Shown here: in pieces, positions 1-64,000 of the stretch | Position numbering within the stretch: position 1 is the stretch's first letter | Layout: the number at the start of each line of letters is the position of its first letter | Origin: an uncultured Saprospiraceae bacterium | Lineage (GTDB): Bacteria; Bacteroidota; Bacteroidia; Chitinophagales; Saprospiraceae | Direction: 5' to 3' | Length of the DNA stretch: 64,000 bases | NCBI GenBank assembly: GCA_937981555.1 | Contig: CALJOK010000024.1 | Coordinates: forward strand, 3,936-67,935 | Notes under the pieces: model-generated | Databases searched by the model: none | What the model was told of the DNA's origin: nothing | What the model saw: only the letters and a program-made list of their open reading frames with translations | Made by a program: the position numbers and the translations under genes

Positions 1-224
1 TGAAGTTTGAATTACCCAACAAGGAACATGTGATTGCGGTGGCAGCGGAATACCGAATAGCTAATGTGGATGCTCCTTATACGAATGGAAAATATTTTAG
101 TGGAGAAAAAGGGTTGATGAAAAATTTGCCTGCTCAATCTACTGTGGAAGTTCGATTTAATGCAATTGGTCGGGATGATTTGAAGAGTGGTTGGACGACA
201 GCGATTGTAGTGCCGGTGCTGTAA
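1..224 (+). CDS. 3-prime end of a CDS that enters from upstream of the window; product not recognised
   Basis: Frame 3 is open from base 3 to TAA at 222-224 (KFELPNKEHVIAVAAEY...AIVVPVL*). A hairpin terminator follows. Confidence 0.5.
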   Translation, partial: KFELPNKEHVIAVAAEYRIANVDAPYTNGKYFSGEKGLMKNLPAQSTVEVRFNAIGRDDLKSGWTTAIVVPVL

Positions 225-281
225 GTAATGGAACATGGATGCCGCGGATTTTTTTTAGGCTTCCGGTTATATGACAATAAG

Positions 282-316
282 AAAAAGCTAACTTCTTGAG
301 AGGTTAGCTTTTTTTG
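282..316. terminator. Bidirectional rho-independent-type terminator between convergent genes
   Basis: AAAAAGCTAAC (282-292) pairs perfectly with GTTAGCTTTTT (303-313) around a 10-nt loop. An A-run lies on one side and a T-run (310-316) on the other. Confidence 0.6.
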
Positions 317-422
317 GTTGGGGGCTGATTTGATTTTTTGAATATCCAATATCGATCAAGGAATGTCCAATATCCAACCAGTTTGTTTTTACGGCTGTTG
401 GATATTGGTTATTTCTTGTTGG

Positions 423-1874
423 CTATTGGTTATTCGTTTTCTTCAACTCTTCCCATATCCGCACCATCGCCCAAGTATCCAATTTACAATACTTCAACAA
501 ATCCTGAAAGGCATCTTTTGCCTCCTCTTCCGTCATTCGTCCATCCGTCATATGATGCCATTGAATCACCGCTGCACCTCCACTTTGAATTTCCAAATCT
601 TGATAACTTAACTCTGGACATAATACGGGGAGTACATCTTTGAGGGAAGCACTTCCTTTAAAATCTGGATGGAGATATAATCCCTGACTAAATACTTTTA
701 GCAAGTCATATACTCGATCATTTACAGAATGTAAAAAGTCAGCGTACTGCGGCAATTGGTCCGCCATCAGTTTATTTTGTGTTTTTTCAAAACTCTCATT
801 CCATACGATAACCGTTCCTTCACTCGGATGAATCTGCTGACTCATTTGCTCAAATAATTCTTCCAAAGGCGTTTCCTTCGAGGGCATCAAATATTCAAAA
901 TGTTGTACCTCGCTTCCTTCCGATTCGATCACGTGTAGACTGTACTGGAAAACCATTTGTTGATACGGAAAGATGCCTTGATGTGATGGATAGACATACG
1001 AAAACGTTTCATAATCCAAAAAATAAAGCGGGTACGCTAACGATTTCAATACGGTTGCGATCTCTTCCTTTTTGATTACGATCTGATTGTGTTGAGCGAC
1101 CTCCACTTGTTCTCTTTGCCTATTGGACAATTTAAAATCCGTCGGCACATCTTGAATATCGACCACGCCCATTTCCAATAGTTGTTCTTTCTTTTCACGA
1201 TTTATGCGGCTAATATCAAAGATGGTATATTTTGGAAATGGCGTATGATAATGTTTTAGATAAGTACAATTCAATTGGTTGCCACAAAGATTGGTCAGCG
1301 TAGTCAACGAAGGAAGACTGTCTTGGTGCATCCATTCCCAGGCCGCTTCAGCTTGCCTACTAGTATCTTCCATAATGCCCTCTACCTTTGCGGTGACGTC
1401 TTTTATAGGTAACAATTTCTTAAGGTCTGGTGGATGTTGAAATGGATATTTACTATTGACATAAATCAAAAAAGTACGCCTGACTCGGTAGCCTTGCGAT
1501 TCAAATACCATTCGCTGAAAAGCTAAATCAATCTTATGTTCTGACTTTAGTTTAGTCGATGCTTTGACTTCATAAATATCACATTCCTTTTCGCGATGGA
1601 AGACGACGATGTCTGCCTTTACGATAAATCTTTCTGACTGTACTTGATATTGAAAAGCTATTTTATTATGAGGGATAAATTCGCCATTGATCACTCCGCC
1701 ATTCTTAAATCGTTCTTTCGCTAATCGGTCAATGATTTTGCCCTGCTCCACTTTATGTTGAGCCTCCATGGAAAAAGGGGGCATCAGATCTGATTGATGA
1801 ACGGACATCCAAAATTCTTCTGGACAGGCGAGATAGCTGAGGTAGTTTGTTTTAGAGAGTTTTGTTGTGGACAT
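423..1874 (-). CDS. DUF2779-like protein: N-terminal PD-(D/E)XK nuclease fold plus C-terminal RNase H-like (DEDD-type) exonuclease fold
   Basis: 483-aa ORF. N-terminal motifs are LSYLACPEEFW and ADIVVF...CDIYEVKAS (D...ExK). C-terminal motifs are YFLDYET, VWNESFE and YCKLDTWAM, resembling exonuclease motifs I-III. Confidence 0.7.
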   Translation of the reverse strand: MSTTKLSKTNYLSYLACPEEFWMSVHQSDLMPPFSMEAQHKVEQGKIIDRLAKERFKNGGVINGEFIPHNKIAFQYQVQSERFIVKADIVVFHREKECDIYEVKASTKLKSEHKIDLAFQRMVFESQGYRVRRTFLIYVNSKYPFQHPPDLKKLLPIKDVTAKVEGIMEDTSRQAEAAWEWMHQDSLPSLTTLTNLCGNQLNCTYLKHYHTPFPKYTIFDISRINREKKEQLLEMGVVDIQDVPTDFKLSNRQREQVEVAQHNQIVIKKEEIATVLKSLAYPLYFLDYETFSYVYPSHQGIFPYQQMVFQYSLHVIESEGSEVQHFEYLMPSKETPLEELFEQMSQQIHPSEGTVIVWNESFEKTQNKLMADQLPQYADFLHSVNDRVYDLLKVFSQGLYLHPDFKGSASLKDVLPVLCPELSYQDLEIQSGGAAVIQWHHMTDGRMTEEEAKDAFQDLLKYCKLDTWAMVRIWEELKKTNNQ

Positions 1875-2216
1875 TATGTTTGAAGTCTGTTTTGGTAAAT
1901 GTAGAGTTAATTTTCCACAAGTCTCGAAAAATAAATATTAAATAAATTATTTATGTTTTTATATATAAATATGATTCTCTCAAAACAATAATAATACGTG
2001 AATAATCTAGCTTAGAATATTTTATCCCAAGATTAGCTTTGTTGAAAAGAGGCATTACTACATTTGGATTTGTTCCTTACCATGTAAACCTCCCAGTCCC
2101 TATATGATAAAAAAAATCGTTCATTAACATTTACTGTCGATAAACGATTTTTCCAACTCCTACCCTAGTAATTAATCTTTAGCTTTTCTAAAGCAGGAAT
2201 ACTTTTATAATATATG

Positions 2217-2561
2217 TTATAACTTCACAAATGATTCTACCACCATTTCTGTTCCATCAGAAACCAACAATAGATAGATTCCATTGGGCAAGTTTTTTAC
2301 ATCTAAGTCATAAGTATTTTTTGTTTCAAATTTCACATAAGAGATAGTTTGAATTGGTTGTCCAAGTGAGTTGACTATTTGAACGGTCAATTCCCCTCGC
2401 CATTTATTTTCTATCACTATTTGTAATTTTTCTGCTACAGGATTTGGAAAAAGATCCAAGTCATCATTGTCTAATAACAATGCTTTTACATCTGTCAAAC
2501 AACTGACTCCTGCATCATGAGTACTTTCATAAGCAACGATGTCGAGACAACCACCTTCCAC
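2217..2561 (-). pseudogene. Orphan fragment encoding only a T9SS C-terminal sorting domain (gene remnant)
   Basis: The 114-aa ORF has no signal peptide. Its tail (FPNPVAEKLQIVIEN...NLPNGIYLLLVSDG...VKL) resembles the C-terminal sorting domains at the ends of the 5154-12320 and 35285-36292 products. The preceding GGCLD...SCLTD looks like the end of an SprB-type repeat. Confidence 0.45.
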
Positions 2562-2653
2562 CCTATCATTTGATAATGTTCATATCGCAAGAAACATTGT
2601 CTAAAGAAAACGGTTTTAGCTAATTTAGTTGTTGGATTCACTTTGAAATATGG

Positions 2654-2683
2654 AAGCCTTCTGATTATTCAATCAGAAGGCTT
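2654..2683. other. 13-bp perfect stem-loop downstream of the acyl-CoA dehydrogenase gene (possible terminator)
   Basis: AAGCCTTCTGATT (2654-2666) pairs with AATCAGAAGGCTT (2671-2683) around a 4-nt loop. The T-rich tail is on the plus strand only. Confidence 0.4.
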
Positions 2684-2742
2684 TTATTGTTTTATCCATT
2701 TCAAAATCACAACCGCTCTACAAACTCCGGTGATTTTTATTA

Positions 2743-4599
2743 CTATTCATAATAGCCTCGATCGATAACCGCTTTAGCAATATTTCGTCTCAAATCTTTA
2801 GGGTTTATATAATAAGATTTTAGCATCCATTTGACGATTCTAGTATGCCGTCGCTTTTCACCTCCTGTAGAAAAACTAGCTACCGCTTCTAAAGCAGCCT
2901 TTCTAGATTTCTCTAAAGCCTCATATAAATATAATTGAACCATTTGCTCTTGGAGGTACAGTTTATCTTTATCTGCATTTGGCATTCCCTTCAACTTTTT
3001 TATTTTTAACAAAGCGGTATCGCCAACATAAGCCTCTTGTAAAATCGTAGAGAGGTTTAAAATAATTTCTTGTTCGTCGATGAGTTTCTTTTTTAGTTTT
3101 TTACCCGCCATTCCAGAGATATACAAGAAGCTATATTTTAGACCTTTCACAATTCGGTCTAATTCTTTATGACCTGATTTAGAACGAAAAGGATTTAGTT
3201 GAGAAAATAGAAAGCCAGGAATTTTCTTCCCTGCTCCTACCAAGTCAAGCTCTTTAGTTAACATCCCTCGTTTGGATAATTCACCTACCGCCAACATGGC
3301 ATTGATATCATTCGTTCCTTCATAAATTTTAGTAATTCTTGCATCTCGATATCCCATTCCCAAACCTGTCTCCATAGCATAGCCCATTCCACCATGTATT
3401 TGTATCGCCTCATCGAGTGCATAACAAACTAATTCCGAGCCTTTGATTTTGACAATAGAAGCTTCAATAGCGAACTCACTAATCGCTTTTATTTTTGCGG
3501 GACCATCTGCTAGGCCAGCTGATTTTAAAGCCACCATTTTTTTATCAATCAAATCTGCCGTTCTAAAACAAGCTGCATGATTGGCAAAAATTCGCATGGC
3601 AATATCTCCAATTTTATATTGGATGGCACCAAAAGAAGCAATAGGTACTTTAAATTGTTTGCGCTCCTTGGCATATTTTATAGATCGATCAAGCGCATTA
3701 ATCGCTCCGCCAACTGCACCAGATCCTGCTTTAATACGTCCGCCATTTAGAATAGTCAAGGCCATTTTAAAACCACCTTGTCGTTCGCCCAATAAATTTT
3801 CTACCGGTACTTTACAATTATCAAAAAATATCTGAACAGTAGAAGAGCCCTTAATCCCAAACTTCTTTTCTTCCACACCAACTGAAAAGCCTTCAAAGTT
3901 TCGTTCTACAATAAAGGCAGATAGTTTTTCATCGTCTTCTATTTTTGCAAAAACAGTATAGACATCGGCAAACCCACCATTGGTAATCCATATCTTCTGA
4001 CCGTTTAGAGAATAATGTTTTCCGTCTTCGCTAAGTGTTGCTTTTGTCTTACCAGAGTTAGCATCAGAGCCCGCATTGGGTTCTGTTAAGGCATAGGCCG
4101 CTACATATTCTGCAGTAGAAATCTTAGGTAGGTACTTTTGTTTTTGCGCTTCATTTCCATAATACACCAATGGCAAACACCCGATAGAGGTTTGTGCACC
4201 AAGGGTTGTTGCAAAAGAAAAACCATTAGCCAACTGGGTGGAGATATAGGTGTTGGTTTTAAAATCTAAACCCATTCCTCCATATGCTTCTGGTATACTC
4301 ACGCCACATAAACCCAAATCTCCTGCTCTTTTTAGGATGGCTAAAACTTCCGCTTTATCAGCTTCTGCGGTCACCACTAATTCTCTTCCGTTTTTGAAAA
4401 AGGGGTCTTGGATTTCTTTGACACAAAAATCCCGAACGGTATCGCCCATCATTTTTGCTTCTTCTTCAAATTCTTCTGCAATAAATAATTCTTCGGGCGG
4501 TGTTTCTCCTATTACAAAATAACCTCCTTTTACATTTGGGCTTATTTCTATTGGAGTTTGATTTGGAGCTATGCTCGTTTCGACATTTTTGTCTACCAT
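2743..4599 (-). CDS. Long-form acyl-CoA dehydrogenase family protein
   Basis: 618 aa with ACAD signature-like motifs YALTEPNAGSDANS and QIHGGMGY, plus an extended C-terminal helical region. Confidence 0.9.
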   Translation of the reverse strand: MVDKNVETSIAPNQTPIEISPNVKGGYFVIGETPPEELFIAEEFEEEAKMMGDTVRDFCVKEIQDPFFKNGRELVVTAEADKAEVLAILKRAGDLGLCGVSIPEAYGGMGLDFKTNTYISTQLANGFSFATTLGAQTSIGCLPLVYYGNEAQKQKYLPKISTAEYVAAYALTEPNAGSDANSGKTKATLSEDGKHYSLNGQKIWITNGGFADVYTVFAKIEDDEKLSAFIVERNFEGFSVGVEEKKFGIKGSSTVQIFFDNCKVPVENLLGERQGGFKMALTILNGGRIKAGSGAVGGAINALDRSIKYAKERKQFKVPIASFGAIQYKIGDIAMRIFANHAACFRTADLIDKKMVALKSAGLADGPAKIKAISEFAIEASIVKIKGSELVCYALDEAIQIHGGMGYAMETGLGMGYRDARITKIYEGTNDINAMLAVGELSKRGMLTKELDLVGAGKKIPGFLFSQLNPFRSKSGHKELDRIVKGLKYSFLYISGMAGKKLKKKLIDEQEIILNLSTILQEAYVGDTALLKIKKLKGMPNADKDKLYLQEQMVQLYLYEALEKSRKAALEAVASFSTGGEKRRHTRIVKWMLKSYYINPKDLRRNIAKAVIDRGYYE

Positions 4600-4800
4600 T
4601 GATCAGTTGTTTTTTTAACTTTTGAGCATTAACTGTGAAATGATTCTCTAGGTATCCTTTTTTTAGAGAAAAAGAAAATTAGTAATTGGAGCGTAACGTT
4701 GAGATGAATTTATTGTAAAAAAGGAAGGATTAAATTCTAGCATCTATCTATTAACAAAATAATTTTCCAACAGGAGTTTTACTTCAGCTGGAAAATTACT

Positions 4801-4848
4801 AAAAAAAAGGAAAGGCACAAGGATTACACTTAAAAACGGGTGCCTTTT
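4801..4848 (-). terminator. Candidate rho-independent terminator of the giant minus-strand gene
   Basis: AAAGGCAC (4811-4818) pairs with GTGCCTTT (4840-4847). On the minus strand the hairpin is followed by an 8-nt T-run (plus-strand A-run 4801-4808). Confidence 0.55.
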
Positions 4849-4877
4849 CTTTTGTCGTTTTTTAGTAACTAGTTAGT

Positions 4878-5042
4878 ATGGGTGCATCTCTCTGAGCCGC
4901 CAATCAGCATGTTTATTTATTTTCTACCAACGGTAGTGGCGCTCTGCGCCGATTCTCCATTGTTTTATGGCGCAGAGCGACATTCCCATTGGTAGAAAAT
5001 AATTTCCAAAAATATCATGGCGGCTCAGAGAGACGCTCCCAT
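4878..5042. repeat. 165-nt nested imperfect palindrome (three perfect stem segments) in the 3-prime UTR of the giant gene
   Basis: Outer stem TCTCTCTGAGCCGCC 4887-4901 / GGCGGCTCAGAGAGA 5019-5033 (15 bp, extendable to 24 bp with 2 mismatches). Middle stem TTATTTTCTACCAA 4917-4930 / TTGGTAGAAAATAA 4989-5002 (14 bp). Inner stem CGCTCTGCGCC 4940-4950 / GGCGCAGAGCG 4969-4979 (11 bp) with an 18-nt loop. Confidence 0.8.
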
Positions 5043-5153
5043 CTAGATTTTTTCTTTTCTCGCCCTTAGACTCCCGAGAACACACTTGTAGCGACAAAAT
5101 GAAATGCACCCCTTAAAAACTTTATTGGTAGCCCAAAGGATAAAGTCTATTTA

Positions 5154-8100
5154 TCATCTATTCATTTTTATAAATCGTTTTCTTCCTAATAAATATCCAT
5201 CCGTTAATAATAAATAATAAGTTCCTGAAGAAAGATATTCAACATCAATATTCATCATAAATGAATTATGCTCTTTTCTTAAATCATTATCTAAAACCAA
5301 CTTACCTGAAACATCAAAAATCTTTATATTTAAATTTTCTTGCGTAGGTTGCTGAAAGGAAAGAATCATTTTCCCTTGATTTGGATTAGGATACAAATCA
5401 AACTTTAAACTAAAATCTAATTCATTGGTGCTCGTAAAATCAATTAGAATAGTGGTACTGTCGAGACAACCATTTTCATCCATCACCCAAACCGTATATT
5501 CTTCATTTGGTAAATCTTCAAAAAGATTAGCCGTCTGAAAATCTACCCCATTAATACTGTAAGTAAAATCTCCTATCCCTCCACTTCCATTAATCGTTAT
5601 ATTATTCTCATTGACCATCGTGCTTATGATCAACTCCATTGGCTCAACTATCGAGATTAAAATAGTTTGAAAAACATCACCTGTCGCATCCATTATCCAA
5701 ACCTGATAATCATTCGGTGCCAAACCATCAAAGAAATTTTCTACTTGAAAAATTACTCCATCCAAACTATATTGATAAGTTGGAGTACCTCCCTCTACTT
5801 GAGTTATGGAAATACTTCCATCTGAAAATCCAAAACAACTGACATCATTAATACTTGTAGTTGCATTGATGATCAGATTGATTTCCAAAACGGTTGTTTC
5901 CAAACATCCATTTTCATCTTTGACGGTAAAGTTGTAACTCCCATTTGATAGACTTGGAAAGATATTACTACTTTGGAAATTTATTCCATCTAAACTATAT
6001 TCTAAATCACCTGTGCCCCCACTTGCGATAATGGTAACATTGTTTTCATCAACTGTGGTCGAAACAATAATTGCATCCGGATTAGAAAAAACAATGGAAT
6101 TAGTCAGTTGAATAAATCCATCTGCATCCTTTACGGTTACCGTATAGCTTCCAGCAGAGAGATTTAAAAACGTATTGCTATCTTGAAAATTCACCCCATC
6201 CAGACTATATTCTATTGGGGCTGTTCCACCAGATGCAGTAACTATAATTTGTCCATCATTCCCATCAAAACAACTAACTTCATTGTCTAAAAATGCTTGA
6301 ACTACTAATGAATTCACCGCAACTTGCGCGGTGGTTATTGCCATACATCCATTGGCATCGCGTACGGTAATTTCATAAGTGCCATTGGCTAATCCTAAAA
6401 ACTCAGGACTTGATTGAAAATTCACCCCATCCAAACTGTATTCTAAAATTCCTGTACCACCGCTTCCTGATATTGTCAAATCAGCATCTGATATGGTCGT
6501 ACTCAAACTTAAAGCTGTAGGATTGGTAACATCAACAGAATTTGTCTGCTGAGTTAATCCTTCTGAATCTACTACGGTGATCAAATAACTCCCCGCTGAT
6601 AAATCTGTAAATGTATTGTTATTTTGAAAGACGATTCCATCCAAACTGTATTGCAATGGTGGTTCGCCACCTGAGGCTGCCACGATAATTGTTCCATCAT
6701 TAAGATCATGACAAGTGATATCATTTCCCAAAGAAGCTAGAACCACTAATGAATTCACCGCAACTTGCGCGGTGGTCGTGGTGGTACATCCAATTGCATC
6801 GCGTACGGTAACTTCATAATTGCCATTCGCTAAATTTAGGAATTCAGGACTTGTTTGAAAATTCATCCCGTCCAAACTGTATTCTAATATTCCTGTACCG
6901 CCACTTCCTGAGGCCGTCAAATCATATTCTAATACGGTAGCAGTCAAACTTAAAGCTACGGGATTGGTAACATCAACAGAATTTGTCTGTTGCGTAAATC
7001 CTTCCGAATCCAATACGATGATCATATAACTCCCTGCTGATAAATCTGTAAATGTATTGTTATTTTGAAAGACCGTTCCATCCAAACTATATTGGAACGG
7101 TGGTGTCCCTCCTGTGACTGCCACGATAATTGTTCCGTCATTAAAATTATGACAGGTGATATCATTTTCTAACGACGCTTGAACAACTAATGAATTTACC
7201 GCAATTTGCGCGGTAGCGGTGGTAGTACATCCATTTGCATCGCGTACCGTAACTTCATAAGTGCCATTCGACAATCCTAAAAATTCAGGACTCGATTGAA
7301 AATTCATCCCATCTAAACTGTATTCTAAACTTCCTGTACCACCACTTCCGGATGCCGTCAAATCAGAATCTGATACAGTCGCACTCAAACTTAAAACTGC
7401 GGGATTGGTAACATCAACGGAATTTGTCTGTTGCGTAAATCCTTCTGAATCCAATACTGTGATCAAATAACTCCCCGCTGATAAATTTGTAAATGTATTG
7501 TTATTTTGAAAGACGATTCCATCCAAACTGTATTGCAACGGTGGTGTCCCACCTGAGACTGCCACGGTAATTGTTCCATCATTAAAATCATGACAGGTGA
7601 TATCATTTCCTAACGACGCTTGAACGACTAATGAATCTACTGCAATTTGCGCGGTAGTCATTGCCGTACATCCGTTGGCATCGCGTACCGTAATTTCATA
7701 ATTTCCATTCGTTAAATTTAAAAATTCAGGACTCGATTGAAAATTCATCCCATCTAAACTGTATTCTAAACTTCCTGTACCACCACTTCCGGATGCCGTC
7801 AAATCATATTCCGATACGGTAACACTCAAACTTAAAGCTGGGGGATTAGTAACATCAACAGAATTTGTCTCTTGCGTAAATCCTTCTGAATCTAATACGG
7901 TGATCACATAACTCCCTGCTGATAAATTTGTAAATGTATTGTTATTTTGAAAAACCATTCCATCCAAACTATATTGGAACGGTGGTGTCCCTCCTGTGAC
8001 TGCTACGATAATTGTTCCGTCATTAAAATTATGACAGGTGATATCATTTTCTAACGACGCTTGAACAACTAATGAATTTACCGCAATTTGCGCGGTGGCG

Positions 8101-11100
8101 GTGGTAGTACATCCGTTGGCATCGCGTACCGTAACTTCATAATTACCATTCGACAATCCTAAAAATTCAGGATTTGATTGAAAATTCATCCCATCCAAAC
8201 TGTATTCTAAACTTCCTGTACCGCCACTTCCGGATGCCGTCAAATCATATTCCAATACGGTAACACTCAAACTTAAAACTGGGGGATTGGTAATATTAAC
8301 GAAATTTGACTGTTGCGTAAATCCATCTGAATCCAATACTGTGACCACATAACTCCCAGCTGATAAATTTGTAAATGTATTGTTATTTTGAAAGACCATT
8401 CCATCCAAACTATATTGAAACGGTGGTATTCCACCTGTGACTGTCACGATAATTGTTCCGTCATTAAAATTATGACAGGTGATATCATTTACTAACAAAG
8501 CTTGAACTATTAATGAATTCACCAAAATTTGCGCGGTAGCCGTTGCCGTACATCCATTGGCATCGCGTACCGTAACTTCATAAATACCATTCGACAATCC
8601 TAAAAACTCAGGACTTGATTGAAAATTCACTCCATCCAAACTGTATTCTAAACTTCCTGTTCCGCCACTTCCCGAAGCCGTCAAATCAGAATTTGATACG
8701 GTAGCAGTCACCAATAATATCGGTGGATTGGTAATTATTATTGAATTTGTTTGTGCGGTAAAACCAAAATTATCCATAACTGTAATAACATATGTCCCTT
8801 CACTTAGATTATCAAAAACAGGACTGTTTTGAAAAGTCATACCATCCAAACTATATTGAAATGGAGAAAAGCTACCATCTGCGGTTACAACAATTTTTCC
8901 ATTATTTTGATTATGACAATCAATGTCATTCTCTAAAACAGCACTAGCACTTAAATCATTTAAGGTAATTTCAATATTAAATGGATGACTAGTTGACCAA
9001 CCTCCATCTGCTGTTTCTATACTGAATTCAAATTCATCAACCTCTTGATTGAGGTTAAAATGCGAATAAGCTACGGCTCCATTTTCAATATCTTGCTGAG
9101 TAAATGTAGCTCCCATTCCAAGGGTCATTCCATTTAATTGTAAATTTCCATATTGGGTGTTTTCCAAAACCATAAAAATAATCTGGTCAGAATTATTGGA
9201 ATTACTATTGGCAGAAAGATGAGTATTATTAATCGTTTTAGTTGCCCCATTTAAAAGCAGTAGCGTTTGATTATTTTGTAATGCGACCTGCCCAGCAGGA
9301 ATATCTTCACAAAGTTCAAGACTCCAGGAATTTAAAACTCCCCCATCAAGGTTAAACCAATCAGTAATAGATAATTCCCATACTTGATTTGAATTTTCTC
9401 CTACAAATGTTGACAAAGGTTCTATAGGTTGAAAAACACCTTCTATAGCATACATTCCACTTGAGGAACAAGTATTTTCCAGTTGCTGTGAAGTTCTTAA
9501 ACCATTATCATCAAACTGAATTTTTAAATTATCTTCCGGACAGCCATAAAAAGTATTAGGTACTCCTGGCCGGTCTAATAGTGGAATCCCCGGCCCGCCA
9601 ATATCAACAGACCTAAAATAGATGTCCAAGTCACCTATATAGGTATGTGACACATCTACATTTAATTTAATTTCAGCAATTTCAAATCCCTCACTTATTG
9701 GTAATTCTGAAACGATCGTATTAACACTTAATGGATCAATGTTCAATGGAACATTTGGACTATCATAAGTGCTACAAAAAAGTGAATTGGTTTGAAAAGA
9801 AAAGATATCGGAGTATTCACCTTCTCCACACGGATTTTCTGCCTTAACTCGCCAATAATATACCGTTAAGGGATTTAGGTTTTCTAAAAAAATTGAATTA
9901 ACAAACATCTCATTCGTTTCGATAATCGCTCCACCAAATCCAGGATTTGTTGCTAACTCATAAATATAACTTGCAGCGTCTGACGAATATGCCCAGGTTA
10001 AATACGTAGACTGTTCAACATTAATTTTTTCATCTTCTGGAAACCATAATTGGATAACATCAGGAATAGAATCATCCACTATTAAATAAACGCCTAGGGT
10101 ATCTGAATTAGTCAATGCAGTACCTACGATCGTTAAAGGGTATCCTCCACCGGGGGAATTTTCTAACCCTGAAATATTTAATTGGGTTGTCCCTGGAGGA
10201 GTGATATTATTTGGGGTAAAATCAGCAGAAGCATTCGGCGGAAGACCAGTAACACTAAGTGAAACCATTTCATCAAACCCTATAAACGATTCAAGATTAA
10301 GATCATAATTAACACTTCCTGAAGCTCCGCACACATCTTGATAGATCAAGTCGCTACTGATAGAAAAATAAGGTTTTACAATTGAAAAATCTACATTTGA
10401 AATATCATAAAAAATATTATTCGCCGCTTCTACTTTCACTCGATTTAGATGACCAACTAGGTCTGGAACTACAATGTCGGCAGAACCAGAATTGCCAACT
10501 CCAGTTGCTAAAACAGTAGGATAAGTCCATCCCCCATCAGTTGATAACAATATATTTACACTTCCACAATTGACGGGTGTGAAGTTGGTATTTGCCACAT
10601 CCCAAGTAATTGTTTTAGTCTCATTGACCATCCAAAAAGTATAATCACTTGGATATGTAACTACGAACGGACCAATATTTTCCACAAAGTTAAGATTAAG
10701 ATCATCCTCTGCGGTACAACCATATCCTATATTATTGTCTCTTACAGTCACTCGAAATTTCATTGATCGTTCTACGCTAGGTAGCTCCTCCCAGAAATAC
10801 CCATAATCTCCTATCAAATCAAATAAACGAGGAAAATAACGGGTAGGGTTATCTGTCGGTGGAAAAGAACGAAAAGCTGGGCCTACCGTTGAAGTTGAAA
10901 TAGGTGGAGCCACCGCAGGTGTATTATCCATTTGTTCCCAACAATAGGTCAAGGGATCACCATCAGGATCACTTGCTGTACTGGTCAATTGAAAAGGAGT
11001 CGAAATGGGTAACCATCTATCACTTCCAGCATCTACTATAGGTGGATTATTATTGGTGCTGACTATTGTCCCACATGAATTAGTTATTGTTGATCCCATC

Positions 11101-12320
11101 TGTTGTAAACTAATTGCATGATAATATTCATCTCTTGCGGATACTACATTTGGAGAACAAACTCCCCCATAACTAATAATCGTAGAACCACTCCCCGTTT
11201 CCATAGCCGTTGAACTATTACGATTACAATCATTATTTTGGGTATGATGTCCACCAAATTGATGTCCTAACTCATGCATAATAGTTGTGAAAAAATAATT
11301 ACCCAAAGGCTGAGTCGTTCCCGAAATACCTCTTGCTTTACTTGATCCACAAATTGAACTTAAAGAAGCAACGCCTCCAACATTTGCCAGACTAAAAGCA
11401 TGTCCAATATCATAATTACTTTGCCCTATTACCCCATTACAAGTAGTGGTATTTTCTCCTAACATGGCATATTTATCAAAATTAGAGTAAGGATCTGTTG
11501 CTCCATCTAAGAACACTAATTGATCATTATTGGAAACAAATATTAGCGTAACCGAAACCTCTCTTTCCAATATTCCATTTGCTCTAGTCAAAATTGTAGT
11601 TAATGCTGACATCGTACTATCTACCGTTCCACCATGATACTGACTAAACTCTCCCGTACAGGCCAATGCCATTCGAAAGGACCGAAAGGAACAATCTCCT
11701 TGAAAATTTTCGGGAGCTGTATTCATATCTATCTTCGACAAATCTTCCATTTCCTCTACCCCACAATCGAAAACAAAACTATCATCTGGAGCAATATCTT
11801 TTTTAGCATAAACTAAATAATTATCCTGATCACCCTTTGCATATGGATCGATATAAACTGACCCATATTTTGTCGAAAAGATCAATGCATGAAAACCAAA
11901 CAGCGTTACATCAAAACGCACCGTAGCAGTTGGATCATTAATCCCAACTCCACTATATGAATGTATGCCAGGATAACGTGCTGCTAAATCATCAGGCATC
12001 ACATGGGCATCAAAAATTTTAAATTGTTCAAATGAACCATCAGGCATTGGCAATGCTATTAAAATATTCTTTGTCTTAGCATTGATCGAAAATCGTTCTG
12101 GTGCAGTTGCTAATACAGCTTGCAACTTATCTAGTTCCAAAGAATAAGTAAGATATTTCAAAGGAATAATTTCCCGATCAGGACTTGATTTTAGCAAAAC
12201 AGATTCATCCATTTCATTCCAAAAGTTATTCCTTTGAGCAGTCAGCAATGAAGTGGAAAAAATTATTGTTGAAAAAATAAATAGAATAATCCATTTGGAG
12301 TTAAAGCGTTTAGAAGTCAT
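5154..12320 (-). CDS. Giant secreted multidomain protein: reprolysin-like zinc metalloprotease, P-domain-like and FN3-like modules, about 16 SprB-type repeats and a T9SS C-terminal sorting domain
   Basis: 2388 aa with an N-terminal signal peptide (IILFIFSTIIFSTSLLTAQ) and zinc motif HELGHQFGGHH. A HTYIGDLDIYF segment is proprotein-convertase P-domain-like. Repeats follow the pattern NDITCHNFNDGTI..GG.PPFQYSLDG. The tail is LYPNPNQGKMILSF...GTYYLLLTDG. Confidence 0.9.
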   Translation of the reverse strand: MTSKRFNSKWIILFIFSTIIFSTSLLTAQRNNFWNEMDESVLLKSSPDREIIPLKYLTYSLELDKLQAVLATAPERFSINAKTKNILIALPMPDGSFEQFKIFDAHVMPDDLAARYPGIHSYSGVGINDPTATVRFDVTLFGFHALIFSTKYGSVYIDPYAKGDQDNYLVYAKKDIAPDDSFVFDCGVEEMEDLSKIDMNTAPENFQGDCSFRSFRMALACTGEFSQYHGGTVDSTMSALTTILTRANGILEREVSVTLIFVSNNDQLVFLDGATDPYSNFDKYAMLGENTTTCNGVIGQSNYDIGHAFSLANVGGVASLSSICGSSKARGISGTTQPLGNYFFTTIMHELGHQFGGHHTQNNDCNRNSSTAMETGSGSTIISYGGVCSPNVVSARDEYYHAISLQQMGSTITNSCGTIVSTNNNPPIVDAGSDRWLPISTPFQLTSTASDPDGDPLTYCWEQMDNTPAVAPPISTSTVGPAFRSFPPTDNPTRYFPRLFDLIGDYGYFWEELPSVERSMKFRVTVRDNNIGYGCTAEDDLNLNFVENIGPFVVTYPSDYTFWMVNETKTITWDVANTNFTPVNCGSVNILLSTDGGWTYPTVLATGVGNSGSADIVVPDLVGHLNRVKVEAANNIFYDISNVDFSIVKPYFSISSDLIYQDVCGASGSVNYDLNLESFIGFDEMVSLSVTGLPPNASADFTPNNITPPGTTQLNISGLENSPGGGYPLTIVGTALTNSDTLGVYLIVDDSIPDVIQLWFPEDEKINVEQSTYLTWAYSSDAASYIYELATNPGFGGAIIETNEMFVNSIFLENLNPLTVYYWRVKAENPCGEGEYSDIFSFQTNSLFCSTYDSPNVPLNIDPLSVNTIVSELPISEGFEIAEIKLNVDVSHTYIGDLDIYFRSVDIGGPGIPLLDRPGVPNTFYGCPEDNLKIQFDDNGLRTSQQLENTCSSSGMYAIEGVFQPIEPLSTFVGENSNQVWELSITDWFNLDGGVLNSWSLELCEDIPAGQVALQNNQTLLLLNGATKTINNTHLSANSNSNNSDQIIFMVLENTQYGNLQLNGMTLGMGATFTQQDIENGAVAYSHFNLNQEVDEFEFSIETADGGWSTSHPFNIEITLNDLSASAVLENDIDCHNQNNGKIVVTADGSFSPFQYSLDGMTFQNSPVFDNLSEGTYVITVMDNFGFTAQTNSIIITNPPILLVTATVSNSDLTASGSGGTGSLEYSLDGVNFQSSPEFLGLSNGIYEVTVRDANGCTATATAQILVNSLIVQALLVNDITCHNFNDGTIIVTVTGGIPPFQYSLDGMVFQNNNTFTNLSAGSYVVTVLDSDGFTQQSNFVNITNPPVLSLSVTVLEYDLTASGSGGTGSLEYSLDGMNFQSNPEFLGLSNGNYEVTVRDANGCTTTATAQIAVNSLVVQASLENDITCHNFNDGTIIVAVTGGTPPFQYSLDGMVFQNNNTFTNLSAGSYVITVLDSEGFTQETNSVDVTNPPALSLSVTVSEYDLTASGSGGTGSLEYSLDGMNFQSSPEFLNLTNGNYEITVRDANGCTAMTTAQIAVDSLVVQASLGNDITCHDFNDGTITVAVSGGTPPLQYSLDGIVFQNNNTFTNLSAGSYLITVLDSEGFTQQTNSVDVTNPAVLSLSATVSDSDLTASGSGGTGSLEYSLDGMNFQSSPEFLGLSNGTYEVTVRDANGCTTTATAQIAVNSLVVQASLENDITCHNFNDGTIIVAVTGGTPPFQYSLDGTVFQNNNTFTDLSAGSYMIIVLDSEGFTQQTNSVDVTNPVALSLTATVLEYDLTASGSGGTGILEYSLDGMNFQTSPEFLNLANGNYEVTVRDAIGCTTTTTAQVAVNSLVVLASLGNDITCHDLNDGTIIVAASGGEPPLQYSLDGIVFQNNNTFTDLSAGSYLITVVDSEGLTQQTNSVDVTNPTALSLSTTISDADLTISGSGGTGILEYSLDGVNFQSSPEFLGLANGTYEITVRDANGCMAITTAQVAVNSLVVQAFLDNEVSCFDGNDGQIIVTASGGTAPIEYSLDGVNFQDSNTFLNLSAGSYTVTVKDADGFIQLTNSIVFSNPDAIIVSTTVDENNVTIIASGGTGDLEYSLDGINFQSSNIFPSLSNGSYNFTVKDENGCLETTVLEINLIINATTSINDVSCFGFSDGSISITQVEGGTPTYQYSLDGVIFQVENFFDGLAPNDYQVWIMDATGDVFQTILISIVEPMELIISTMVNENNITINGSGGIGDFTYSINGVDFQTANLFEDLPNEEYTVWVMDENGCLDSTTILIDFTSTNELDFSLKFDLYPNPNQGKMILSFQQPTQENLNIKIFDVSGKLVLDNDLRKEHNSFMMNIDVEYLSSGTYYLLLTDGYLLGRKRFIKMNR
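5450..8960 (-). repeat. In-frame tandem repeat array (period about 438 bp = 146 aa, two alternating ~73-aa SprB-type modules)
   Basis: The landmark string GAAC.ACTAATGAATT.ACCGCAA.TTGCGCGGT recurs near 6300, 6741, 7187, 7621, 8060 and 8500. The central six units are nearly identical at DNA level and the flanking units are more diverged. Confidence 0.85.
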
Positions 12321-12758
12321 ATTCTTTGTTTAAAAAAAATAAGTATTTATTAATTATTATTAGCTCGGGATTGAATTGTTAAAGTATGAAATTTAATTTA
12401 CAAAATCTAAGTGCTGACTCATAATTATTAGTAATTTTTTAACGTGGAGAAGATTCGAAAAAACGAGAAGAAAGAAGGGGAAAAGCAGGGTGTAAAATGA
12501 ACCGACTGAAGAAGTGCAAAGATTGAATTACCAAAAACATCCATTCCCTTATCTAGTTCCTTCTTCACAATGCTTAGCATCAACTTGAGTTTCCTTAATT
12601 TGAGCATGCTCTTCAATAATAAAGATATGCAAAAACAATTAGCTCCCATCGTCTGGAATAGCGGTGGTTGAAAAGTTATTATTTTTGTTCTCAGGGGATG
12701 GTGATTATTTTTTTTAAATTTGGTTACTAGGTTTGAATATTAAGATCATCCAAACAAA

Positions 12759-13926
12759 ATGAAACTCCTTAGAAAACTCGTCTTTATCTTTTTTGTAATT
12801 GTATTGTTAGCTAGTGCTATCCTCCTTTTTTATGTCCAATCATTAAAGCCTGAATTGGCTTCTCCTAGCGAAACCACTCTCCTATTTCAAGCAGAACGAA
12901 TGAGCGATCAACCGATCATTCATGTTGATCTTCATCCACGATTAAAACAAGAAGCGGAGAAAGAAGGCTACATTAATATCAATGGCCCAAATTTAATTCG
13001 AGTGCCCGATTGGGTAGAAAATTCTTTAGAGAAATACTATTTATACTTTGCCCATCACAAAGGTTCTTATATCAAAATGGCATATACAGATAGTCTTGGA
13101 GGAGATTGGAAAATGTACGATGAAGAAATTTTACCTTTAGAAAGATCTGGTTTAGTAACTGTCGCTGGAAAAAATTCTAACTTAAATACTTTACGAAAAT
13201 ATAATTCTTGTTCGGAATCAATTGCCCTAATTGAGATAGGAAAAGCGACTCAAAAATCTTTTGAAAAAGGAAAAAAAGAAAGTGGCAAAAGTTCTGCCCC
13301 TACTACTCCTCATCTCGCAAGTCCTGAAGTTGTCATCAACAAAACAGATTCATTTATACTATCATGGCGTGGTTGATAGCAGTTTACAAAAATCCAAAGT
13401 TGCCCTATCAAAAGATGAGATAAATTTTGACGCTCAACCAGAAATTATTAGCTTACCTTATCTAAGGGTTTTTCCTTTTAGAAATGAATTTTATGGAATG
13501 GCAATGCCTGGTTTTTTATCTCGATCAAAAGACGGAATCTCAAATTTTGAAGTTAGAAAAAAATGGTTATTCAATACTAACATCAGACATGTAAGATGAC
13601 ACTTAAAAGAAAATGATTTGTATATTTTTTATACTCAAGTTGGTGATCTACCTGAGCAAATTTTATACACTAAAATTGACCTGATATTTACCGTTTGGAA
13701 TGACTAAAAAGTAGAATCTGCAAGAGTATTCTTACGACCTGAGTTGGAATGAGAAGGAGAGGAAAGGGAATTACCAACAGAGATTTCCATGCGCGGATAA
13801 GCTGGAACACCAGTTAATCAATTTCGAGACCCAGATGTTTTTGAAGATAAAAATGGAGATTTATATCTTTTATATACAGGTGCGTGGGAACAGGGAATTG
13901 GGATAACGAGATTACTGCTGGAGTAA
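12759..13926 (+). pseudogene. Decayed gene for a membrane-anchored/secreted protein of unrecognised family (one frameshift plus four in-frame stops)
   Basis: The reading frame switches near the A-run at about 13340-13350 (ORF 12759-13376 to ORF 13261-13599). The same frame then continues through TGA 13597, TAA 13705, TGA 13750 and TAA 13798 to TAA 13924, giving protein-like sequence (DPDVFEDKNGDLYLLYTGAWEQGIG). Confidence 0.75.
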
Positions 13927-14059
13927 TTTTTTTTGCCGCAGATCCTTATGATTTGTTATGATTTCCTCTTAAGGTGAATTTCAATTCTACCCAATAATTT
14001 AAGAAGATCTTATAAAACCATAAGAATCAAAGTACTCTGCGGATAAACAATACAACTAT

Positions 14060-14070
14060 TTGATAATCAA
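14060..14070. promoter_or_regulatory. Perfect 11-bp palindrome TTGATAATCAA, candidate operator
   Basis: Read directly; lies 33 bp upstream of the ATG at 14103. Confidence 0.5.
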
Positions 14071-14102
14071 CTATTTAGAAACAACAATAAACAACTTACA
14101 TC

Positions 14103-15764
14103 ATGGAGAAATTCGATTTCAGATTTTATAAATGGGAAAAAGAATTAGCAAACAAACCATTTTTACGCCAGCCGATTGGAGATACTTGGCAAGAATATAC
14201 TTGGGGAGAAGTTGGTCAGATGGCTAGAAAATTAGCAACAGGATTACAATCATTAGGACTTCAACCAAAAGCTCATATCGGACTCGTTTCCAAAAATTGT
14301 AGTGAGTGGATTATTGCAGATATTGCCATCATGATGGCAGGATTTGTATCTGTTCCTTTCTTCCCTACCTTGACTTCAAAACAAATAAATCAGGTGCTCA
14401 GATTAGGAGATGTGGATGCTTTATTTGTAGGAAAATTAGAAGTGTGGGACGAAATGAAAAAAGGCGTTCCAGATGACATGCCGATCATTTCTTTTCCTCA
14501 ATATGAAAATCATTCCAAGGTCGAAAGAGGTGAAAAATGGGATGACTTTATCAACCGATTTGAACCGATGCAAGGAACGCCAAGTGGAGCAATGAATGAT
14601 ACTTGGACTATCGTTTTTACCTCTGGAACAACAGGGACGCCAAAAGGGGTAGTTCATGATTATGCCATTTTGGATTCTACTAAAGTTGTCACGGAAGAAA
14701 GTAACCCTTTGGATGTTTCTTTAACTGGTGATAATCGTTTTTTTTCTTATCTACCTCTAAATCATATTGCAGAAAGAATTGTAGTCGAAGCAACTTGCAT
14801 GCGATATGGAGGAACCATTTCTTTTGCAGAATCTTTAGCAACTTTTGGAAAAAATCTATCCGATGTTCAACCAACCATTTTCTTTGCGGTTCCTAGAATT
14901 TGGACAAAATTTCAATTAGGTATTTTATCAAAAATGCCTCAGAAGAAATTAGATACCATGTTGAAAATTCCATTTGTATCTGGAATGGTCAAAAAGAAAA
15001 TCCGAAAAGGTTTAGGTTTAAATGAAGTTCGTGCTTGTGTCTCTGGAGCAGCAATGCTTTCAGAAGGACTCAAACAATGGTTTAAAAAACTAGATATCCA
15101 AATCACTAATGGATATGGAATGACTGAAAATAGTGCGCTTTGTACGACCTTATTTCCATGGGAAGACAAACCTGGTTCAGTTGGAAAAGCACAACCTGGT
15201 GCTTCCCTCAAAATTGATCCTGACACCAATGAAATTATGATGAAAGCACCTTACGTAATGAGAGGTTATTATAAAGATCCTCAAAAGACGGCAGAGGTTT
15301 TGGAAGATGGTTGGCTACGAACTGGTGATCAAGGACGATTAGATGACGAAGGATTTTTATACATCACAGGTCGAGTAAAAGACACTTTTAAAACTGCCAA
15401 AGGAGAATTTATTGTACCAACTCCAATGGAAGGTGTACTCGAACAAAATTCAGATATTGAACAAATTTGTATCGTTGGCCTAGGTTGTCCACAACCAATC
15501 GCAATGGTCGTTCTTTCTGAAATGGGATTGGCAAAATCAAAAGATGATTTGACAAAAAGTCTTGACAAAACTTTATCTGATCTAAATAAAACATTAGAAT
15601 CTTACCAAAAAATTTCCACCATCGTTGTGGTGAAAGATGCATGGAGTGTCGAAAATGGCTGCCTCACTCCTACTCTTAAGGTAAAACGAAATATGGTAAA
15701 TCAACAATACCAAGATCATTTAGAAGCATGGCATGCAGCAGCCGATACTATCGTCTGGGAGTAA
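14103..15764 (+). CDS. AMP-dependent synthetase/ligase (fatty-acid-CoA ligase-like)
   Basis: 553 aa with AMP-binding motifs TSGTTGTPKGV, GYGMTE and WLRTGDQG. Confidence 0.9.
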   Translation: MEKFDFRFYKWEKELANKPFLRQPIGDTWQEYTWGEVGQMARKLATGLQSLGLQPKAHIGLVSKNCSEWIIADIAIMMAGFVSVPFFPTLTSKQINQVLRLGDVDALFVGKLEVWDEMKKGVPDDMPIISFPQYENHSKVERGEKWDDFINRFEPMQGTPSGAMNDTWTIVFTSGTTGTPKGVVHDYAILDSTKVVTEESNPLDVSLTGDNRFFSYLPLNHIAERIVVEATCMRYGGTISFAESLATFGKNLSDVQPTIFFAVPRIWTKFQLGILSKMPQKKLDTMLKIPFVSGMVKKKIRKGLGLNEVRACVSGAAMLSEGLKQWFKKLDIQITNGYGMTENSALCTTLFPWEDKPGSVGKAQPGASLKIDPDTNEIMMKAPYVMRGYYKDPQKTAEVLEDGWLRTGDQGRLDDEGFLYITGRVKDTFKTAKGEFIVPTPMEGVLEQNSDIEQICIVGLGCPQPIAMVVLSEMGLAKSKDDLTKSLDKTLSDLNKTLESYQKISTIVVVKDAWSVENGCLTPTLKVKRNMVNQQYQDHLEAWHAAADTIVWE

Positions 15765-15774
15765 ACACGTGGCA

Positions 15775-15839
15775 GTCTGCTTTAGCAGACATTAAAAAGA
15801 TTAAACAATTTCTTCAATCATGGTCTGCTAAAGCAGACC
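15775..15839. promoter_or_regulatory. Twin palindromes GTCTGCTTTAGCAGAC / GGTCTGCTAAAGCAGACC (candidate operators or alternative hairpins)
   Basis: The palindromes lie at 15775-15790 and 15822-15839. The second contains the exact reverse complement of the first. They sit between the ligase stop (15764) and the hydrolase ATG (15861). Confidence 0.5.
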
Positions 15840-15860
15840 ACTACGTTACAGCTAATTCAC

Positions 15861-16910
15861 ATGATTACATATTTAATACCAATAGGCGCACTCCTCTTTT
15901 TAATTTTAATCATCCGCAATTGGATGGTCAGCTCTGAGCCACGTCTCCCCTCTAACATCAACGAGATGATCCAAGAGGTCATGACTTCCGACCTTCCAGA
16001 ATTCATGCCTGGGAAAAGTGGTTTTGCCCAAAATGGAGATATCAAAATCGCCTACGAAGTTTTAGAAAATGAAAATTGCAAGAATGTAAATGTATTGTTA
16101 GTAAATGGGCATACTCAAACTTTATTGGAGTGGCAACCTTATTTCTATCAACCTCTTTTAGACGCAGGTTACCGAGTCATTCGATATGACAATCGAGGCT
16201 TTGGCCAATCTGACTGGATAAAAAATTGGGGAGAAAATAATAAATATACTTTAAAAGAAATGGCCACAGATGGGGTGGCCGTTTTAGATCATCTAGGAAT
16301 TGAAAAAGCACATATCATAGGTTCTTCCATGGGAGGAATGATTTCTCAGCAGTTAGCAATTAATTTTCCTAATCGGGTTTTGACATTTACTTCGATCATG
16401 TCAACTGGATTTTATTTTGATAAAAATCTTATTGATGTACCAAAACCATTTGCTCTAAAATTAGTGAAGTTAATTTTCCGATATAAAAAAACGATGGATA
16501 AGATTGAAACGAAAATGAAATTTCAATATGGCATCCGACAAATTTTAAAAGGAAAAGGGGATTACAATTTAGATTCCAAAACCATTTTGCAACAATTTTA
16601 TTATGAAATAAAAAACCGAAATGGATATAATGCTAAAGCCAATGACCAGCATGGTTACGCCATTAAAAAATCAGGTTCTAGGTATGATGAATTAATAAAA
16701 TTAAATGTCCCTGCTTTAATTGTTCATGGAACTGACGACACTTTAATTTTAGTTAACCATGCTGAAAAATATGGTCCAATGATCCCAAATTCTACTTCAT
16801 TAATTTTAAAAGGAATGGGTCATGATATTCCTGAAAAATATACCCCTGAAATTTTAAATTCACTTTTCATTCTTTTTGAAAAATCAAACGAAACAAAAAG
16901 TGGTTTATAA
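15861..16910 (+). CDS. Alpha/beta hydrolase with N-terminal membrane anchor
   Basis: 349 aa with a hydrophobic N-terminus, nucleophile elbow GSSMGG, and late VHGTDD and GHD motifs. Confidence 0.85.
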   Translation: MITYLIPIGALLFLILIIRNWMVSSEPRLPSNINEMIQEVMTSDLPEFMPGKSGFAQNGDIKIAYEVLENENCKNVNVLLVNGHTQTLLEWQPYFYQPLLDAGYRVIRYDNRGFGQSDWIKNWGENNKYTLKEMATDGVAVLDHLGIEKAHIIGSSMGGMISQQLAINFPNRVLTFTSIMSTGFYFDKNLIDVPKPFALKLVKLIFRYKKTMDKIETKMKFQYGIRQILKGKGDYNLDSKTILQQFYYEIKNRNGYNAKANDQHGYAIKKSGSRYDELIKLNVPALIVHGTDDTLILVNHAEKYGPMIPNSTSLILKGMGHDIPEKYTPEILNSLFILFEKSNETKSGL

Positions 16911-16964
16911 CAAAAAAGATATGCTAATCTATTTACAAAACCCTAAACAATAACCACTAAAACA

Positions 16965-16975
16965 TTGATAATCAA
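16965..16975. promoter_or_regulatory. Perfect 11-bp palindrome TTGATAATCAA, candidate operator
   Basis: Read directly; lies 43 bp upstream of the ATG at 17018. Confidence 0.5.
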
Positions 16976-17017
16976 TCAATTATAATACTTTTTTAAAATA
17001 AAAAATATCAAAAAAAC

Positions 17018-17767
17018 ATGGGGAAACTCGAAAACAAAGTAGCATTAGTCACAGGTGCAGCAACTGGAATCGGAAGAGCTACTGCAATAGCTTTAGCAAA
17101 AGAAGGAGCAAAAGTAATGGTCACAGACATCAATGAAAAAGAAGGTTTAGAGACCGTCAATCGAATCGAAAAAGACGGAGGAAAAGCAAAATTTTTACAC
17201 TTAGATGTTTCCAAAAAAGAACAAGTAGATGCTGTAGTGATGGAGATCTTCACGACCGAAGGTTCGCTAGATTTAGCGGTCAATAATGCTGGAATCGGAG
17301 GAGTCCCAAATGCTCTTCACGAAGTTAAATTTGAAAATTGGGAAAAAATGATGAATATCAATTTGACTGGTGTTTTCCTTTGCCTGCAAGCAGAAATAAA
17401 ATGTATGTTGCAAAAAGGCGGTGGTCGAATTGTCAATGTTGCCTCTCTAGCAGGATTGAATGGAATGCCGGGCGGCAGTTCTTATTCAGCAGCCAAACAT
17501 GGTGTAATTGGTTTGACAAAATCCGTTGCGGTTGAATATGGAAAATTAAATATTAGGACAAATGCCGTTTGCCCTGGATTTATCCAAACGCCAATTTTAG
17601 ATGGAGTTCCACAGAGTATGCTTGACAATAGTACCAACACTCGAGTACCTATGAAAAGAATTGGTCAACCTGAAGAGGTCGCTAAAGCAATTGTCTGGCT
17701 ACTCAGCGAAGACTCAACTTATGTAAATGGTCATCCCCTATTAATCGATGGTGGATTTATGGCATAA
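17018..17767 (+). CDS. Short-chain dehydrogenase/reductase (SDR), 3-oxoacyl reductase-like
   Basis: 249 aa with TGAATGIG cofactor motif, NNAG, and catalytic YSAAK. Confidence 0.9.
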   Translation: MGKLENKVALVTGAATGIGRATAIALAKEGAKVMVTDINEKEGLETVNRIEKDGGKAKFLHLDVSKKEQVDAVVMEIFTTEGSLDLAVNNAGIGGVPNALHEVKFENWEKMMNINLTGVFLCLQAEIKCMLQKGGGRIVNVASLAGLNGMPGGSSYSAAKHGVIGLTKSVAVEYGKLNIRTNAVCPGFIQTPILDGVPQSMLDNSTNTRVPMKRIGQPEEVAKAIVWLLSEDSTYVNGHPLLIDGGFMA

Positions 17768-17850
17768 ACTTTTTAGCTGTTTTTTTTGTAAAAGCAATGT
17801 TATTAAAACAGTATATCTTCCAATAAAAAAATTAATTCTAAGTTTAGAAT

Positions 17851-18708
17851 ATGAAAAAATTAATCTTATCCGCTGCCTTAACTGGGGCAGCAACTACTCG
17901 AAAACAATGTGAAGCAATTCCATATACTCCCAAAGAAATTGCGGAAGAAGGAAGAAGAGCGGTGGAAGCTGGCGCAAGTATTTTACACATCCACGCTCGA
18001 GAAGACAATGGTGTTCCAAGTTGGCGTTTGGAAGTTTTCCAAGCGATCAAAGAAGAAGTACGTAATCTTTGTCCTAATGTAATTATCAACTTTTCGACTG
18101 GTGCAGTTGGTTTGTCAAAAGAAGAAAGAATGAATCATATTATTCCGACTGCTCCCGATATGGCAGCATTCAATATGGGTAGTATGAATTATGCGATTTA
18201 CTCTAAGCGTTCCAAGCAATTTCATTTTGAAGGTGTCTTTGAAAACTCATTCAGCACGATGGAATATGTGGTGGACGTTATGAATCAAGCTGGTACTATT
18301 CCAGAAATGGAATGTTTTGACACCGGCCATATCCGTAATGTGGAACCTCTTCGAGACAAAGGATTAATTCCTGACAATGCCGTTTATTCACTCGTGATGG
18401 GTGTACTTGGCGGAATTCCTGCAACGACTGAAAACCTAATTCATCAAATCAAACAAGTTCCTGAAGGTGCTCATTGGCAGACTATCGCCATCAGTCGTAA
18501 GCAATGGCAATTAGCTGCAGTTGCTTGTACGATGGGTGGAAGTTTTAGAGTTGGTTTGGAAGATAATTTTTATTTACCGAATGGAGAAATGGCAAAGTCG
18601 AATGGAGAATGTGTCGAATGGGGAGTAAAATTAGCAAGAATGATGGGAAGGGAAATTGCAACGATTGATGAGGCGAGAACTATGTTAAAAATTCCATTGA
18701 CAGATTAA
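17851..18708 (+). CDS. Beta-keto acid cleavage enzyme (BKACE / DUF849, 3-keto-5-aminohexanoate cleavage enzyme-like)
   Basis: 285 aa. The N-terminus LILSAALTGAATTR...PYTPKEIAEE...AGASILHIHAREDNG closely follows the Kce-type pattern as I recall it. Confidence 0.85.
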   Translation: MKKLILSAALTGAATTRKQCEAIPYTPKEIAEEGRRAVEAGASILHIHAREDNGVPSWRLEVFQAIKEEVRNLCPNVIINFSTGAVGLSKEERMNHIIPTAPDMAAFNMGSMNYAIYSKRSKQFHFEGVFENSFSTMEYVVDVMNQAGTIPEMECFDTGHIRNVEPLRDKGLIPDNAVYSLVMGVLGGIPATTENLIHQIKQVPEGAHWQTIAISRKQWQLAAVACTMGGSFRVGLEDNFYLPNGEMAKSNGECVEWGVKLARMMGREIATIDEARTMLKIPLTD

Positions 18709-18715
18709 TTTGAAG

Positions 18716-18832
18716 AAACACGGATACCACGGATTGAAACTGATTTGACGATTAGTGAGTTAAAGATTTTATTCTAATTATATCGTAATCGTCAAATCCG
18801 CTAAAATTCGCGCAATCCGCAACATCCGTGTT
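18716..18832. repeat. 117-nt long imperfect palindrome with CGGAT/ATCCG sub-repeats
   Basis: AACACGGAT 18717-18725 pairs with ATCCGTGTT 18823-18831. GATTTGACGATTA 18742-18754 pairs with TAATCGTCAAATC 18786-18798 (13 bp). ACGGAT occurs twice on the left and ATCCG three times on the right. Confidence 0.6.
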
Positions 18833-18853
18833 CCATCACACAAAAACAAAAAA

Positions 18854-19660
18854 ATGTATCAAAAAGATTTATTCAAAAATAAACACGTCCTCGTCACAGG
18901 AGGCAGAAGCGGAATCGGCTACGGCATCGCTAAACAATATCTCCAACTTGGCGCAAGCGTAACCATCGCTTCTCGAAAAAAAGAACCTCTCGCAACAGCA
19001 GTCGTAGAACTTTCTGAATTTGGAAAATGCGATGGACATCCTTGCGATATTCGAAAAGTCGAAGACATCGAGACCTTAGCCAACCACATCAAATCCGAAC
19101 ATGGAAAATTAGATATTCTAATCAACAACGCAGGTGGACAATTCCCTGCACCAGCCGAATTAATTTCTCCAAATGGTTGGGCGGCAGTCATCAATAATAA
19201 TCTCAACGGAACATTTTTCGTTTCGCAACAAATGGCAAAAACATTTTTTATCCCACAAAAAAATGGAACGATTGTAAATATAACTGCTAACGTTCAGCGT
19301 GGATTTCCAGGCATGGCGCACACCGGTGCAGCTCGGGCAGGTGTAGAAAATTTGACTAAAACCTTAAGTCAAGAATGGGCAGAACATAATATTAGAGTCA
19401 ATGCAATTGCTCCTGGTACAATCGCTTCCTCAGGGCTTGACACCTACCCTACTCCATTGAAGAAATTCTTTACCCAGGCAGAAGAAGAAAATTTGATGAA
19501 ACGTTTTGGGACGGTGGAAGATGTAGCAAACTCGGTGATGTTTTTATCCTCACCACTATCATCTTATGTTGGAGGAGTGACACTTTATGTGGATGGAATG
19601 GAACATTTGAGTGGAGATCGGATGGGATTATATAAAGTATTAAAAGGATTTATGCAGTAA
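18854..19660 (+). CDS. SDR family oxidoreductase (2,4-dienoyl-CoA / trans-2-enoyl-CoA reductase-like)
   Basis: 268 aa with VTGGRSGIG and NNAGG motifs. The active-site region HTGAARAG resembles the DECR/PECR subgroup. Confidence 0.8.
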   Translation: MYQKDLFKNKHVLVTGGRSGIGYGIAKQYLQLGASVTIASRKKEPLATAVVELSEFGKCDGHPCDIRKVEDIETLANHIKSEHGKLDILINNAGGQFPAPAELISPNGWAAVINNNLNGTFFVSQQMAKTFFIPQKNGTIVNITANVQRGFPGMAHTGAARAGVENLTKTLSQEWAEHNIRVNAIAPGTIASSGLDTYPTPLKKFFTQAEEENLMKRFGTVEDVANSVMFLSSPLSSYVGGVTLYVDGMEHLSGDRMGLYKVLKGFMQ

Positions 19661-19661
19661 C

Positions 19662-19678
19662 ATAACAATACATTTACA
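19662..19678 (-). repeat. Copy of the 17-mer TGTAAATGTATTGTTAT (reverse orientation)
   Basis: ATAACAATACATTTACA read directly. It starts 2 nt after the SDR stop codon and ends 13 nt before the ATG at 19691. Confidence 0.7.
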
Positions 19679-19690
19679 TCAAAATTTAAG

Positions 19691-20968
19691 ATGAACAAAC
19701 TAACAAAATTCTTTATCGGTCTAACTCTACTTTTAATTATAGGTTGGTTTTTCTTAGTCAGATATTTAAATGCTGGAAGTATTGAACCAGACAATACTGT
19801 TTGGGAATCTTATATCGGAAGAGATACAACAGTTGGAATATTACCAGATGCTTATGCCAATTATTTTACTTACACCGTTGCTCGGACAAATAAAAATATT
19901 GGTTTTAAGATAAGTGGTGAATTTCCTGATACAAGATATTTTAGTTTTAATGTTTATAGTTTAGGTGACAACACAACGCAAGGTTCCATTGTCGATTTTG
20001 AAATTCAAACTGATTCAGGAAAACCAAATCCTTTTTTAGAAAATAAAGATAGTGTAGAGGTTGGGGATCGATACACCGTATATCTTTTGCCTTCAAAAAA
20101 AACAGATAAAAGTCTGCCAAATGTTTTACCATTCAAAGATGATGTTAGATTAATGACAATGGTTATTCGATTGTACGATTATAATAAAGATGATTTTGGA
20201 GGGGTAGAATTCCCTACTGTTCAAGCGATTACGCTTGACCAAAATTCCGAAGAAATTGAAATGACGTCAACACGCTTGCCTACTGGTTTAAATTTAAGAG
20301 GAATCGTTAGAAAATTTAGTTTACCCAAAATGGTAGACCGATTAAGTCTGCTTTACGAAACCGAAAATACTATTGCACTTGATAGACCAAATTCAAATAA
20401 ACAACATTACACCTTACCTTTTCATGCGATCAATACCAAAGGATTTATTGAAAATAATGATAACCGATATTTACTAGCTGCCATTACCAAGAAAGAAGAG
20501 GAAGTTTTTATTTTTAAATTTAAATCTCCATCTTTTACCAATGGCCCACAAAATATCAATCAAACAGATGTAAGATATTGGTCTTTTAATTTGGGAAATT
20601 CAGCTACTTATAATTTTAATGCCATAAAAGATGAGGATGCAATTTTGGATAAAAATGGATATGTAAATATAGTGTTAGCAAGTAAGGATACTGAATTAGA
20701 ACAGCGAGTCAAAGATTTAGGTTATAATTTTTTAGAGTGGAATATGCCGTGGGAAAAAGGATTAATCTTAATTAGACATATGCTGGCGAATCCAAATTTT
20801 GAAGCACAAATAGATAAAGTTCCACCGATTGCAAAAGGTATGGCAGATTTTTCCTCAACTGAAGCACAACACATTATGGGGGATTATGCTCCTCAAGGTT
20901 TAAGGATGTCAAAGGAGGATTTTCTGTTTGAGTATAGTTTACAACTAGAAAAAATAGAGCTGAAATAA
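19691..20968 (+). CDS. Hypothetical membrane-anchored/secreted protein
   Basis: 425-aa ORF with an N-terminal hydrophobic segment, packed 30 bp after the preceding gene. The RYFSFNVYS and RYWSFNLGN motifs faintly recall DUF1214/DUF1254 proteins; this was not verified. Confidence 0.7.
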   Translation: MNKLTKFFIGLTLLLIIGWFFLVRYLNAGSIEPDNTVWESYIGRDTTVGILPDAYANYFTYTVARTNKNIGFKISGEFPDTRYFSFNVYSLGDNTTQGSIVDFEIQTDSGKPNPFLENKDSVEVGDRYTVYLLPSKKTDKSLPNVLPFKDDVRLMTMVIRLYDYNKDDFGGVEFPTVQAITLDQNSEEIEMTSTRLPTGLNLRGIVRKFSLPKMVDRLSLLYETENTIALDRPNSNKQHYTLPFHAINTKGFIENNDNRYLLAAITKKEEEVFIFKFKSPSFTNGPQNINQTDVRYWSFNLGNSATYNFNAIKDEDAILDKNGYVNIVLASKDTELEQRVKDLGYNFLEWNMPWEKGLILIRHMLANPNFEAQIDKVPPIAKGMADFSSTEAQHIMGDYAPQGLRMSKEDFLFEYSLQLEKIELK

Positions 20969-21010
20969 AATCATGGTTAATTAGAATTCATCATTTTTAA
21001 AATAAAAATT

Positions 21011-22096
21011 ATGATCTGGGAATTATTAAATGATCCTAATACAGGAAAATATGCCGTCTTTGCTTCCATTATTTTTTTTGGAAGTTTGGAATATATTTTA
21101 GGTCATTATAAAAATACTCGAAGAACAAAGCATGATTATTTAGTAGAATTTTTAGGTCTGGTACTATTGACCATAAATAGTTTTGTGGTCTTATTTGGGA
21201 TTATTTATTTAGGCCAAACGTTTTTTCCAGAAGCTTCTAACTCCTTATCAACATTATCTTTATGGTTGGCACTACCTTTATACATGTTAGTTGATGACAT
21301 CGCTCAATATTGGTACCATCGTTTTGCTCACGAATATAGTTGGATGTGGAAACACCATCGTCCGCATCACGCTGCGGAAGAAATGGGTATCATGGTGAGT
21401 TATCGAAATTCATGGCTCTATTATCTTTTTTTACCCAATATTTGGTGGGCAGCCATTTGCACTTTTTTGGGAATGATTCCAGCGACCGTTCTTGGTTTGA
21501 TTATAAAACAGCTTGTCGTGGCAAGTTCTCATAGTACTTGGCGATGGGATGAATCTATTTATAAAATAAAATCCCTTAGTCCATTGATGTGGGTCATTGA
21601 ACGTATTTTTGTTACTCCTGCTTTTCATTATGCACATCATGGAAAATCAAAAGCAGATAACATTAGTGATCCAAATGGTAATTTTGGCAATGCTTTTTCG
21701 ATCTGGGATCAAATGTTTGGGACGGCAACTTTTACTCGAAAATTTCCAACTGAGTTAGGTTTACAAACTGATCCAAAGGACAATTGGTCCTCCCATATTT
21801 TTTATCCAATAATTAAATCTAAAAAAGAAGGAAGTGAAATTTCTTCTAATTTTAAAAAAGAAAAAACAGCAACGCTTGATGCACTAACTATTGAACTAGA
21901 TGCAGGTACACATTTGTGGTGTCAATGTGGTTTTAGTAAAAATCAACCATTTTGTGATGGATCACATCATGGAACGAAAATGAAACCAATTGCTTTTCAA
22001 ATGGATAAAAAACGGAAAGTAAAACTTTGTAATTGTAAGCAAACTAAGACAGGACCTTTTTGCGATAACACCCATCTGGAAATAAAAGAAGTTTAA
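21011..22096 (+). CDS. Fatty acid hydroxylase / sterol desaturase superfamily membrane protein fused to two C-terminal CDGSH iron-sulfur motifs
   Basis: 361 aa with histidine boxes HRFAHE, HHRPHH and HYAHHG. The C-terminus carries CQCGFSKNQPFCDGSHH (full CDGSH pattern) and CNCKQTKTGPFCDNTH. Confidence 0.85.
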   Translation: MIWELLNDPNTGKYAVFASIIFFGSLEYILGHYKNTRRTKHDYLVEFLGLVLLTINSFVVLFGIIYLGQTFFPEASNSLSTLSLWLALPLYMLVDDIAQYWYHRFAHEYSWMWKHHRPHHAAEEMGIMVSYRNSWLYYLFLPNIWWAAICTFLGMIPATVLGLIIKQLVVASSHSTWRWDESIYKIKSLSPLMWVIERIFVTPAFHYAHHGKSKADNISDPNGNFGNAFSIWDQMFGTATFTRKFPTELGLQTDPKDNWSSHIFYPIIKSKKEGSEISSNFKKEKTATLDALTIELDAGTHLWCQCGFSKNQPFCDGSHHGTKMKPIAFQMDKKRKVKLCNCKQTKTGPFCDNTHLEIKEV

Positions 22097-22110
22097 AAAT
22101 GGAACGCAAA

Positions 22111-22118
22111 TACATTTG
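22111..22118 (+). promoter_or_regulatory. Candidate Bacteroidota -7 promoter box TACATTTG (TAnnTTTG)
   Basis: Exact match to the TAnnTTTG pattern, 18 nt upstream of the ATG at 22136. Confidence 0.35.
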
Positions 22119-22135
22119 ATTATTGTTGATAAAGA

Positions 22136-23065
22136 ATGGATACAAATAGAAGAATACAATTAGCAAAAAAGTCCTTGAAAGGAATTTCTATTGGCGACGC
22201 ATTTGGAGAAAGTTTTTTTGGAGAAAGAAAATTAATGCTTAACTATATTGAAGAAAGGACAATTCCGGAAACGACTTGGGAATTTACAGATGATACGGTT
22301 ATGGCTATTTCAGTTTTTGAACAATTAGAAAGAAGTGGAACAATTGACCAAGATGATTTAGCTCAACAGTTTTCTATCAACCATAATAAAGATGTAAATC
22401 GAGGGTATGGCGCAACGGCAAGGCGAATTTTGAGAGAAATTGGAGAAGGAGGAAACTGGAAGGTAATTTCTCGAAATGCATTTGAAGGAATGGGTTCGAT
22501 GGGAAATGGAGCTTCCATGCGAGTCGGTCCAATTGGTGCGTATTATTATGATAATTTAAACGAAGTAAAACATCAAGCAAAATTATCAGCAGAAATAACT
22601 CATTCAAATATTGAAGGAATCACAGGAGCAATTGCTGTTTCCATAGCAACTGCTTTAGCCACAAAATTTAATATAGAGTCAACTGAAGTTTCACCAAAAA
22701 ATTTTATTGAATCAATAATAAAAGAACTGCCTGATAGTGATACCAAATCTAAAGTTAATAAGTCTCTTTCTGTTCCTTACAGTTATAATATTGAAACAGT
22801 AAGAAATATTTTGGGAGATGGAACTAAGATTATGGTTCAAGATACTGTTCCATTTTCGATTTGGTGTGCCGCTCATAATTTGAATGCATTTGATGAAGCA
22901 CTTTGGAAAGCGGTCTCAATTTTAGGGGACAGAGATACAATTTGTGCTATTGTTGCAGGTATTACAATCATGTCTTGTGATGAGAAATCAATTCCCAAAG
23001 ACTGGCAAAATTCAGTTGAAAAATTTGAAAAAAGCATTTTCAGAAAAACAAATAAATACATTTAA
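22136..23065 (+). CDS. ADP-ribosylglycohydrolase family protein
   Basis: 309 aa with motifs GDAFGE, FTDDT, GNGASMRVGPIG and GDRDTICAIVAGI, typical of the ARH/DraG fold. Confidence 0.85.
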   Translation: MDTNRRIQLAKKSLKGISIGDAFGESFFGERKLMLNYIEERTIPETTWEFTDDTVMAISVFEQLERSGTIDQDDLAQQFSINHNKDVNRGYGATARRILREIGEGGNWKVISRNAFEGMGSMGNGASMRVGPIGAYYYDNLNEVKHQAKLSAEITHSNIEGITGAIAVSIATALATKFNIESTEVSPKNFIESIIKELPDSDTKSKVNKSLSVPYSYNIETVRNILGDGTKIMVQDTVPFSIWCAAHNLNAFDEALWKAVSILGDRDTICAIVAGITIMSCDEKSIPKDWQNSVEKFEKSIFRKTNKYI

Positions 23066-23069
23066 ACAG

Positions 23070-23080
23070 TTGATAATCAA
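23070..23080. promoter_or_regulatory. Perfect 11-bp palindrome TTGATAATCAA, candidate operator
   Basis: Read directly; lies 30 bp upstream of the ATG at 23110. Confidence 0.5.
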
Positions 23081-23109
23081 TAACTTAAAAATATTTAATA
23101 CAAAAAATA

Positions 23110-25491
23110 ATGACCAATAAAAATTTCACCGAAGAACACGAATTATTCCGCCAATCCCTCCGCTCATTTATCGACAAAGAAGTCCATCCTCACATTGACC
23201 AATGGGAAGAAGACCGCCGCATCCCCCGCGATGTTTGGAAAAAAATGGGTGACATGGGTTTCCTCGGACTCTCCTACCCTGAAGAATATGGTGGTTCAGG
23301 ATTAGATTTTTTCTATGATGTAGTCTTCAATGAAGAATTGGGAAGAGTCAACTCTGGAGGATTTATCATCACCCAACAAGTGGTGCAATATATGTCTGGT
23401 CCCTACATTTTAAAATACGGTTCTGATGCTTTAAAGAAAAAATATTTGCCTGGACTTATTTCTGGAGATTTGATTTCATCTATCGGGATCACCGAACCAG
23501 GTGCAGGTTCTGACGCACAAAATATCCAGACTCGTGCAGTCAAAGATGGCGATCACTACATCGTTAACGGTTCCAAAACTTTTATCACCAATGGCGTATA
23601 CGGTGATTTAATCGTAACCGTCGTCAAAACTAATCCTGACGCTGGAGCTGCAGGAGTGAGTCTTTTGGTCATAGATAGAAATGCCGAAGGAGTCTCCGCT
23701 CGTAAGTTGAAAAAACTAGGTTGGCATTCATCTGATACCGCAGAATTGAGTTTTGATAATGTAAAAGTTCCGGTGGAAAATTTAGTCGGAGACGAAGGCG
23801 CAGGTTTTTATTATTTGATGAATGGATTACAATTGGAGCGACTATGTTTTATTCCTTGCTCCGTGGTCGCGATGGAACAAGCCATTGCAAATTCATTACA
23901 ATACATGTCTGAGCGAACTGCATTTGGACGACCAATTAATAAATTCCAAGTACTACGCCATCGTATTGCGCAGTTGGCATCAGAGGTGGAAGCGCTCAAG
24001 GCGTTCAGTTATCACGCTTGCGAATTATACACTAAAGGAATTTATGATGTAAAAAAATGTTCGATGGCAAAACTAATTTGCACCGAGCTAAATGAGAAAG
24101 TAGCCACCCAATGTTTACAATTTTATGGCGGCTACGGTTTTATGGAAGACTACCCGATGGCTCGGATGTATCGAGATTGTCGAGTAGGAACAATTGGCGG
24201 TGGCTCTTCAGAAATCATGCGAGAGATCATTGCCAAAATTGTCATCGACTCGATGGATTACAAAAAAGCAGATTCCGTTTATAACTCATCTAATGAAAAT
24301 TCAGCAGTAAGTTATTTTACACAAGAGCATCATTTATTTCGTCAATCACTTAGAGATTTTCTCAAAAAAGAAGTTGTTCCATTTATTGATCAATGGGAAA
24401 AAGATGGAGAACTTCCCAAAGAGATTTATGAGAAAATGGGTGCGATGGGCTACCTCGGTTTGGCATTGCCAGAAGAATTTGGTGGCACTAATGCTGACAT
24501 TTGGTATACCGCAATTATGCATGAAGAAATGGCAAGAGTCAACTCAGGAGGATTTGCAGCAAATATTGGAGCTCACTTCTTTTTAGCTATGACCCACGTA
24601 AATGGCGAAGGTAATCAAGAACAAAAAAAGAAATATTTAATCCCAGGTTGCGAAGGGACATTAACAGGGTGCATGGCGGTCACCGAACCATTTGGAGGTT
24701 CGGATGTCAAGGCACTCCGAACTACGGCAGTCCAAGATGGGGATGAATACATTATTAATGGTTCCAAAACTTTTATCACCCACGGAGTAAAAAGTGATTA
24801 CATTGTCGCTGCCTGCAAAACTAATCCGGAAGCTGGTGCCAATGGAGTAAGTATGATTATCATAGAACGAGACCGTCCAGGAGTAAGTGCCACCAAATTA
24901 GACAAGTTGGGATGGCATGCTTCTGATACAGGAGAAATTGCTTTTGATAATGTAAGGGTTCCAGTAAGTAACTTGTTAGGTGCTGAGAATGCTGGTTTCT
25001 TCTACATTATGCAGCATTTTGTTTCGGAGCGATTAGCTATGTCAGCTGGAGCAGTTGCGACTTCCGAACATGCTTTAGAGCTTACTTTAAAATATATGAA
25101 CGAACGAGAAGCTTTTGGAAAAAAGATAAATCGCTTCCAAGTTTTAAGGCATACGATTGCTCAATTAGCTTCGGAAATTGAGGCTAGAAAACAATTCGTT
25201 TATAGTCTTTATAACCGTTACGAAAAAGGAGAATATTTAGTTCAAGAAGCTTCTATGGCTAAATTAGTTTGTACGCAATTGGCGGATAAAGTGACGTTTG
25301 AATGTTTACAAATGTTTGGTGGATATGGTTATATGGAAGATTATCCTTTGGCGAGATTGTGGCGAGATGCAAGACTTGGACAAATTGGTGGAGGAACTTC
25401 GCAAATTCTTTGTGAGATTATTTCGAAAATGATGATTGAAGGAAAAGGTTATTCTTCTCCAAAAACTGAATCTAAAAAGCAAGAAGCGTAA
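23110..25491 (+). CDS. Tandem-fused double acyl-CoA dehydrogenase (two complete ACAD modules in one polypeptide)
   Basis: 793 aa. The two halves are parallel: FTEEHELFRQSLRSFIDKEV / FTQEHHLFRQSLRDFLKKEV, GITEPGAGSDAQ / AVTEPFGGSDVK, and QFYGGYGFMEDYP / QMFGGYGYMEDYP. The linker is at about 24250-24320. Confidence 0.9.
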   Translation: MTNKNFTEEHELFRQSLRSFIDKEVHPHIDQWEEDRRIPRDVWKKMGDMGFLGLSYPEEYGGSGLDFFYDVVFNEELGRVNSGGFIITQQVVQYMSGPYILKYGSDALKKKYLPGLISGDLISSIGITEPGAGSDAQNIQTRAVKDGDHYIVNGSKTFITNGVYGDLIVTVVKTNPDAGAAGVSLLVIDRNAEGVSARKLKKLGWHSSDTAELSFDNVKVPVENLVGDEGAGFYYLMNGLQLERLCFIPCSVVAMEQAIANSLQYMSERTAFGRPINKFQVLRHRIAQLASEVEALKAFSYHACELYTKGIYDVKKCSMAKLICTELNEKVATQCLQFYGGYGFMEDYPMARMYRDCRVGTIGGGSSEIMREIIAKIVIDSMDYKKADSVYNSSNENSAVSYFTQEHHLFRQSLRDFLKKEVVPFIDQWEKDGELPKEIYEKMGAMGYLGLALPEEFGGTNADIWYTAIMHEEMARVNSGGFAANIGAHFFLAMTHVNGEGNQEQKKKYLIPGCEGTLTGCMAVTEPFGGSDVKALRTTAVQDGDEYIINGSKTFITHGVKSDYIVAACKTNPEAGANGVSMIIIERDRPGVSATKLDKLGWHASDTGEIAFDNVRVPVSNLLGAENAGFFYIMQHFVSERLAMSAGAVATSEHALELTLKYMNEREAFGKKINRFQVLRHTIAQLASEIEARKQFVYSLYNRYEKGEYLVQEASMAKLVCTQLADKVTFECLQMFGGYGYMEDYPLARLWRDARLGQIGGGTSQILCEIISKMMIEGKGYSSPKTESKKQEA

Positions 25492-25496
25492 TTTAT

Positions 25497-25537
25497 AAAA
25501 ACTGCCATTTCAACTAGTTGAAATGGCAGTTTTTTTA
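25497..25537. terminator. Bidirectional rho-independent terminator
   Basis: ACTGCCATTTCAAC (25501-25514) pairs with GTTGAAATGGCAGT (25517-25530). It is flanked by an A-run at 25497-25500 and a T-run at 25531-25537, between convergent genes. Confidence 0.8.
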
Positions 25538-25554
25538 TTTAATATTAAATGTCT

Positions 25555-26175
25555 TCAATCAAAAAAAATCATCTCAAAAATTAAGTAATGTTTTAATTTA
25601 AACTTCTCTCCCCAATTCTCAATCTCCTTTCCATTCACTCCAACTTCACACCAGGATTTTGAACCATCTTCTCTTTCGTACGGGAGGGTATACGCTAAGA
25701 AATAGAATTTTTCATTATACCTAATTTCCAAATCACTCTCCTCTGCAATATTTCGCAAACTATATTTATCCGAAGAATTTGAAGCTTTATATTCTTTCGT
25801 CACCGAGAAACTAGGAAATCGAAACATCATCTTTAATTTATTATCCTTAGTCACTTTTGACAAAATTCTCATATTCAAAATAGTATCATTAACCGTTTCA
25901 AACTGTTTGATTCCTATATCTGCACTATTGAAGACGGTGGTATCATTGACAATTTTTCCATCCCAAACTTCTTTTACCGTAATATGAAATTTTTTATTCC
26001 CCAGATTTTTATCCATAAATTTTACCTTGTAATAATAGACTCCTTCGAAAGAAAAAAAATCTTGTAGTTCCGCATTATCTGATGAACGATCTGAAATCAT
26101 TTGAATAGTTCGAGTGGTATCTTGTCCAAAAATTTGAGTAGAAAAAAAAATAAGAATTAGGAAAAGGGTTTTCAT
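25555..26175 (-). CDS. Hypothetical secreted protein
   Basis: 206-aa ORF with signal peptide MKTLFLILIFFSTQIFGQ. Confidence 0.7.
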   Translation of the reverse strand: MKTLFLILIFFSTQIFGQDTTRTIQMISDRSSDNAELQDFFSFEGVYYYKVKFMDKNLGNKKFHITVKEVWDGKIVNDTTVFNSADIGIKQFETVNDTILNMRILSKVTKDNKLKMMFRFPSFSVTKEYKASNSSDKYSLRNIAEESDLEIRYNEKFYFLAYTLPYEREDGSKSWCEVGVNGKEIENWGEKFKLKHYLIFEMIFFD

Positions 26176-26366
26176 GTTTTAGTTTTTAAATAAAAAAAAT
26201 GAATCTATCCATTTGGTTACTTTAGTTTTATAAATGGGTTACAATTTAAAGAGGTATTTTTCTTATAATTGCATGAATGAAATGTGTAGTAAAATTCAGA
26301 ACATTTTGATATAGCTTTTTAAAAGATTATCCTTGAGTGAAATAAAAAAATTACTTTAAAGTCTAA

Positions 26367-26520
26367 AAAGGTAAAACCATTTTAATAATTGGAGCTGGAA
26401 TTGCTGGTGGGGTAGCTCTTTTTTAATTATTAAAAGCAATTCAAATCTTGGTGTTATTTTTTTTGAGAAAAACCATCCACTATCTTTTATCACTAACAAG
26501 AATGCATACGGTAATTAGAA
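26367..26520 (+). pseudogene. Possible remnant of an FAD/NAD(P)-binding oxidoreductase N-terminus
   Basis: Translation KGKTILIIGAGIAGGVAL (GxGxxG) runs into a stop. The +1 frame continues as GVIFFEKNHPL. There is no start codon or long ORF. Confidence 0.3.
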
Positions 26521-26662
26521 AGTGATCGTATTATTCTAATGGAAAGGTTGAGAAAGGAATATCGCTCAGATATCAAAATGTGGAGATGATTAAGAAAATG
26601 GGAGAATTAAAAAGTGATGGACAGTTATAATATTTAAAAACGAATAGCTCAACCAGTAAAAT

Positions 26663-27151
26663 ATGGGTATACAAGCAGTTTACATTTCTGTAAAAGATGA
26701 AGTAGTGGAAAAATTGCAGCAACTATCTTCCAAAGATTTATTAAATGAATTAGAAGAAATTCAAGAAAAAACTAATCGCCATATTGATATTGGAAAAATA
26801 TGGGATGGTCTTCATTTTATTTTGACCGGAGTCTCTTCATCAGAACCAATTGAAGACAATGAGCTAAGTGAATTTATCGTAGGCACTTACGTCATCTTGG
26901 AAGATGAATTTATTGGCTTTTCCTCAAAAGAAGATGTCAAAAGAATTTTAAATAAAATCAATGAGCTCAACTTTGATCATTTCAAAAAAGATTTTAACCC
27001 TACCCTACTCGCCGAACAAAATATCTATCCAAATATCTGGACAGAGGAAGACAAGGGAATTCTATTCGCTGAATTAAAAACAAGTTTTGAAGGATTAAAA
27101 ACATTTTACCAAAAAAGTATTGATCTCAATATAATTGTAACCATTTATTAA
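26663..27151 (+). CDS. YfbM/DUF1877-like protein
   Basis: 162 aa. The segment IDIGKIWDGLHFILTG resembles the conserved DUF1877 core as I recall it. Confidence 0.65.
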   Translation: MGIQAVYISVKDEVVEKLQQLSSKDLLNELEEIQEKTNRHIDIGKIWDGLHFILTGVSSSEPIEDNELSEFIVGTYVILEDEFIGFSSKEDVKRILNKINELNFDHFKKDFNPTLLAEQNIYPNIWTEEDKGILFAELKTSFEGLKTFYQKSIDLNIIVTIY

Positions 27152-27406
27152 ATTGTAGCCGATTCCCGCTATTTGCTCAAACGAATATCCTTGCTTAACA
27201 CCTCTTTAAAGAGTTGTTTCAGCAGAAATATAATGAGAGGTTTAAATGATAAAAACAAAACCTAAAAATCTAGCCATTAGGAATGGTTCATTAACTAACA
27301 AGGGAAAGAAATCACATCTTTATTTCTTTCTTTTCTAAAAAAAAATAGCTTATTCGAGTATTTCCTTACTTTTATAAAAATTCTTATTTAATCAAAAAAA
27401 AAATAC

Positions 27407-28198
27407 ATGACCAACTTAGAAATTCCCAATTTGTTTTCTGTTAAAGGGAAAACGGTATTAATTACTGGTGGCTCAAGAGGTATCGGACTAATGATGGCTT
27501 CTACCTTCGTTAAAAATGGAGCTAAAGTTTACATCTCTTCTAGAAATGCTGAAGTTTGTGGATCCGTTGAGGCAGAATTAAATAAAATTGGAGAATGCGT
27601 TGCCGTTCCTGCTGATTTATCAACTCACGAAGGATTAGAAACTTTGGTTAGCACGATCAATTCCAAAGAAGACTCCTTGGATGTATTAATTAATAATGCA
27701 GGAGCTAACTGGAGCGCACCTTTCGATCAGTATCCAGAGAAAGGTTATGATAAGGTGATGGGCATCAATGTAAAACCTATCTTTTTCCTAACTCAGGCAC
27801 TTTTACCACTTTTGGAAAAAGCAGCTAGTCATGAAAATCCAGCAAGAATTATTAATGTTGGATCAATTGACGGAATCAGAGTTTCTACGATTGATAACTC
27901 TGCGTACGGAATGAGTAAAGCCGCAGTTCATCATATGACAAAGATAATTTCTGTAAAAATGGCGGGTAAAAGTATTACCGTTAATGCCATCGCACCTGGA
28001 CCATTTCCAAGCAAAATGACTAAAGGTATGCTTGAAGAAGCACAACAAATGGTAGAACAAGCGAATCCTATGCGCCGAATTGGAAAACCAGAAGATATGG
28101 GTGGAATTGCTGTTTTTCTTGCTTCGGATGCTGGCTCTTACGTAAATGGTGCAATCATTCCTGTTGATGGTGGCCAACATTTGATCGCAGCTTTATAG
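27407..28198 (+). CDS. SDR family oxidoreductase
   Basis: 263 aa with ITGGSRGIG, NNAG and YGMSKAA motifs. Confidence 0.9.
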   Translation: MTNLEIPNLFSVKGKTVLITGGSRGIGLMMASTFVKNGAKVYISSRNAEVCGSVEAELNKIGECVAVPADLSTHEGLETLVSTINSKEDSLDVLINNAGANWSAPFDQYPEKGYDKVMGINVKPIFFLTQALLPLLEKAASHENPARIINVGSIDGIRVSTIDNSAYGMSKAAVHHMTKIISVKMAGKSITVNAIAPGPFPSKMTKGMLEEAQQMVEQANPMRRIGKPEDMGGIAVFLASDAGSYVNGAIIPVDGGQHLIAAL

Positions 28199-28333
28199 GT
28201 AGAAGAATATTTTTAATATATATATATCCTTACTCTGTTAAATTAAAATTGCCAAGGAAGAATTAAACCTCATAATCCTTGACCAATTCTATTTCTAGCT
28301 AAACACTCTTAAAAAAATTCCATTTTTTTATTT

Positions 28334-28350
28334 TGTAAATGTATTGTTAT
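28334..28350 (+). repeat. Copy of the 17-mer TGTAAATGTATTGTTAT
   Basis: Read directly; lies 35 nt upstream of the ATG at 28385. Confidence 0.7.
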
Positions 28351-28384
28351 ATTAACCAATTAATTATTTCATCAACCCATCATA

Positions 28385-29536
28385 ATGAAACTAACTTACA
28401 TTTTTTTTGCGTTTTCTTTTTTAATATTGGTATCCCTTCAAAGTTGCGAAATGGTAGGAGGAGCGATAGTTCCCACTATACTTAAAGATCAGATTAGTTA
28501 TCCGAGTTCAACTGATTTCCATATTTTCATTGCCTCAGACCATTTAAAATATATGGCAAGAGTAGATACCTCTTCTGCAGATTCCATCGATTTTATCTAT
28601 TTGACAAATGATACAGGTTCTACTCAAGATGTAACTACGGGGGAACTTTTACTACAGCGAAAACCCATTTCAAAAACAAGAGTGGCTAAATCAGATTTAC
28701 TATTTTCTTACTATAACAGAAACCGCGAAGAACAAGTTACGGGTAGAATTTTTCTTCCAACCATCAACGCTAATCAACCACTTAATCTTTACAAAGTAGA
28801 TCGTTACTCGAATGTTGAGAAACTAAAAATTCATATCAAGGATACTTTAGTTGAAAATGCTGTCAAAGATGTTGTTACTCAATTTACCAATTCAATTTCT
28901 ATTGACAATGCTCTTGCTCTGATGGATACAGCTTCTGTTAATTACTTAAATACTATTTTTAAAACTGCCATTCTAGATGATCCCATGGCACATAAAAGGT
29001 TTATCGAAAATGCTGAATTCCCAGAAGCGGAATACAGTATGATTCTAAATACCAAGCACGTATTTTTAAGTAGTTATAAAAAGAAAAAACCGAAACTGAA
29101 TAAAAAAGTATTCAACCAATTTGCTTTATTCTACACCTTGATAAATCCTGGATTATGGTCTATTGATTTTAATGGAAAAAAAGTTAGAGTGGAATCTGTT
29201 ACCCTAACTAGCGCAACGACAGCTGAAGCATATTTAGAAGCTAACTCATCTATCATCGGCACTAAGCAATTTAATTTTCAGAAAGATGTAACGCCTACTG
29301 AATATCCTATTAAGTTTCTAGTTCATTTTAATTTAGAGGATGGAAAATGGAAAATAAATATTCCTAGTACCTATTCTTATTTACATCGACAGTTAAGAAG
29401 GATCAGCCATAATCCTCAACAAAATTGGGATAAACAAACGGGTACTAAAGGAGAAAAAAGTTATAGAGCAATGATTAGAAATGAAATTATCTCTTCTCAT
29501 CCTGAAGTGAAAATAGATGAACAATTGATTTACTAA
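28385..29536 (+). CDS. Hypothetical lipoprotein
   Basis: 383-aa ORF with a signal peptide ending in the lipobox-like LQSC. Confidence 0.75.
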   Translation: MKLTYIFFAFSFLILVSLQSCEMVGGAIVPTILKDQISYPSSTDFHIFIASDHLKYMARVDTSSADSIDFIYLTNDTGSTQDVTTGELLLQRKPISKTRVAKSDLLFSYYNRNREEQVTGRIFLPTINANQPLNLYKVDRYSNVEKLKIHIKDTLVENAVKDVVTQFTNSISIDNALALMDTASVNYLNTIFKTAILDDPMAHKRFIENAEFPEAEYSMILNTKHVFLSSYKKKKPKLNKKVFNQFALFYTLINPGLWSIDFNGKKVRVESVTLTSATTAEAYLEANSSIIGTKQFNFQKDVTPTEYPIKFLVHFNLEDGKWKINIPSTYSYLHRQLRRISHNPQQNWDKQTGTKGEKSYRAMIRNEIISSHPEVKIDEQLIY

Positions 29537-29609
29537 TCAATAAAGAAATAGCTAGGAATAGTTTAGACAAAACCTACTTGATATTCTTTTAGGAAAAAAT
29601 AAAATTACG

Positions 29610-29647
29610 AAGAGGTTTGTAAATTGATTTAGATTTACAAACCTCTT
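29610..29647. terminator. Stem-loop between convergent genes
   Basis: AAGAGGTTTGTAAAT (29610-29624) pairs perfectly with ATTTACAAACCTCTT (29633-29647). The right arm overlaps the stop codon of the minus-strand gene. Confidence 0.6.
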
Positions 29648-30362
29648 AACCTCGAAATAATGAATACGACTTCTTAAAATTATAACCAATTTGTATTTCA
29701 AAAAAGAGATTATTATTACCACCTGTATAGGATAGATTTTTTGGATTGACTCTTGAATCTAGTTGATCAACAAAAAAATTCAATCCAAATTTAGCAGAAA
29801 TAAATGTTTTCTCATTGATCAAATGATCCATTCCTATCCCAAAGCGATATCCCTTTTTATTGTCTACTCCGTTAACCGCAACCGTGCTATTCGAGAAAAA
29901 ATTTGATGTATTCGTAGAAACTGATTCGCCAATAGTCTCCATTGGACTCTTAAGTTGAATGCCTGCTCCAACAAAAAATAAATATTCTTTTTTGGGAAAA
30001 GCCTTTTGTAAAAAAGAGGGATAGTATTTAATAAATAAATCCAGCGTAAGAGATTCTTCCTGATATTTTCGAACTCTAGTTGAAGTAAAATTAAAACTAC
30101 TTGTTCTTACTTGGTTAACTAATTGATCATAAATATTCCTTTGCCCAAAAGTAACTCCAGCAGCCACAGAAAAATCTTTAATGCTAAATTGTTGAAAAAC
30201 GCCATAAGTAATTCCCACAGGATTGGTCTCTGTATTTGGATATAAATATTCACCACCTGCATTTATTCCAATAACCCAATGAACAGGATTTTGGGGTTGA
30301 GCAAATATGGAAGAATATAAATTGATAAATATTAATAAGAGAATTGGTCGGATCATTTTCAA
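29646..30362 (-). CDS. Outer-membrane beta-barrel protein (porin-like)
   Basis: 238 aa with a signal peptide, alternating hydrophobic strands and an aromatic-rich C-terminus. Confidence 0.65.
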   Translation of the reverse strand: MKMIRPILLLIFINLYSSIFAQPQNPVHWVIGINAGGEYLYPNTETNPVGITYGVFQQFSIKDFSVAAGVTFGQRNIYDQLVNQVRTSSFNFTSTRVRKYQEESLTLDLFIKYYPSFLQKAFPKKEYLFFVGAGIQLKSPMETIGESVSTNTSNFFSNSTVAVNGVDNKKGYRFGIGMDHLINEKTFISAKFGLNFFVDQLDSRVNPKNLSYTGGNNNLFFEIQIGYNFKKSYSLFRG

Positions 30363-30488
30363 AGCATTTTTTTGGAGAAAGTTAAAGTTAGAATAAAAGC
30401 ATCAATAGATCAAAATCAGTTAATTCTTTTATGCTGTTAGTATTAAAAAAATCATATTTTCATAGATTCAAAACACAAAACGAAATTC

Positions 30489-31553
30489 ATGAAAAATTTC
30501 TTAAAGATCCTTTTCCTTATTTTTGTAATTATATTGTTATACTTTTTAGCTTGGCCAGTTGACATAGAGCCAGTCGCATATACTCCCCCACCCAACCCAG
30601 GACTAAAAGGAGTTTTTGAAAAAAACGATCAACTCAAGTCCACTAAAAAATTACTTGTAGGAAAAGGCATCGGTCCAGAGGGAATTGCCATCAGCGCAGA
30701 TAGTTTTTTATATACAGGATATGCTGACGGACGGATTGTAAAGTTTTCCATGGACGGAAATCAAGTTTCTGAATTTGCCAAAACAGACGGTCGACCACTA
30801 GGTATGCAATTTGACTCTAGTGGAAATTTAATCGTAGCAGATGAATACTTAGGGTTGCTTTCCATCAATCCACAAGGAAAAGTGGAAGTACTAACTGATC
30901 AAGTCGATGGAACAAAAATATTTTTCGCAGATGATTTAGATATTGCCTCCGATGGTGTAATTTATTTTACCGATGCTTCTCAACGAAATCATAATATTGA
31001 AAAAGAAATTTGGGAACTCCAACCAACTGGTAGATTAATCAGTTACAATCCTTCCACCAAAGAAACGAAAGTAGAATTGCCTAGTTTACTTTTTGCAAAT
31101 GGTGTCGCCTTTTCACCTGATGGAGATTATCTTTTGGTCAATGAAACGATGGGAATGGTCATCAATAAATTCTGGCTAAAAGGGACAAAAAAAGGGACGA
31201 AAGAAATTTTTGTCAAAGAGCTTCCAGGTTATCCCGACAACATCACTTTTAGCAAGGGTATCTTTTGGTTGGCGATGCCTACCATTCGAGATAATCAACA
31301 ATTCGAAGATATGTACGAAAAACCATTTGTCCGAAAAATCGTCAAACGACTTCCAGCCTCTATGCTGAAAATCGAAGAAGCGCCACCTCATGGAATAATC
31401 ATTGGAATTGATTTAGCAGGAAATATCGTCCATAATTTTCAAGATACAACTGGCGAATTTCATCACCTCACGAGTGCAATTGAATTTGATGGGAAATTAT
31501 ATTTAGGGAGTTTGGAAATGGATGCAGCAGGTGTTTTTAATTTGAACCAGTAG
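30489..31553 (+). CDS. Strictosidine synthase-like / SMP-30-gluconolactonase-type beta-propeller protein with N-terminal anchor
   Basis: 354 aa with GRPLGMQFDSSGNLIVAD, VIYFTDAS and FANGVAFSPDGDYLLVNET motifs. Confidence 0.8.
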   Translation: MKNFLKILFLIFVIILLYFLAWPVDIEPVAYTPPPNPGLKGVFEKNDQLKSTKKLLVGKGIGPEGIAISADSFLYTGYADGRIVKFSMDGNQVSEFAKTDGRPLGMQFDSSGNLIVADEYLGLLSINPQGKVEVLTDQVDGTKIFFADDLDIASDGVIYFTDASQRNHNIEKEIWELQPTGRLISYNPSTKETKVELPSLLFANGVAFSPDGDYLLVNETMGMVINKFWLKGTKKGTKEIFVKELPGYPDNITFSKGIFWLAMPTIRDNQQFEDMYEKPFVRKIVKRLPASMLKIEEAPPHGIIIGIDLAGNIVHNFQDTTGEFHHLTSAIEFDGKLYLGSLEMDAAGVFNLNQ

Positions 31554-31660
31554 AAGCAGACCATAACGTTATTATCTGCAAGTATAAAAAACTTAAACAT
31601 CTTTAATTAAATTCACCAATAAATTAAAGACATTGCTTCACCAAATAAAAATGAAAAATC

Positions 31661-32032
31661 ATGAAATTAGGAATATTTTCAGCCAGTCTAGCAGTCAAAG
31701 ATATTCATGCCTCTAAAGAATTTTATGAATACATAGGTTTCTCTGTTTTCGCAGGAGATCTTGAAAAAAACTATCTCATCATGAAAAATGAAAAAACCTT
31801 GATTGGTTTGTTTCAAGGGATGTTTGAAAATAATATACTCACTTTCAATCCTGGTTGGGATGAAAATGCTCAACCCCTAGATTCCTACAATGATGTCCGA
31901 GAAATTCAAAAGCACCTCAAAATCAAAGGCATCAAACTAGAAACGGAAGCGGATGAAACTACTACTGGTCCAGCAAGTTTTGTCGTGATGGATCCTGATG
32001 GAAATACAATATTAATAGATCAACATATTTAA
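31661..32032 (+). CDS. VOC (glyoxalase/bleomycin-resistance) family protein
   Basis: 123 aa with a beta-alpha-beta-beta-beta-type pattern, ending in DPDGNTILIDQ. Confidence 0.8.
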   Translation: MKLGIFSASLAVKDIHASKEFYEYIGFSVFAGDLEKNYLIMKNEKTLIGLFQGMFENNILTFNPGWDENAQPLDSYNDVREIQKHLKIKGIKLETEADETTTGPASFVVMDPDGNTILIDQHI

Positions 32033-32049
32033 AAAACAATAAATAACTA

Positions 32050-32790
32050 ATGAAAAAATTAGAAGGACAAGTAGCCATTATCACAGGCGGTGCTCGAGGA
32101 ATCGGAGCAGGAATTTGTAAAGTATTTTGTGAAGCAGGTGCAACTGTTGCCTTGTGGGATGTTTTGGATGGACAAGAAACAGTCGATGAACTTACCAAGG
32201 AAGGGCACAATATTTTTTACCAAAAAGTAGATATTACCTCCAAAGAATCGGTGGACACCGCTGTTGCAGAAATTAAAGAAAAACATGGTCATATCGAAAT
32301 TCTCATCAACAATGCAGGAATTATCAAAGATCGTTCATTTATGAAAATGTCTGACGATGAATGGAATGCAGTAATGAATGTCAACGTCAATGGACTTTAT
32401 GTTACTTGCAAGTCAGTCATCCCTCATATGATCGAGGGAGGTTATGGACGAATCGTTTGTGCATCTTCTATCAACTCTGTTGCAGGAGCATTTGGGCAAA
32501 CTAATTACTCTGCTTCAAAAGCTGCTACCTCTGGTTTCGTTCGTTCACTTTGCAAAGAAGTTGGAAAATATGGGATCACCGTAAATGCTGTAGCACCAGG
32601 TTTTATCAAAACGGCCATGACGGATTCTATGCCTGAAGCAGTCGTTGCTGCTGGTATCGCTCAAATTCCTGTTAGACGAATTGGAACACCTGAAGATATG
32701 GGGCATTGCTACTTATTTTTAGCTTCAAAAGAAGCTGGATTTGTTAGTGGAATTACACTTCATGCCAATGGTGGATCACTTCCACTTTAA
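32050..32790 (+). CDS. SDR, 3-oxoacyl-ACP reductase (FabG)-like
   Basis: 246 aa with ITGGARGIG, NNAG and YSASKAA motifs. Confidence 0.9.
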   Translation: MKKLEGQVAIITGGARGIGAGICKVFCEAGATVALWDVLDGQETVDELTKEGHNIFYQKVDITSKESVDTAVAEIKEKHGHIEILINNAGIIKDRSFMKMSDDEWNAVMNVNVNGLYVTCKSVIPHMIEGGYGRIVCASSINSVAGAFGQTNYSASKAATSGFVRSLCKEVGKYGITVNAVAPGFIKTAMTDSMPEAVVAAGIAQIPVRRIGTPEDMGHCYLFLASKEAGFVSGITLHANGGSLPL

Positions 32791-32795
32791 GGTAA

Positions 32796-32828
32796 AAGTA
32801 TCGGATACTCTAATGGTATCCGATACTT
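32796..32828. other. 13-bp perfect stem-loop without a U-tract
   Basis: AAGTATCGGATAC (32796-32808) pairs with GTATCCGATACTT (32816-32828) around a 7-nt loop. Confidence 0.5.
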
Positions 32829-32851
32829 AAACATTCAGATATTAAACGAAA

Positions 32852-33715
32852 ATGGAAACACAAGAGGAACTCCTCAAAGTAAAAACAGAAGGCAAAGAAT
32901 ACATTGCCCTCTGGAAAATCTCTTCTCCAAAAAGTGAAGGAGCTAAGAATATCTTCCTTAATCACGGCACATTTTCCGACCGAAGAATTTGCCTAAGCAT
33001 CTCCCAATATTTAGCAACAAAAGGATATAATTGCTGGATCATGGAATGGCGAAATCATGGCCATAGTTCTCCTTCCAATAAAAAAATCAACTTCGAAAAT
33101 ATCGGAACTGATGATTATCTTATCGTTTTTAAATATTTATTTAACACCCTTAAAGTCAGCAATTTAGATTGTGTCATGCATAGTGGAGGTGGAATCTGTC
33201 TTTCCATATTTCTAGCAGCCAATCCTAAATATATTTCAAAATTTAATCGGATTGTTTTCTTTGGAAGTCAAGCATATGGCGCAGCTTATAATTATAAAAA
33301 TTATGCAAAAACTTTGATTGGGAAATATGTAAGTGCATTGTTAGGATACTCACCAGCAAAGATGTTTGGCAGACCTCATAATGAAGATCACTTTTTCATG
33401 AAACAATGGTATGATTGGAATTTGACAAAAAAATTTATCGGAATGAATGGAGTAGATTATGAAAAAGAATTACCCAAAATTGATATTCCAATTCTTTCCA
33501 TTTGTGGAAAAGGAGATGATTACATTGCTCCGAAAGAAGGCTGCGAATTATTCCTAAATGCATTTCAAAATTCAAAAAACAAATTGCTTTTTTGTTCTAT
33601 CGAAAATGGTTTTAAAGAGGATTACAACCACAGTCGACTTTTACAATCAAGGAATTCTAGTGCAGAAATTTGGCCATTAGTGGCTGATTGGTTAAATAAA
33701 AAACAATCTCATTAA
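32852..33715 (+). CDS. Alpha/beta hydrolase family protein
   Basis: 287 aa with the nucleophile elbow-like HSGGG and an HG motif near the N-terminus (LNHGTFSD). Confidence 0.7.
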   Translation: METQEELLKVKTEGKEYIALWKISSPKSEGAKNIFLNHGTFSDRRICLSISQYLATKGYNCWIMEWRNHGHSSPSNKKINFENIGTDDYLIVFKYLFNTLKVSNLDCVMHSGGGICLSIFLAANPKYISKFNRIVFFGSQAYGAAYNYKNYAKTLIGKYVSALLGYSPAKMFGRPHNEDHFFMKQWYDWNLTKKFIGMNGVDYEKELPKIDIPILSICGKGDDYIAPKEGCELFLNAFQNSKNKLLFCSIENGFKEDYNHSRLLQSRNSSAEIWPLVADWLNKKQSH

Positions 33716-33718
33716 AGA

Positions 33719-33735
33719 TGTAAATGTATTGTTAT
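33719..33735 (+). repeat. Copy of the 17-mer TGTAAATGTATTGTTAT
   Basis: Read directly, between two convergent stop codons (33715 and 33740). The 19-mer GATGTAAATGTATTGTTAT is shared with the 19660-19678 copy. Confidence 0.7.
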
Positions 33736-33739
33736 AAAA

Positions 33740-34411
33740 TCATCTTCTGATTTTTATTTCTCTAAAAATCATATTCTTCAACTTATTAAAAAGTTTCCCC
33801 AACTCTCCTATCAACCAACCTAATGTATAAGAAGTATAATAACTTGAAACTGTCACAATCCCAGTTATAATAATTCCATACATAAAAAATTTAGGTCGCA
33901 ACCCCATAAAGAATTTAGGTTGCGAGTGTTTTGCCCAAATATCAATTCCATTCAAAGTTGAATATATAAACAAGATAAAAACACAAAAAATTCCTGACAT
34001 AATTGCCAAAACCTCAGGAGAGTATTTTAAAGTATTTTTAATTCTAAAATTTTCAGGCACCTGTCCTAAGCGATTGTTTCTATGACGAACTAACACTTTT
34101 GGTTTTCTAGAAACGATATAAATGGTAGAACCCGATAACAATTCTTTTTCATTAAAATTATCTTCCTCCAAACTTGTACAAAACATATTCCTCTGAGGTA
34201 TTTTTCCAGCTTCCCATTGAAAGGTTTTTTTACTTTCCACCCAACCCATTTTTCCATCGGGCAAAATAATTTTACTCCAGGTCTTTCCATTTCTTCTTGT
34301 TTCATCCATTCGAGCAAAAAAATCCATTTCCTTGACTTGAGTCAAAATAGTCGATTCATCATTCGCATCTTCAAAAACTGGAAGGTTTTCTAAAACACTT
34401 ATCGTTTTCAT
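33740..34411 (-). CDS. Hypothetical membrane protein (soluble N-terminal domain plus 2-3 TM helices)
   Basis: 223-aa ORF with hydrophobic segments AIMSGIFCVFILFIYS and YGIIITGIVTVSSYY. Confidence 0.65.
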   Translation of the reverse strand: MKTISVLENLPVFEDANDESTILTQVKEMDFFARMDETRRNGKTWSKIILPDGKMGWVESKKTFQWEAGKIPQRNMFCTSLEEDNFNEKELLSGSTIYIVSRKPKVLVRHRNNRLGQVPENFRIKNTLKYSPEVLAIMSGIFCVFILFIYSTLNGIDIWAKHSQPKFFMGLRPKFFMYGIIITGIVTVSSYYTSYTLGWLIGELGKLFNKLKNMIFREIKIRR

Positions 34412-34527
34412 TTAAAGTTTTTTCAAAAGGTTTAATTATAAAATCTCTAATACTTTAATATGAATAGATTTGGAAAAAGTAAATACCTAAAAATTAGAGT
34501 TTGATTATTTTACAAAAAAATTATAAA

Positions 34528-35142
34528 TCACATTTTATCCAACAAGCTCTCAAACTCAACCTTCATTTCCAATAATGATTTAATATCCTCCTCCTGCGTT
34601 TCATCAACAAATGAAATAAACTCAATCGAATCTACAAAATCTATTCTGTCTGCCTCTCCGATAATACTATCCACTACAAAATCCGATGCCGATTTTTTGT
34701 CATCCTCATCAAAAGAATCAATATTTTCAGCGTACAATAAAATTCGAAGTTTAAACTCAGGCGTCATCCGAAATAAGTATTCCCACTCAGCGGTGTCAAC
34801 TGTTTGCTTAACCATAAATGCATCATACATTTCCATAATGAAATCCCAATCTCTAACAGGCTTAGCTGCAAAGAATTCCCAGTATACTGAGTCCGGTGCT
34901 TCTCCAATAATCGCTTGAGAAAGACGTAACAATTTTGAATTTCCATTGGGAGAAATGGTCAATGTATGTGGCTTGCTTTTCCCCTCTCCTATCTCCCAAG
35001 CAAAAGCACCAAATTGCAAAATTTGATTATCCAACATTTCCCGAACGGCATGTGGATCTTGAATAATTCTGAATCTTTCCTCATGCTCAGCGAACCAATT
35101 CCAGAAGTCGTTAATCTTATTTTTAAATTGAACCGAAGTCAT
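34528..35142 (-). CDS. Hypothetical cytoplasmic protein with an acidic C-terminus
   Basis: 204-aa ORF; no motif recognised. Confidence 0.6.
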   Translation of the reverse strand: MTSVQFKNKINDFWNWFAEHEERFRIIQDPHAVREMLDNQILQFGAFAWEIGEGKSKPHTLTISPNGNSKLLRLSQAIIGEAPDSVYWEFFAAKPVRDWDFIMEMYDAFMVKQTVDTAEWEYLFRMTPEFKLRILLYAENIDSFDEDDKKSASDFVVDSIIGEADRIDFVDSIEFISFVDETQEEDIKSLLEMKVEFESLLDKM

Positions 35143-35284
35143 TATTTTAATTTTTTGTAAAAAAAACTAATTTTTTCAAATTGTCCTATTCCTATCTAGC
35201 AAAGTTCTCACATTCTAATCGGAGTTTAGTATTTTTGGTCATAAAATTTCAAATTAACTGTTTTCAAAACAAAATCTTCCCCAT

Positions 35285-36292
35285 ATGAAAAATCTAATTT
35301 TATTTTATTTTTTTCTTTCCTTTTCATTTAATATTTTTAGTCAAGATAGTATTACCTGTGAAGTTGGAGCAGCTGGCGCAACATGCGTCGATGGTATTGC
35401 TCAATGGGGAGGTATTCAATTGCTCAATAAAATCATTCCTGGAAAAGGTGGCGTAAATGCTCAAGCATGGATCTGCCTTAATCCACATATCAACTTAGAT
35501 AATGCCATGACTCAAATGGATGACGGTCTCTCTCCTCAAGAAATTATTGATTGGTTAGTGGCGAATGATGCGTGTAATTCTCAAAATTTCAATCCTGAAT
35601 ATCGACAATACGGAGTAGCAGATTTTGATGCCAACGGTAGTCCTCGGACTGCAGCTTTTACAGGTAGTAATGCAGATGATTATAAAGGTCATCGACTAGG
35701 TGCTGACTATGCCATCCAAGGAAATATTTTGCTCGGAGCTGAAGTTTTGGATGGATTAGAAAATGGATTCAATAATACTTCTGGATCGCTTGCTCAAAAA
35801 CTGATGGGTGCCATGCAAGGTGCCAATATGCCTGGAGCGGACCAACGATGTTTGGCTCGTGGGACTTCCTCAACTTCTGCTTTTTTGAGAGTTTATAAAC
35901 CTACCGATGATGTGAATGATCCATATTTGGAGTTGAGTATTTTGGAAATGCCGTTTGGAGAAGAACCAATTGATTCTCTCCAAAATTTATTTACCACTTG
36001 GGAAAATACTACTTCGGTTGAATCGGTTTTTGGAAATACTAAAATCAAAATTAACTTATTTCCAAATCCCGTAAATGAATTGTTACAAGTTTCCATAAAA
36101 AGTGATGCTGACCTTGTTTTATCCTTATCCATTTTTAATGCTACGGGTAAAAACATGATGGAAAAGAGTATTTCATTTTCAAAAAATTGGGATGATAAAA
36201 TTGAAGTAAAAGGTTTTCCACATGGACTTTATTATTTGAAAATAGAATCCAAAGACAGTAGTTCAAAAACCTTAAAGTTTATAAAAAATTAA
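35285..36292 (+). CDS. DUF1028-like (Ntn-hydrolase fold) protein with a T9SS C-terminal sorting domain
   Basis: 335 aa with a signal peptide. QGNILLGAEVLDGLENGF...LAQKLMGAMQGANMPGADQRC resembles DUF1028. The tail is LFPNPVNELLQVSI...GLYYLKIES. Confidence 0.7.
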   Translation: MKNLILFYFFLSFSFNIFSQDSITCEVGAAGATCVDGIAQWGGIQLLNKIIPGKGGVNAQAWICLNPHINLDNAMTQMDDGLSPQEIIDWLVANDACNSQNFNPEYRQYGVADFDANGSPRTAAFTGSNADDYKGHRLGADYAIQGNILLGAEVLDGLENGFNNTSGSLAQKLMGAMQGANMPGADQRCLARGTSSTSAFLRVYKPTDDVNDPYLELSILEMPFGEEPIDSLQNLFTTWENTTSVESVFGNTKIKINLFPNPVNELLQVSIKSDADLVLSLSIFNATGKNMMEKSISFSKNWDDKIEVKGFPHGLYYLKIESKDSSSKTLKFIKN

Positions 36293-36355
36293 TTCGTAAT
36301 TGACTAACTATCTGCACATAACAATATAAATACATTAAAAAATTCAATCTTAAAG

Positions 36356-37297
36356 ATGAACTATACCAAAGAAGATTTACTGACCTGTCATGAAAAAATA
36401 AAACCCTACATTCATCGAACACCGGTGCTTACTTCACAAGCTTTAAATGAAATGTCTGGAGCAGAGATTTTTTTTAAATGTGAAAATTTTCAACGTATGG
36501 GCGCATTCAAAATGCGAGGTGCAGCTCATGCTATTTTGAATTTATCCAATGAACAAAAGAGGAATGGAGTCGTCACTCATTCTTCCGGAAATTTTGCGCA
36601 AGCCGTTTCTCTTAGCGCAAAAATGCAAGGGATCAAAGCTTACATCGTCATGCCGTCTAATGCACCTCAAGTTAAAAAAGATGCGGTGCGAGGCTATGGT
36701 GGAATCATAACTGAGTGCGAACCAAATATTGATGTTCGACAAGCTACTACTGATAAAATTTCTGAAGAAACTGGCGCCTCTAAATTGCATCCTTCTAATC
36801 AAGTCGATGTGATTTTAGGTCAAGGAACTGCCGCCATGGAATTGCTGGAAGATCATCCAGATTTAAATGTAATTATGACTCCAATTGGTGGTGGTGGACT
36901 TGTTGCAGGAACTGCTTTAGCGGCTCATTTTTTTGGAAAAAATTGTAAAACGATTGGTGGTGAACCCTTTGAAGCTGATGATGCTTATCGATCGCTTTTA
37001 AGTGGAAAAATTGAATCTAACGAGACTGCCAATACTGTCGCTGATGGATTGCGAACTGTTTTGGGGAATCATAATTTTCCAATTATTCAACAACATGTTG
37101 ATGAAATAATTCGAGTGAAAGAAGATGAAATAATTGCTGCGATGCGATTGATTTGGGAACGCATGAAAATAATTATTGAACCTTCTTGTGCCGTTCCATT
37201 TGCTGCTTTACTTCGAGAAAAAGAAAAATTCGCAGGACAAAAAATAGGAATTGTACTTTCTGGAGGTAATGTTGATTTGGGAAATTTGCCATTTTAA
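36356..37297 (+). CDS. PLP-dependent serine/threonine dehydratase (serine racemase-like)
   Basis: 313 aa with PLP-lysine motif GAFKMRGA and glycine loop PIGGGGLVAG. Confidence 0.85.
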   Translation: MNYTKEDLLTCHEKIKPYIHRTPVLTSQALNEMSGAEIFFKCENFQRMGAFKMRGAAHAILNLSNEQKRNGVVTHSSGNFAQAVSLSAKMQGIKAYIVMPSNAPQVKKDAVRGYGGIITECEPNIDVRQATTDKISEETGASKLHPSNQVDVILGQGTAAMELLEDHPDLNVIMTPIGGGGLVAGTALAAHFFGKNCKTIGGEPFEADDAYRSLLSGKIESNETANTVADGLRTVLGNHNFPIIQQHVDEIIRVKEDEIIAAMRLIWERMKIIIEPSCAVPFAALLREKEKFAGQKIGIVLSGGNVDLGNLPF

Positions 37298-37303
37298 GTT
37301 TTC

Positions 37304-37687
37304 CTAAACTTCATACAATTCAATTGGTAAATTATCAGGATCAATAAAAAATGTGAATTTCCGATTGGTGTATTCATCCACCCGAATAGGTTCAGTATTT
37401 ATTCCTTTTTTATTTAATTGATTAACTGCTAATTTAATGCTTTCTACTTCAAAAGCCAGATGCCTCAGTCCCTGAGCTTCTGGCCTTGATATTCTTTTAG
37501 GAGGATTTGGAAAAGAAAAAAGTTCAATAATATAATTTCCATTAAGTGCTAAATCTAATTTGTAAGAATCTCGTTCTTCCCTATAAACTTCTCTAATAAT
37601 TTCTAAACCTAATAATTTGGTATAGAAATTTTTGGAGGTTGAATAGTTAGAACAAATTATTGCAATATGGTGAATTCTTTTAAGCAT
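37304..37687 (-). CDS. VOC family metalloprotein (YaeR/glyoxalase I-like)
   Basis: 127 aa with IHHIAIICSNY...GLRHLAFEV...DPDNLPIELYE. Confidence 0.8.
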   Translation of the reverse strand: MLKRIHHIAIICSNYSTSKNFYTKLLGLEIIREVYREERDSYKLDLALNGNYIIELFSFPNPPKRISRPEAQGLRHLAFEVESIKLAVNQLNKKGINTEPIRVDEYTNRKFTFFIDPDNLPIELYEV

Positions 37688-37732
37688 CGTCTTTTATTAA
37701 ATTTATGACTACAATAATACAGAAGAATATGG

Positions 37733-37771
37733 AAAAAGTGGATTTAGGAAAATTTCTAAATCCACTTTTTT
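37733..37771 (-). terminator. Rho-independent terminator downstream of the glucosaminidase-domain gene
   Basis: AAAAAGTGGATTTAG (37733-37747) pairs with CTAAATCCACTTTTT (37756-37770), with T/A runs on both sides. Confidence 0.7.
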
Positions 37772-37775
37772 CATT

Positions 37776-38489
37776 TTAAACATCATATTTATTTAGATCC
37801 AAATTTTCAATTAACCGAATTAGTTTCTTTGCATAATTCGGATCTGTTGCATAACCTGCTCTTTTCAAACCTACTGCCCAATTTTTATAATCCGTTTTTT
37901 CCAACTCTAACAAATGCTTGTACCGATCTTTTTGTAAAAAAAGCGAATGAGCTCGAAAGCTTTCCCATGCTGAAGGATAAGTTCTAAAAAAATCTTTGTG
38001 ATGGTCATCTGAGAAATTTTTGCAATGACCTTTTCTGCATTTTTTGGAAAAACATTTTATACCAAAATGATTGTTGGCTTCTTTCGCCAAAGGACTTTTA
38101 CCAGCCTGACTTTCAAGTAAGCCTTGTGCTAAGGTAATGCTTGCTGGAATTCCAAATTGTTCCATTTCGGTTCTTGCTACCTCAACAAATCTTTTTACGT
38201 AAGTATATTGTTGGGAACTAGGTTTGGAAGGGATATCAAAACTCAAATTTTCAGTTAACTTATTACTGGTGACTTGTTTTTTTTGAAAAAATGAACCTCC
38301 TACCCTATTTGATTTCTCAGAAATACCCCATTTATTTCCAGTATCAAATTGAAACTGTATATGAAAATCCTTAATTCCCAAAAAGAAAATAAACAGCAAA
38401 AAATAGCCGAGTCGCCATTTAATTGGCTCCATCCATAACCATAGAAATAGCACCTTCGCCTGTGCAAGGCGTTGCATTTTTTGTAACAT
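37776..38489 (-). CDS. Glucosaminidase (mannosyl-glycoprotein endo-beta-N-acetylglucosaminidase) domain protein
   Basis: 237 aa with AQGLLESQAGKSPLAKEANNHFGIK. The start is uncertain; the internal Met at 38432 precedes the TM/signal segment. Confidence 0.8.
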   Translation of the reverse strand: MLQKMQRLAQAKVLFLWLWMEPIKWRLGYFLLFIFFLGIKDFHIQFQFDTGNKWGISEKSNRVGGSFFQKKQVTSNKLTENLSFDIPSKPSSQQYTYVKRFVEVARTEMEQFGIPASITLAQGLLESQAGKSPLAKEANNHFGIKCFSKKCRKGHCKNFSDDHHKDFFRTYPSAWESFRAHSLFLQKDRYKHLLELEKTDYKNWAVGLKRAGYATDPNYAKKLIRLIENLDLNKYDV

Positions 38490-38572
38490 AATTAGAATAG
38501 TTTTATAGTTTAGAAAATAGTTTTAATCCGAGATTATTTATTTTGAATAGATGTCACGAGCACCCTAACTAA

Positions 38573-38583
38573 TTGATAATCAA
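38573..38583. promoter_or_regulatory. Perfect 11-bp palindrome TTGATAATCAA, candidate operator
   Basis: Read directly; lies 84 bp upstream of the minus-strand start at 38489. Confidence 0.45.
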
Positions 38584-38826
38584 TTAATTAAATTCGTAAA
38601 AAAATAATATTAAAAAATTAGTTGGTGAATTTTGAGTAGTAACTAGCGAATAGTCTTTCTCAAATTTGGAAGAAGTATTGTTCTATTGTTAATCTAAAAT
38701 TAGAATAAATTTTTTAAATAAAAAAATGACTTTTTCTATAAAATCGAGAAAATCTAATTTTAAAAGATAGGGTAAATTCGTAACTGATTGAAGATGAGGA
38801 TCTTAAGTTTTTATTTTTACAAATAA

Positions 38827-38843
38827 TGTAATTGTATTGTTAT
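38827..38843 (+). repeat. Variant copy of the 17-mer (TGTAATTGTATTGTTAT)
   Basis: One mismatch to the consensus; lies 17 nt downstream of the stop of the 38860-39684 gene. Confidence 0.6.
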
Positions 38844-38859
38844 GAAAAATAATTTTCTC

Positions 38860-39684
38860 TTATTTTCTTTCCAAAAGAAACCGTTGGAGTTTTGATAGCT
38901 TATCTGTGTTGATCAAATCAATTTCCATTTCTAATAATTTTATCCAAAGGTTTTCATCTTCAGGAGTAGCCCAAAGTCGAGCTTTTTTTCCTTGATCATG
39001 CGTTGCTTTTATAAAATTAGCAATTTTCAAAAATCCTGCTTCATCGACTTGACTGTAATCTTCTACTTCTGCAACTTTCCCTGCATTCTCACTTATGAAA
39101 GGCATCAAATGTGATGGATAATTTTTGACTAAATCACTTGGCCTTCCATCCAGAGTCATCAACTGTAATTTATCATTTTGCAATGCTTCAAATGGTCGTT
39201 CACCTGAAAGAATCACCGTTACTTTCCCTTTATGAAATTTACCATTTTCATAATAATTCAGCATTTCTCGATATGGATATAATAAATCTCGAAGCTCTCG
39301 ATATGTTTGATTTGGATAAATTTTTATGTCAATCCATAAATAAAAATCACCTTCATAACCTTTGTAAATTTCTTTATCACCTCTTTTCCATCTTCGCCAA
39401 AGCGGTTTAAGATATTGTCGATTAAGTGGTTTTAACCTAGGATAGAATTTGTCCGGCATATCATGACCAACTAACAATTTTCCATAAATATAAAGCACAT
39501 CAGCTTCCACACTTGTGAACCCATGCCGCAAGGCATCTTTCAGCGGACAATTTCGGAAGTAATCATTATGAGAGTGAGCATTGGGCAAAGGGGTTACTTG
39601 TGCCGACAATGAAACTGCCGTCAAAAGGAATAGAACGGAAAATATCAAGAAGATTTTTGAATAAAAAAATGTAAAATTTGGCAT
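38860..39684 (-). CDS. PI-PLC X-domain / glycerophosphodiester phosphodiesterase-like secreted protein
   Basis: 274 aa with a signal peptide and NAHSHNDY...VEADV...LLVGHD motifs. Confidence 0.7.
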   Translation of the reverse strand: MPNFTFFYSKIFLIFSVLFLLTAVSLSAQVTPLPNAHSHNDYFRNCPLKDALRHGFTSVEADVLYIYGKLLVGHDMPDKFYPRLKPLNRQYLKPLWRRWKRGDKEIYKGYEGDFYLWIDIKIYPNQTYRELRDLLYPYREMLNYYENGKFHKGKVTVILSGERPFEALQNDKLQLMTLDGRPSDLVKNYPSHLMPFISENAGKVAEVEDYSQVDEAGFLKIANFIKATHDQGKKARLWATPEDENLWIKLLEMEIDLINTDKLSKLQRFLLERK

Positions 39685-39738
39685 TTGACAGTTATTGGTT
39701 TTTGAGTAAGATATTTATTTGAGTCCAAAAATGATACC

Positions 39739-40215
39739 TTAATCGATATCTGCTATCTGTGCCAGTTGGCCTCTAGTAATTTTTATAAGATCTTCCGGTT
39801 TTAATTTCACCAAAATTCCACGTGTTCCCGCATTGACATAAATGGTTTCAAAATCTGTTGCCGATTCATCCAAGAAAACTGGAAAAGGTTTTTTCATTCC
39901 AATCGGTGAGCATCCTCCACGAATATAACCCGTTAAATTCAATAAATCTTTTACTGGAATCAAAGCAATTTTTTTATTCCCCGAAACCTTAGCAATTGAT
40001 TTTAAATTCAACGTTTGATTGCCATTAATCACAGTAACTAAAACCCCGTTTTTGTCCCCTTTTGCAACTAAGGTTTTAAACACATTTTCTGCTTTAAGAA
40101 AATTGTCCCCTGCAATTTTTTTGACTGACAAATTCTCTTCGTTGTATTCATATTCCAAAGTTTCGTAGGATACCTTTTTTTGATCCAGTAGTCGAAGTGC
40201 GTTCGTTTTTTTCAT
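39739..40215 (-). CDS. ybaK: Cys-tRNA(Pro)/Cys-tRNA(Cys) deacylase YbaK
   Basis: 158 aa. It is collinear with E. coli YbaK as I recall it (ALRLLDQKKVSYE...FKTLV...GYIRGGCSPIG...IYVNAG.RG). Confidence 0.85.
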   Translation of the reverse strand: MKKTNALRLLDQKKVSYETLEYEYNEENLSVKKIAGDNFLKAENVFKTLVAKGDKNGVLVTVINGNQTLNLKSIAKVSGNKKIALIPVKDLLNLTGYIRGGCSPIGMKKPFPVFLDESATDFETIYVNAGTRGILVKLKPEDLIKITRGQLAQIADID

Positions 40216-40339
40216 AAAATGAAAATATTGTTTTTTAATACCAAAAATGAAAATTACAAAATCTTAGATTAGTTTTTCACTCCTATCATTTTTTTCCTAG
40301 CTTTAAAGATTACTACACTAATTATTAAATCCAAATAAA

Positions 40340-41575
40340 ATGCTAAGCAAAATTTTGAAATTCATTGGTATCCTAATTTTATTACTCATCGTTGTTGCAC
40401 TTTTTAATTATGACAGAATAAACAAACTCCGAAAAGTTATCAGCCTTTTTGAAAAAGAGAATATCGTTGAGAATTTTCTACATATGGAAGATATAAATGA
40501 GACAACAACTCTCATAAAAACCTCCTCTCCTACTCGATTGCCCGTCAATATTTCTCATCAACTTCCTAAAAGTTTTTCAAGCAATGGGCAAACTATTGAT
40601 GTACAAAATTTTATGGATCGTTCCTTGACGACCGGATTAATGATTATCCATAAAGACACTATTATTTTTGAAAATTACCTGAGGGGGCTAACTCCTGAAA
40701 CAACTCATATTTCCTGGTCAATGGCGAAATCATTTCTCTCTGGTATGATTGGAATTGCTGTCGAAGAAGGGAAAATCAAAAGTATTCAAGACCAGATTAC
40801 TGATTATTTACCACAGTTTAAGGGGACAGGTTACGAAGGAGTCACTATTAAAGATGCTTTGGAAATGAGTTCTGGAGTGGGATTCAATGAAGACTATTCT
40901 GATTTCAATTCTGACATTAATCGGTTTGGAAGATATTTTGCCTTAGGTCAATCATTCGAAAAATTTGCCTTAAGTCTCCAAAATGCTCGAAAGCCTGGTA
41001 GTTTTAATCATTATGTAAGTATCGACACCCAGGTGCTCGGAATGGTTTTGAAAAAAGCAACTGGGAAAACCATTACCGAATATATGCAAGAAAAAATTTG
41101 GACTCCAATGGGAATGGAAGATGATGCTCAATGGATTATCGATGAGGATGGAATGGAAATGGCGTTAGGTGGATTGAATGCGACAATGAGAGATTATGGG
41201 AAATATGGTTTGTTGTATTTGCATGAAGGAAATTGGTTTGGTAACCAGATTGTTCCACAAAGTTGGGTCAAACAATCGGTAGCAATGGATGGTTCTCATT
41301 TGCAACCTGGTGTCAATGAATTTTCGAGTAGCGATATGGGATATGGTTTTCAATGGTGGATTCCTCAGGAAGCAGATGGTGCTTTTTTAGCTTCAGGAAT
41401 TTATAATCAACACATATATATACAACCGAATCGAGATTTGGTGATTGTGAAGTTATCAGGTAACTATCATTTTAAAACTGATAAAAACTTGGAGAAAAGT
41501 CAGCATATTGACTTTTTTAAAAGTATAGTTCAGCAGTTTCCAAAAAATATAATAGCAGAAAATTCTGTTGAATAA
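40340..41575 (+). CDS. Serine hydrolase (beta-lactamase/PBP4* family) with N-terminal anchor
   Basis: 411 aa with SxxK motif SMAKS in the expected N-terminal third. Confidence 0.85.
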   Translation: MLSKILKFIGILILLLIVVALFNYDRINKLRKVISLFEKENIVENFLHMEDINETTTLIKTSSPTRLPVNISHQLPKSFSSNGQTIDVQNFMDRSLTTGLMIIHKDTIIFENYLRGLTPETTHISWSMAKSFLSGMIGIAVEEGKIKSIQDQITDYLPQFKGTGYEGVTIKDALEMSSGVGFNEDYSDFNSDINRFGRYFALGQSFEKFALSLQNARKPGSFNHYVSIDTQVLGMVLKKATGKTITEYMQEKIWTPMGMEDDAQWIIDEDGMEMALGGLNATMRDYGKYGLLYLHEGNWFGNQIVPQSWVKQSVAMDGSHLQPGVNEFSSSDMGYGFQWWIPQEADGAFLASGIYNQHIYIQPNRDLVIVKLSGNYHFKTDKNLEKSQHIDFFKSIVQQFPKNIIAENSVE

Positions 41576-41593
41576 ATACAAAATGAAAATTGA

Positions 41594-42562
41594 ATGAATA
41601 ATATAAAATTTCCACTTTTCGGTATGCTAGTTTTTTTTTTACTCTTTGGCTGCAAAAAAGATAAAATTGAATACATCGTTGACTCTGATTTCGAGGAATA
41701 TGTTCAACGATTTATTAATGAAGCTGCTGCACGAGGAGTGGAAATTGACTTTAGTGATACAGGTTTATTAATTGAATATTCTGATAGAATTGTGGATGGT
41801 GCAAGCGGATATTGTTATTTAGGTGAGCATCATATCGTAATTGACAAATCAGAGTGGACCGCCTTGACGGATACTCAAAAAGAGTATTTGCTTTTTCACG
41901 AATTGGGACATTGTGAATTGGATCGCCGACATAAAAATGATCAATTTGAAAATTTACTTTGGGAAAGTCTAATGCGCGGCGACCCTTTGGTCGGTACTCA
42001 ACAAAATATCCCAGTTCCGTATTATGGTTTTAGAAAAAACTATTATCGAGATGAATTATTTAACCAAAATACTAGTGCACCTGACTGGAGTAATCCAACA
42101 TTTACCATCGATGATATTTCTGCTGCTGATAAAGAATTACTTATTGAGCGACAAAATGCTCCAAGGGTTTCAGAAGCTCCAGCTGCAGTTGGTGAAAATT
42201 TTGAAATGGAATTTCAGATAAATGGTATCAATGGTGTACCTTTTATTACTGAGTTAACTTGGGGATCAGGTTCACAAAAATTCTTTGTCCGTATTTATAG
42301 GAATTTTGGTACATATATAGGTGCCTTGGAAAATGGCAAAGATCAACAAGTATTTTATCATCCTACAAAAGATGATTTGGATAAAATAACGGTTCGACAA
42401 AAAGATGGGTTGACTCAATTATTTTTTGATGATAGTTTAATTTATCATTTTGATGAATTGTCGGTCGCTCTTTCCAATATTAAATTAGAAGCGAGGAATG
42501 GAAGTGATGTTTTGGCTCCTAGCTTTTCAATTGAAAAATTTATTCTAAGTAAATTATTGTAA
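41594..42562 (+). CDS. Putative zinc-metalloprotease-like lipoprotein
   Basis: 322 aa with lipobox LLFGC and HExxH motif FHELGHCELDRRH. Confidence 0.6.
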   Translation: MNNIKFPLFGMLVFFLLFGCKKDKIEYIVDSDFEEYVQRFINEAAARGVEIDFSDTGLLIEYSDRIVDGASGYCYLGEHHIVIDKSEWTALTDTQKEYLLFHELGHCELDRRHKNDQFENLLWESLMRGDPLVGTQQNIPVPYYGFRKNYYRDELFNQNTSAPDWSNPTFTIDDISAADKELLIERQNAPRVSEAPAAVGENFEMEFQINGINGVPFITELTWGSGSQKFFVRIYRNFGTYIGALENGKDQQVFYHPTKDDLDKITVRQKDGLTQLFFDDSLIYHFDELSVALSNIKLEARNGSDVLAPSFSIEKFILSKLL

Positions 42563-43189
42563 ATTCCGTTCTTGACTTTTTAAGTCGTCATGGATCTTTT
42601 TCAACTCATTAATTCGACTTTCATACATAAAGAATATATATTTCTTCGAAACGAACCAAATTAATCCGAATAATACTGGAATTGAAATTCCAAGAGTTAA
42701 TAATATTACATCCCACCTTGTCAAAATCTCTAGATCATTCCCATTATCTGTGAAGTTTGCCAGTAATCCTAAAATAAAACTTATCGGTACAAATATCCAA
42801 ACAAGAAACTTTAATTTCTTTAAAGCTTTAGTTAAAATTTCATAATACCCCCCAATACTTTCCACCACATTTTGAGAAGAGATAGATTTGATTTCATGAA
42901 TAAATTTTCTAGTTGAAAAATAACTTGATACCACTAATAGTATCGAGCAAGAATACAAAATCCAGATGTAAGGATGGTCTCGCATAAAGTAAAAAATAGC
43001 AAACATCAGTATCACACCTGTTACTGTTTCATTAATTGCATTTCGTTTAATTTCTTGCAATAAATCATTTGATTTTTTGCGAGCCATTTCCAATACTTCA
43101 GGTTCAATTGATTGATAATAAACCTTAGCTTGATCATCTGAAACTTTCCAAATATTCTTTAAATCAAATTCTTCCATATCCTTGGTCAT
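42554..43189 (-). CDS. Membrane protein, candidate anti-sigma partner of the upstream ECF sigma factor
   Basis: 211 aa with 4 predicted TM segments. Its start overlaps the sigma-factor gene by 26 nt. Confidence 0.55.
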   Translation of the reverse strand: MTKDMEEFDLKNIWKVSDDQAKVYYQSIEPEVLEMARKKSNDLLQEIKRNAINETVTGVILMFAIFYFMRDHPYIWILYSCSILLVVSSYFSTRKFIHEIKSISSQNVVESIGGYYEILTKALKKLKFLVWIFVPISFILGLLANFTDNGNDLEILTRWDVILLTLGISIPVLFGLIWFVSKKYIFFMYESRINELKKIHDDLKSQERNLQ

Positions 43190-43685
43190 TTAATAGTTTG
43201 AATAATTGTTTTTTAATTCGAAGTAGTTTTACTCCCACGTGACTAGTGGTTAAACCTATGATTTCAGCAATCTCCTCATATTTTTTTTCATCCAAATGTA
43301 GCAGTATAATTGCCCGCTCATCTTTTCCTAATTGATTGATACATTTATATAGCAATTCTATTTTTTCTTCCTTTTGAAAAACCTGTTCCACTCCTACCCT
43401 ACCCTCATCTGGTATTTTAAAAGAAAAATTATCAATCGGATTAATGGCTTGATTTCGCTTTTGCTTTTTTTGAAAAGTCAAAGCTGTATTTAATACCACC
43501 CGATATATCCATGTTGATATTTTAGACTCTCCTCTAAAACGAGCATAGGATTTCCATAGCTGTATCAACATTTCTTGATATAAATCCTTAAAGTCTGCTT
43601 CCCCTAAAGTGTAAGAGCGAGCTATTTTGTACAAAATACCATTGTACTCATCGATAATATTTTTGAAATCCTTTTCCGTTGGCAT
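43164..43685 (-). CDS. ECF-type sigma-70 family RNA polymerase sigma factor
   Basis: 173 aa with region 2 (DLYQEMLIQLWKSYARF) and region 4 HTH (YEEIAEIIGLTTSHVGVKLLRIKKQL). Confidence 0.85.
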   Translation of the reverse strand: MPTEKDFKNIIDEYNGILYKIARSYTLGEADFKDLYQEMLIQLWKSYARFRGESKISTWIYRVVLNTALTFQKKQKRNQAINPIDNFSFKIPDEGRVGVEQVFQKEEKIELLYKCINQLGKDERAIILLHLDEKKYEEIAEIIGLTTSHVGVKLLRIKKQLFKLLNDQGYGRI

Positions 43686-43807
43686 ATTAGTTAGTATCCT
43701 TTGTCGGTAAATTATTACAACTGGTCGGTAATTAATCTTATTTTATTATTCAGCTGTAATAAAATGATTAAACCGAATACTAATGTAGTGAATCAAAAAA
43801 AAATATC

Positions 43808-44014
43808 ATGAAAAATTCAAACTCAAAGAAATTCACTCCTTTTACTTATTTAGCAATAGTATTCGGATTATTCCTTGCCTTTACAGATGATTACATCGTA
43901 GAGTATTTGAGCAATCGTCCAACTTTGGGGATTATTTTTGTTGTAGTCTTAATCATTGGTTTTATTTACTTCGTAGGAAGTAAAAAATTGAAACATGATT
44001 TTACTAGTAAGTAA
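43808..44014 (+). CDS. Small two-TM membrane protein (hypothetical)
   Basis: 68-aa ORF with two hydrophobic helices; no other support. Confidence 0.4.
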   Translation: MKNSNSKKFTPFTYLAIVFGLFLAFTDDYIVEYLSNRPTLGIIFVVVLIIGFIYFVGSKKLKHDFTSK

Positions 44015-44076
44015 AACAGCTTAACGTTTTAAAGAAACAGCAAAATGCATGAAATAAGCTTTATTATTCATGTATT

Positions 44077-45170
44077 TGCTGTAATTTTACAGCAGATATT
44101 ATATAACACCTTTCCAATAAAGACTCCCTTATCCTAATCAAACCATAACGTAGTGGTCCGATTTAGCTGACTTAAGATTTCATTCCTCTAAGGCTTACTC
44201 TCAACATGATTACAATTTTTAACAAAACTTAATGGTTAAAAACCAAATCACTACTTCCCATTAATTCTATTTCAAAATATTCAAAATCCATTTTTCTGAT
44301 TCCAATCATTCCCATCTCCCAAAACATATTTTTTTATCTATCACTCCTTAATCAAAGGATAAACTGTAATTAACACCTGCTGTATTAATTACAGTTTTTT
44401 ACAGAAAATTACAGCAATTTAATGCAACCACCTTTCCTTATTATCATGTCTTCTACTGAACCGATTTAACTCCTTAGTAACAAGGTGGTACCGAATCGAA
44501 AGAAGTAGTTTCATCAATAACTATAGAGAATATTCCAAAGAATATAATTTCACCACCTAGCACATATAAATAAAATACCAAATATTCTAGGTAGTGAAAT
44601 TTCTGTCGAGTTTATATTTCTACACTTAGGAGAAATATTTGCTGCATCAGCACCCAAGTCCAGCAATTGGAAAATTCTTTTAATTAACTAAACCAATACA
44701 AAAAGAGTCCATAGTTTCATAAAGCTTTAATATTACTGTATTAAATACAGTTTTTTACAGAAAATTACAGCATGTTTATTTTTAACTATATCCTTTTGAC
44801 TTGTAAACTATTATATATTCACGTTTTTAGAATACCTCTCCATAGATTAACCATCTCATCATAAAAGGAACAATTATAATTATTCCAATATCTCAAGTTT
44901 TAAATTGGCAAAAAATGCATTCTCTAAGTTTTAAAAGTTAAGATGGCTTAGTGCCTTCCTTAATTTACTCAGAGTAACTACAATTGAGTTATTTCTTCAT
45001 AAAAGACTAAGCAGAAATTCTATAGCTTAGAACTTGAGATCGAAATAGTATTTTCCAAAAAAATCTGGAAAAAGACTGATTCACCTATTTGCTGTAAAAA
45101 TTACAGATAAATACAGCAAATAATGGAATAAGACAATATTTATACAGATTTTTACAGCATTATACTGTAA
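44077..45170. repeat. Four clusters of TGCTGTA/TACAGCA inverted-repeat boxes upstream of parA (candidate centromere/operator sites)
   Basis: Clusters are at 44077-44094 (perfect palindrome TGCTGTAATTTTACAGCA), 44363-44416, 44735-44772 and 45088-45170. The 26-nt exact direct repeat ACAGTTTTTTACAGAAAATTACAGCA occurs at 44391-44416 and 44747-44772. Confidence 0.8.
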
Positions 45171-45239
45171 AATTGATTTTTAGTCTACTCATCTAGCTAT
45201 ATTCGCTTCATTCTTTCATTATTAAAAACCAATTACCCT

Positions 45240-45884
45240 ATGATTATTGCGGTTACCAACCTCAAAGGCGGTGTCGGAAAAACCACCATAGCTACCAACC
45301 TTGCAGTAAGTTTTGCGCACCGAGATTATGATGTTTGCATTGTCGATACCGATTTAGGACAACAATCCTCAATGGAATGGTCTGGAAATAGAAGTGAAGA
45401 TAGAATCAGGATTCCTGTTTTTGGCGTAAGTATCAAACAACTCAATAAAGAAGTGGAAGGATTACAAGAGAAATATGACATTGTCATTATTGATGGAACA
45501 CCCCAATTGTCTGAGTTGGCCGATAGAACTATTCTAGCGAGCGATTATTTAGTCATTCCATTGATGCCAAGTATTTATGATTTTAGAGGCTTTGAGAACT
45601 TCCTAGAAAGGTTTGAGCAAATCCGTGGATTGAAAGAAGCAAGTGGAGGACAAGTAAAAGCTTTGGTTGTGTTGAATCGAGTGGTTTCCAAAACTAATGT
45701 GAGTAAAGAAATTAAAGAAGCCGTAAAAGAATATGATGTTACGTTACTAAAAGGAACGATCAATAGTCGAGTCGCTTATGCAGATTCCGCAACTGACGGA
45801 CTTGGAGTAGTGGAATACAAAGACGCAAAAGCTAAAAAGGAAATCAATAAACTAACTGATGAACTTGAAAAAATATTAAGTTAG
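45240..45884 (+). CDS. parA: ParA-family partition ATPase (small, type Ib-like)
   Basis: 214 aa with deviant Walker A motif NLKGGVGKTT at the N-terminus and a DTD motif. Confidence 0.9.
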   Translation: MIIAVTNLKGGVGKTTIATNLAVSFAHRDYDVCIVDTDLGQQSSMEWSGNRSEDRIRIPVFGVSIKQLNKEVEGLQEKYDIVIIDGTPQLSELADRTILASDYLVIPLMPSIYDFRGFENFLERFEQIRGLKEASGGQVKALVVLNRVVSKTNVSKEIKEAVKEYDVTLLKGTINSRVAYADSATDGLGVVEYKDAKAKKEINKLTDELEKILS

Positions 45885-45885
45885 T

Positions 45886-45977
45886 TACTGTAAAAGATGT
45901 AATATTTCTGTAAAATGCTGTACTATTTACAGAAATATACTTATTTTACAGCGTAATGCTGTATTATTACAGCAAAT
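45886..45977. repeat. Box cluster in the parA / RHH-gene spacer
   Basis: ATATTTCTGTAAA (45902-45914) pairs with TTTACAGAAATAT (45926-45938). TACAGCGTAATGCTGTA lies at 45947-45963, with further CTGTA/TACAG boxes nearby. Confidence 0.8.
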
Positions 45978-46002
45978 TTATTCAAAGAAAATTTTCAATA
46001 TT

Positions 46003-46245
46003 ATGCCAATTAAAAAGAAAATCGCTTCAAAGAAGATTACCAAAGCAATGGATGCTGAAAGCCAAGAGAAAGCTTTAATTCAGCTACAAAAAAAAGATAA
46101 AAAGAAAAACGTGCAACGAGTAACCGTTGACTTCCCACAATATCTTTATGAAAAAATGAAGTTGGAAACTGAAGATACTGGTCAAACTTTAAAAGGATTT
46201 ATCGTTGGATTGGTAAGAGAACATTTTACTCGGAAGGAAGGGTAG
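46003..46245 (+). CDS. Ribbon-helix-helix protein, candidate ParG-like centromere-binding partner of ParA
   Basis: 80 aa with a basic disordered N-terminus followed by VTVDFPQYLYEKMKLE...LKGFIVGLVREHF (beta-strand plus two helices). It lies directly downstream of parA. Confidence 0.6.
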   Translation: MPIKKKIASKKITKAMDAESQEKALIQLQKKDKKKNVQRVTVDFPQYLYEKMKLETEDTGQTLKGFIVGLVREHFTRKEG

Positions 46246-46301
46246 TAGTTGGATTTAGAACGTAACTGGAATCTTTGAATCCCGGTATAGAATCAAACCT
46301 C

Positions 46302-46341
46302 AAAAGACCTTGCAGATTTTTATAGTTTGCAAGGTCTTTTT
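46302..46341 (+). terminator. Rho-independent terminator after the RHH gene
   Basis: AAAAGACCTTGCA (46302-46314) pairs with TGCAAGGTCTTTT (46328-46340), followed by T. Confidence 0.75.
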
Positions 46342-46590
46342 GCATGTTATGGAACTCCCTCTGTTTTTAATCAGTTTTTACAAACAAGCAACAATTCTAT
46401 TTTTCTATATAAAGCGATTTAAAGCAGTTTTCTTATCTCCAATTGAGATATTCCTCAATTCTTATGTTAATGCGCTAAAATCGCCTAAAAATCATTTTAA
46501 AAGTGCTTCCTATCTTCCTGCTTAGAGTACAATATTGATTTTTAATCTTATTCGAATCCTTAATCCAATTTAGATTGCCGATTATCAAAA

Positions 46591-47432
46591 ACAGCATATT
46601 GCTGTATAAATAATGCATATTGCTTGCTAATCTCTATATTTAAAGCATTATCACAGCAAAATACAGCAATATTAAAGAATCAGAATAAAGCTAAATATGA
46701 CACCAAATGGAATAGCAATACTACATTTCCAATTAGAATTGAAATGTAGACGCTTAAACTAAATCTAGAAATTACATCGATTGGGGAGATTTAAAGAAAA
46801 GAGTAAATGTTTAATTGGAACTATAATCTTATGAATAACCCTCTTTCTGAAAAATTAAAACAGAGGTCAAAAAACATTTTCCCTAAACTTAAAATCCTTC
46901 AAAACAGTTAGAATCAAAGCTCATCAAAAAACTACAGCAATTAACTTTAAATATGCTGTAGTTTGCTGTAAATTTCATTAAACCCAATTATCTAGAAAAT
47001 ATGCTCAAACAAAAATTGTTATTTCCCAACTGATGTCTTTACGTAACTTCTCCATGTTTAACTAAAAAATTATTTCTCCTAATTCATAAAAGATCTCAAA
47101 ACTCAACATTATATTTTAAATTCAAAAATACTGTTTTGCCTTTCTTAGAGAATTTAAAAGGAGAAAGGGAAAATCAATTAAACTTCAATACTTTGTAGCC
47201 AAAAAGCATATTGCTGTAATTATACAGTTTTTTACAGCAATATGCTTTATCTGGTATTCAAAGATCCATTGGCTAAAACTTAGCCAATCAAATTAAAAAT
47301 ATATTTTTTAAACACCTCGTCATTATTCGCCATCTATTTAATCGTTAATTTTCCAATATTTTGAGGAGAGGATAATTGGCAATACCCTCATTATTGCTGT
47401 ACTTTACTGTATTTTTACAGCAAAGTACAGCA
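46591..47432. repeat. Four further clusters of TGCTGTA/TACAGCA boxes downstream of the par genes
   Basis: Clusters are ACAGCATATTGCTGT at 46591-46605 with ACAGCAAAATACAGCAA at 46653-46669, then 46931-46972, then 47203-47219 / 47232-47248 (17-bp perfect arms AAAGCATATTGCTGTAA), then 47395-47405 / 47422-47432. Confidence 0.8.
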
Positions 47433-47859
47433 GTAGTGAGATTTAAGCTTTTAATTCCTTTTATTAAAAGGAATCTTGAGTTTTGGTTTTTAGTTAATTA
47501 AATTCGCGAAAATCAGCTGATTTTCTTTTAGAAAAAATAATCACAACCTTGATAACAGCTTTTTTAGGTAACTCTTTTAATTTTTTTAAAATGATTTTTA
47601 ATTTGACCAAGAGGAGCCAATCAATCTAAATCTCAAAAAAGCATTTTTAGCGTTTCAAGGATCACTAATATTTGTTGTAAAACTCTTGAGACATTAGTTC
47701 CTAAAAATCCTTTGAGTTCGTTTAAAATGTTTCACAAGAAGAAAATTCCAGCTAAGTTGAAAGTTTCTGAGAAGTAAAGATCATCTGTTTATACAGAAGG
47801 GTATTAAGAAAAAAAGAAAATTAAAAAGGTCTTAAATTACTATTTAAGACTTTTAAAGT

Positions 47860-47972
47860 TTTTTTAATTCTTTTAATATTATTTGTAGCGATTTAAAAAT
47901 TAATTTGAGATAGTTCTAGAACTTAATGATAGCAAGCGTTTCAGCAGATTATATTATATTTTTCTTTTTCTT
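47860..47972. other. AT-rich tract abutting the iterons (candidate DNA-unwinding element)
   Basis: About 110 nt of almost pure A/T immediately left of the first tightly phased iterons. Confidence 0.3.
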
Positions 47973-48805
47973 AAGAAGGGACAGATTTAGGGATATTAAG
48001 GGGACAGGTTTAGGGCTGAAAGAGGGACTTAATCAGTAAAAATGGGGGACAGACTTAGGGAGCTAAAAGGGACACAAAAGGGGGAATGAGCTGAAATGAT
48101 TATACAATCATTAAAAAGGGGACAAAAAAAGGGCAAATTAAATTAATCTGATTTGCAGTTTTTTGAAAATACCTTATACCCTTAATAAAGGGACATTATC
48201 AGGGAAATTGTATTTAGGTTTCTTTTTTTTATTGGTAAAAGTGGTTTTAAGAGGGGATAGAGAAATAATTAATATTAAAAAGGGGACAAAAAAGGGGGCC
48301 AACTATTACTTGGACCGATTTTAAAGAGAAGAAGTCTCTTTTTTTTTACTAAAAGGGGACAGAAAAGGGGAGTAATCAGTTGAAATCCATTTTTTTTTGT
48401 TTAAAAAGAATATGATTTGAATGATTTCGGGTATATTTTTTAAAAAGGGACAAAAAAAGGGCCCAAGTATTAGTTGAACATGTCAAAAGCTCTCAGAAGC
48501 GTAATTTATTAGATTAAAAGGGACATGAATAGGGATAAAGTATAAGTTTATGATCCATTTTTGAGTTGAATTGAGGTGATTTTTCTAAAAAGGACTAAAA
48601 CAGGGTAAGTGTAATCCTTTTTATGTCCCTTTTTATAATTACACTTTCCTTCTGCTAGTACAGTTACATGCGAGTAGATTAAATTTTGGATATTTAAGAG
48701 GGACATAATCAGGGGAATATTATAACACATATATATAGCATGATTTTTTAAAATATAAAAGATGTGGAAACATTTAGGGGGACAAAGCTTTTACTAGTCC
48801 CCTTC
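47973..48805 (+). repeat. Iteron array (about 15 direct copies of AAAGGGGACAnAnnnAGGG plus inverted half-sites), candidate oriV
   Basis: Copies start near 47973, 47997, 48019, 48040, 48065 (22-25 bp phasing), then 48111, 48184, 48247, 48274, 48349, 48440, 48513, 48584, 48692 and 48771. An inverted half-site lies at 48622-48635, and the inverted pair AGGGGAC...GTCCCCT lies at 48776-48803. Confidence 0.8.
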
Positions 48806-48811
48806 ATTTTT

Positions 48812-48819
48812 TATATTTG
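48812..48819 (+). promoter_or_regulatory. Candidate -7 promoter box TATATTTG for the rep gene
   Basis: Exact TAnnTTTG match, 47 nt upstream of the ATG at 48866 and just right of the inverted iteron pair. Confidence 0.4.
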
Positions 48820-48865
48820 CTTAAATTTTAATATTCACCACTATGTTTCAGCTTGATCAAAAACT

Positions 48866-50068
48866 ATGAAGCAGAAAAAAGTTAAACAAATAGCTCGTAT
48901 TGAAAATAGGTTTATTTTCAATGCAAGATACCAACTAAGTGCTCGGGAGCAAAAGATAATCTTATATCTAATGTCCAACCTAGACCCATTAGCACAAAAT
49001 GATTTTCATAAGCAGATAGTTTCGGTTAAAGAATTGGAGAACCTCCTCAAAGGGGAAGATAAGAAATGGGGTGGCTTGTACAAAGAGATGAATGATTTTA
49101 GCGCGCGAATTATTTCCAAATATATTTCTTTTGATTCTGATTTTTTGGTTGGAGGAAAACCATTACGTGGAGTCATCAGCTGGTTTCAATCGGTGATTCC
49201 TGTCGAAACTGAAAATGGGGAAGTGGCTTTAGAATTTATGTTTTCTGAAAGACTTAAACCTTTTTTATTGCAATTGAGTGAATATGCTAAAATTCACCCG
49301 TTGGATGTAGCTCCGATGAAAAGTGGTTTTGCGATTAGAATGTATCAAGTTTTTAAAGCGGAACGAGATCGGATGCGGAAACATACCCAAACCAATGCCA
49401 TGGTTTACACTTTGGATGAGTTGAAAAAAATGCTAGGCATCGAAGGAAAATATAAGGTGTTGAAAGATTTTAGGAGAAGAGTGCTCGATGTCGTGGAACG
49501 AGAAATAAATACTCATAGTCCAAGTGTTCAAGTTAAGTATGAATATATTAAAACTTCCCGTCGGGTAACAGGAGTGCGGTTTCTAATTTTTGATAAACCG
49601 AAGGATAAACCAAAAGCTACCAATGAAAAGAGTGGGGAGGCAACTAATTATGCTCCATCAAAAGAAGAGTTGGAAGTTTTGTCTTACTCTCAAACTAAAG
49701 CTTATAATATGTTGGTGAAATTTGGAGTATATGAAGGTATCGCTTACAAACAAATTGTGCCGGTAATTACGGGTGGCGAAATTGACGGATTCGAAGATTA
49801 TTTTGTCAAGCATGCTCTTTCGCATTTTAAGAAATGGGCAAGAGTTCAACCTAATAAAGCAATTAGTGCAGCAACATTTGTGAATTGGTGGACAGAGGGG
49901 AAAGTGTTCAATGCAGACAATGATGTGTTTTGGAAAATTCAGGAAAAGATCAATCACGATAAAAAGAAATTGGACGAAGCTACCTTTGACAATCGTATGG
50001 AAGCGAAGAATATGACGAAGAAAGAATTTATTGAATGGTACAAAGGGACACAGTCAAAAATGATGTAA
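48866..50068 (+). CDS. Plasmid replication initiator (Rep_3 / RepB-like, iteron-binding type)
   Basis: 400 aa. The N-terminus IENRFIFNARYQLSAREQKIILYLMS matches the conserved opening of Rep_3 initiators as I recall it. The gene lies directly downstream of the iteron array. Confidence 0.8.
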   Translation: MKQKKVKQIARIENRFIFNARYQLSAREQKIILYLMSNLDPLAQNDFHKQIVSVKELENLLKGEDKKWGGLYKEMNDFSARIISKYISFDSDFLVGGKPLRGVISWFQSVIPVETENGEVALEFMFSERLKPFLLQLSEYAKIHPLDVAPMKSGFAIRMYQVFKAERDRMRKHTQTNAMVYTLDELKKMLGIEGKYKVLKDFRRRVLDVVEREINTHSPSVQVKYEYIKTSRRVTGVRFLIFDKPKDKPKATNEKSGEATNYAPSKEELEVLSYSQTKAYNMLVKFGVYEGIAYKQIVPVITGGEIDGFEDYFVKHALSHFKKWARVQPNKAISAATFVNWWTEGKVFNADNDVFWKIQEKINHDKKKLDEATFDNRMEAKNMTKKEFIEWYKGTQSKMM

Positions 50069-50107
50069 CGACTGATTTTAGTCGGTAGGAAAAATCAAAT
50101 AAATTCT

Positions 50108-50165
50108 AAAGGCATCGAATCCGATGCCTTTAAAAAAGTTCAATTCCGTCGAACTCGACGGAATT
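50108..50165 (+). terminator. Two tandem GC-containing hairpins after rep
   Basis: AAAGGCATCG (50108-50117) pairs with CGATGCCTTT (50122-50131). AATTCCGTCGA (50142-50152) pairs with TCGACGGAATT (50155-50165). Confidence 0.5.
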
Positions 50166-50194
50166 AAAAAATTAAAGAAACACTATATTTTCAA

Positions 50195-51055
50195 ATGGCA
50201 AAACTCAAACCTTCCACCATAATTGTTCAAGGAAATGAAATTAGACTCACTTCCAAAAATGAAGAATCATATATTTCACTAACTGATATTGCAAAAGGTT
50301 TTGGAGATTCAAAAACGATGATTCAAAATTGGATGAGAACCAGAAGCACCGTTGAATTTTTAGGAGTTTGGGAAAATATGAACAATGATGATTTTAACCG
50401 CATCGAATTCGAGGCGATTAAGAATGCCTCCGGAAGTAATGTATTTTCCCTTTCTCCAAAAAAATGGATCGAAACAGTTAGTGCAGTTGGAATGACTTCC
50501 AAATCTGGAAGATATGGAGGAGGAACTTTTGCCCATTCTGAAATCGCATCTGAATTTGCTTCATGGTTAAGTCCATCTTTTAAATTATTTGTTTTTCAAG
50601 AATTAAATAGATTAAAAGAAGAGGAAGCTAAACGCAATAATTTAGAATGGAATGTTCATCGGATTATGTCGAAAGCCAATTTTCATATTCATACGGAAGC
50701 AGTCAAAAAGCATCTCGTTCCACCTCGGATTAAGAATACTAAAGCAGAAGGCATCGTTTATGCGAATGAAGCTGATATTTTAAATGTAGCATTATTTGGA
50801 ATGACTGCGAAGCAATGGAAAATTCAGAACCCAGAAATGACTGGAAATATGCGAGATAATGCCACGACGGAGCAATTACTTGTTTTGTCAAATTTGCAAA
50901 GCTTGAATTCCAAATTGATGGAGTGGGGGAGTGATGCGGAACAACGATTGGATATTTTAAATAAAACGGCGATTGACCAAATGGGAGTTTTGACAATGAG
51001 TGCATCTTTGAAGCAATTACCAAAAGAAAAGAAACAGCTAAAAAGTGGGAAGTAA
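50195..51055 (+). CDS. KilA-N domain-containing DNA-binding protein
   Basis: 286 aa. The N-terminal 130 aa (IRLTSKNEESYISLTDIAKGF...GTFAHSEIASEFASWLSPSFKLFV) fit the KilA-N pattern, and the C-terminal region is helical. Confidence 0.8.
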   Translation: MAKLKPSTIIVQGNEIRLTSKNEESYISLTDIAKGFGDSKTMIQNWMRTRSTVEFLGVWENMNNDDFNRIEFEAIKNASGSNVFSLSPKKWIETVSAVGMTSKSGRYGGGTFAHSEIASEFASWLSPSFKLFVFQELNRLKEEEAKRNNLEWNVHRIMSKANFHIHTEAVKKHLVPPRIKNTKAEGIVYANEADILNVALFGMTAKQWKIQNPEMTGNMRDNATTEQLLVLSNLQSLNSKLMEWGSDAEQRLDILNKTAIDQMGVLTMSASLKQLPKEKKQLKSGK

Positions 51056-51056
51056 A

Positions 51057-51491
51057 ATGATCAAACTTTCAAAGGAACAAGTCAATAGTATTGGGCAAGA
51101 TTTGGAGATGGGGATGAAATGTTATGTTCACAAAACTACAGGCGTGGCTACAAGCGTACCAAATGATATAAGTGAACATGATGATAATTTTGAAGTATGG
51201 GAAGAGGAACTAAAAGAGGTGAAACAAAACCCAGGTCAATATATTCTAATAGATCAAATGCAAAGTTCTGATTCCTTTAGAATTATGCGAAGATTTTTGG
51301 GAAAAGTTTCCAATTCTAAAATACGAGAAAAATTAATGATCGCCATTTCTCAAAATAAACCATTTCGAAAATTTCGAGATATTTTGGATTACAATGGTGA
51401 CGTTTTGCAAGATTGGTATGACTTCAAGCAAGAGCAAATAGAACGCTATGTTAATAGCTGTTTAGATGGTAATTCTGAAGAAGAAGAGTGA
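51057..51491 (+). CDS. UPF0158 family protein
   Basis: The ATG at 51057 lies 1 nt after the KilA-N stop. SDSFRIMRRFL...KPFRKFRDILDYNGDVLQDWYDFKQEQIERYV resembles the UPF0158 core. The ORF-track GTG start at 51045 is less likely. Confidence 0.7.
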   Translation: MIKLSKEQVNSIGQDLEMGMKCYVHKTTGVATSVPNDISEHDDNFEVWEEELKEVKQNPGQYILIDQMQSSDSFRIMRRFLGKVSNSKIREKLMIAISQNKPFRKFRDILDYNGDVLQDWYDFKQEQIERYVNSCLDGNSEEEE

Positions 51492-51495
51492 AAAG

Positions 51496-51531
51496 AAAGT
51501 TCCAAGATTCATTGAGTCTTGGAACTTTTTT
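51496..51531 (+). terminator. Rho-independent terminator after the KilA-N/UPF0158 pair
   Basis: AAAGTTCCAAGA (51496-51507) pairs with TCTTGGAACTTT (51517-51528), followed by TTT. Confidence 0.75.
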
Positions 51532-51670
51532 CATTTAAAGATAGTTCTTTTGCCATCACTAACCATTTCAATAAAAAGACAATGTAATTTTCATTTTACT
51601 TCATTTTGAAAAATCGTCGCTACCCTCTAGCGACTTATCTTTTTATTTATAGGAATTAAATTTATTAAAA

Positions 51671-52357
51671 ATGGATTCACGAAAGTACGGTCGTACTTTC
51701 CATTATCCTTTTTCGCCAGGAACGACAAGTGACGATAGAATTAATCATGACTATTGGTCAGATTTGCAATCTATTGAACAAATTGTCCACACCGAGAAAT
51801 TGGATGGAGAAAATACGTGCCTCAATCAATATGGCGTTTTTGCCAGATCCCATGCTGCCCCAACTCGGCACCCTTGGGCCAATTATTTAAAAGAACGATG
51901 GCATTTGATCAAAAATGAATTAGGTGATCTGGAGATTTTTGGAGAAAATATCTATGCTATTCATTCTATAAAATATTTGGAAATCGAACACCACTTTTAC
52001 GTTTTTGCAATCAGGCATTTGGATAAATGGCTTTCTTGGGAAGAAGTAAAATTCTATGCAGCATTGCTAGATTTTCCAATTGTCCCTGAGTTAAAAATGC
52101 AAAAGCCAAACGATCAGAAATTTTTGGAGAAAACAATTTTAAATTTTGTAAATCAACCGAGCGTTTTTCAATCTTTGGATATTCATACTCGAGAAGAATG
52201 TACGATGGAAGGAATCGTTTCTAGAAACGTTAATGAATATTTAGTAAAAGATTTTAAGAAAAATGTTTTCAAATATGTCCGAAAAGATCATGTTAAAACT
52301 GATGCACATTGGACTCGAAATTGGAAACGCGCTCCGTTAAAATGGGAAATATCATGA
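51671..52357 (+). CDS. ATP-dependent RNA ligase family protein (nucleotidyltransferase domain only, Rnl2/PF09414-like)
   Basis: 228 aa with covalent nucleotidyltransferase motifs I EKLDGEN, III EIFGEN, IV MEGIVSR and V FKYVRKDH. Confidence 0.8.
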   Translation: MDSRKYGRTFHYPFSPGTTSDDRINHDYWSDLQSIEQIVHTEKLDGENTCLNQYGVFARSHAAPTRHPWANYLKERWHLIKNELGDLEIFGENIYAIHSIKYLEIEHHFYVFAIRHLDKWLSWEEVKFYAALLDFPIVPELKMQKPNDQKFLEKTILNFVNQPSVFQSLDIHTREECTMEGIVSRNVNEYLVKDFKKNVFKYVRKDHVKTDAHWTRNWKRAPLKWEIS

Positions 52358-53475
52358 GTAATAAAATTTGGAAAATAATAGAAAACAAAGAGTGGCAAAA
52401 TGTAAGGAATTCATTTTCATGGATTCGGGATATGGAAGAAGTGCCACAAGATAAAGTGCATCACGCCGAAGGTGATGTTGCTACTCATACTCGTATGGTG
52501 GTAGAAGCATTGTTGAATTTACCAGCATTCCAAGGTTTGGAAGAGCAAGAAAAAGAGATTCTTTTTGCCGCTGCACTTTTGCATGATGTTGAAAAACGAT
52601 CAACCACGGTTCATGAATCTGATGGAAGAATCACTTCACGAGGACATGCTCGGAAAGGAGAATTTACTGCTCGAACGATTTTGTACAAAGATATTTCGAC
52701 TCCATTTCTGATTCGAGAAGCGGTGGCAAAATTGGTTCGAAATCATGGTTTACCGATTTGGATTTTTGAAAAGGAAAACCCGAGGAAGACACTTTTGCAA
52801 ACTAGTTTGGAAGTGAATTTAATGCACTTAGCTATTTTAGCAAAAGCCGATATGTTGGGAAGAATTTGTCAGGATCAATCAGAAATGTTGTATCAAATTC
52901 AATTATTCGAAGAATTTTGCAAGGAGCAAGACTGCTTTGGAAAAATGAAAATCTTTGGTTCTGATTTAGGACGATATCAATTTTTCCAAAAAGAAGAAGC
53001 AAGCCCTGACTATGTCCCTTTTGAAAATAATACTTTCGAAGTGATCATGCTGTCAGCTTTGCCAGGAACAGGGAAGGATTTTTTTATCAAAAAAAATTAT
53101 CCAAATGTTTCTGTTGTTTCTTTAGATGCTATTAGAAGGGAAAATAAAATTAGTCCAACCGATAAAAAGGGCAATGGAAAAGTCATTCAAATGGCAAAAG
53201 AACAAGCAAGAGTTTTTTTAAGAAAAAAAGAATCCTTCATTTGGAATGCAACGAATATTACAAGAAATCTGCGAACACCGTTGATTGATCTTTTTCAAAG
53301 TTATGGAGCAAAAACGAAGTTAATTTACCTCGAAGTTTCTTATAAAAAATTGATCCAGCAAAATAGAAATCGAGATTTTCCAGTCCCTCAAAAAGTAGTG
53401 GAAAAGATGATTTCGAAAATAGAAATTCCATCAAAATGGGAAGCTCCAATTTTAGAAATACATGTTTCAGACTAG
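52354..53475 (+). CDS. HD-Pnk-type bifunctional end-healing enzyme (N-terminal HD phosphoesterase plus C-terminal P-loop polynucleotide kinase)
   Basis: HD motifs are HHAEGDVATHT and AALLHDVEK. The Walker A motif LPGTGKD lies in the C-terminal third. The ATG at 52354 overlaps the ligase stop codon (ATGA). The ORF track offers upstream in-frame starts at 52309 and 52342. Confidence 0.8.
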   Translation: MSNKIWKIIENKEWQNVRNSFSWIRDMEEVPQDKVHHAEGDVATHTRMVVEALLNLPAFQGLEEQEKEILFAAALLHDVEKRSTTVHESDGRITSRGHARKGEFTARTILYKDISTPFLIREAVAKLVRNHGLPIWIFEKENPRKTLLQTSLEVNLMHLAILAKADMLGRICQDQSEMLYQIQLFEEFCKEQDCFGKMKIFGSDLGRYQFFQKEEASPDYVPFENNTFEVIMLSALPGTGKDFFIKKNYPNVSVVSLDAIRRENKISPTDKKGNGKVIQMAKEQARVFLRKKESFIWNATNITRNLRTPLIDLFQSYGAKTKLIYLEVSYKKLIQQNRNRDFPVPQKVVEKMISKIEIPSKWEAPILEIHVSD

Positions 53476-53571
53476 AAAACATGAGATTTTTCATAATTCG
53501 AACTCAAGTCAACACTTTTCCATGTTATGCCTAATTCGAACTAAAAAGCAGGGGCTGCTAAAAACATAAAT

Positions 53572-54066
53572 TTAAAAACTAGATCCAAAACCCAGATAAA
53601 TTATTTCAGGAAAACCAATTCCTGCTCGAAAGAGGAAACCTCCTGATGGTTTTTGATATCGGTAACCAATCGTAATAGCAGGAAGGATTTGAAGATAGTC
53701 TGACCTGGGAGGTTTCGAATTAGCATTACTTACGCCTATGTCATAACTTTGTTTATCATAGAGTAAGGTCAATCCTCCATTGAATTCCAAATGACTATTC
53801 TTTTGACCTGTTAACGCAGTTATTGAGGTGACAAATTGAGCACCTCCTCCCGCCCAGCCAGACCAAATGCCCAATCCGTTTCGCCAATAAAATGTGAATT
53901 TTTCATTTTTTGTTTCGCCCACCCATCGTTCATAACTAACGTTGGCTGCTAAACCTAATGTAGCATAAATAGTATTTTTTTTAAAATTTGGACTGTTTTC
54001 TTGAGCAAAGGAAAGTTGACTGATGGTAATAAATATTAGAATTAGATTGAATTTAAATGTTTGCAT
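53572..54066 (-). CDS. Small outer-membrane beta-barrel-like protein
   Basis: 164 aa with a signal peptide ending in SFAQ, a glycine/aromatic-rich strand pattern and a C-terminal Phe. Confidence 0.6.
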   Translation of the reverse strand: MQTFKFNLILIFITISQLSFAQENSPNFKKNTIYATLGLAANVSYERWVGETKNEKFTFYWRNGLGIWSGWAGGGAQFVTSITALTGQKNSHLEFNGGLTLLYDKQSYDIGVSNANSKPPRSDYLQILPAITIGYRYQKPSGGFLFRAGIGFPEIIYLGFGSSF

Positions 54067-54202
54067 TGGTTAGAGGTTTTAATGAAGTTACTCGTCAATG
54101 TAAAGAAATTTCCTGAATACATTTATTTTAAGCTTTTTTAGTGGAGAAATATCGTCAAATTTCTCTATTCATATTGCTTAATTGAATATTCGATATCCCC
54201 GC

Positions 54203-54236
54203 AAAAAAAACGCCCCGACTGAATTTCAGTCGGGGC
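54203..54236 (-). terminator. Rho-independent terminator of the E1 gene
   Basis: GCCCCGACTGA (54212-54222) pairs with TCAGTCGGGGC (54226-54236). On the minus strand it is followed by an 8-nt T-run (plus-strand A-run 54203-54210). Confidence 0.85.
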
Positions 54237-54287
54237 AATACTTGGTTAGAATGGTTAGAACAGGGAAGTGCCAATCTTCCCCTTTAA

Positions 54288-56357
54288 TTAATAGTTCAAT
54301 AATTCTTCTATTATTATTTTTACTTTTTCTGCCGATGGCAAGTAAGCTTTTTCCAATTCACTATTCAAAGGAATTGCTGGTGTATTTTCAGCGCCCAAAG
54401 TCATCACCGGTGCATCTAAATACCTAAAACATTCTTGCTGAATTCGTCCCGCCAAACTTTGAGCAAAGGAACAATTGACAGCCTCTTCGGTCAAAACTAA
54501 ACACTTATTATTTTTTTGAACAGATTCGAAAATTGCATTTTCATCCAAAGGTGCAATCGTTCGTAAATCAACGATTTCAATTTTCCCATCAAAATCCTTG
54601 GCAGCATTTAATGCCCAATGCACGCCCATTCCATAAGTGATGATAGTCAACGAGTCTCCATTTTCAACATTAGTTTCCGAAGGTTCTAAAACGATTTTTG
54701 CTTTTCCAAATGGCAAAATATAATCTTCCGCAGGTTCAATAGATCGAGCAGCATTTGTACCTGGAACTTTGGACCAATACAAACCTTTATGTTCAAAAAT
54801 TACTACAGGATTTGGATCATGATAAGCTGCTTTCATCAAACCTTTAAGGTCAGCACCATTACTTGGGTAAGCGATTTTTACTCCTCGAATATTGGCAATA
54901 ATTGACTCAACACTCGATGAATGATAAGGACCACCACTTCCATAAGCTCCAATTGGAACTCTCAAAATCATGCTAATTGGATATTTTCCATTGGTCAAAT
55001 AACAAGATCGACTCACTTCAGTAAATAACTGATTGATGCCTGGAAAAATATAATCCGCAAACTGAACTTCTACAATTGGTTTCAATCCAACTGCCGACAT
55101 TCCCACCGTCGAACCAACAATAAATGCTTCTTGAATTGGGGTATTAAAAACTCTTTCATCTCCAAATTTTTGCGCCAAAGTTGCTGCCTCTCGAAATACA
55201 CCACCCAATCTTGCTCCCACATCTTGACCGTACAAAAGACATTCTTTATCTGCTCGCATCAGTTCTTCCACGGCATGCAATGCACAATCTACCATCACTA
55301 CCTCAGTTCCATTTTCAGGGGTACGAGTTCCAGTTTCTTCTGTAATTGGAGTTGGAGCAAAATCGTGATCATGAAGAGAGGAAGGATCAGGATCTTCTGC
55401 TTGGAGCGCAATTTCAAAATCTGCTTTCACAGTTTTCAAAGCATCCGCTTCAATTTTTTCTATTTGTTTTTTGGAAAAACCATTTTCCAAAAGTTGATTT
55501 ATAAAAACAGGGTAGGGGTCTCTTAATTTTGCTTCTTCCAAATCATCTCGATACCATTCCATTCGAACACCTGAAGTATGATGGTTGAGCAAAGGAACTT
55601 TAGCGTGAACCAAAAATGGACGTCGTTCTTTTCGAATCGTTTCAATCACTCGATTCAAAGTAGCATAACATTCTAAAAAATCACTTCCATCAATTGTCAC
55701 CGCTTCCAAACCTTTAAAGCCTGCTGCATATTCAAAAGCATCTTGCGCTCGAATTTCATCTGCACTTGCTGAAATATCCCACTCATTATCTTGCACCAAA
55801 TATAAAATTGGATATTGCTTTAAAGCTGCCATTTGGAAAGCTTCAGCAATTTCACCTTCCGTCACACTTGCATCACCAAGTGAGCAAACGACGATCGGTT
55901 TTTTAGCGTTTTTTTCATTAATTTTTAAAGCTTCTCGATATTGAATTCCCATGCCAACACCTGTAGCAGGAATTGCTTGCATTCCAGTTGCTGAAGATTG
56001 ATGAGGAATTTTTGGTTTATCATCATCCTTCAAACTTGGGTGAGAATAATAACTTCGACCACCTGAAAATGGATCATCCTTTTTCGCCAACAATTGCAAC
56101 ATCAAATCATACGGACGCATTCCAATCGACAATAACATCGCATCATCTCGATAATATGGAAAAGCAAAATCTTGGGGTAGAAGCTGTAATCCACAAGCAA
56201 TCTGAATCGCTTCATGACCACGAGAAGTAGCATGAACATATTTGGAAACTAACTTAAAATTATCTTCATACAACTCTGTCATATGTTTTGCCATGCACAT
56301 TTTTTCAAATGCTTTGGCCAATACTTTCTTCTGAATTTTTTGCTTAGATTTCACCAT
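54288..56357 (-). CDS. Fused alpha/beta E1 component of a 2-oxoacid (branched-chain type) dehydrogenase, TPP-dependent
   Basis: 689 aa. The N-terminal half carries the TPP-binding pattern SLGDASVTEGE...LVQDNEWDIS. The C-terminal half is transketolase-like E1-beta (NTPIQEAFIVGSTVGMS). Confidence 0.9.
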   Translation of the reverse strand: MVKSKQKIQKKVLAKAFEKMCMAKHMTELYEDNFKLVSKYVHATSRGHEAIQIACGLQLLPQDFAFPYYRDDAMLLSIGMRPYDLMLQLLAKKDDPFSGGRSYYSHPSLKDDDKPKIPHQSSATGMQAIPATGVGMGIQYREALKINEKNAKKPIVVCSLGDASVTEGEIAEAFQMAALKQYPILYLVQDNEWDISASADEIRAQDAFEYAAGFKGLEAVTIDGSDFLECYATLNRVIETIRKERRPFLVHAKVPLLNHHTSGVRMEWYRDDLEEAKLRDPYPVFINQLLENGFSKKQIEKIEADALKTVKADFEIALQAEDPDPSSLHDHDFAPTPITEETGTRTPENGTEVVMVDCALHAVEELMRADKECLLYGQDVGARLGGVFREAATLAQKFGDERVFNTPIQEAFIVGSTVGMSAVGLKPIVEVQFADYIFPGINQLFTEVSRSCYLTNGKYPISMILRVPIGAYGSGGPYHSSSVESIIANIRGVKIAYPSNGADLKGLMKAAYHDPNPVVIFEHKGLYWSKVPGTNAARSIEPAEDYILPFGKAKIVLEPSETNVENGDSLTIITYGMGVHWALNAAKDFDGKIEIVDLRTIAPLDENAIFESVQKNNKCLVLTEEAVNCSFAQSLAGRIQQECFRYLDAPVMTLGAENTPAIPLNSELEKAYLPSAEKVKIIIEELLNY

Positions 56358-56556
56358 ATTATTTAAGTTCGTTTGTACTACAAAACTAACGAATTTTGGT
56401 GAGTTGTTTTTATTTTGAAAATAAATAAGGATATTGTTATTGAATTGAACTTATTTAGCAATAAGTGTTATTTTAAGTGCGAGTAAAAAATATAGAAAAA
56501 TGATTTTGTTTTTATCAATAGAATAAAATCTAAAAAAATTATAAAACATCCAAGAA

Positions 56557-57033
56557 ATGGTAAAACTCGATGAACTTGATATTAAAATTTTATCCTTCCT
56601 TCAAGAAGATTCTCGCATGACGATTCGAGACATGGCGAAGGAATTAAATATTTCCACAACACCTATTTTTAATCGAATCAAAAGATTGGAAAAAGAAAAA
56701 GTTATTGATCGATATGTTGCCATTATCAATGCTGACCAAGTGGGAAAGATGCTCTTCGCATTCGTTTTTCTTAACTTAAAAGATCATTCAAAAAAGGCCA
56801 TTGAGAAAATGGAAAAACAAGTGACGAGTTTTCCTGAAGTGTTGGAATGTCATTATGTGACGGGAGGGGCAGATTTTTTTCTTAAGGTAATTGTCAAAGA
56901 TATAAAGGAGTATAATTCGTTCGTTTCCGAAAAATTATTTTCAGTTCCAAATATTGGAAAAATTGAATCTTTGCTGTCTTTGTCTATGGCGAAAAGCACG
57001 AATGTTATTCCTTTGGGTGAGGAGAACAAGTAA
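56557..57033 (+). CDS. Lrp/AsnC family transcriptional regulator
   Basis: 158 aa with an N-terminal HTH (LDIKILSFLQEDSRMTIRDMAKELNISTTPIFNRIKRLE) and a C-terminal RAM-like domain. It is divergent from the E1 gene. Confidence 0.9.
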   Translation: MVKLDELDIKILSFLQEDSRMTIRDMAKELNISTTPIFNRIKRLEKEKVIDRYVAIINADQVGKMLFAFVFLNLKDHSKKAIEKMEKQVTSFPEVLECHYVTGGADFFLKVIVKDIKEYNSFVSEKLFSVPNIGKIESLLSLSMAKSTNVIPLGEENK

Positions 57034-57036
57034 AAA

Positions 57037-57672
57037 TTAGAAGTAATCCGGAATATTTAAACCTAAAAAAATATCCCTTTTGATTAGCTGAATATTATCT
57101 TGTAATTGTATTGTTACAATTCCAGAACCTCCTCGGTTTTCCAAAAGTTGTATTTTATCTTTTGTCAAAAGAGGGTCGTATGTAAAAACAAAATTATCAA
57201 TATAATATTCATTTTTATTGGGTTCTTTGATGGTGATATGAATATGTTCTGACTCTTGACTATTTGGATATGCCCCTGGCCGGAATGTGTAAAAAGTGTA
57301 TTTCCCATCCTCACTTGTTTTTATCCAACCTCGGATATGACCATGTCTTTTGGCCCAGCCTTTTTCATTTCCTTTGGTTTCATAAATTCCTTTTTGGTTG
57401 GTTTGATAAATATAAATGATGACATTAGGTGCAGGAGTCTTTCCGTCATTTTGGAAAACAGTTCCAGTAATTTTCAATTGAGGTTGATTGTTTTCAAATT
57501 CGGGCAAAGTATCAACGGAGGTCAACTTTTTATTTCCATATTCAAAGATCGCTTCGCAGCCCTCGCAAGGACCACCAACAATTTTTTCAGATTTTGGAGT
57601 ATCAGATTTAGGTTGAGTTTGACAAGCACTCAAAGTGAAAGCAAAAATGGAAATAAAAATTAGTCGAATCAT
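57037..57672 (-). CDS. Intradiol ring-cleavage dioxygenase-like secreted lipoprotein
   Basis: 211 aa with a lipobox-like LSAC and TGTVFQNDGKTPAPNVIIYIYQTN...HIRGW...RPGAYP...EHIHI patterns. Confidence 0.7.
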   Translation of the reverse strand: MIRLIFISIFAFTLSACQTQPKSDTPKSEKIVGGPCEGCEAIFEYGNKKLTSVDTLPEFENNQPQLKITGTVFQNDGKTPAPNVIIYIYQTNQKGIYETKGNEKGWAKRHGHIRGWIKTSEDGKYTFYTFRPGAYPNSQESEHIHITIKEPNKNEYYIDNFVFTYDPLLTKDKIQLLENRGGSGIVTIQLQDNIQLIKRDIFLGLNIPDYF

Positions 57673-57825
57673 TTTGAATATTTTTTATGATGCAATTTCT
57701 TTGTGACTCAAAAAGTAATCATTTTTTCAAAAAATAAGAAATTGCCTTACCAACAAAAATGCTCCTCAAAGCATGGAGACTTTGAAGAGCAAATTAATTC
57801 GGTTTTGGAAATATTCGGTTTCAGA

Positions 57826-58233
57826 TTACTTAACCGTGATTGTATATTTTGGAGTCGGATTCATAGGGCAAAAATATACGTATTCTCCCTTCGGTAAATT
57901 CACCACTTTTGAAGTAGATTTTTCACCATCCTTAATTGTTTTTTGAACATAAGCAGTTTTGATATGCGCATCTGGATTTGACTTAGGTGCGATTACAAAT
58001 CCCACTTCATGATCTACGCCATTATTTGAAACTTCAAAAACATAATCACCTTGAGCAAGCGTCAAACCTTGGATATTAAAATCACCTTTGATTTGTTCTA
58101 ATTTAATAGTTTGAGCAGTTGAGGCATGATCAGTCATTCCTTTTTTTGCCATGTTATCTTGTGCGAAAGTTGAACCTGCGATAAACATCATCGCTACCAT
58201 AATCATAATCATAAACGTTACTTTATTTTTCAT
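57826..58233 (-). CDS. Cupredoxin-like secreted protein (putative)
   Basis: 135 aa with a signal peptide. HEVGF and YFCPMNP could be copper ligands, but the second His ligand is not evident. Confidence 0.5.
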   Translation of the reverse strand: MKNKVTFMIMIMVAMMFIAGSTFAQDNMAKKGMTDHASTAQTIKLEQIKGDFNIQGLTLAQGDYVFEVSNNGVDHEVGFVIAPKSNPDAHIKTAYVQKTIKDGEKSTSKVVNLPKGEYVYFCPMNPTPKYTITVK

Positions 58234-58298
58234 TTTTTTATTATTTAAAATGTGAATTGAAATTTTTATTATTAAAAAAAAGAGGTGTTTGGATTTAT

Positions 58299-58847
58299 TT
58301 AAACTGTTGCTTCTGCTAATTCAGGAGCAAGTGGAAAATCAATAGCGAATCCAGTTAAATTATGGATATAATTACTGATCACTTTATCTCCTACGATGAT
58401 AACCACATCAATCATATTAGCTTCCGTATAACCTGCTGCAAAGAAATTATCTTTGGTAGTTTGAGAAGCGTTGCCTTTATTTTCTACAACTGATTTTGTG
58501 AATTTTGTCAAGGCATCCAATTTTGCATCAAAGGCAGCAGAACCACCTCGAATTTCTAGAATTTGCTCTTCTGAAAAACCATTCATTTTACCTAAAGCGG
58601 TGTGAGCTGATTGACAATATCTGCATCCATTGATTTGGCTAGTGACCAAATTAATGATTTCTCTTTCTTTTGCTTTAAGGGTACTTTTTCGATTTTGCAA
58701 AGCCAAATAATCTGCAAGGGCAGTATCATTTTTTGCGTAGTAAGCATACAAGTTAGGTACGAAACCTAAAGCTCCTTTTAAGTTATCAAAGATCGCTTGG
58801 TTGTTTTCTGAAACTTCCTCTCTTGTTGGGACATTAAAATTTTGCAT
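58299..58847 (-). CDS. Carboxymuconolactone decarboxylase / AhpD-like family protein
   Basis: CxxC-H motif GCRYCQSAH. The start is moved to the Met at 58847 (MQNFNVPTREE...) because the upstream 47 codons of the ORF look non-coding. Confidence 0.8.
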   Translation of the reverse strand: MQNFNVPTREEVSENNQAIFDNLKGALGFVPNLYAYYAKNDTALADYLALQNRKSTLKAKEREIINLVTSQINGCRYCQSAHTALGKMNGFSEEQILEIRGGSAAFDAKLDALTKFTKSVVENKGNASQTTKDNFFAAGYTEANMIDVVIIVGDKVISNYIHNLTGFAIDFPLAPELAEATV

Positions 58848-59330
58848 TGTTCTAAATTTTATGATTAAATAATTTTTATTCATTTGACAATACAAAGATG
58901 GGGGAGGATGGAGGATGTTTTGTAGGTCGGTTTTCCCTAGGAGTTGGCAATTTTTCCCGTAGCTGGATTTTCCTAAGTCTAGTTGCAAGTTAGTGACTCA
59001 TACTACTGTAAGATGATTCAGATAATTTAGTTTTACTTTTTGAAATTAGTGAATGAATGGAGCATTGTTCTTTTTTTCATTGAAAAAAAAAGAACCAAAA
59101 AATTCTAGGCGAAAAAATAGCTAAACTTATTGCAAGCTCCCGCACCCTCATTTTTCGCCGTTCCACGCCCGCTCCTTATTCCTCATGGTTTTCCTTTCAA
59201 TTTTAGATTTTTTCAAAAAGGGCAAAACATAATCTTTTAAGTACAAATAAATTGAGGTGGGTAACTTCAATCAGTAACAGAGTTTTATTAAAATCAATTG
59301 TAATACTGGAATTGGGAAAGCCCAGCTAGG

Positions 59331-60149
59331 TTATGCTTCTTTAAATTTGGAAGGAGATTGTCCTTCTTGGTTTTTGAAAAACCGACTAAAAGCTTGAACA
59401 TCTTCATAGCCGAGTTCATAAGCGACCTCCTGAATTTGTAGATCTGAATATTTTAAAAGTCTCCTAGCTTCCAACATTTTTCGTTCTTGAATAAATTTGA
59501 GTGGTGTCTTTTTTCCAATTTTAGAAAAAATATTGGAGAGTGTTTTAGGAGACTTGTGGAGCAGGTCAGCATATTCTGTCACGGTGTGTTTAGTTTTAAA
59601 ATGTTGTTCTACTAAAAAATTAAACTCTCGAATAATATCAGATTCAAATAATTTGACATCATTTTGCTTTTGAGATTTAAAGAGTCGAGTGCAAAGAATC
59701 AAATATCGCTTGAGCATCATTTGCAACATTTCAATTTGCAAATTATCGTTACTATCCATTTCGATGGCAAACATTTTCCAAACGGTTTCAAATTTTTCTA
59801 CCTCTTCAGCAGGAATAGTAATAATAGGTAATTGCGATGCACCAAAAAATAAAATCCCTTTACAACCCACTTCATTGTCATGATCGAGGATGCAATAAAA
59901 AGGTTTATTAAATCTGAGCAACCGAACATCTTCCACCCGCCCAACTTTCACTTTGTGAAATTCTGTCAAAAAGACAATTTGATTTTTCTCAAAATCAAAT
60001 CTTTTACCATCAATAAATAAGTGATTATTTTCTTTTTCAAACCATAATATGGTTAATCCATTTTCAATAGTTTCTTTTAAAACATGGCAATTGTGTTGAT
60101 CGACTGTGACGAGGTGTAAATATTCGTTGGTGCTTCCGATAAATTTCAT
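59331..60149 (-). CDS. AraC family transcriptional regulator
   Basis: 272 aa with a C-terminal double HTH (TVTEYADLLHKSPKTLSNIF...IQEVAYELGYEDVQAFSRFFK). Confidence 0.85.
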   Translation of the reverse strand: MKFIGSTNEYLHLVTVDQHNCHVLKETIENGLTILWFEKENNHLFIDGKRFDFEKNQIVFLTEFHKVKVGRVEDVRLLRFNKPFYCILDHDNEVGCKGILFFGASQLPIITIPAEEVEKFETVWKMFAIEMDSNDNLQIEMLQMMLKRYLILCTRLFKSQKQNDVKLFESDIIREFNFLVEQHFKTKHTVTEYADLLHKSPKTLSNIFSKIGKKTPLKFIQERKMLEARRLLKYSDLQIQEVAYELGYEDVQAFSRFFKNQEGQSPSKFKEA

Positions 60150-60310
60150 GAATGATATTTTTTGTAAAAAAACACTTTTTTAAGGAAGTTGTTTCTAAAT
60201 GTTAAAAAAGAAATTGTCCGAAAGGATACCTTAATTAGTGCTTGCTTAAAACGAAAGTTAGTATTTTTAGTTTTCTAAGATTCAATATTTTTTTATTTAA
60301 AATAATAACG

Positions 60311-61414
60311 ATGTTTAAAAATTACTTAATCATAATAGGTGTTCTTTTTGCAAATTTGACTTTTGCTCAAAACGAAACCGATACTCTAAGTATGGACTGG
60401 GAAGCCTATGATCCACCATCCACTTTGGTCGTTCCTGAGACCATAATTACTCGTGCAAAATTTCCATTTATTGATGTGCATAGTCACCAATGGCGAATGG
60501 ATGAAATGGATTTGAATGATTTGATTGAACCAATGGATAAGATGAATATGGGGATCATGAATAATCTGAGTGGTCGAAATGGCGAGAAGTTGAAGAAGAT
60601 GACGGACAATATTAAAAAGCAATTTCCCAATCGATTTATTGTTTTTGCCAATATCGAATTACGAAGTATTAACGAAGCTGATTGGGCGGAGGAAACGGTC
60701 AAACAATTAGAATATGATTTTAAGAATGGCGCAAAAGGTTTGAAAATATATAAAAGCCAAGGGATGACAAATGAAGATTCGGAGGGAAATCGGATTAGAA
60801 TTGACGACCCTAGAATTGACCCTGTTTGGGCAAAATGTGGAGAACTGGGAATTCCAGTTTTGATTCATTCGGCTGATCCGAAATCATTTTGGGAACCTCA
60901 TGATAATCAAAATGAAAGATGGCTGGAATTAAAAACTCATCCTCGACGAAAACGAACTGCGACGAATCCAGCATCTTGGGAACAAATCATTTCTGAGCAA
61001 CATAATATTTTTAAGAAGCATCCAAAGACGAATTTCATTGCAGCACATTTTGGTTGGTATCCAAATGACTTGACTAAACTAGGTCAACTGCTTGATGAAA
61101 TGCCGAACATGTATGTCGAAATCGGAGCCATCATTTCAGAGCTCGGAAGACAACCTCGGGCAGCGAATCGGTTTTTTGAAAAATACCAAGATCGAGTTTT
61201 GTTTGGCAAAGATTCTTGGAAGCCGAAAGAGTATCCCACTTATTTTAGAGTGTTGGAAAGTGATGATGAATATTTTCCATACTATAAAAGGTATCATGCA
61301 TTTTGGAAGATGTATGGGTTGGCATTGCCAGATCATATTTTGAAAAAGTTGTATTATAAAAATGCGTTGAATATTATTCCGGGGTTGGATAAGAGTTTGT
61401 TTCCGGAGGATTAG
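60311..61414 (+). CDS. Secreted amidohydrolase-superfamily (TIM-barrel metal hydrolase) protein
   Basis: The ATG at 60311 gives signal peptide MFKNYLIIIGVLFANLTFAQ. Metal-ligand-like motifs are IDVHSHQW, LIHSAD and AAHFG. The ORF-track TTG start at 60242 is less likely. Confidence 0.8.
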   Translation: MFKNYLIIIGVLFANLTFAQNETDTLSMDWEAYDPPSTLVVPETIITRAKFPFIDVHSHQWRMDEMDLNDLIEPMDKMNMGIMNNLSGRNGEKLKKMTDNIKKQFPNRFIVFANIELRSINEADWAEETVKQLEYDFKNGAKGLKIYKSQGMTNEDSEGNRIRIDDPRIDPVWAKCGELGIPVLIHSADPKSFWEPHDNQNERWLELKTHPRRKRTATNPASWEQIISEQHNIFKKHPKTNFIAAHFGWYPNDLTKLGQLLDEMPNMYVEIGAIISELGRQPRAANRFFEKYQDRVLFGKDSWKPKEYPTYFRVLESDDEYFPYYKRYHAFWKMYGLALPDHILKKLYYKNALNIIPGLDKSLFPED

Positions 61415-61485
61415 GAAAATGAAAAGAAGCCATTTGATGCAAGGAGTATATTAGACATGATTCTAATAAAAGCAATAAAGTTTGT

Positions 61486-61539
61486 AAAAAAAATTGACTA
61501 TAACGTAGCCGAAGTGGTTGCGTTATAGTCAATTTTTTT
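61486..61539. terminator. Bidirectional terminator between convergent genes
   Basis: AAAAAAAATTGACTATAACG (61486-61505) pairs with CGTTATAGTCAATTTTTTT (61521-61539) around a 15-nt loop. Confidence 0.75.
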
Positions 61540-61576
61540 AAAGGCATCGGATTCGATGCGGTTAAATATAGCTATG

Positions 61577-63025
61577 TTATTGGACCATAGAATTTAGATT
61601 TTTTAATAACCAATTACGTTCAATAATCGGGGATACAATTTCTATTCGTTGCATTAATAGTTGATGTTTTTTACTCCAAGTATTTTTATCCGAATAATTT
61701 TTTTCTTCTCGTAGTCTAGTAACTTTTTTTAGTTGAATCAAAAAATTGTTAATACTCGTTCGATATTGCGCTGCTACTTTTTTATTCCGTTTTAGATTAA
61801 GTTTGAAGGCATCAATAAAATAGTATAAGGAATTCGTCTCAGCGATAATAAAATAGATTTTTGCTAAAATAATTTTCCCACTAATTTCATAATAAACATC
61901 GGTGTATTGAACGGTACTCAATAATTGGATCGCGGCATCATAATCTTGTGTCCCAAAATAAAAGGAAGCTAAATTATAGTTGAAGACATTTTCACGCATG
62001 CTTGGAGAGAGTGCTTCTTTGTATTTGAAAATAAAATCCTTGACCCAGTTGGCTTCTTTTATTCTTAGACCAACTGTTACAATATTTTTGTAATCATCGG
62101 CAGAAATAATTCCGTTGGGCAGATTAATTTCGCTTGCTAACTGTGTTTGAAATAACTCAAATAATTTTCTAAAATAGTCAGATTTCCCTTGATTGATTTT
62201 TCGGATACAAAAATTTTGAGCGTAACGATACATGGCAACAGCTTCTTCTTGAGGAAAATCATTTTGGTATTTTTCTAAAAGGGAAGTGAGGGTTTCAAAA
62301 TGAGTTTCGTTTTTTTCGTCTTGGAGCGTTTTGAAGATTTGCAAATAAATTTGAACCATTGGAATTTTACTCAAAGGATTTTTTTTCTTAAAAAATTCCA
62401 TAATTTCATTCACAAGATTCCAATCGTAATTTCCTTCCACAATTTTTTTTCGATTAAGCATTTCACAGCTTCCTTTCAATTTTTCAATTAGATAAAAAGC
62501 ATCGAGGTTATTTATTTTTTCTTGTAAGGCAGCATCAAATTGACGTTTTTGTTTTTTTGAAAAATAACTATCCGCCGTTTTTTGCATTTGAAATTGTAAG
62601 TAAAAATGATTGGCATCTGGTCGATTCCGATTTTTAAAATCTTTCAAAAGTGATTGTTCTTGAATTTGATATAACGAATCTAGCTCTCGTTTTTCCAAAG
62701 ATTGAAATAAGGAGAGTTCTTTTTCTAATTCTAAATTTTGCCAATGAACTTGTGCAAGGTATCCTTTTAAGAGTTGAAATAAAATAGAAAATTGTTTCCT
62801 CAAATAATTTTCATGATAAGATCTGGAAGGGTATACTTTTTTAAAAATCTCTTTTTTTTCTAAAGCAGAATTTTCATTTAAAAGTATTTTTTTGAGAAGG
62901 TAAGATAGTAGAGGATAGACCTTTTTATTGGTATTAAAAAAAGGTGAATGCACATATGCCTCCCAATTTTGTAATTCTTTTTGAGAAAATGACCTCAAAA
63001 CCTTAATGAGTTTAGAATTATTCAT
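61577..63025 (-). CDS. Hypothetical all-helical (TPR-like?) protein
   Basis: 482-aa uninterrupted ORF, lysine/leucine-rich; no motif recognised. Confidence 0.65.
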   Translation of the reverse strand: MNNSKLIKVLRSFSQKELQNWEAYVHSPFFNTNKKVYPLLSYLLKKILLNENSALEKKEIFKKVYPSRSYHENYLRKQFSILFQLLKGYLAQVHWQNLELEKELSLFQSLEKRELDSLYQIQEQSLLKDFKNRNRPDANHFYLQFQMQKTADSYFSKKQKRQFDAALQEKINNLDAFYLIEKLKGSCEMLNRKKIVEGNYDWNLVNEIMEFFKKKNPLSKIPMVQIYLQIFKTLQDEKNETHFETLTSLLEKYQNDFPQEEAVAMYRYAQNFCIRKINQGKSDYFRKLFELFQTQLASEINLPNGIISADDYKNIVTVGLRIKEANWVKDFIFKYKEALSPSMRENVFNYNLASFYFGTQDYDAAIQLLSTVQYTDVYYEISGKIILAKIYFIIAETNSLYYFIDAFKLNLKRNKKVAAQYRTSINNFLIQLKKVTRLREEKNYSDKNTWSKKHQLLMQRIEIVSPIIERNWLLKNLNSMVQ

Positions 63026-63059
63026 GGAATAAAAGTATAAAAATAAATTTTTATTATGC

Positions 63060-63069
63060 TGATAATCAA
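63060..63069. promoter_or_regulatory. Near-perfect copy (TGATAATCAA) of the TTGATAATCAA palindrome
   Basis: 10 of 11 positions match; lies 35 bp upstream of the minus-strand start at 63025. Confidence 0.4.
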
Positions 63070-63293
63070 TGATTTAAAGAATTAATAATTTGAAATAGAC
63101 TTCATAAAAGTAATAAAATGTAGTTTGATTTTGGTTTGACTTAATTTACTTTTACATCATCGAAAGAATTTACTTTCTTTTCTCATCACTCATTTAAAAA
63201 TAAAAGCTGTAAAAACTAAAACTATTTTCTCAATCAACTATTTGTAAACCTTATCGAAATTTAGAGGTTTCGAAAAATAAAACTAGTTAAACA

Positions 63294-64000
63294 ATGAAAA
63301 GATTATTTTACTTTTTAATGATTAGTCTCGCCACTACGTTTTCTCTTTCAGCACAAACTGAAGTTAGTGGTGGAATCTTTACACCGACCACTTGGAGTGT
63401 GGCCGGAAGTCCATTTATTGTAACGAGTGATGTGGTAATTTTTCCAGATGCTAGTTTAACTATTGAGCCAGGAGTTGAAGTTCGATTCGAACCAGAGACT
63501 CGGATCGAATTGCGAGAAGGAGATTTTTATGCTAATGGCCAAGAAGGAGATACAATAAAATTTACAATAAATTCAGACACTCCAAGTACTGCTGGAACTT
63601 GGAATGGAATAGAAAATACGACCACATCTGGATGGCAGATTGAAGTCGAATTGGATTATGTGATTTTTGAATATTCAAAAACAGCCGTTAATTATGGTAA
63701 AGGAATAGGTTATCGATATATTTCAAATGCCATTTTTAACAATAATGAAAGAGGTGTTTATGATGGGGCTTTAGGGTATAATTGGGTGACGATTTCTGAT
63801 TCAGAATTTCTGAATAACGAGTACGGTATGGAAGGTAGAATGTCAGCCATCAATTGTTATTTTGAAGGAAATACGTATGGTTTTGCTAATCCACATACCT
63901 TCTCAAATTTTACGGAAGGAGGACGAGTGACCAATTGTACTTTTCAGAATAATGATAAGTGCATCGCTAGTGCAGGTCAAATCATCACCGTAGCGATTAT
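63294..64000 (+). CDS. 5-prime part of a secreted right-handed beta-helix repeat protein (runs off the window)
   Basis: The ATG at 63294 opens frame 3, which I read as free of stops to base 64000. Signal peptide is MKRLFYFLMISLATTFSLSAQ. Repeated N-rich segments (NNNERGV, FLNNEYGM, CTFQNND) are typical of parallel beta-helix repeats. It is absent from the ORF track because it has no stop in the window. Confidence 0.75.
   Translation, partial: MKRLFYFLMISLATTFSLSAQTEVSGGIFTPTTWSVAGSPFIVTSDVVIFPDASLTIEPGVEVRFEPETRIELREGDFYANGQEGDTIKFTINSDTPSTAGTWNGIENTTTSGWQIEVELDYVIFEYSKTAVNYGKGIGYRYISNAIFNNNERGVYDGALGYNWVTISDSEFLNNEYGMEGRMSAINCYFEGNTYGFANPHTFSNFTEGGRVTNCTFQNNDKCIASAGQIITVAI

What the first reader, a model, noticed from the sequence alone, without database searches (positions are those of the whole stretch)
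43700..53571. Complete replication/partition backbone with no integrase, embedded among housekeeping-like genes
Seen: the par genes, box field, iterons, rep and four accessory genes occupy about 9.8 kb. About 4 kb of that (44015-45239 and 46246-48865) lacks credible ORFs, which is exceptional for an otherwise tightly packed window. I saw no integrase, transposase, relaxase, tRNA or obvious flanking direct repeats. The only small repeat at the right edge is TAATTCGAACT, twice, at 53504 and 53532. The neighbours are ordinary metabolic and regulatory genes (ECF sigma pair on the left, 2-oxoacid dehydrogenase E1 with Lrp on the right). By eye, composition does not change at the borders. Inference: either this window comes from a large plasmid or chromid whose own origin this is, or a plasmid backbone has been captured in the chromosome by a route that left no recombinase. 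Either case changes how every other gene in the window should be read, for example the catabolic cluster and the giant adhesin as plasmid-borne cargo.
Basis: inference. Interest (0 to 1): 0.65.

Follow-up and report, generated by a model that had tools for sequence, protein, structure and literature searches.

The report
Origin of a Saprospiraceae single-copy megaplasmid
This stretch is the replication origin and partition system of a circular, roughly single-copy secondary replicon (122 kb in a sister species, about 225 kb here) that a genus of uncultured marine Saprospiraceae appears to inherit vertically, so the window's genes are plasmid cargo; the element is an ordinary kind, apart from an unusually spread-out centromere-like repeat field.

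Summary
Window 43.7-53.5 kb carries:
- a ParF-like ParA;
- an 80-aa probable ribbon-helix-helix partner;
- nine clusters of TACAG(CA) boxes spread over 3.4 kb;
- 12 direct iterons;
- a Rep_3 initiator, a KilA-N gene and three variable accessory genes.

About 3.8 kb is non-coding. The window has no integrase, transposase, relaxase or tRNA.

- In a sister species the orthologous module lies on a 122,383-bp contig that closes into a circle. It has a 54-bp terminal overlap, and the joined ends align colinearly with G000 contig C72.
- All six contig junctions of the G000 counterpart follow that circle's gene order. They give about 225 kb, broken only at IS copies.
- dnaA is on another contig.
- Depth is about 0.85-1.0 of chromosomal depth, and the tetranucleotide signature is chromosomal.
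- Rep and a cargo gene diverge across the genus in step with DnaA. DNA identity to the sister species is 81.8% on the replicon and 81.0% on the chromosome.
- The sister circle has no mobility genes. Its cargo is glycan and acyl-CoA catabolism and secreted proteins.

No rRNA, tRNA or essential gene was found, so 'chromid' is not proven. I rate it a new member of a known kind, of modest interest.

The parts
44079..45169 (.). Left box field: four clusters of TACAG(CA)/(TG)CTGTA boxes at 44079-44092, 44364-44414, 44736-44770 and 45092-45169. The last one lies directly upstream of parA. Three of them are spaced exactly 356 bp apart.
   Evidence: The same cluster architecture occurs in three sister species although the spacers do not align. 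Box-to-box spacing is 10 bp in 52 of 97 adjacent pairs and 9 bp in 14.
45240..45884 (+). parA: a small (214 aa) ParF-type Walker ATPase with deviant Walker A KGGVGKT and no N-terminal DNA-binding domain.
   Evidence: Pfam AAA_31, CbiA and ParA. The best solved relative is TP228 ParF (4dzz, full length, E 5e-22).
45888..45972 (.). Seven-box cluster in the 118-bp gap between parA and parB.
   Evidence: It is conserved at the same place in L018, L019 and L020.
46003..46245 (+). parB-like gene: an 80-aa protein with a lysine-rich tail and a probable ribbon-helix-helix core (RVTVDFP...GQTLKGFIVGLVREHF). It is the presumed box-binding centromere protein.
   Evidence: No Pfam or PDB sequence hit. Only 28 metagenomic homologues were found, with an invariant core. 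The AF2 model has pLDDT 73, with a coil and then two helices. Foldseek top hits are mostly RHH proteins (MatP, HicB, Arc, CdbA, CopG, AtaR), but all have E above 0.4. The C-terminal motif is shared with the partners of ParA on C103 and C87.
46305..46342 (+). Hairpin plus T-run after parB; a likely terminator.
   Evidence: Read from the sequence. A Logan contig of run X13, whose library type is unknown, ends at 46347.
46602..47430 (.). Right box field: clusters at 46602-46666 (weak), 46933-46970, 47214-47237 and 47397-47430.
47800..47970 (.). AT-rich stretch (84% A+T at 47800-47899) just upstream of the first iteron; a candidate DNA-unwinding element.
   Evidence: The function is inferred only.
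47979..48714 (+). Iteron array: 12 direct bipartite repeats, AAAGGGGAC(A/T)-N5-6-AGGG. Four are tightly packed; the rest are 71-109 bp apart, with a 164-bp higher-order unit repeated three times. One inverted copy lies at 48616-48638.
   Evidence: Offsets from the rep start are conserved to within a few bp in 6 closer species. The GGGAC and GGG cores are conserved in all 7, while the 5-6 nt between them vary.
48778..48819 (+). Inverted half-iterons GGGGAC (48778-48783) and GTCCCC (48797-48802), followed by TATATTTG (48812-48819). This looks like a Rep operator over a Bacteroidota-type -7 promoter element, 47 bp before the rep ATG.
   Evidence: Read from the sequence. The promoter consensus TAnnTTTG comes from my own knowledge and was not tested.
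48866..50068 (+). rep: a Rep_3 family initiator (WH1 plus WH2, 400 aa).
   Evidence: Pfam Rep3_N 3.1e-20 and Rep3_C 1.9e-19, both over the cut-off. Orthologues are 96-99% identical in five sister species and 82% in two more. No PLSDB plasmid exceeds about 26% identity.
50104..50168 (.). Two adjacent strong hairpins after rep.
50195..51055 (+). KilA-N domain gene. It is a conserved neighbour of rep in this plasmid family.
   Evidence: Pfam KilA-N 1.2e-19. It is present next to rep in all sampled relatives with enough sequence downstream of rep (L016-L019, L021, L022). Homologues at 32-40% identity sit next to rep on C103 and C87.
51045..53475 (+). Variable accessory genes: UPF0158 (51045-51491), RNA ligase (51671-52357) and HD plus AAA_33 kinase-like (52309-53475).
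   Evidence: Pfam. They are present in G001, G003 and G009 and absent from G007 and G008, so they are cargo rather than backbone.

Best explanation
The region is the native origin and partition module of a separate, circular, roughly single-copy secondary replicon of a Saprospiraceae MAG. That replicon is about 225 kb here and 122 kb in a sister species.

Inferred mechanism, replication:
- Rep_3 monomers bind the 12 direct bipartite iterons. Each iteron has GGGAC and GGG half-sites about one helical turn apart.
- They melt the adjacent AT-rich stretch and start theta replication.
- Rep dimers on the inverted half-iterons over the rep promoter repress rep.

Inferred mechanism, partition:
- A type Ib system segregates the copies.
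- The 80-aa probable ribbon-helix-helix protein binds TACAG(CA) boxes phased every 10 bp. The boxes form nine clusters upstream of, between and downstream of parA and parB.
- The ParF-like ATPase moves the resulting complex over the nucleoid.

Shown here: gene families, repeat statistics, conservation, circularity in the sister species, copy number, composition and co-divergence. Inferred: all binding and biochemical steps.
For: Separate replicon:
- G007:C13 has a 54-bp terminal overlap.
- Its joined ends give one colinear 2,961-bp alignment with G000:C72 36795-39745.
- 61 of its 65 ORFs have their best hit, at 48-97% amino-acid identity, on G000 contigs C72, C38, C24, C85, C82 or C78, in circular order.
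- dnaA is on C26.
- The branching graph edges (C58 and C38 to C24; C22 and C78 to C72) run through an IS91-like and an IS4-like copy.

Copy number. In run X1 the Logan contig depths are 19 (window) and 21.4 (C72), against 22.5 (dnaA contig) and 20.5 (C17). X2 and X3 give similar ratios.

Composition. The tetranucleotide distances of C24, C72 and C78 to the genome mean fall at the 48th-65th percentile of chromosomal contigs.

Vertical descent:
- Rep identity is 99, 99, 97, 97, 96, 82 and 82%, and E1 dehydrogenase identity is 97 to 84%.
- Both broadly follow DnaA at 99 to 90%, with the same split into a close clade and a distant clade.
- Nucleotide identity to G007 is 81.8% on the replicon and 81.0% around dnaA.

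Origin. Rep3_N and Rep3_C hits, 12 iterons and conserved iteron positions.

Partition:
- The ParA is ParF-like.
- The small protein has an RHH-like motif and model.
- The boxes are locus-specific and 10-bp phased.
- The sister replicon C103 has the same layout with a different box, ACTGCAA, and a divergent ParB.
Against: - G000 itself is not closed. All six junctions fall in repeated IS copies, so an IS-mediated cointegrate with the chromosome cannot be excluded.
- The depth equals chromosomal depth, which fits integration just as well.
- GC skew on the G007 circle has its minimum about 25 kb from the iterons.
- No DnaA box was found near the iterons.
- The RHH assignment rests on non-significant Foldseek scores.
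- No binding has been shown.
- All the genomes are MAGs.
Confidence: 0.85

Rival explanations
1. In G000 the plasmid is integrated into the chromosome, for example as an IS-mediated cointegrate. The module would then be a resident, possibly silent, backbone.
For: Every replicon contig ends in an IS copy that is also found at chromosomal contig ends. Depth equals chromosomal depth. Composition is chromosomal.
Against: The gene order across all six junctions matches the closed circle of G007 and the 108-kb contig of G001. No unique-sequence link to the chromosome exists. Rep, the iteron positions and the par genes are intact and strongly conserved across species, which implies they are in use.
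Confidence: 0.08
2. The contig is a plasmid of another organism that was wrongly binned into this MAG.
For: All the genomes are MAGs, and plasmids are often mis-binned.
Against: - The orthologous rep is binned into 7 further independent MAGs of the same genus.
- Rep and E1 identities follow DnaA identities.
- Depth matches the chromosome in three samples with different abundances.
- The tetranucleotide signature is typical of the genome.
Confidence: 0.03
3. The TACAG(CA) box field is not a centromere. It could be an operator or silencing array, a set of incompatibility or handcuffing sites, or sites for another protein such as KilA-N. The spacers could be decayed genes or could encode small RNAs.
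For: No binding data exist. Nine clusters over 3.4 kb is far more spread out than known type Ib centromeres. The cluster upstream of parA could simply be the autoregulatory operator.
Against: The clusters surround parA and parB specifically. They are unique to this locus in the genome and phased at 10 bp, as expected for cooperative RHH binding. On C103 a different box co-occurs with a different ParB in the same layout. The spacers are not conserved and hit no Rfam family.
Confidence: 0.2

Closest known systems
Rep_3 iteron plasmids (Pfam PF01051/PF21205; Acinetobacter RepM/Rep_3 plasmids were the best PLSDB hits, and pPS10, F RepE and R6K pi are related winged-helix initiators)
   Same: A WH1-WH2 initiator, direct iterons immediately upstream of rep, inverted half-iterons at the rep promoter and an adjacent AT-rich stretch.
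   Different: At most about 26% identity to any PLSDB plasmid Rep. The Rep is 400 aa, with about 160 extra C-terminal residues. The 12 iterons are spread over 740 bp, mostly 71-109 bp apart, with a 164-bp super-repeat, rather than abutting units of about 22 bp. No DnaA box was found. The host is a Saprospiraceae (Bacteroidota).
Type Ib partition systems: TP228 ParF/ParG-parH, pB171 par2 (ParA/ParB with parC1 and parC2), pSM19035 delta/omega
   Same: A small ParA without a DNA-binding domain (best PDB hit ParF). A small partner with a flexible basic tail and an RHH-like core. Short repeated boxes in direct and inverted orientation. As in pB171 par2, sites lie on both sides of the operon (own knowledge).
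   Different: Nine separate clusters over 3.4 kb, with non-conserved spacers of 190-800 bp. One cluster lies between parA and parB. The partner has no detectable sequence similarity to ParG or omega.
Chromids and domesticated megaplasmids (sense of Harrison et al. 2010; own knowledge)
   Same: A plasmid-type replicator, chromosome-like composition, about one copy per chromosome, presence across the genus, co-divergence with the chromosome and no conjugation genes.
   Different: No rRNA, tRNA or demonstrably essential gene. The size varies about two-fold between species, and only about 79% of the G007 circle aligns to G000, against 94% around dnaA.

Membership tests
Rep_3 iteron-type theta replicon | Initiator with Rep3_N (WH1) and Rep3_C (WH2) domains | tested here: met
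   73.5 and 70.1 bits against cut-offs of 22.4 and 21.1.
Rep_3 iteron-type theta replicon | Array of direct iterons next to rep | tested here: met
   12 direct copies at 47979-48714. Positions and cores are conserved in 7 species.
Rep_3 iteron-type theta replicon | Inverted half-iteron operator at the rep promoter | tested here: met
   GGGGAC and GTCCCC at 48778-48802, 64-88 bp before the ATG. Repression was not tested.
Rep_3 iteron-type theta replicon | AT-rich unwinding element and DnaA box | tested here: inconclusive
   An 84% A+T stretch lies at 47800-47899. No TTWTNCACA box occurs in 43-50 kb.
Rep_3 iteron-type theta replicon | Autonomous replication of the cloned origin plus rep | not testable with these tools
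   Needs a bench test.
Type Ib (ParF/ParG-like) partition system | Small Walker ATPase with a deviant Walker A and no N-terminal HTH | tested here: met
   214 aa, KGGVGKT. A full-length match to TP228 ParF at E 5e-22.
Type Ib (ParF/ParG-like) partition system | Ribbon-helix-helix centromere-binding partner | tested here: inconclusive
   The motif and the AF2 model fit, and the top Foldseek hits are mostly RHH proteins, but all have E above 0.4. There is no sequence hit to ParG.
Type Ib (ParF/ParG-like) partition system | Repeated centromere boxes adjoining the operon | tested here: met
   Nine clusters, about 10-fold enrichment, 10-bp phasing and uniqueness to this locus. Binding was not tested.
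Chromid | Plasmid-type replication system | tested here: met
   Rep_3 plus ParA; dnaA lies elsewhere.
Chromid | Nucleotide composition close to that of the chromosome | tested here: met
   The tetranucleotide distance falls within the chromosomal range. GC is 0.342 against about 0.34.
Chromid | Carries core or essential genes | tested here: inconclusive
   The replicon contigs carry no tRNA, and no essential gene was recognised. Several genes, including SelO, have their only genomic copy on the replicon. SelO is present in 9 of 10 genus members.
Conjugative or mobilisable plasmid | Relaxase, coupling protein or type IV secretion genes | tested here: not met
   None among the 65 ORFs of at least 100 aa on the closed G007 circle or in the window. 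The parts specific to G000 were not all annotated.
Integrated element (ICE, prophage or genomic island) | Integrase and flanking att-like direct repeats, or an empty site in relatives | tested here: not met
   The window has no integrase and no bounding repeat. No relative has an empty site.

The most novel reading that the evidence does not exclude
An uncultured marine Saprospiraceae genus keeps a domesticated, non-mobilisable, unit-copy secondary replicon, that is, an incipient chromid in Bacteroidota, where multipartite genomes are rarely described. That replicon and at least three co-resident sister replicons would share a backbone: ParF-like ParA, RHH partner, spread iterons, Rep_3 and KilA-N. 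The centromere would be a kilobase-scale field of helically phased box clusters, and its box sequence would differ between replicons and so set partition compatibility.
Probability: 0.45. Interest if true: 0.55.

Novelty: new member of a known kind. Interest (0 to 1): 0.36.

Why it matters
- It changes how the window is read. The acyl-CoA catabolic cluster, the 2,388-aa SprB-repeat/reprolysin protein and the orphan E1 dehydrogenase lie on a secondary replicon, not on the chromosome. On the rest of that replicon are SusC/SusD pairs, sulfatases, GH20 enzymes and proteins secreted by the type IX system.
- It shows that MAG bins of this genus hold a vertically inherited megaplasmid that varies about two-fold in size. 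This matters for pangenome and ecological interpretation, since glycan degradation would be a replicon-borne trait.
- For plasmid biology it offers a natural series of related, co-resident type Ib partition systems with dispersed centromere fields and different box sequences. That is a convenient system for studying partition specificity and incompatibility.

Tried and rejected
- GC skew as an origin marker. On the closed G007 circle the cumulative minimum is at 24.6 kb and the maximum at 96.7 kb. There is only a local minimum near the iterons at about 49 kb, so the skew follows gene orientation.
- Circularising C24 itself. It has no terminal overlap.
- Treating contig-end overlaps as adjacency. 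The C58-C24 and C22-C72 edges pass through IS91-like and IS4-like copies and were discarded as evidence.
- Rfam on the non-coding fields. Only sub-threshold miRNA-model hits on the palindromic boxes turned up.
- PDB sequence search with the 80-aa protein. Only spurious lysine-rich histone H2B hits at E about 0.06 turned up.
- PLSDB search for a known relative. Nothing exceeded about 26% identity.
- Sigma-70 promoter scan. It found fewer sites than in shuffled sequence, and the model does not apply to Bacteroidota.
- Search for RNA runs. It returned only two runs of unknown library type. X13 covers the genes but not 46.7-48.7 kb, at a depth too low to interpret.
- Depth as a discriminator between a separate and an integrated replicon. 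Replicon and chromosome depths overlap, at 19-21.4 against 20.5-22.5.
- Literature search for Saprospiraceae plasmids or chromids. None of the 15 papers listed concerned Saprospiraceae.

Full report
**Source.** The window is G000:C24:3936-67935. G000 is a 7.25-Mb draft of 117 contigs with 34% GC. The record titles of its closest relatives show it to be a Saprospiraceae MAG. The runs that hold the sequence are marine and biofilm metagenomes.

**Observation: genes.** Pfam gives:
- ParA at 45240-45884;
- no family for the 80-aa ORF at 46003-46245;
- Rep3_N plus Rep3_C at 48866-50068;
- KilA-N at 50195-51055;
- UPF0158 at 51045-51491;
- RNA ligase at 51671-52357;
- HD plus AAA_33 at 52309-53475.

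**Observation: non-coding stretches and boxes.**
- The stretches 44015-45239 and 46246-48865 contain only three short, unconserved ORFs and no Rfam family.
- TACAG/CTGTA pentamers are about ten-fold enriched in 44015-47450, and all 11 TACAGCA heptamers of the + strand lie there.
- The boxes form nine clusters of 2-7 boxes each.
- Across the whole 7.25-Mb genome, 7 of 9 such clusters are at this locus.
- Pooling four species, adjacent boxes are 10 bp apart in 52 of 97 pairs and 9 bp apart in 14. They therefore lie on one face of the helix.

**Observation: iterons.**
- Twelve direct bipartite iterons, GGAC(A/T)-N5-7-GGG, occupy 47979-48714.
- They show a 164-bp higher-order repeat (family D4).
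- An inverted pair, GGGGAC and GTCCCC, sits at 48778-48802, just before a TATATTTG element and the rep ATG.

**Observation: what is absent.** The window has no tRNA. None of its roughly 50 ORFs is an integrase, transposase or relaxase. Both copies fall inside a 0.67-kb stretch that is specific to G000 and carries a 164-aa ORF. They do not bound the module.

**Own origin or captured backbone: the sister circle.**
- dnaA is on C26.
- The Rep orthologue is 96-99% identical in five sister species and 82% identical in two more.
- In G007 it lies on a 122,437-bp contig whose two ends share 54 bp.
- When the ends are joined, the junction aligns as one colinear 2,961-bp match with G000:C72 36795-39745.
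- That contig is therefore a closed circle of 122,383 bp.
- 61 of its 65 ORFs of at least 100 aa have their best G000 hit on C72, C38, C24, C85, C82 or C78, at 48-97% identity.
- The order around the circle is C72 - C38(-) - C24 - C85(-) - C82 - C78 - C72.
- The 108-kb contig G001:C19 shows the same order.

**Own origin or captured backbone: the G000 assembly graph.**
- The contig-end overlaps are compatible with every one of these six junctions.
- The competing edges are explained by repeats. The C58-C24 and C38-C58 links pass through an IS91-like element, a recombinase-like ORF plus a transposase-like ORF at C58:39476-41553.
- The C22-C72 link is a second copy of an IS4-like element.
- C82 and C78 end in a repeat of about 15 copies.
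- The G000 replicon is therefore about 224 kb of unique sequence plus IS copies. It is not formally closed.

**Copy number, composition and descent.**
- In run X1, exact-match Logan contigs have depth 19 (window) and 21.4 (C72), against 22.5 (dnaA contig) and 20.5 (C17). X2 and X3 give similar ratios. This means about one copy per chromosome.
- The tetranucleotide signatures of C24, C72 and C78 fall in the middle of the chromosomal distribution.
- Across the genus, Rep identity (99, 99, 97, 97, 96, 82, 82%) and E1 dehydrogenase identity (97 to 84%) broadly follow DnaA identity (99 to 90%). All three show the same split into two clades.
- Against G007, nucleotide identity is 81.8% on the replicon, with 79% of it alignable. 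Around dnaA it is 81.0%, with 94% alignable.
- The replicon has therefore diverged together with the chromosome, but with more gene turnover.
- No relative shows the flanks joined without the module.
- G002 lacks Rep and E1 but does have SelO. There SelO lies next to sequence like that of C103.

**Cargo.**
- The G007 circle and the window encode SusC/SusD, sulfatases, GH20 enzymes, a BNR sialidase-like protein and many proteins secreted by the type IX system.
- They also encode a hybrid sensor kinase, an acyl-CoA, thiolase and SDR cluster, SelO and others.
- There is no relaxase, type IV secretion gene, integrase or transposase.
- No tRNA lies on the replicon contigs.
- Many of these genes have no paralogue elsewhere in G000.
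- This fits a domesticated, non-mobilisable megaplasmid. Chromid status is unproven because no core gene was identified.

**Mechanism (inferred).**
- Replication. The iteron offsets from the rep start are conserved to within a few bp in the six closer species. The GGGAC and GGG cores are conserved in all seven, while the bases between the cores vary. This is the footprint expected for a WH1-WH2 initiator that contacts two successive major grooves.
- Partition ATPase. The ParA is ParF-like (4dzz, E 5e-22).
- Partition partner. The 80-aa partner has only 28 metagenomic homologues, with an invariant core QRVTVDFP...GQT.KGF..GLVR. Its AF2 model (pLDDT 73) shows a basic tail, a helix, a coil over the putative strand and two helices. 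The top Foldseek hits are mostly RHH proteins, though none is significant.
- Sister replicons. G000 has three further Rep_3 contigs, C103, C87 and C97. C103 and C87 carry ParA, a small basic protein with the same C-terminal motif, a 1.5-2.1-kb non-coding gap, Rep and KilA-N; C97 has the ParA and Rep genes.
- Box specificity. On C103 a different box, ACTGCAA, occurs in pairs upstream of, between and downstream of parA and parB over 3 kb. A different partner goes with a different box in the same layout. This is the best available evidence that the boxes are the partner's binding sites.

**Comparison and novelty.**
- The closest families are Rep_3 iteron plasmids and type Ib partition systems (TP228 ParFG, pB171 par2, pSM19035 delta/omega). 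The defining features that could be tested were mostly met.
- The unusual points are the spread of the iterons, the kilobase-scale multi-cluster box field including a cluster between parA and parB, the conserved KilA-N neighbour and the host lineage. No PLSDB plasmid Rep exceeds about 26% identity, and all 120 listed relatives come from metagenomes or MAGs.
- I rate this a new member of a known kind, with modest interest.

Noticed in passing
G000:C103:33881-40062, C87:416-5064, C97:1154-3286 (outside the window): Three further Rep_3 replicon backbones sit in the same MAG. C103 and C87 have the same gene set: a ParF-like ParA, a small RHH-like protein, a long non-coding gap, Rep and KilA-N; C97 has ParA and Rep. 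Each has its own enriched motif: ACTGCAA pairs around parAB on C103, AAGCGTA on C87 and ATGAGTA on C97.
   Followed up: partly
G000:C12 (outside the window): One contig carries 25 of the genome's 50 tRNA genes. It was not checked whether they form one array.
   Followed up: no
window 53476-54146: A 0.67-kb stretch holds a 164-aa ORF with no Pfam hit (53572-54066, minus strand) and the duplicated 11-mer TAATTCGAACT. It is absent from all sampled relatives that cover this junction, which have at most about 110 bp there.
   Followed up: partly
window 51045-53475: The UPF0158, RNA ligase and HD plus AAA_33 genes are present in G001, G003 and G009 but missing from G007 and G008. They are variable cargo next to the conserved rep and KilA-N pair.
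   Followed up: partly
G000:C58:39474-41739, C24 ends, C72 start, C78 start, C82 end (outside the window): The replicon is broken at IS copies: an IS91-like element, an IS4-like element, a roughly 1.4-kb element present twice, and a repeat of about 15 copies. It is about twice the size of the IS-free 122-kb circle of G007.
   Followed up: partly
G007:C13:88393-89766 versus G000:C74:86874-88244; G002:C448: There is gene traffic between replicons. A saccharopine dehydrogenase gene lies on the G007 circle but on a large, apparently chromosomal contig in G000. In G002, SelO lies next to sequence like that of C103.
   Followed up: partly
window 44378, 44734, 45090: Three left-hand box clusters are exactly 356 bp apart. 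G007 has clusters 350 and 357 bp apart, although the intervening sequence does not align.
   Followed up: no
window 43000-51500, run X13: In a run of unknown library type, contigs cover the sigma factor gene, parA, parB (ending at the hairpin, 46347), rep and KilA-N, plus a short stretch of the left box field (44096-44307), but nothing in 44.7-45.3 or 46.7-48.7 kb. This may reflect transcription, but the depth is too low to say.
   Followed up: partly

What the first reader, a model, noticed from the sequence alone, without database searches (positions are those of the whole stretch)
44077..47432. 3.4-kb field of TGCTGTA/TACAGCA inverted-repeat boxes surrounding a parA-RHH pair
Seen: the heptamer TGCTGTA and its complement TACAGCA occur as inverted pairs with variable spacers in nine discrete clusters. 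In several copies the box is extended to GCATATTGCTGTAA. The clusters are at 44077-44094 (perfect 18-bp palindrome), 44363-44416, 44735-44772, 45088-45170, 45886-45977, 46591-46669, 46931-46972, 47203-47248 (17-bp perfect arms, 12-nt spacer) and 47394-47432. A lone box lies at 43753-43759. A 26-nt block is repeated exactly at 44391 and 44747. The flanks keep diverged similarity (CCGATTTAGCT at 44158 versus CCGATTTAACT at 44461), so the upstream field looks like decayed tandem units of about 350 bp. Apart from parA and the 80-aa RHH gene there is no credible ORF in this stretch. Established: type Ib partition systems (small Walker ParA plus an RHH centromere-binding protein such as ParG of TP228) use arrays of short repeats as centromere and operator. 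The par2 locus of pB171 has sites on both sides of its genes. Inference: these boxes are the centromere/operator sites of the RHH protein. The unusual part is the scale: nine clusters, both flanks, about 200-700 bp apart. That is much larger than textbook parC/parH sites, so the spacers may do something else, such as encode untranslated RNAs or form an extended nucleoprotein scaffold.
Basis: partly seen in the sequence, partly recalled or inferred. Interest (0 to 1): 0.72.

Follow-up and report, generated by a model that had tools for sequence, protein, structure and literature searches.

The report
Kilobase-scale centromere field of a Saprospiraceae plasmid
A large plasmid-like replicon of a marine Saprospiraceae bacterium carries about 40 short binding boxes in nine clusters, spread over 3.4 kb around its two DNA-segregation genes; this looks like an unusually extended, multi-part version of a known kind of plasmid centromere.

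Summary
21 of the window's 25 TGCTGTA/TACAGCA heptamers lie in 44077-47432 (4.1 expected by chance). The real unit is a CTGTA core, consensus T-G-CTGTA-A. It occurs 36-38 times there (10/kb against 1.1/kb elsewhere), in nine clusters with boxes 9-10 bp apart.

The genes inside are a 214-aa ParF-like Walker ATPase and an 80-aa protein with a weak but consistent ribbon-helix-helix (RHH) signature. A Rep3 initiator with its iterons follows downstream.

Five syntenic Saprospiraceae loci keep the same layout of 5-9 clusters (four in one contig that ends just past the small gene). The 150-650 bp spacers between clusters no longer align, and four-fold sites in parA are only 44-54% identical. So the boxes are under selection and the spacer sequences are not.

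More distant relatives have different boxes at the same positions, and these change together with the predicted DNA-reading strand of the small protein.

No conserved ORF, Rfam family, promoter motif or curvature signal was found in the spacers.

Best reading: a type Ib partition system whose centromere/operator is split into many spaced clusters. It is a new variant of a known kind. Binding itself is inferred, not shown.

The parts
44077..44094 (.). Cluster 1: two convergent boxes (TGCTGTAA-TT-TTACAGCA), just downstream of a conserved 68-aa membrane-protein gene
   Evidence: The orthologous first cluster in L001, L003, L004 and L005 is larger, with 4-5 boxes.
44364..44416 (.). Cluster 2: five boxes (++---), four of them at exact 10-bp steps
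   Evidence: It matches an L004 cluster at 92% over 37 nt, while the flanks do not align.
44736..44772 (.). Cluster 3: four boxes (+---) at 10-bp steps; 91% identical over 44 nt to cluster 2 and exactly 356 bp from it
45092..45169 (.). Cluster 4: six boxes in two sub-arrays directly upstream of the parA promoter; probable operator
   Evidence: Box cores are invariant in six aligned loci. The last box abuts a TTG, and a conserved TATATTCG element follows.
45198..45205 (+). TATATTCG, a one-mismatch match to the Bacteroidota -7 promoter element TAnnTTTG, 35 nt before the parA ATG
   Evidence: It is invariant in W and L001-L005. Distant relatives have perfect TAnnTTTG at the same place. That TAnnTTTG is the Bacteroidota -7 consensus is from my own knowledge.
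45240..45884 (+). parA: 214-aa ParF-like (type Ib) Walker ATPase with KGGVGKT at residues 9-15
   Evidence: Pfam AAA_31, CbiA, MipZ and ParA families. Best solved relative is TP228 ParF 4dzz, residues 2-212 against 3-204, E 4.9e-22.
45888..45974 (.). Cluster 5: seven boxes between parA and the small gene
   Evidence: Cores are invariant across six loci.
46003..46245 (+). 80-aa centromere-binding protein candidate: Lys-rich disordered tail, conserved helix 18-32, then QRVTVDF strand plus two helices (RHH-like)
   Evidence: Twenty-eight homologues, none carrying a Pfam annotation. Sub-threshold RHH_5 in 21 of 28 at residues 38-71. Arc repressor E 0.5. ParG 1p94 in register, E 1.5e-3, probability 17%. 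AF2 gives helices 18-32, 46-59 and 63-79, mean pLDDT 76.
46302..46341 (+). Intrinsic terminator of the par operon: 17-bp stem, 5-nt loop, T-run
   Evidence: Energy -22.5 kcal/mol, z -5.9. L001, L003, L004 and L005 have a strong hairpin at the same place with unrelated sequence.
46591..46669 (.). Cluster 6: outer boxes TGCTGTA and TACAGCA 60 bp apart, with degenerate boxes (ACAGCA, TGCTTGCTA, CACAGCA) between them
   Evidence: It is the only part of 46250-47800 that aligns as a block of about 90 nt with L003, L004 and L005, at 75-77%.
46933..46970 (.). Cluster 7: three boxes (-++)
   Evidence: L001 has an orthologue of the same -++ form; L004 (+++) and L005 (-+++) have clusters at a similar place.
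47203..47248 (.). Cluster 8: three boxes inside 17-nt perfect inverted arms (AAAGCATATTGCTGTAA / TTACAGCAATATGCTTT)
47394..47432 (.). Cluster 9: four boxes (++--); last cluster before the conserved origin block that starts at about 47802
47976..48790 (+). Context: about 12 iteron-like GGGACAnnnnnnGGG repeats, the probable oriV
   Evidence: The block 47802-51050 is 77-81% identical to L003, L004 and L005.
48866..50068 (+). Context: Rep3-family replication initiator
   Evidence: Pfam Rep3_N 3e-20 and Rep3_C 2e-19.

Best explanation
This is the maintenance region of a large, low-copy plasmid-like replicon of a marine Saprospiraceae bacterium. It holds a type Ib partition cassette next to a Rep3/iteron origin.

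The cassette has a ParF-like ParA and an 80-aa ParG/omega-like protein. That protein has a basic flexible tail, a conserved helix that probably contacts ParA, and an RHH-like DNA-binding domain.

I infer that dimers of the small protein bind the CTGTA boxes (consensus T-G-CTGTA-A). Within a cluster the boxes repeat every 10 bp, so neighbouring dimers would sit on one face of the helix, mostly in a convergent (forward then reverse) arrangement.

The cluster abutting the parA promoter probably doubles as the operator for autoregulation; the cluster in front of the small gene may do the same. All nine clusters together, about 36-40 boxes over 3.4 kb on both sides of the operon and up to the origin, would form the centromere.

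RHH centromere-binding proteins have no CTPase domain and do not spread along DNA. A many-cluster field is therefore a hard-wired way to load many protein dimers and build a large, multivalent partition complex. That complex would stimulate nucleoid-bound ParA and ride the ParA gradient.

The spacers seem to matter only as spacing. Their sequence is free, yet none of 26 spacers in six loci is shorter than about 150 bp. That fits looping or bridging between clusters, or a need for separate ParA-contact units.

Shown here: the box statistics, phasing and grammar, conservation against a saturated neutral background, co-variation with the small protein, and the gene identities. Inferred: binding, autoregulation, centromere function and the role of spacing.
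For: (1) Enrichment and confinement. 21 of 25 heptamers, and 10/kb against 1.1/kb for the core, lie in the field.

(2) Strict grammar over six loci. Same-orientation neighbours are 10 bp apart (53 of 67 cases). Convergent pairs are 9-10 bp apart (40 of 42). Divergent pairs are 12 or 22-23 bp apart.

(3) Selection on boxes only. W against L001-L005 aligns at 77-86% in the flanking genes, in parA plus the small gene, and in the origin. Regions 43970-45086 and 46250-47800 align only at the clusters. Four-fold degenerate sites of parA are 44-54% identical, against 28% expected at random, so neutral DNA is near saturation. Box cores are invariant in the alignable clusters.

(4) Conserved architecture. 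There are 2-4 clusters upstream of parA, one between the genes and 2-4 downstream where the contig reaches that far, then iterons and rep where the contig extends that far (L003-L005).

(5) Co-variation. QRVTVDF goes with CTGTA (W, L001-L008). VRVTIDF goes with GCAGTA/CAGTA (L010-L012). HKTTIEI goes with CTAYA (L013). KRLSSDL goes with AAACAT (L014). In each case the boxes sit upstream of parA, upstream of the small gene and in further clusters downstream.

(6) Gene identities. ParA matches ParF over its full length. The RHH signals are weak but in register.

(7) A complete plasmid of the same order. On pHALHY03 of Haliscomenobacter hydrossis (92 kb; its ParA matches at 45% identity), a different 12-mer, TATAAGTATAAA, occurs five times. 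All five lie in the 1-kb non-coding region upstream of parA and nowhere else on the replicon.

(8) Literature. RHH ParBs bind parS arrays that overlap promoters. They cannot spread, so they load only a limited number of dimers. How such systems fit the diffusion-ratchet model is stated to be unclear (PMC9499535).
Against: There is no direct evidence of binding, plasmid stabilisation or incompatibility.

The RHH assignment is below every curated threshold. The AF2 monomer does not model the strand, and Foldseek found nothing.

L009 has a different strand (YRHTIDV) but still CTGTA-type boxes, so the strand-to-box relation is not one to one.

In pSM19035, contiguity of at least four repeats is what activates ParA. 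Several clusters here have only 2-3 perfect cores, so not every cluster need be a functional centromere unit.

Only 64 kb of the replicon is visible, so further clusters elsewhere cannot be excluded.
Confidence: 0.78

Rival explanations
1. The distal clusters are regulatory rather than segregational. The small protein would be an omega- or KorA-like global repressor. The extra clusters would act as operators, transcription roadblocks or insulators that shield the par operon and the origin, or as a titration sink that buffers autoregulation. Only the promoter-proximal arrays would serve as centromere.
For: In L008 and L010-L012 the extra clusters sit directly upstream of other genes, namely Bro-N family genes and an HsdM methylase. 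This is what omega does at PcopS, Pdelta and Pomega. The field fills the whole gap between the par terminator and the origin.
Against: In W and L001-L005 the distal clusters are not followed by any conserved ORF or by a TAnnTTTG promoter element. There is no + strand match anywhere in 44015-47800. rep has its own TATATTTG element at 48812 and no boxes near it. In RHH systems operator and centromere are normally the same sites, so this rival partly overlaps the main explanation.
Confidence: 0.1
2. Each cluster is the operator of a small transcription unit. The spacers would encode lineage-specific small RNAs or micro-peptides, for instance for copy-number control, antisense regulation or toxin-antitoxin-like functions.
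For: The non-coding stretches are unusually long for a bacterial replicon (1.2 kb and 1.55 kb) and have been retained in six lineages. The box itself contains TTG, the Bacteroidota -33 element (my own knowledge).
Against: The spacers share no detectable similarity between orthologous loci or with each other. Six-frame translations have no conserved product. Rfam gives no hit beyond spurious miRNA-like hairpin matches at the palindromic clusters, at the terminator hairpin and just upstream of the field. No -7 element follows the distal clusters.
Confidence: 0.05
3. The boxes belong to replication control: auxiliary Rep-binding or handcuffing sites, or a second origin.
For: The field lies next to the Rep3 origin. 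The order par, cluster field, rep3 recurs in L006 and L014.
Against: The Rep3 iterons are a different, well-conserved repeat (GGGACAnnnnnnGGG) inside the conserved block 47802-48860. CTGTA-type or cognate boxes accompany parA and the small gene even where no rep3 is adjacent, as in L008 and L010-L012. The box sequence tracks the small protein; Rep was not examined.
Confidence: 0.04
4. The boxes are sites for a host factor, for example LexA-type SOS boxes (CTGT-N8-ACAG in E. coli).
For: Superficial resemblance of CTGT...ACAG inverted pairs to the gamma-proteobacterial SOS box (my own knowledge).
Against: The inverted pairs here are CTGT-N6/N7-ACAG, not N8. Many boxes are direct repeats at 10 bp. 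They are confined to the par locus. They change with the par cassette among related hosts.
Confidence: 0.02

Closest known systems
TP228 parFGH (ParF ATPase, ParG RHH protein, parH centromere plus OF operator)
   Same: ParA is most similar to ParF over its full length. The small downstream protein has a flexible basic N-terminus and a C-terminal domain that aligns in register with the ParG RHH domain (KRVNVNF against QRVTVDF). Arrays of short direct and inverted boxes with AT-rich spacers lie upstream of the operon and overlap the promoter.
   Different: parH is one continuous site of about 100 bp made of 4-bp boxes with 4-bp spacers (PMC3130281 abstract; PMC5016525). Here the boxes have a 5-7 bp core on a 10-bp pitch. 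They form nine clusters separated by 150-350 bp within each flank, on both sides of the operon, spanning 3.4 kb.
pSM19035 delta/omega with parS heptad arrays
   Same: An RHH protein serves as both centromere-binding protein and repressor. There are several separate parS arrays on one replicon, each overlapping or near a promoter. Direct and convergent repeat orientations are used, and arrays of at least four repeats matter (PMC9499535).
   Different: The heptads there are contiguous (7-bp pitch, wrapping around the helix), with three promoter-linked sites per repeat unit of the plasmid. Here the pitch is 10 bp, which puts the boxes on one face, and most clusters have no associated promoter or gene.
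pB171 par2 (parC1 and parC2 flanking parA-parB)
   Same: A type Ib locus with centromere arrays on both sides of the genes, with pairing or bridging between them. This is from my own knowledge (Ebersbach and Gerdes 2001; Ringgaard et al. 2007) and was not retrieved here.
   Different: There are two compact arrays of 6-bp repeats immediately flanking the genes, not nine dispersed clusters.
pCXC100 ParA/ParB (type Ib, RHH)
   Same: The RHH fold of that centromere-binding protein could not be recognised from sequence either. Protein dimers bind cooperatively to tandem repeats (PMC3074162).
   Different: It has nine uninterrupted 9-bp direct repeats in a single block.
Dispersed centromeres of phage-plasmid N15 (sop) and multi-parS chromosomes
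   Same: Several separated centromere sites act together on one replicon (my own knowledge).
   Different: Those use HTH ParB/SopB proteins, which spread and condense DNA. Each site is a single palindrome, and the sites are many kilobases apart.

Membership tests
Type Ib (ParF-like) partition ATPase | Small Walker-type ParA of about 200-300 aa without an N-terminal HTH domain | tested here: met
   214 aa. Pfam AAA_31, CbiA and ParA families cover the whole protein. It aligns 2-212 with ParF 3-204 (4dzz), E 4.9e-22.
Type Ib (ParF-like) partition ATPase | Deviant Walker A motif KGGxxGK[ST] with the signature lysine | tested here: met
   NLKGGVGKTT at residues 7-16 of the translation.
Type Ib (ParF-like) partition ATPase | ATP-dependent non-specific DNA binding, with ATPase stimulated by the partner protein plus centromere | not testable with these tools
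   Needs biochemistry.
RHH centromere-binding protein (ParG/omega class) | Small protein encoded immediately downstream of parA in the same operon | tested here: met
   The 80-aa ORF 46003-46245 starts 118 nt after parA. It is syntenic in 14 related loci and is followed by a terminator.
RHH centromere-binding protein (ParG/omega class) | C-terminal ribbon-helix-helix fold (strand, helix, helix; dimeric) | tested here: inconclusive
   Pfam RHH_5 is below threshold (E 0.002-0.03) in 21 of 28 homologues, always at residues 38-71. Arc repressor E 0.5. hhalign to ParG is in register, E 1.5e-3 but probability 17%. AF2 models two C-terminal helices at pLDDT 87-91, but the strand appears as coil in the monomer. 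Foldseek gives no significant hit.
RHH centromere-binding protein (ParG/omega class) | Flexible, basic N-terminal tail that contacts and activates ParA | tested here: inconclusive
   Residues 1-17 are Lys-rich with low confidence (pLDDT 54-65). The QEKAL..LQ helix is invariant across homologues. The interaction with ParA was not tested.
RHH centromere-binding protein (ParG/omega class) | Sequence-specific binding to the repeat boxes | not testable with these tools
   Indirect support only: box sequence co-varies with the predicted strand residues across five specificity classes.
Type Ib centromere/operator | Array of short direct or inverted repeats next to the par operon, overlapping its promoter | tested here: met
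   Cluster 4 (45092-45169) abuts the conserved promoter-like element. Cluster 5 precedes the small gene.
Type Ib centromere/operator | A compact, essentially contiguous array (about 60-100 bp), as in parH, pCXC100 and each pSM19035 parS | tested here: not met
   There are nine clusters with centres 188-378 bp apart within each flank, spanning 3.36 kb. In five related loci the distances are 204-718 bp.
Type Ib centromere/operator | Cis-acting stabilisation and centromere-based incompatibility | not testable with these tools
   Needs plasmid stability assays.
Rep3/iteron replicon (context) | Rep3_N plus Rep3_C initiator, with directly repeated iterons upstream | tested here: met
   Pfam. About 12 GGGACA-type repeats at 47976-48790.
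LexA SOS box (considered and rejected) | CTGT-N8-ACAG palindrome upstream of SOS genes | tested here: not met
   Spacing here is N6/N7. Many boxes are direct repeats. All lie at the par locus.

The most novel reading that the evidence does not exclude
The spaced multi-cluster field would be an evolved substitute for ParB spreading. RHH centromere-binding proteins cannot slide or spread. This lineage would instead hard-wire about 40 binding sites into 5-9 clusters, kept at least about 150 bp apart by selection on spacer length but not on spacer sequence. The clusters could then loop or bridge into one large multivalent partition complex, or act as several independent ParA-contact units. That would supply the valency that a diffusion-ratchet needs to move a replicon of roughly 100 kb. 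If so, spacer length and cluster number, not only box sequence, are functional parameters of a bacterial centromere.
Probability: 0.3. Interest if true: 0.65.

Novelty: new variant of a known kind. Interest (0 to 1): 0.5.

Why it matters
Type Ib (ParA plus RHH) systems are widespread. An open question, stated explicitly in PMC9499535, is how a non-spreading RHH protein with only a short centromere can load enough dimers to fit the diffusion-ratchet model.

This family offers a natural experiment. The same cassette is found in at least six species-level lineages. The number of clusters is maintained, the spacers are free in sequence, and none is shorter than about 150 bp. Specificity classes have also diverged in step between box and protein.

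The family would allow direct tests of how centromere valency and geometry affect ParA-driven transport. It also gives a set of orthogonal protein/box pairs. Finally, it documents the maintenance module of Saprospiraceae plasmids, which are absent from plasmid databases: there was no DNA or small-protein match in PLSDB.

Tried and rejected
- DNA search of the region against PLSDB plasmids: no match. tblastn of the small protein against PLSDB: no match.
- Exact-protein look-ups. ParA is not on record. The small protein is found only on two tiny marine metagenome scaffolds, so the source replicon could not be recovered for a replicon-wide count.
- Rfam at a permissive E-value: only spurious miRNA-like and snoRNA-like matches, mostly at the palindromic clusters and the terminator hairpin.
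- Sigma-70-type promoter scan: fewer hits than in shuffles, so uninformative for a Bacteroidota host. TAnnTTTG scan: no + strand site in the spacers.
- Six-frame tblastn of all non-coding DNA against relatives: the only conserved coding signal is the 68-aa membrane protein just outside the field. Hits in several frames at the clusters reflect DNA-level conservation.
- Test of the 'decayed 356-bp tandem unit' idea by global and local alignment against shuffles: rejected for this window (z about 0-1). A weak signal appeared in L001 (z 3.5 global, 1.9 local), where two adjacent clusters with identical flanks suggest a recent duplication. My first scoring scheme for this test was degenerate and was discarded.
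- AA/TT helical periodicity in 26 spacers, as a test for intrinsic curvature: none, |z| at most 1.5.
- Foldseek of the AF2 monomer against the PDB: no significant hit, as expected for one chain of an intertwined dimer. A dimer could not be modelled with the tools available.
- hhalign against omega of pSM19035 (sequence recalled from memory, not verified): only a 22-column helix match, E 0.047.

Full report
**1. The observation**

TGCTGTA and its complement occur 25 times in the 64-kb window, and 21 of these lie in 44077-47432. Dinucleotide-preserving shuffles give a mean of 4.1 and never more than 11. The four copies outside the region are singletons.

Reading the sequence and listing every CTGTA/TACAG shows that the true unit is shorter and more numerous than the heptamer. 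There are 38 cores in 43.7-47.5 kb, which is 10/kb against 1.1/kb in the rest of the window. Aligning the 36 boxes gives the consensus w-w-T-G-CTGTA-A in an A/T-only context.

Inside clusters, adjacent cores are 9 or 10 bp apart in 19 of 26 cases. Elsewhere in the window the only close pairs are 16 bp apart and belong to a protein-coding tandem repeat.

Two do not.
- The '18-bp perfect palindrome' has 8-bp arms around a TT centre.
- The 'decayed 350-bp tandem units' are not supported. Clusters 2, 3 and 4 are exactly 356 bp apart, but their spacers are no more similar than shuffled sequence.

**2. Genes and setting**

- parA (45240-45884) encodes a 214-aa Walker ATPase with KGGVGKT. Its best solved relative is ParF of TP228, aligned end to end (4dzz, E 4.9e-22).
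- The 80-aa ORF (46003-46245) has no Pfam family at threshold. It has 28 homologues, none carrying a Pfam annotation and the few that are named called hypothetical.
- A 17-bp-stem hairpin with a T-run follows it (-22.5 kcal/mol, z -5.9). Relatives have an equally strong hairpin of unrelated sequence at the same place, so the operon ends there.
- Downstream lie about 12 GGGACAnnnnnnGGG iterons (47976-48790) and a Rep3_N/Rep3_C initiator (48866-50068).
- Upstream are an ECF sigma factor and a 68-aa membrane-protein gene (43808-44014). The latter is conserved at the protein level in relatives.
- The rest of the window carries accessory metabolism genes and no tRNA.
- Related loci all come from Saprospiraceae metagenome-assembled genomes.

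The window is best read as part of a large plasmid or secondary replicon.

**3. Is the small protein an RHH protein?**

The evidence is consistent but weak.
- Pfam RHH_5 matches residues 38-71 in 21 of 28 homologues, always below threshold (E 0.002-0.03).
- A family profile finds Arc repressor in register (E 0.5).
- hhalign places QRVTVDF...GLVREHF on KRVNVNF...QLVDNWL of ParG (E 1.5e-3, probability 17%). I recalled the ParG sequence from memory and then verified it against PDB entry 1p94.
- AlphaFold2 gives a disordered Lys-rich tail, a helix at 18-32 and two confident C-terminal helices at 46-59 and 63-79. The putative strand 38-44 is coil in the monomer.
- Foldseek finds nothing significant, which is usual for one chain of an intertwined dimer.

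I treat RHH as likely, not proven.

**4. Comparative evidence**

Five loci (L001-L005; ParA 94-96% identical) are syntenic with the window. blastn aligns three parts at 77-86%: the flanking genes (40001-43970), parA plus the small gene (45088-46245), and the origin plus rep (47802-51050). Regions 43970-45086 and 46250-47800 align only at the box clusters.

Four-fold degenerate sites in parA are 44-54% identical against 28% expected at random. Neutral DNA between these lineages is therefore near saturation. The boxes are maintained by selection, and the spacer sequences behave as neutral.

The layout is maintained as well. Each locus has 2-4 clusters between the small membrane-protein gene and parA and one cluster between the two par genes. 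Where the contig reaches that far, 2-4 clusters follow the terminator; iterons and rep come next in L003-L005, while the L001 and L002 contigs end before them. Individual clusters can be recognised as orthologues by their form, for example the '-++' cluster, the '++--' cluster and the long split cluster 6.

Pooled over the six loci the grammar is strict:

| Neighbour orientation | Spacing | Cases |
|---|---|---|
| Same orientation | 10 bp | 53 of 67 |
| Convergent | 9-10 bp | 40 of 42 |
| Divergent | 12 or 22-23 bp | 14 of 15 |

In the two alignable intergenic regions every box core is invariant, while positions around them vary.

**5. Co-variation**

In more distant relatives (ParA 50-77% identical) the same positions carry phased arrays of different boxes. 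These positions are upstream of parA, upstream of the small gene, and further downstream. The boxes change together with the predicted strand of the small protein.

| Predicted strand | Box | Loci |
|---|---|---|
| QRVTVDF | CTGTA | W, L001-L008 |
| VRVTIDF | GCAGTA/CAGTA | L010-L012 |
| HKTTIEI | CTAYA | L013 |
| KRLSSDL | AAACAT | L014 |
| YRHTIDV | CTGTA-like | L009 (exception) |

L006 and L014 repeat the order par, a cluster field of about 1 kb, then Rep3. In L008 and L010-L012 the extra clusters sit in front of other genes, namely Bro-N genes and an HsdM methylase. That points to an additional regulator role like that of omega.

On the complete 92-kb plasmid pHALHY03 of Haliscomenobacter hydrossis the ParA homologue matches the window's ParA at 45% identity. 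It is followed by a 152-aa protein with an RHH-like C-terminus. There the 12-mer TATAAGTATAAA occurs five times, all in the 1-kb non-coding region upstream of parA and nowhere else on the plasmid. This is the replicon-wide confinement test that the window itself does not allow.

**6. The spacers**

- No conserved ORF.
- No Rfam family.
- No Bacteroidota -7 promoter element on the + strand.
- No similarity among the spacers themselves.
- No AA/TT helical periodicity.

Yet they persist. Across 26 spacers in six loci the lengths are 148-651 bp, and cluster centres are 188-718 bp apart. Given the deletion bias of bacterial genomes, this suggests selection on spacing rather than on sequence. That step is inference.

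New clusters probably arise by local duplication. L001 has two adjacent clusters with identical flanks and weakly similar spacers (z 3.5).

**7. Mechanism proposed**

The locus is a type Ib partition system in which the small protein's dimers bind CTGTA boxes on one face of the DNA.
- The parA-proximal cluster abuts a conserved promoter-like element, TATATTCG. Relatives have TAnnTTTG at the same place. This cluster probably acts as the operator.
- All nine clusters together would form a kilobase-scale centromere next to the origin.

RHH ParBs lack the CTPase domain and cannot spread, so they load few dimers. How this fits the diffusion-ratchet model is described as unclear in PMC9499535. Many spaced clusters would be a hard-wired way to obtain a large multivalent complex.

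Binding, autoregulation, segregation function and the role of spacing are all inferred.

**8. Comparison with known systems**

| System | Centromere | Source |
|---|---|---|
| TP228 parFGH | One block of about 100 bp | |
| pSM19035 delta/omega | Contiguous heptads at three promoters | |
| pB171 par2 | Two compact flanking arrays | My own knowledge |
| pCXC100 | Nine contiguous 9-bp repeats | |

The proteins and the logic here are the same as in these systems. The differences are the 10-bp pitch, the number of clusters, the neutral spacers of 150-650 bp, the spread over both flanks up to the origin, and the phylum. I found no description of such a field in the literature searches.

**9. Verdict**

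The RNA and tandem-decay side ideas are not supported. This is a new variant of a known kind, of moderate interest, with a testable link to an open question about RHH-based partition.

Noticed in passing
window 47976-48790: About 12 iteron-like repeats (GGGACAGATTTAGGG, GGGACAAAAAAAGGG and similar) are scattered over 800 bp upstream of the Rep3 gene. The whole non-coding block 47802-48865 is 77-81% identical to L003-L005, unlike the par spacers. It is probably an extended oriV.
   Followed up: partly
window 43808-44014: A 68-aa ORF with a hydrophobic core, just upstream of the first box cluster, is conserved as protein in L001, L002, L004 and L005 (53-81% identity). Relatives carry a second small ORF of similar size next to it, and in L004 that ORF matches this protein weakly. 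Function unknown. It always marks the upstream boundary of the box field.
   Followed up: partly
window 46302-46341; L001, L003, L004, L005 about 50-100 nt after the small gene: The par terminator hairpin is kept in position and strength (-16 to -33 kcal/mol), but its sequence is completely different in each locus. This is a clear case of structure retained through full sequence turnover.
   Followed up: yes
window 5154-12320 (- strand), repeats at 6436-8216: The 2388-aa ORF contains at least five tandem copies of a 441-bp (147-aa) unit. It was detected through periodic CTGTA pairs and TAAGTTTG matches. It is probably a repeat-domain surface protein.
   Followed up: no
window 50195-53475: Downstream of rep lie a KilA-N protein, a UPF0158 protein, an RNA ligase family protein and an HD plus AAA_33 (kinase-like) protein. 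The last two look like an RNA-repair cassette on the plasmid backbone. The block up to about 51050 is conserved in L003-L005.
   Followed up: no
L018/L020 = pHALHY03 (NC_015513.1) 67397-67998: On the complete Haliscomenobacter plasmid, five copies of TATAAGTATAAA, spaced 68-361 bp apart, occur only in the 1-kb non-coding region upstream of parA. A 21-bp iteron-like repeat (TCTAATTTTGTTACA) lies next to its rep gene. Neither is listed in the record's feature table as PLSDB distributes it, which holds protein-coding genes only.
   Followed up: partly
L009 (CAWCXR010000003.1, 589-kb contig labelled 'uncultured cyanobacterium'): A parA plus small-gene cassette 72% identical in ParA lies on a 589-kb contig of a genome bin labelled cyanobacterium. 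This could be mis-binning, a megaplasmid, or an integrated copy. Its small protein has a divergent strand (YRHTIDV) but CTGTA-like boxes.
   Followed up: no
L012 about 309-400 (4999 nt upstream of parA): A dense block of GAGTA/TACTC repeats (GGAGTAATGAGTACGGAGTTACTCCCTCATTACTCATTACTCATTACTCC) was picked up by the relaxed box pattern. It is probably unrelated to the par boxes.
   Followed up: no
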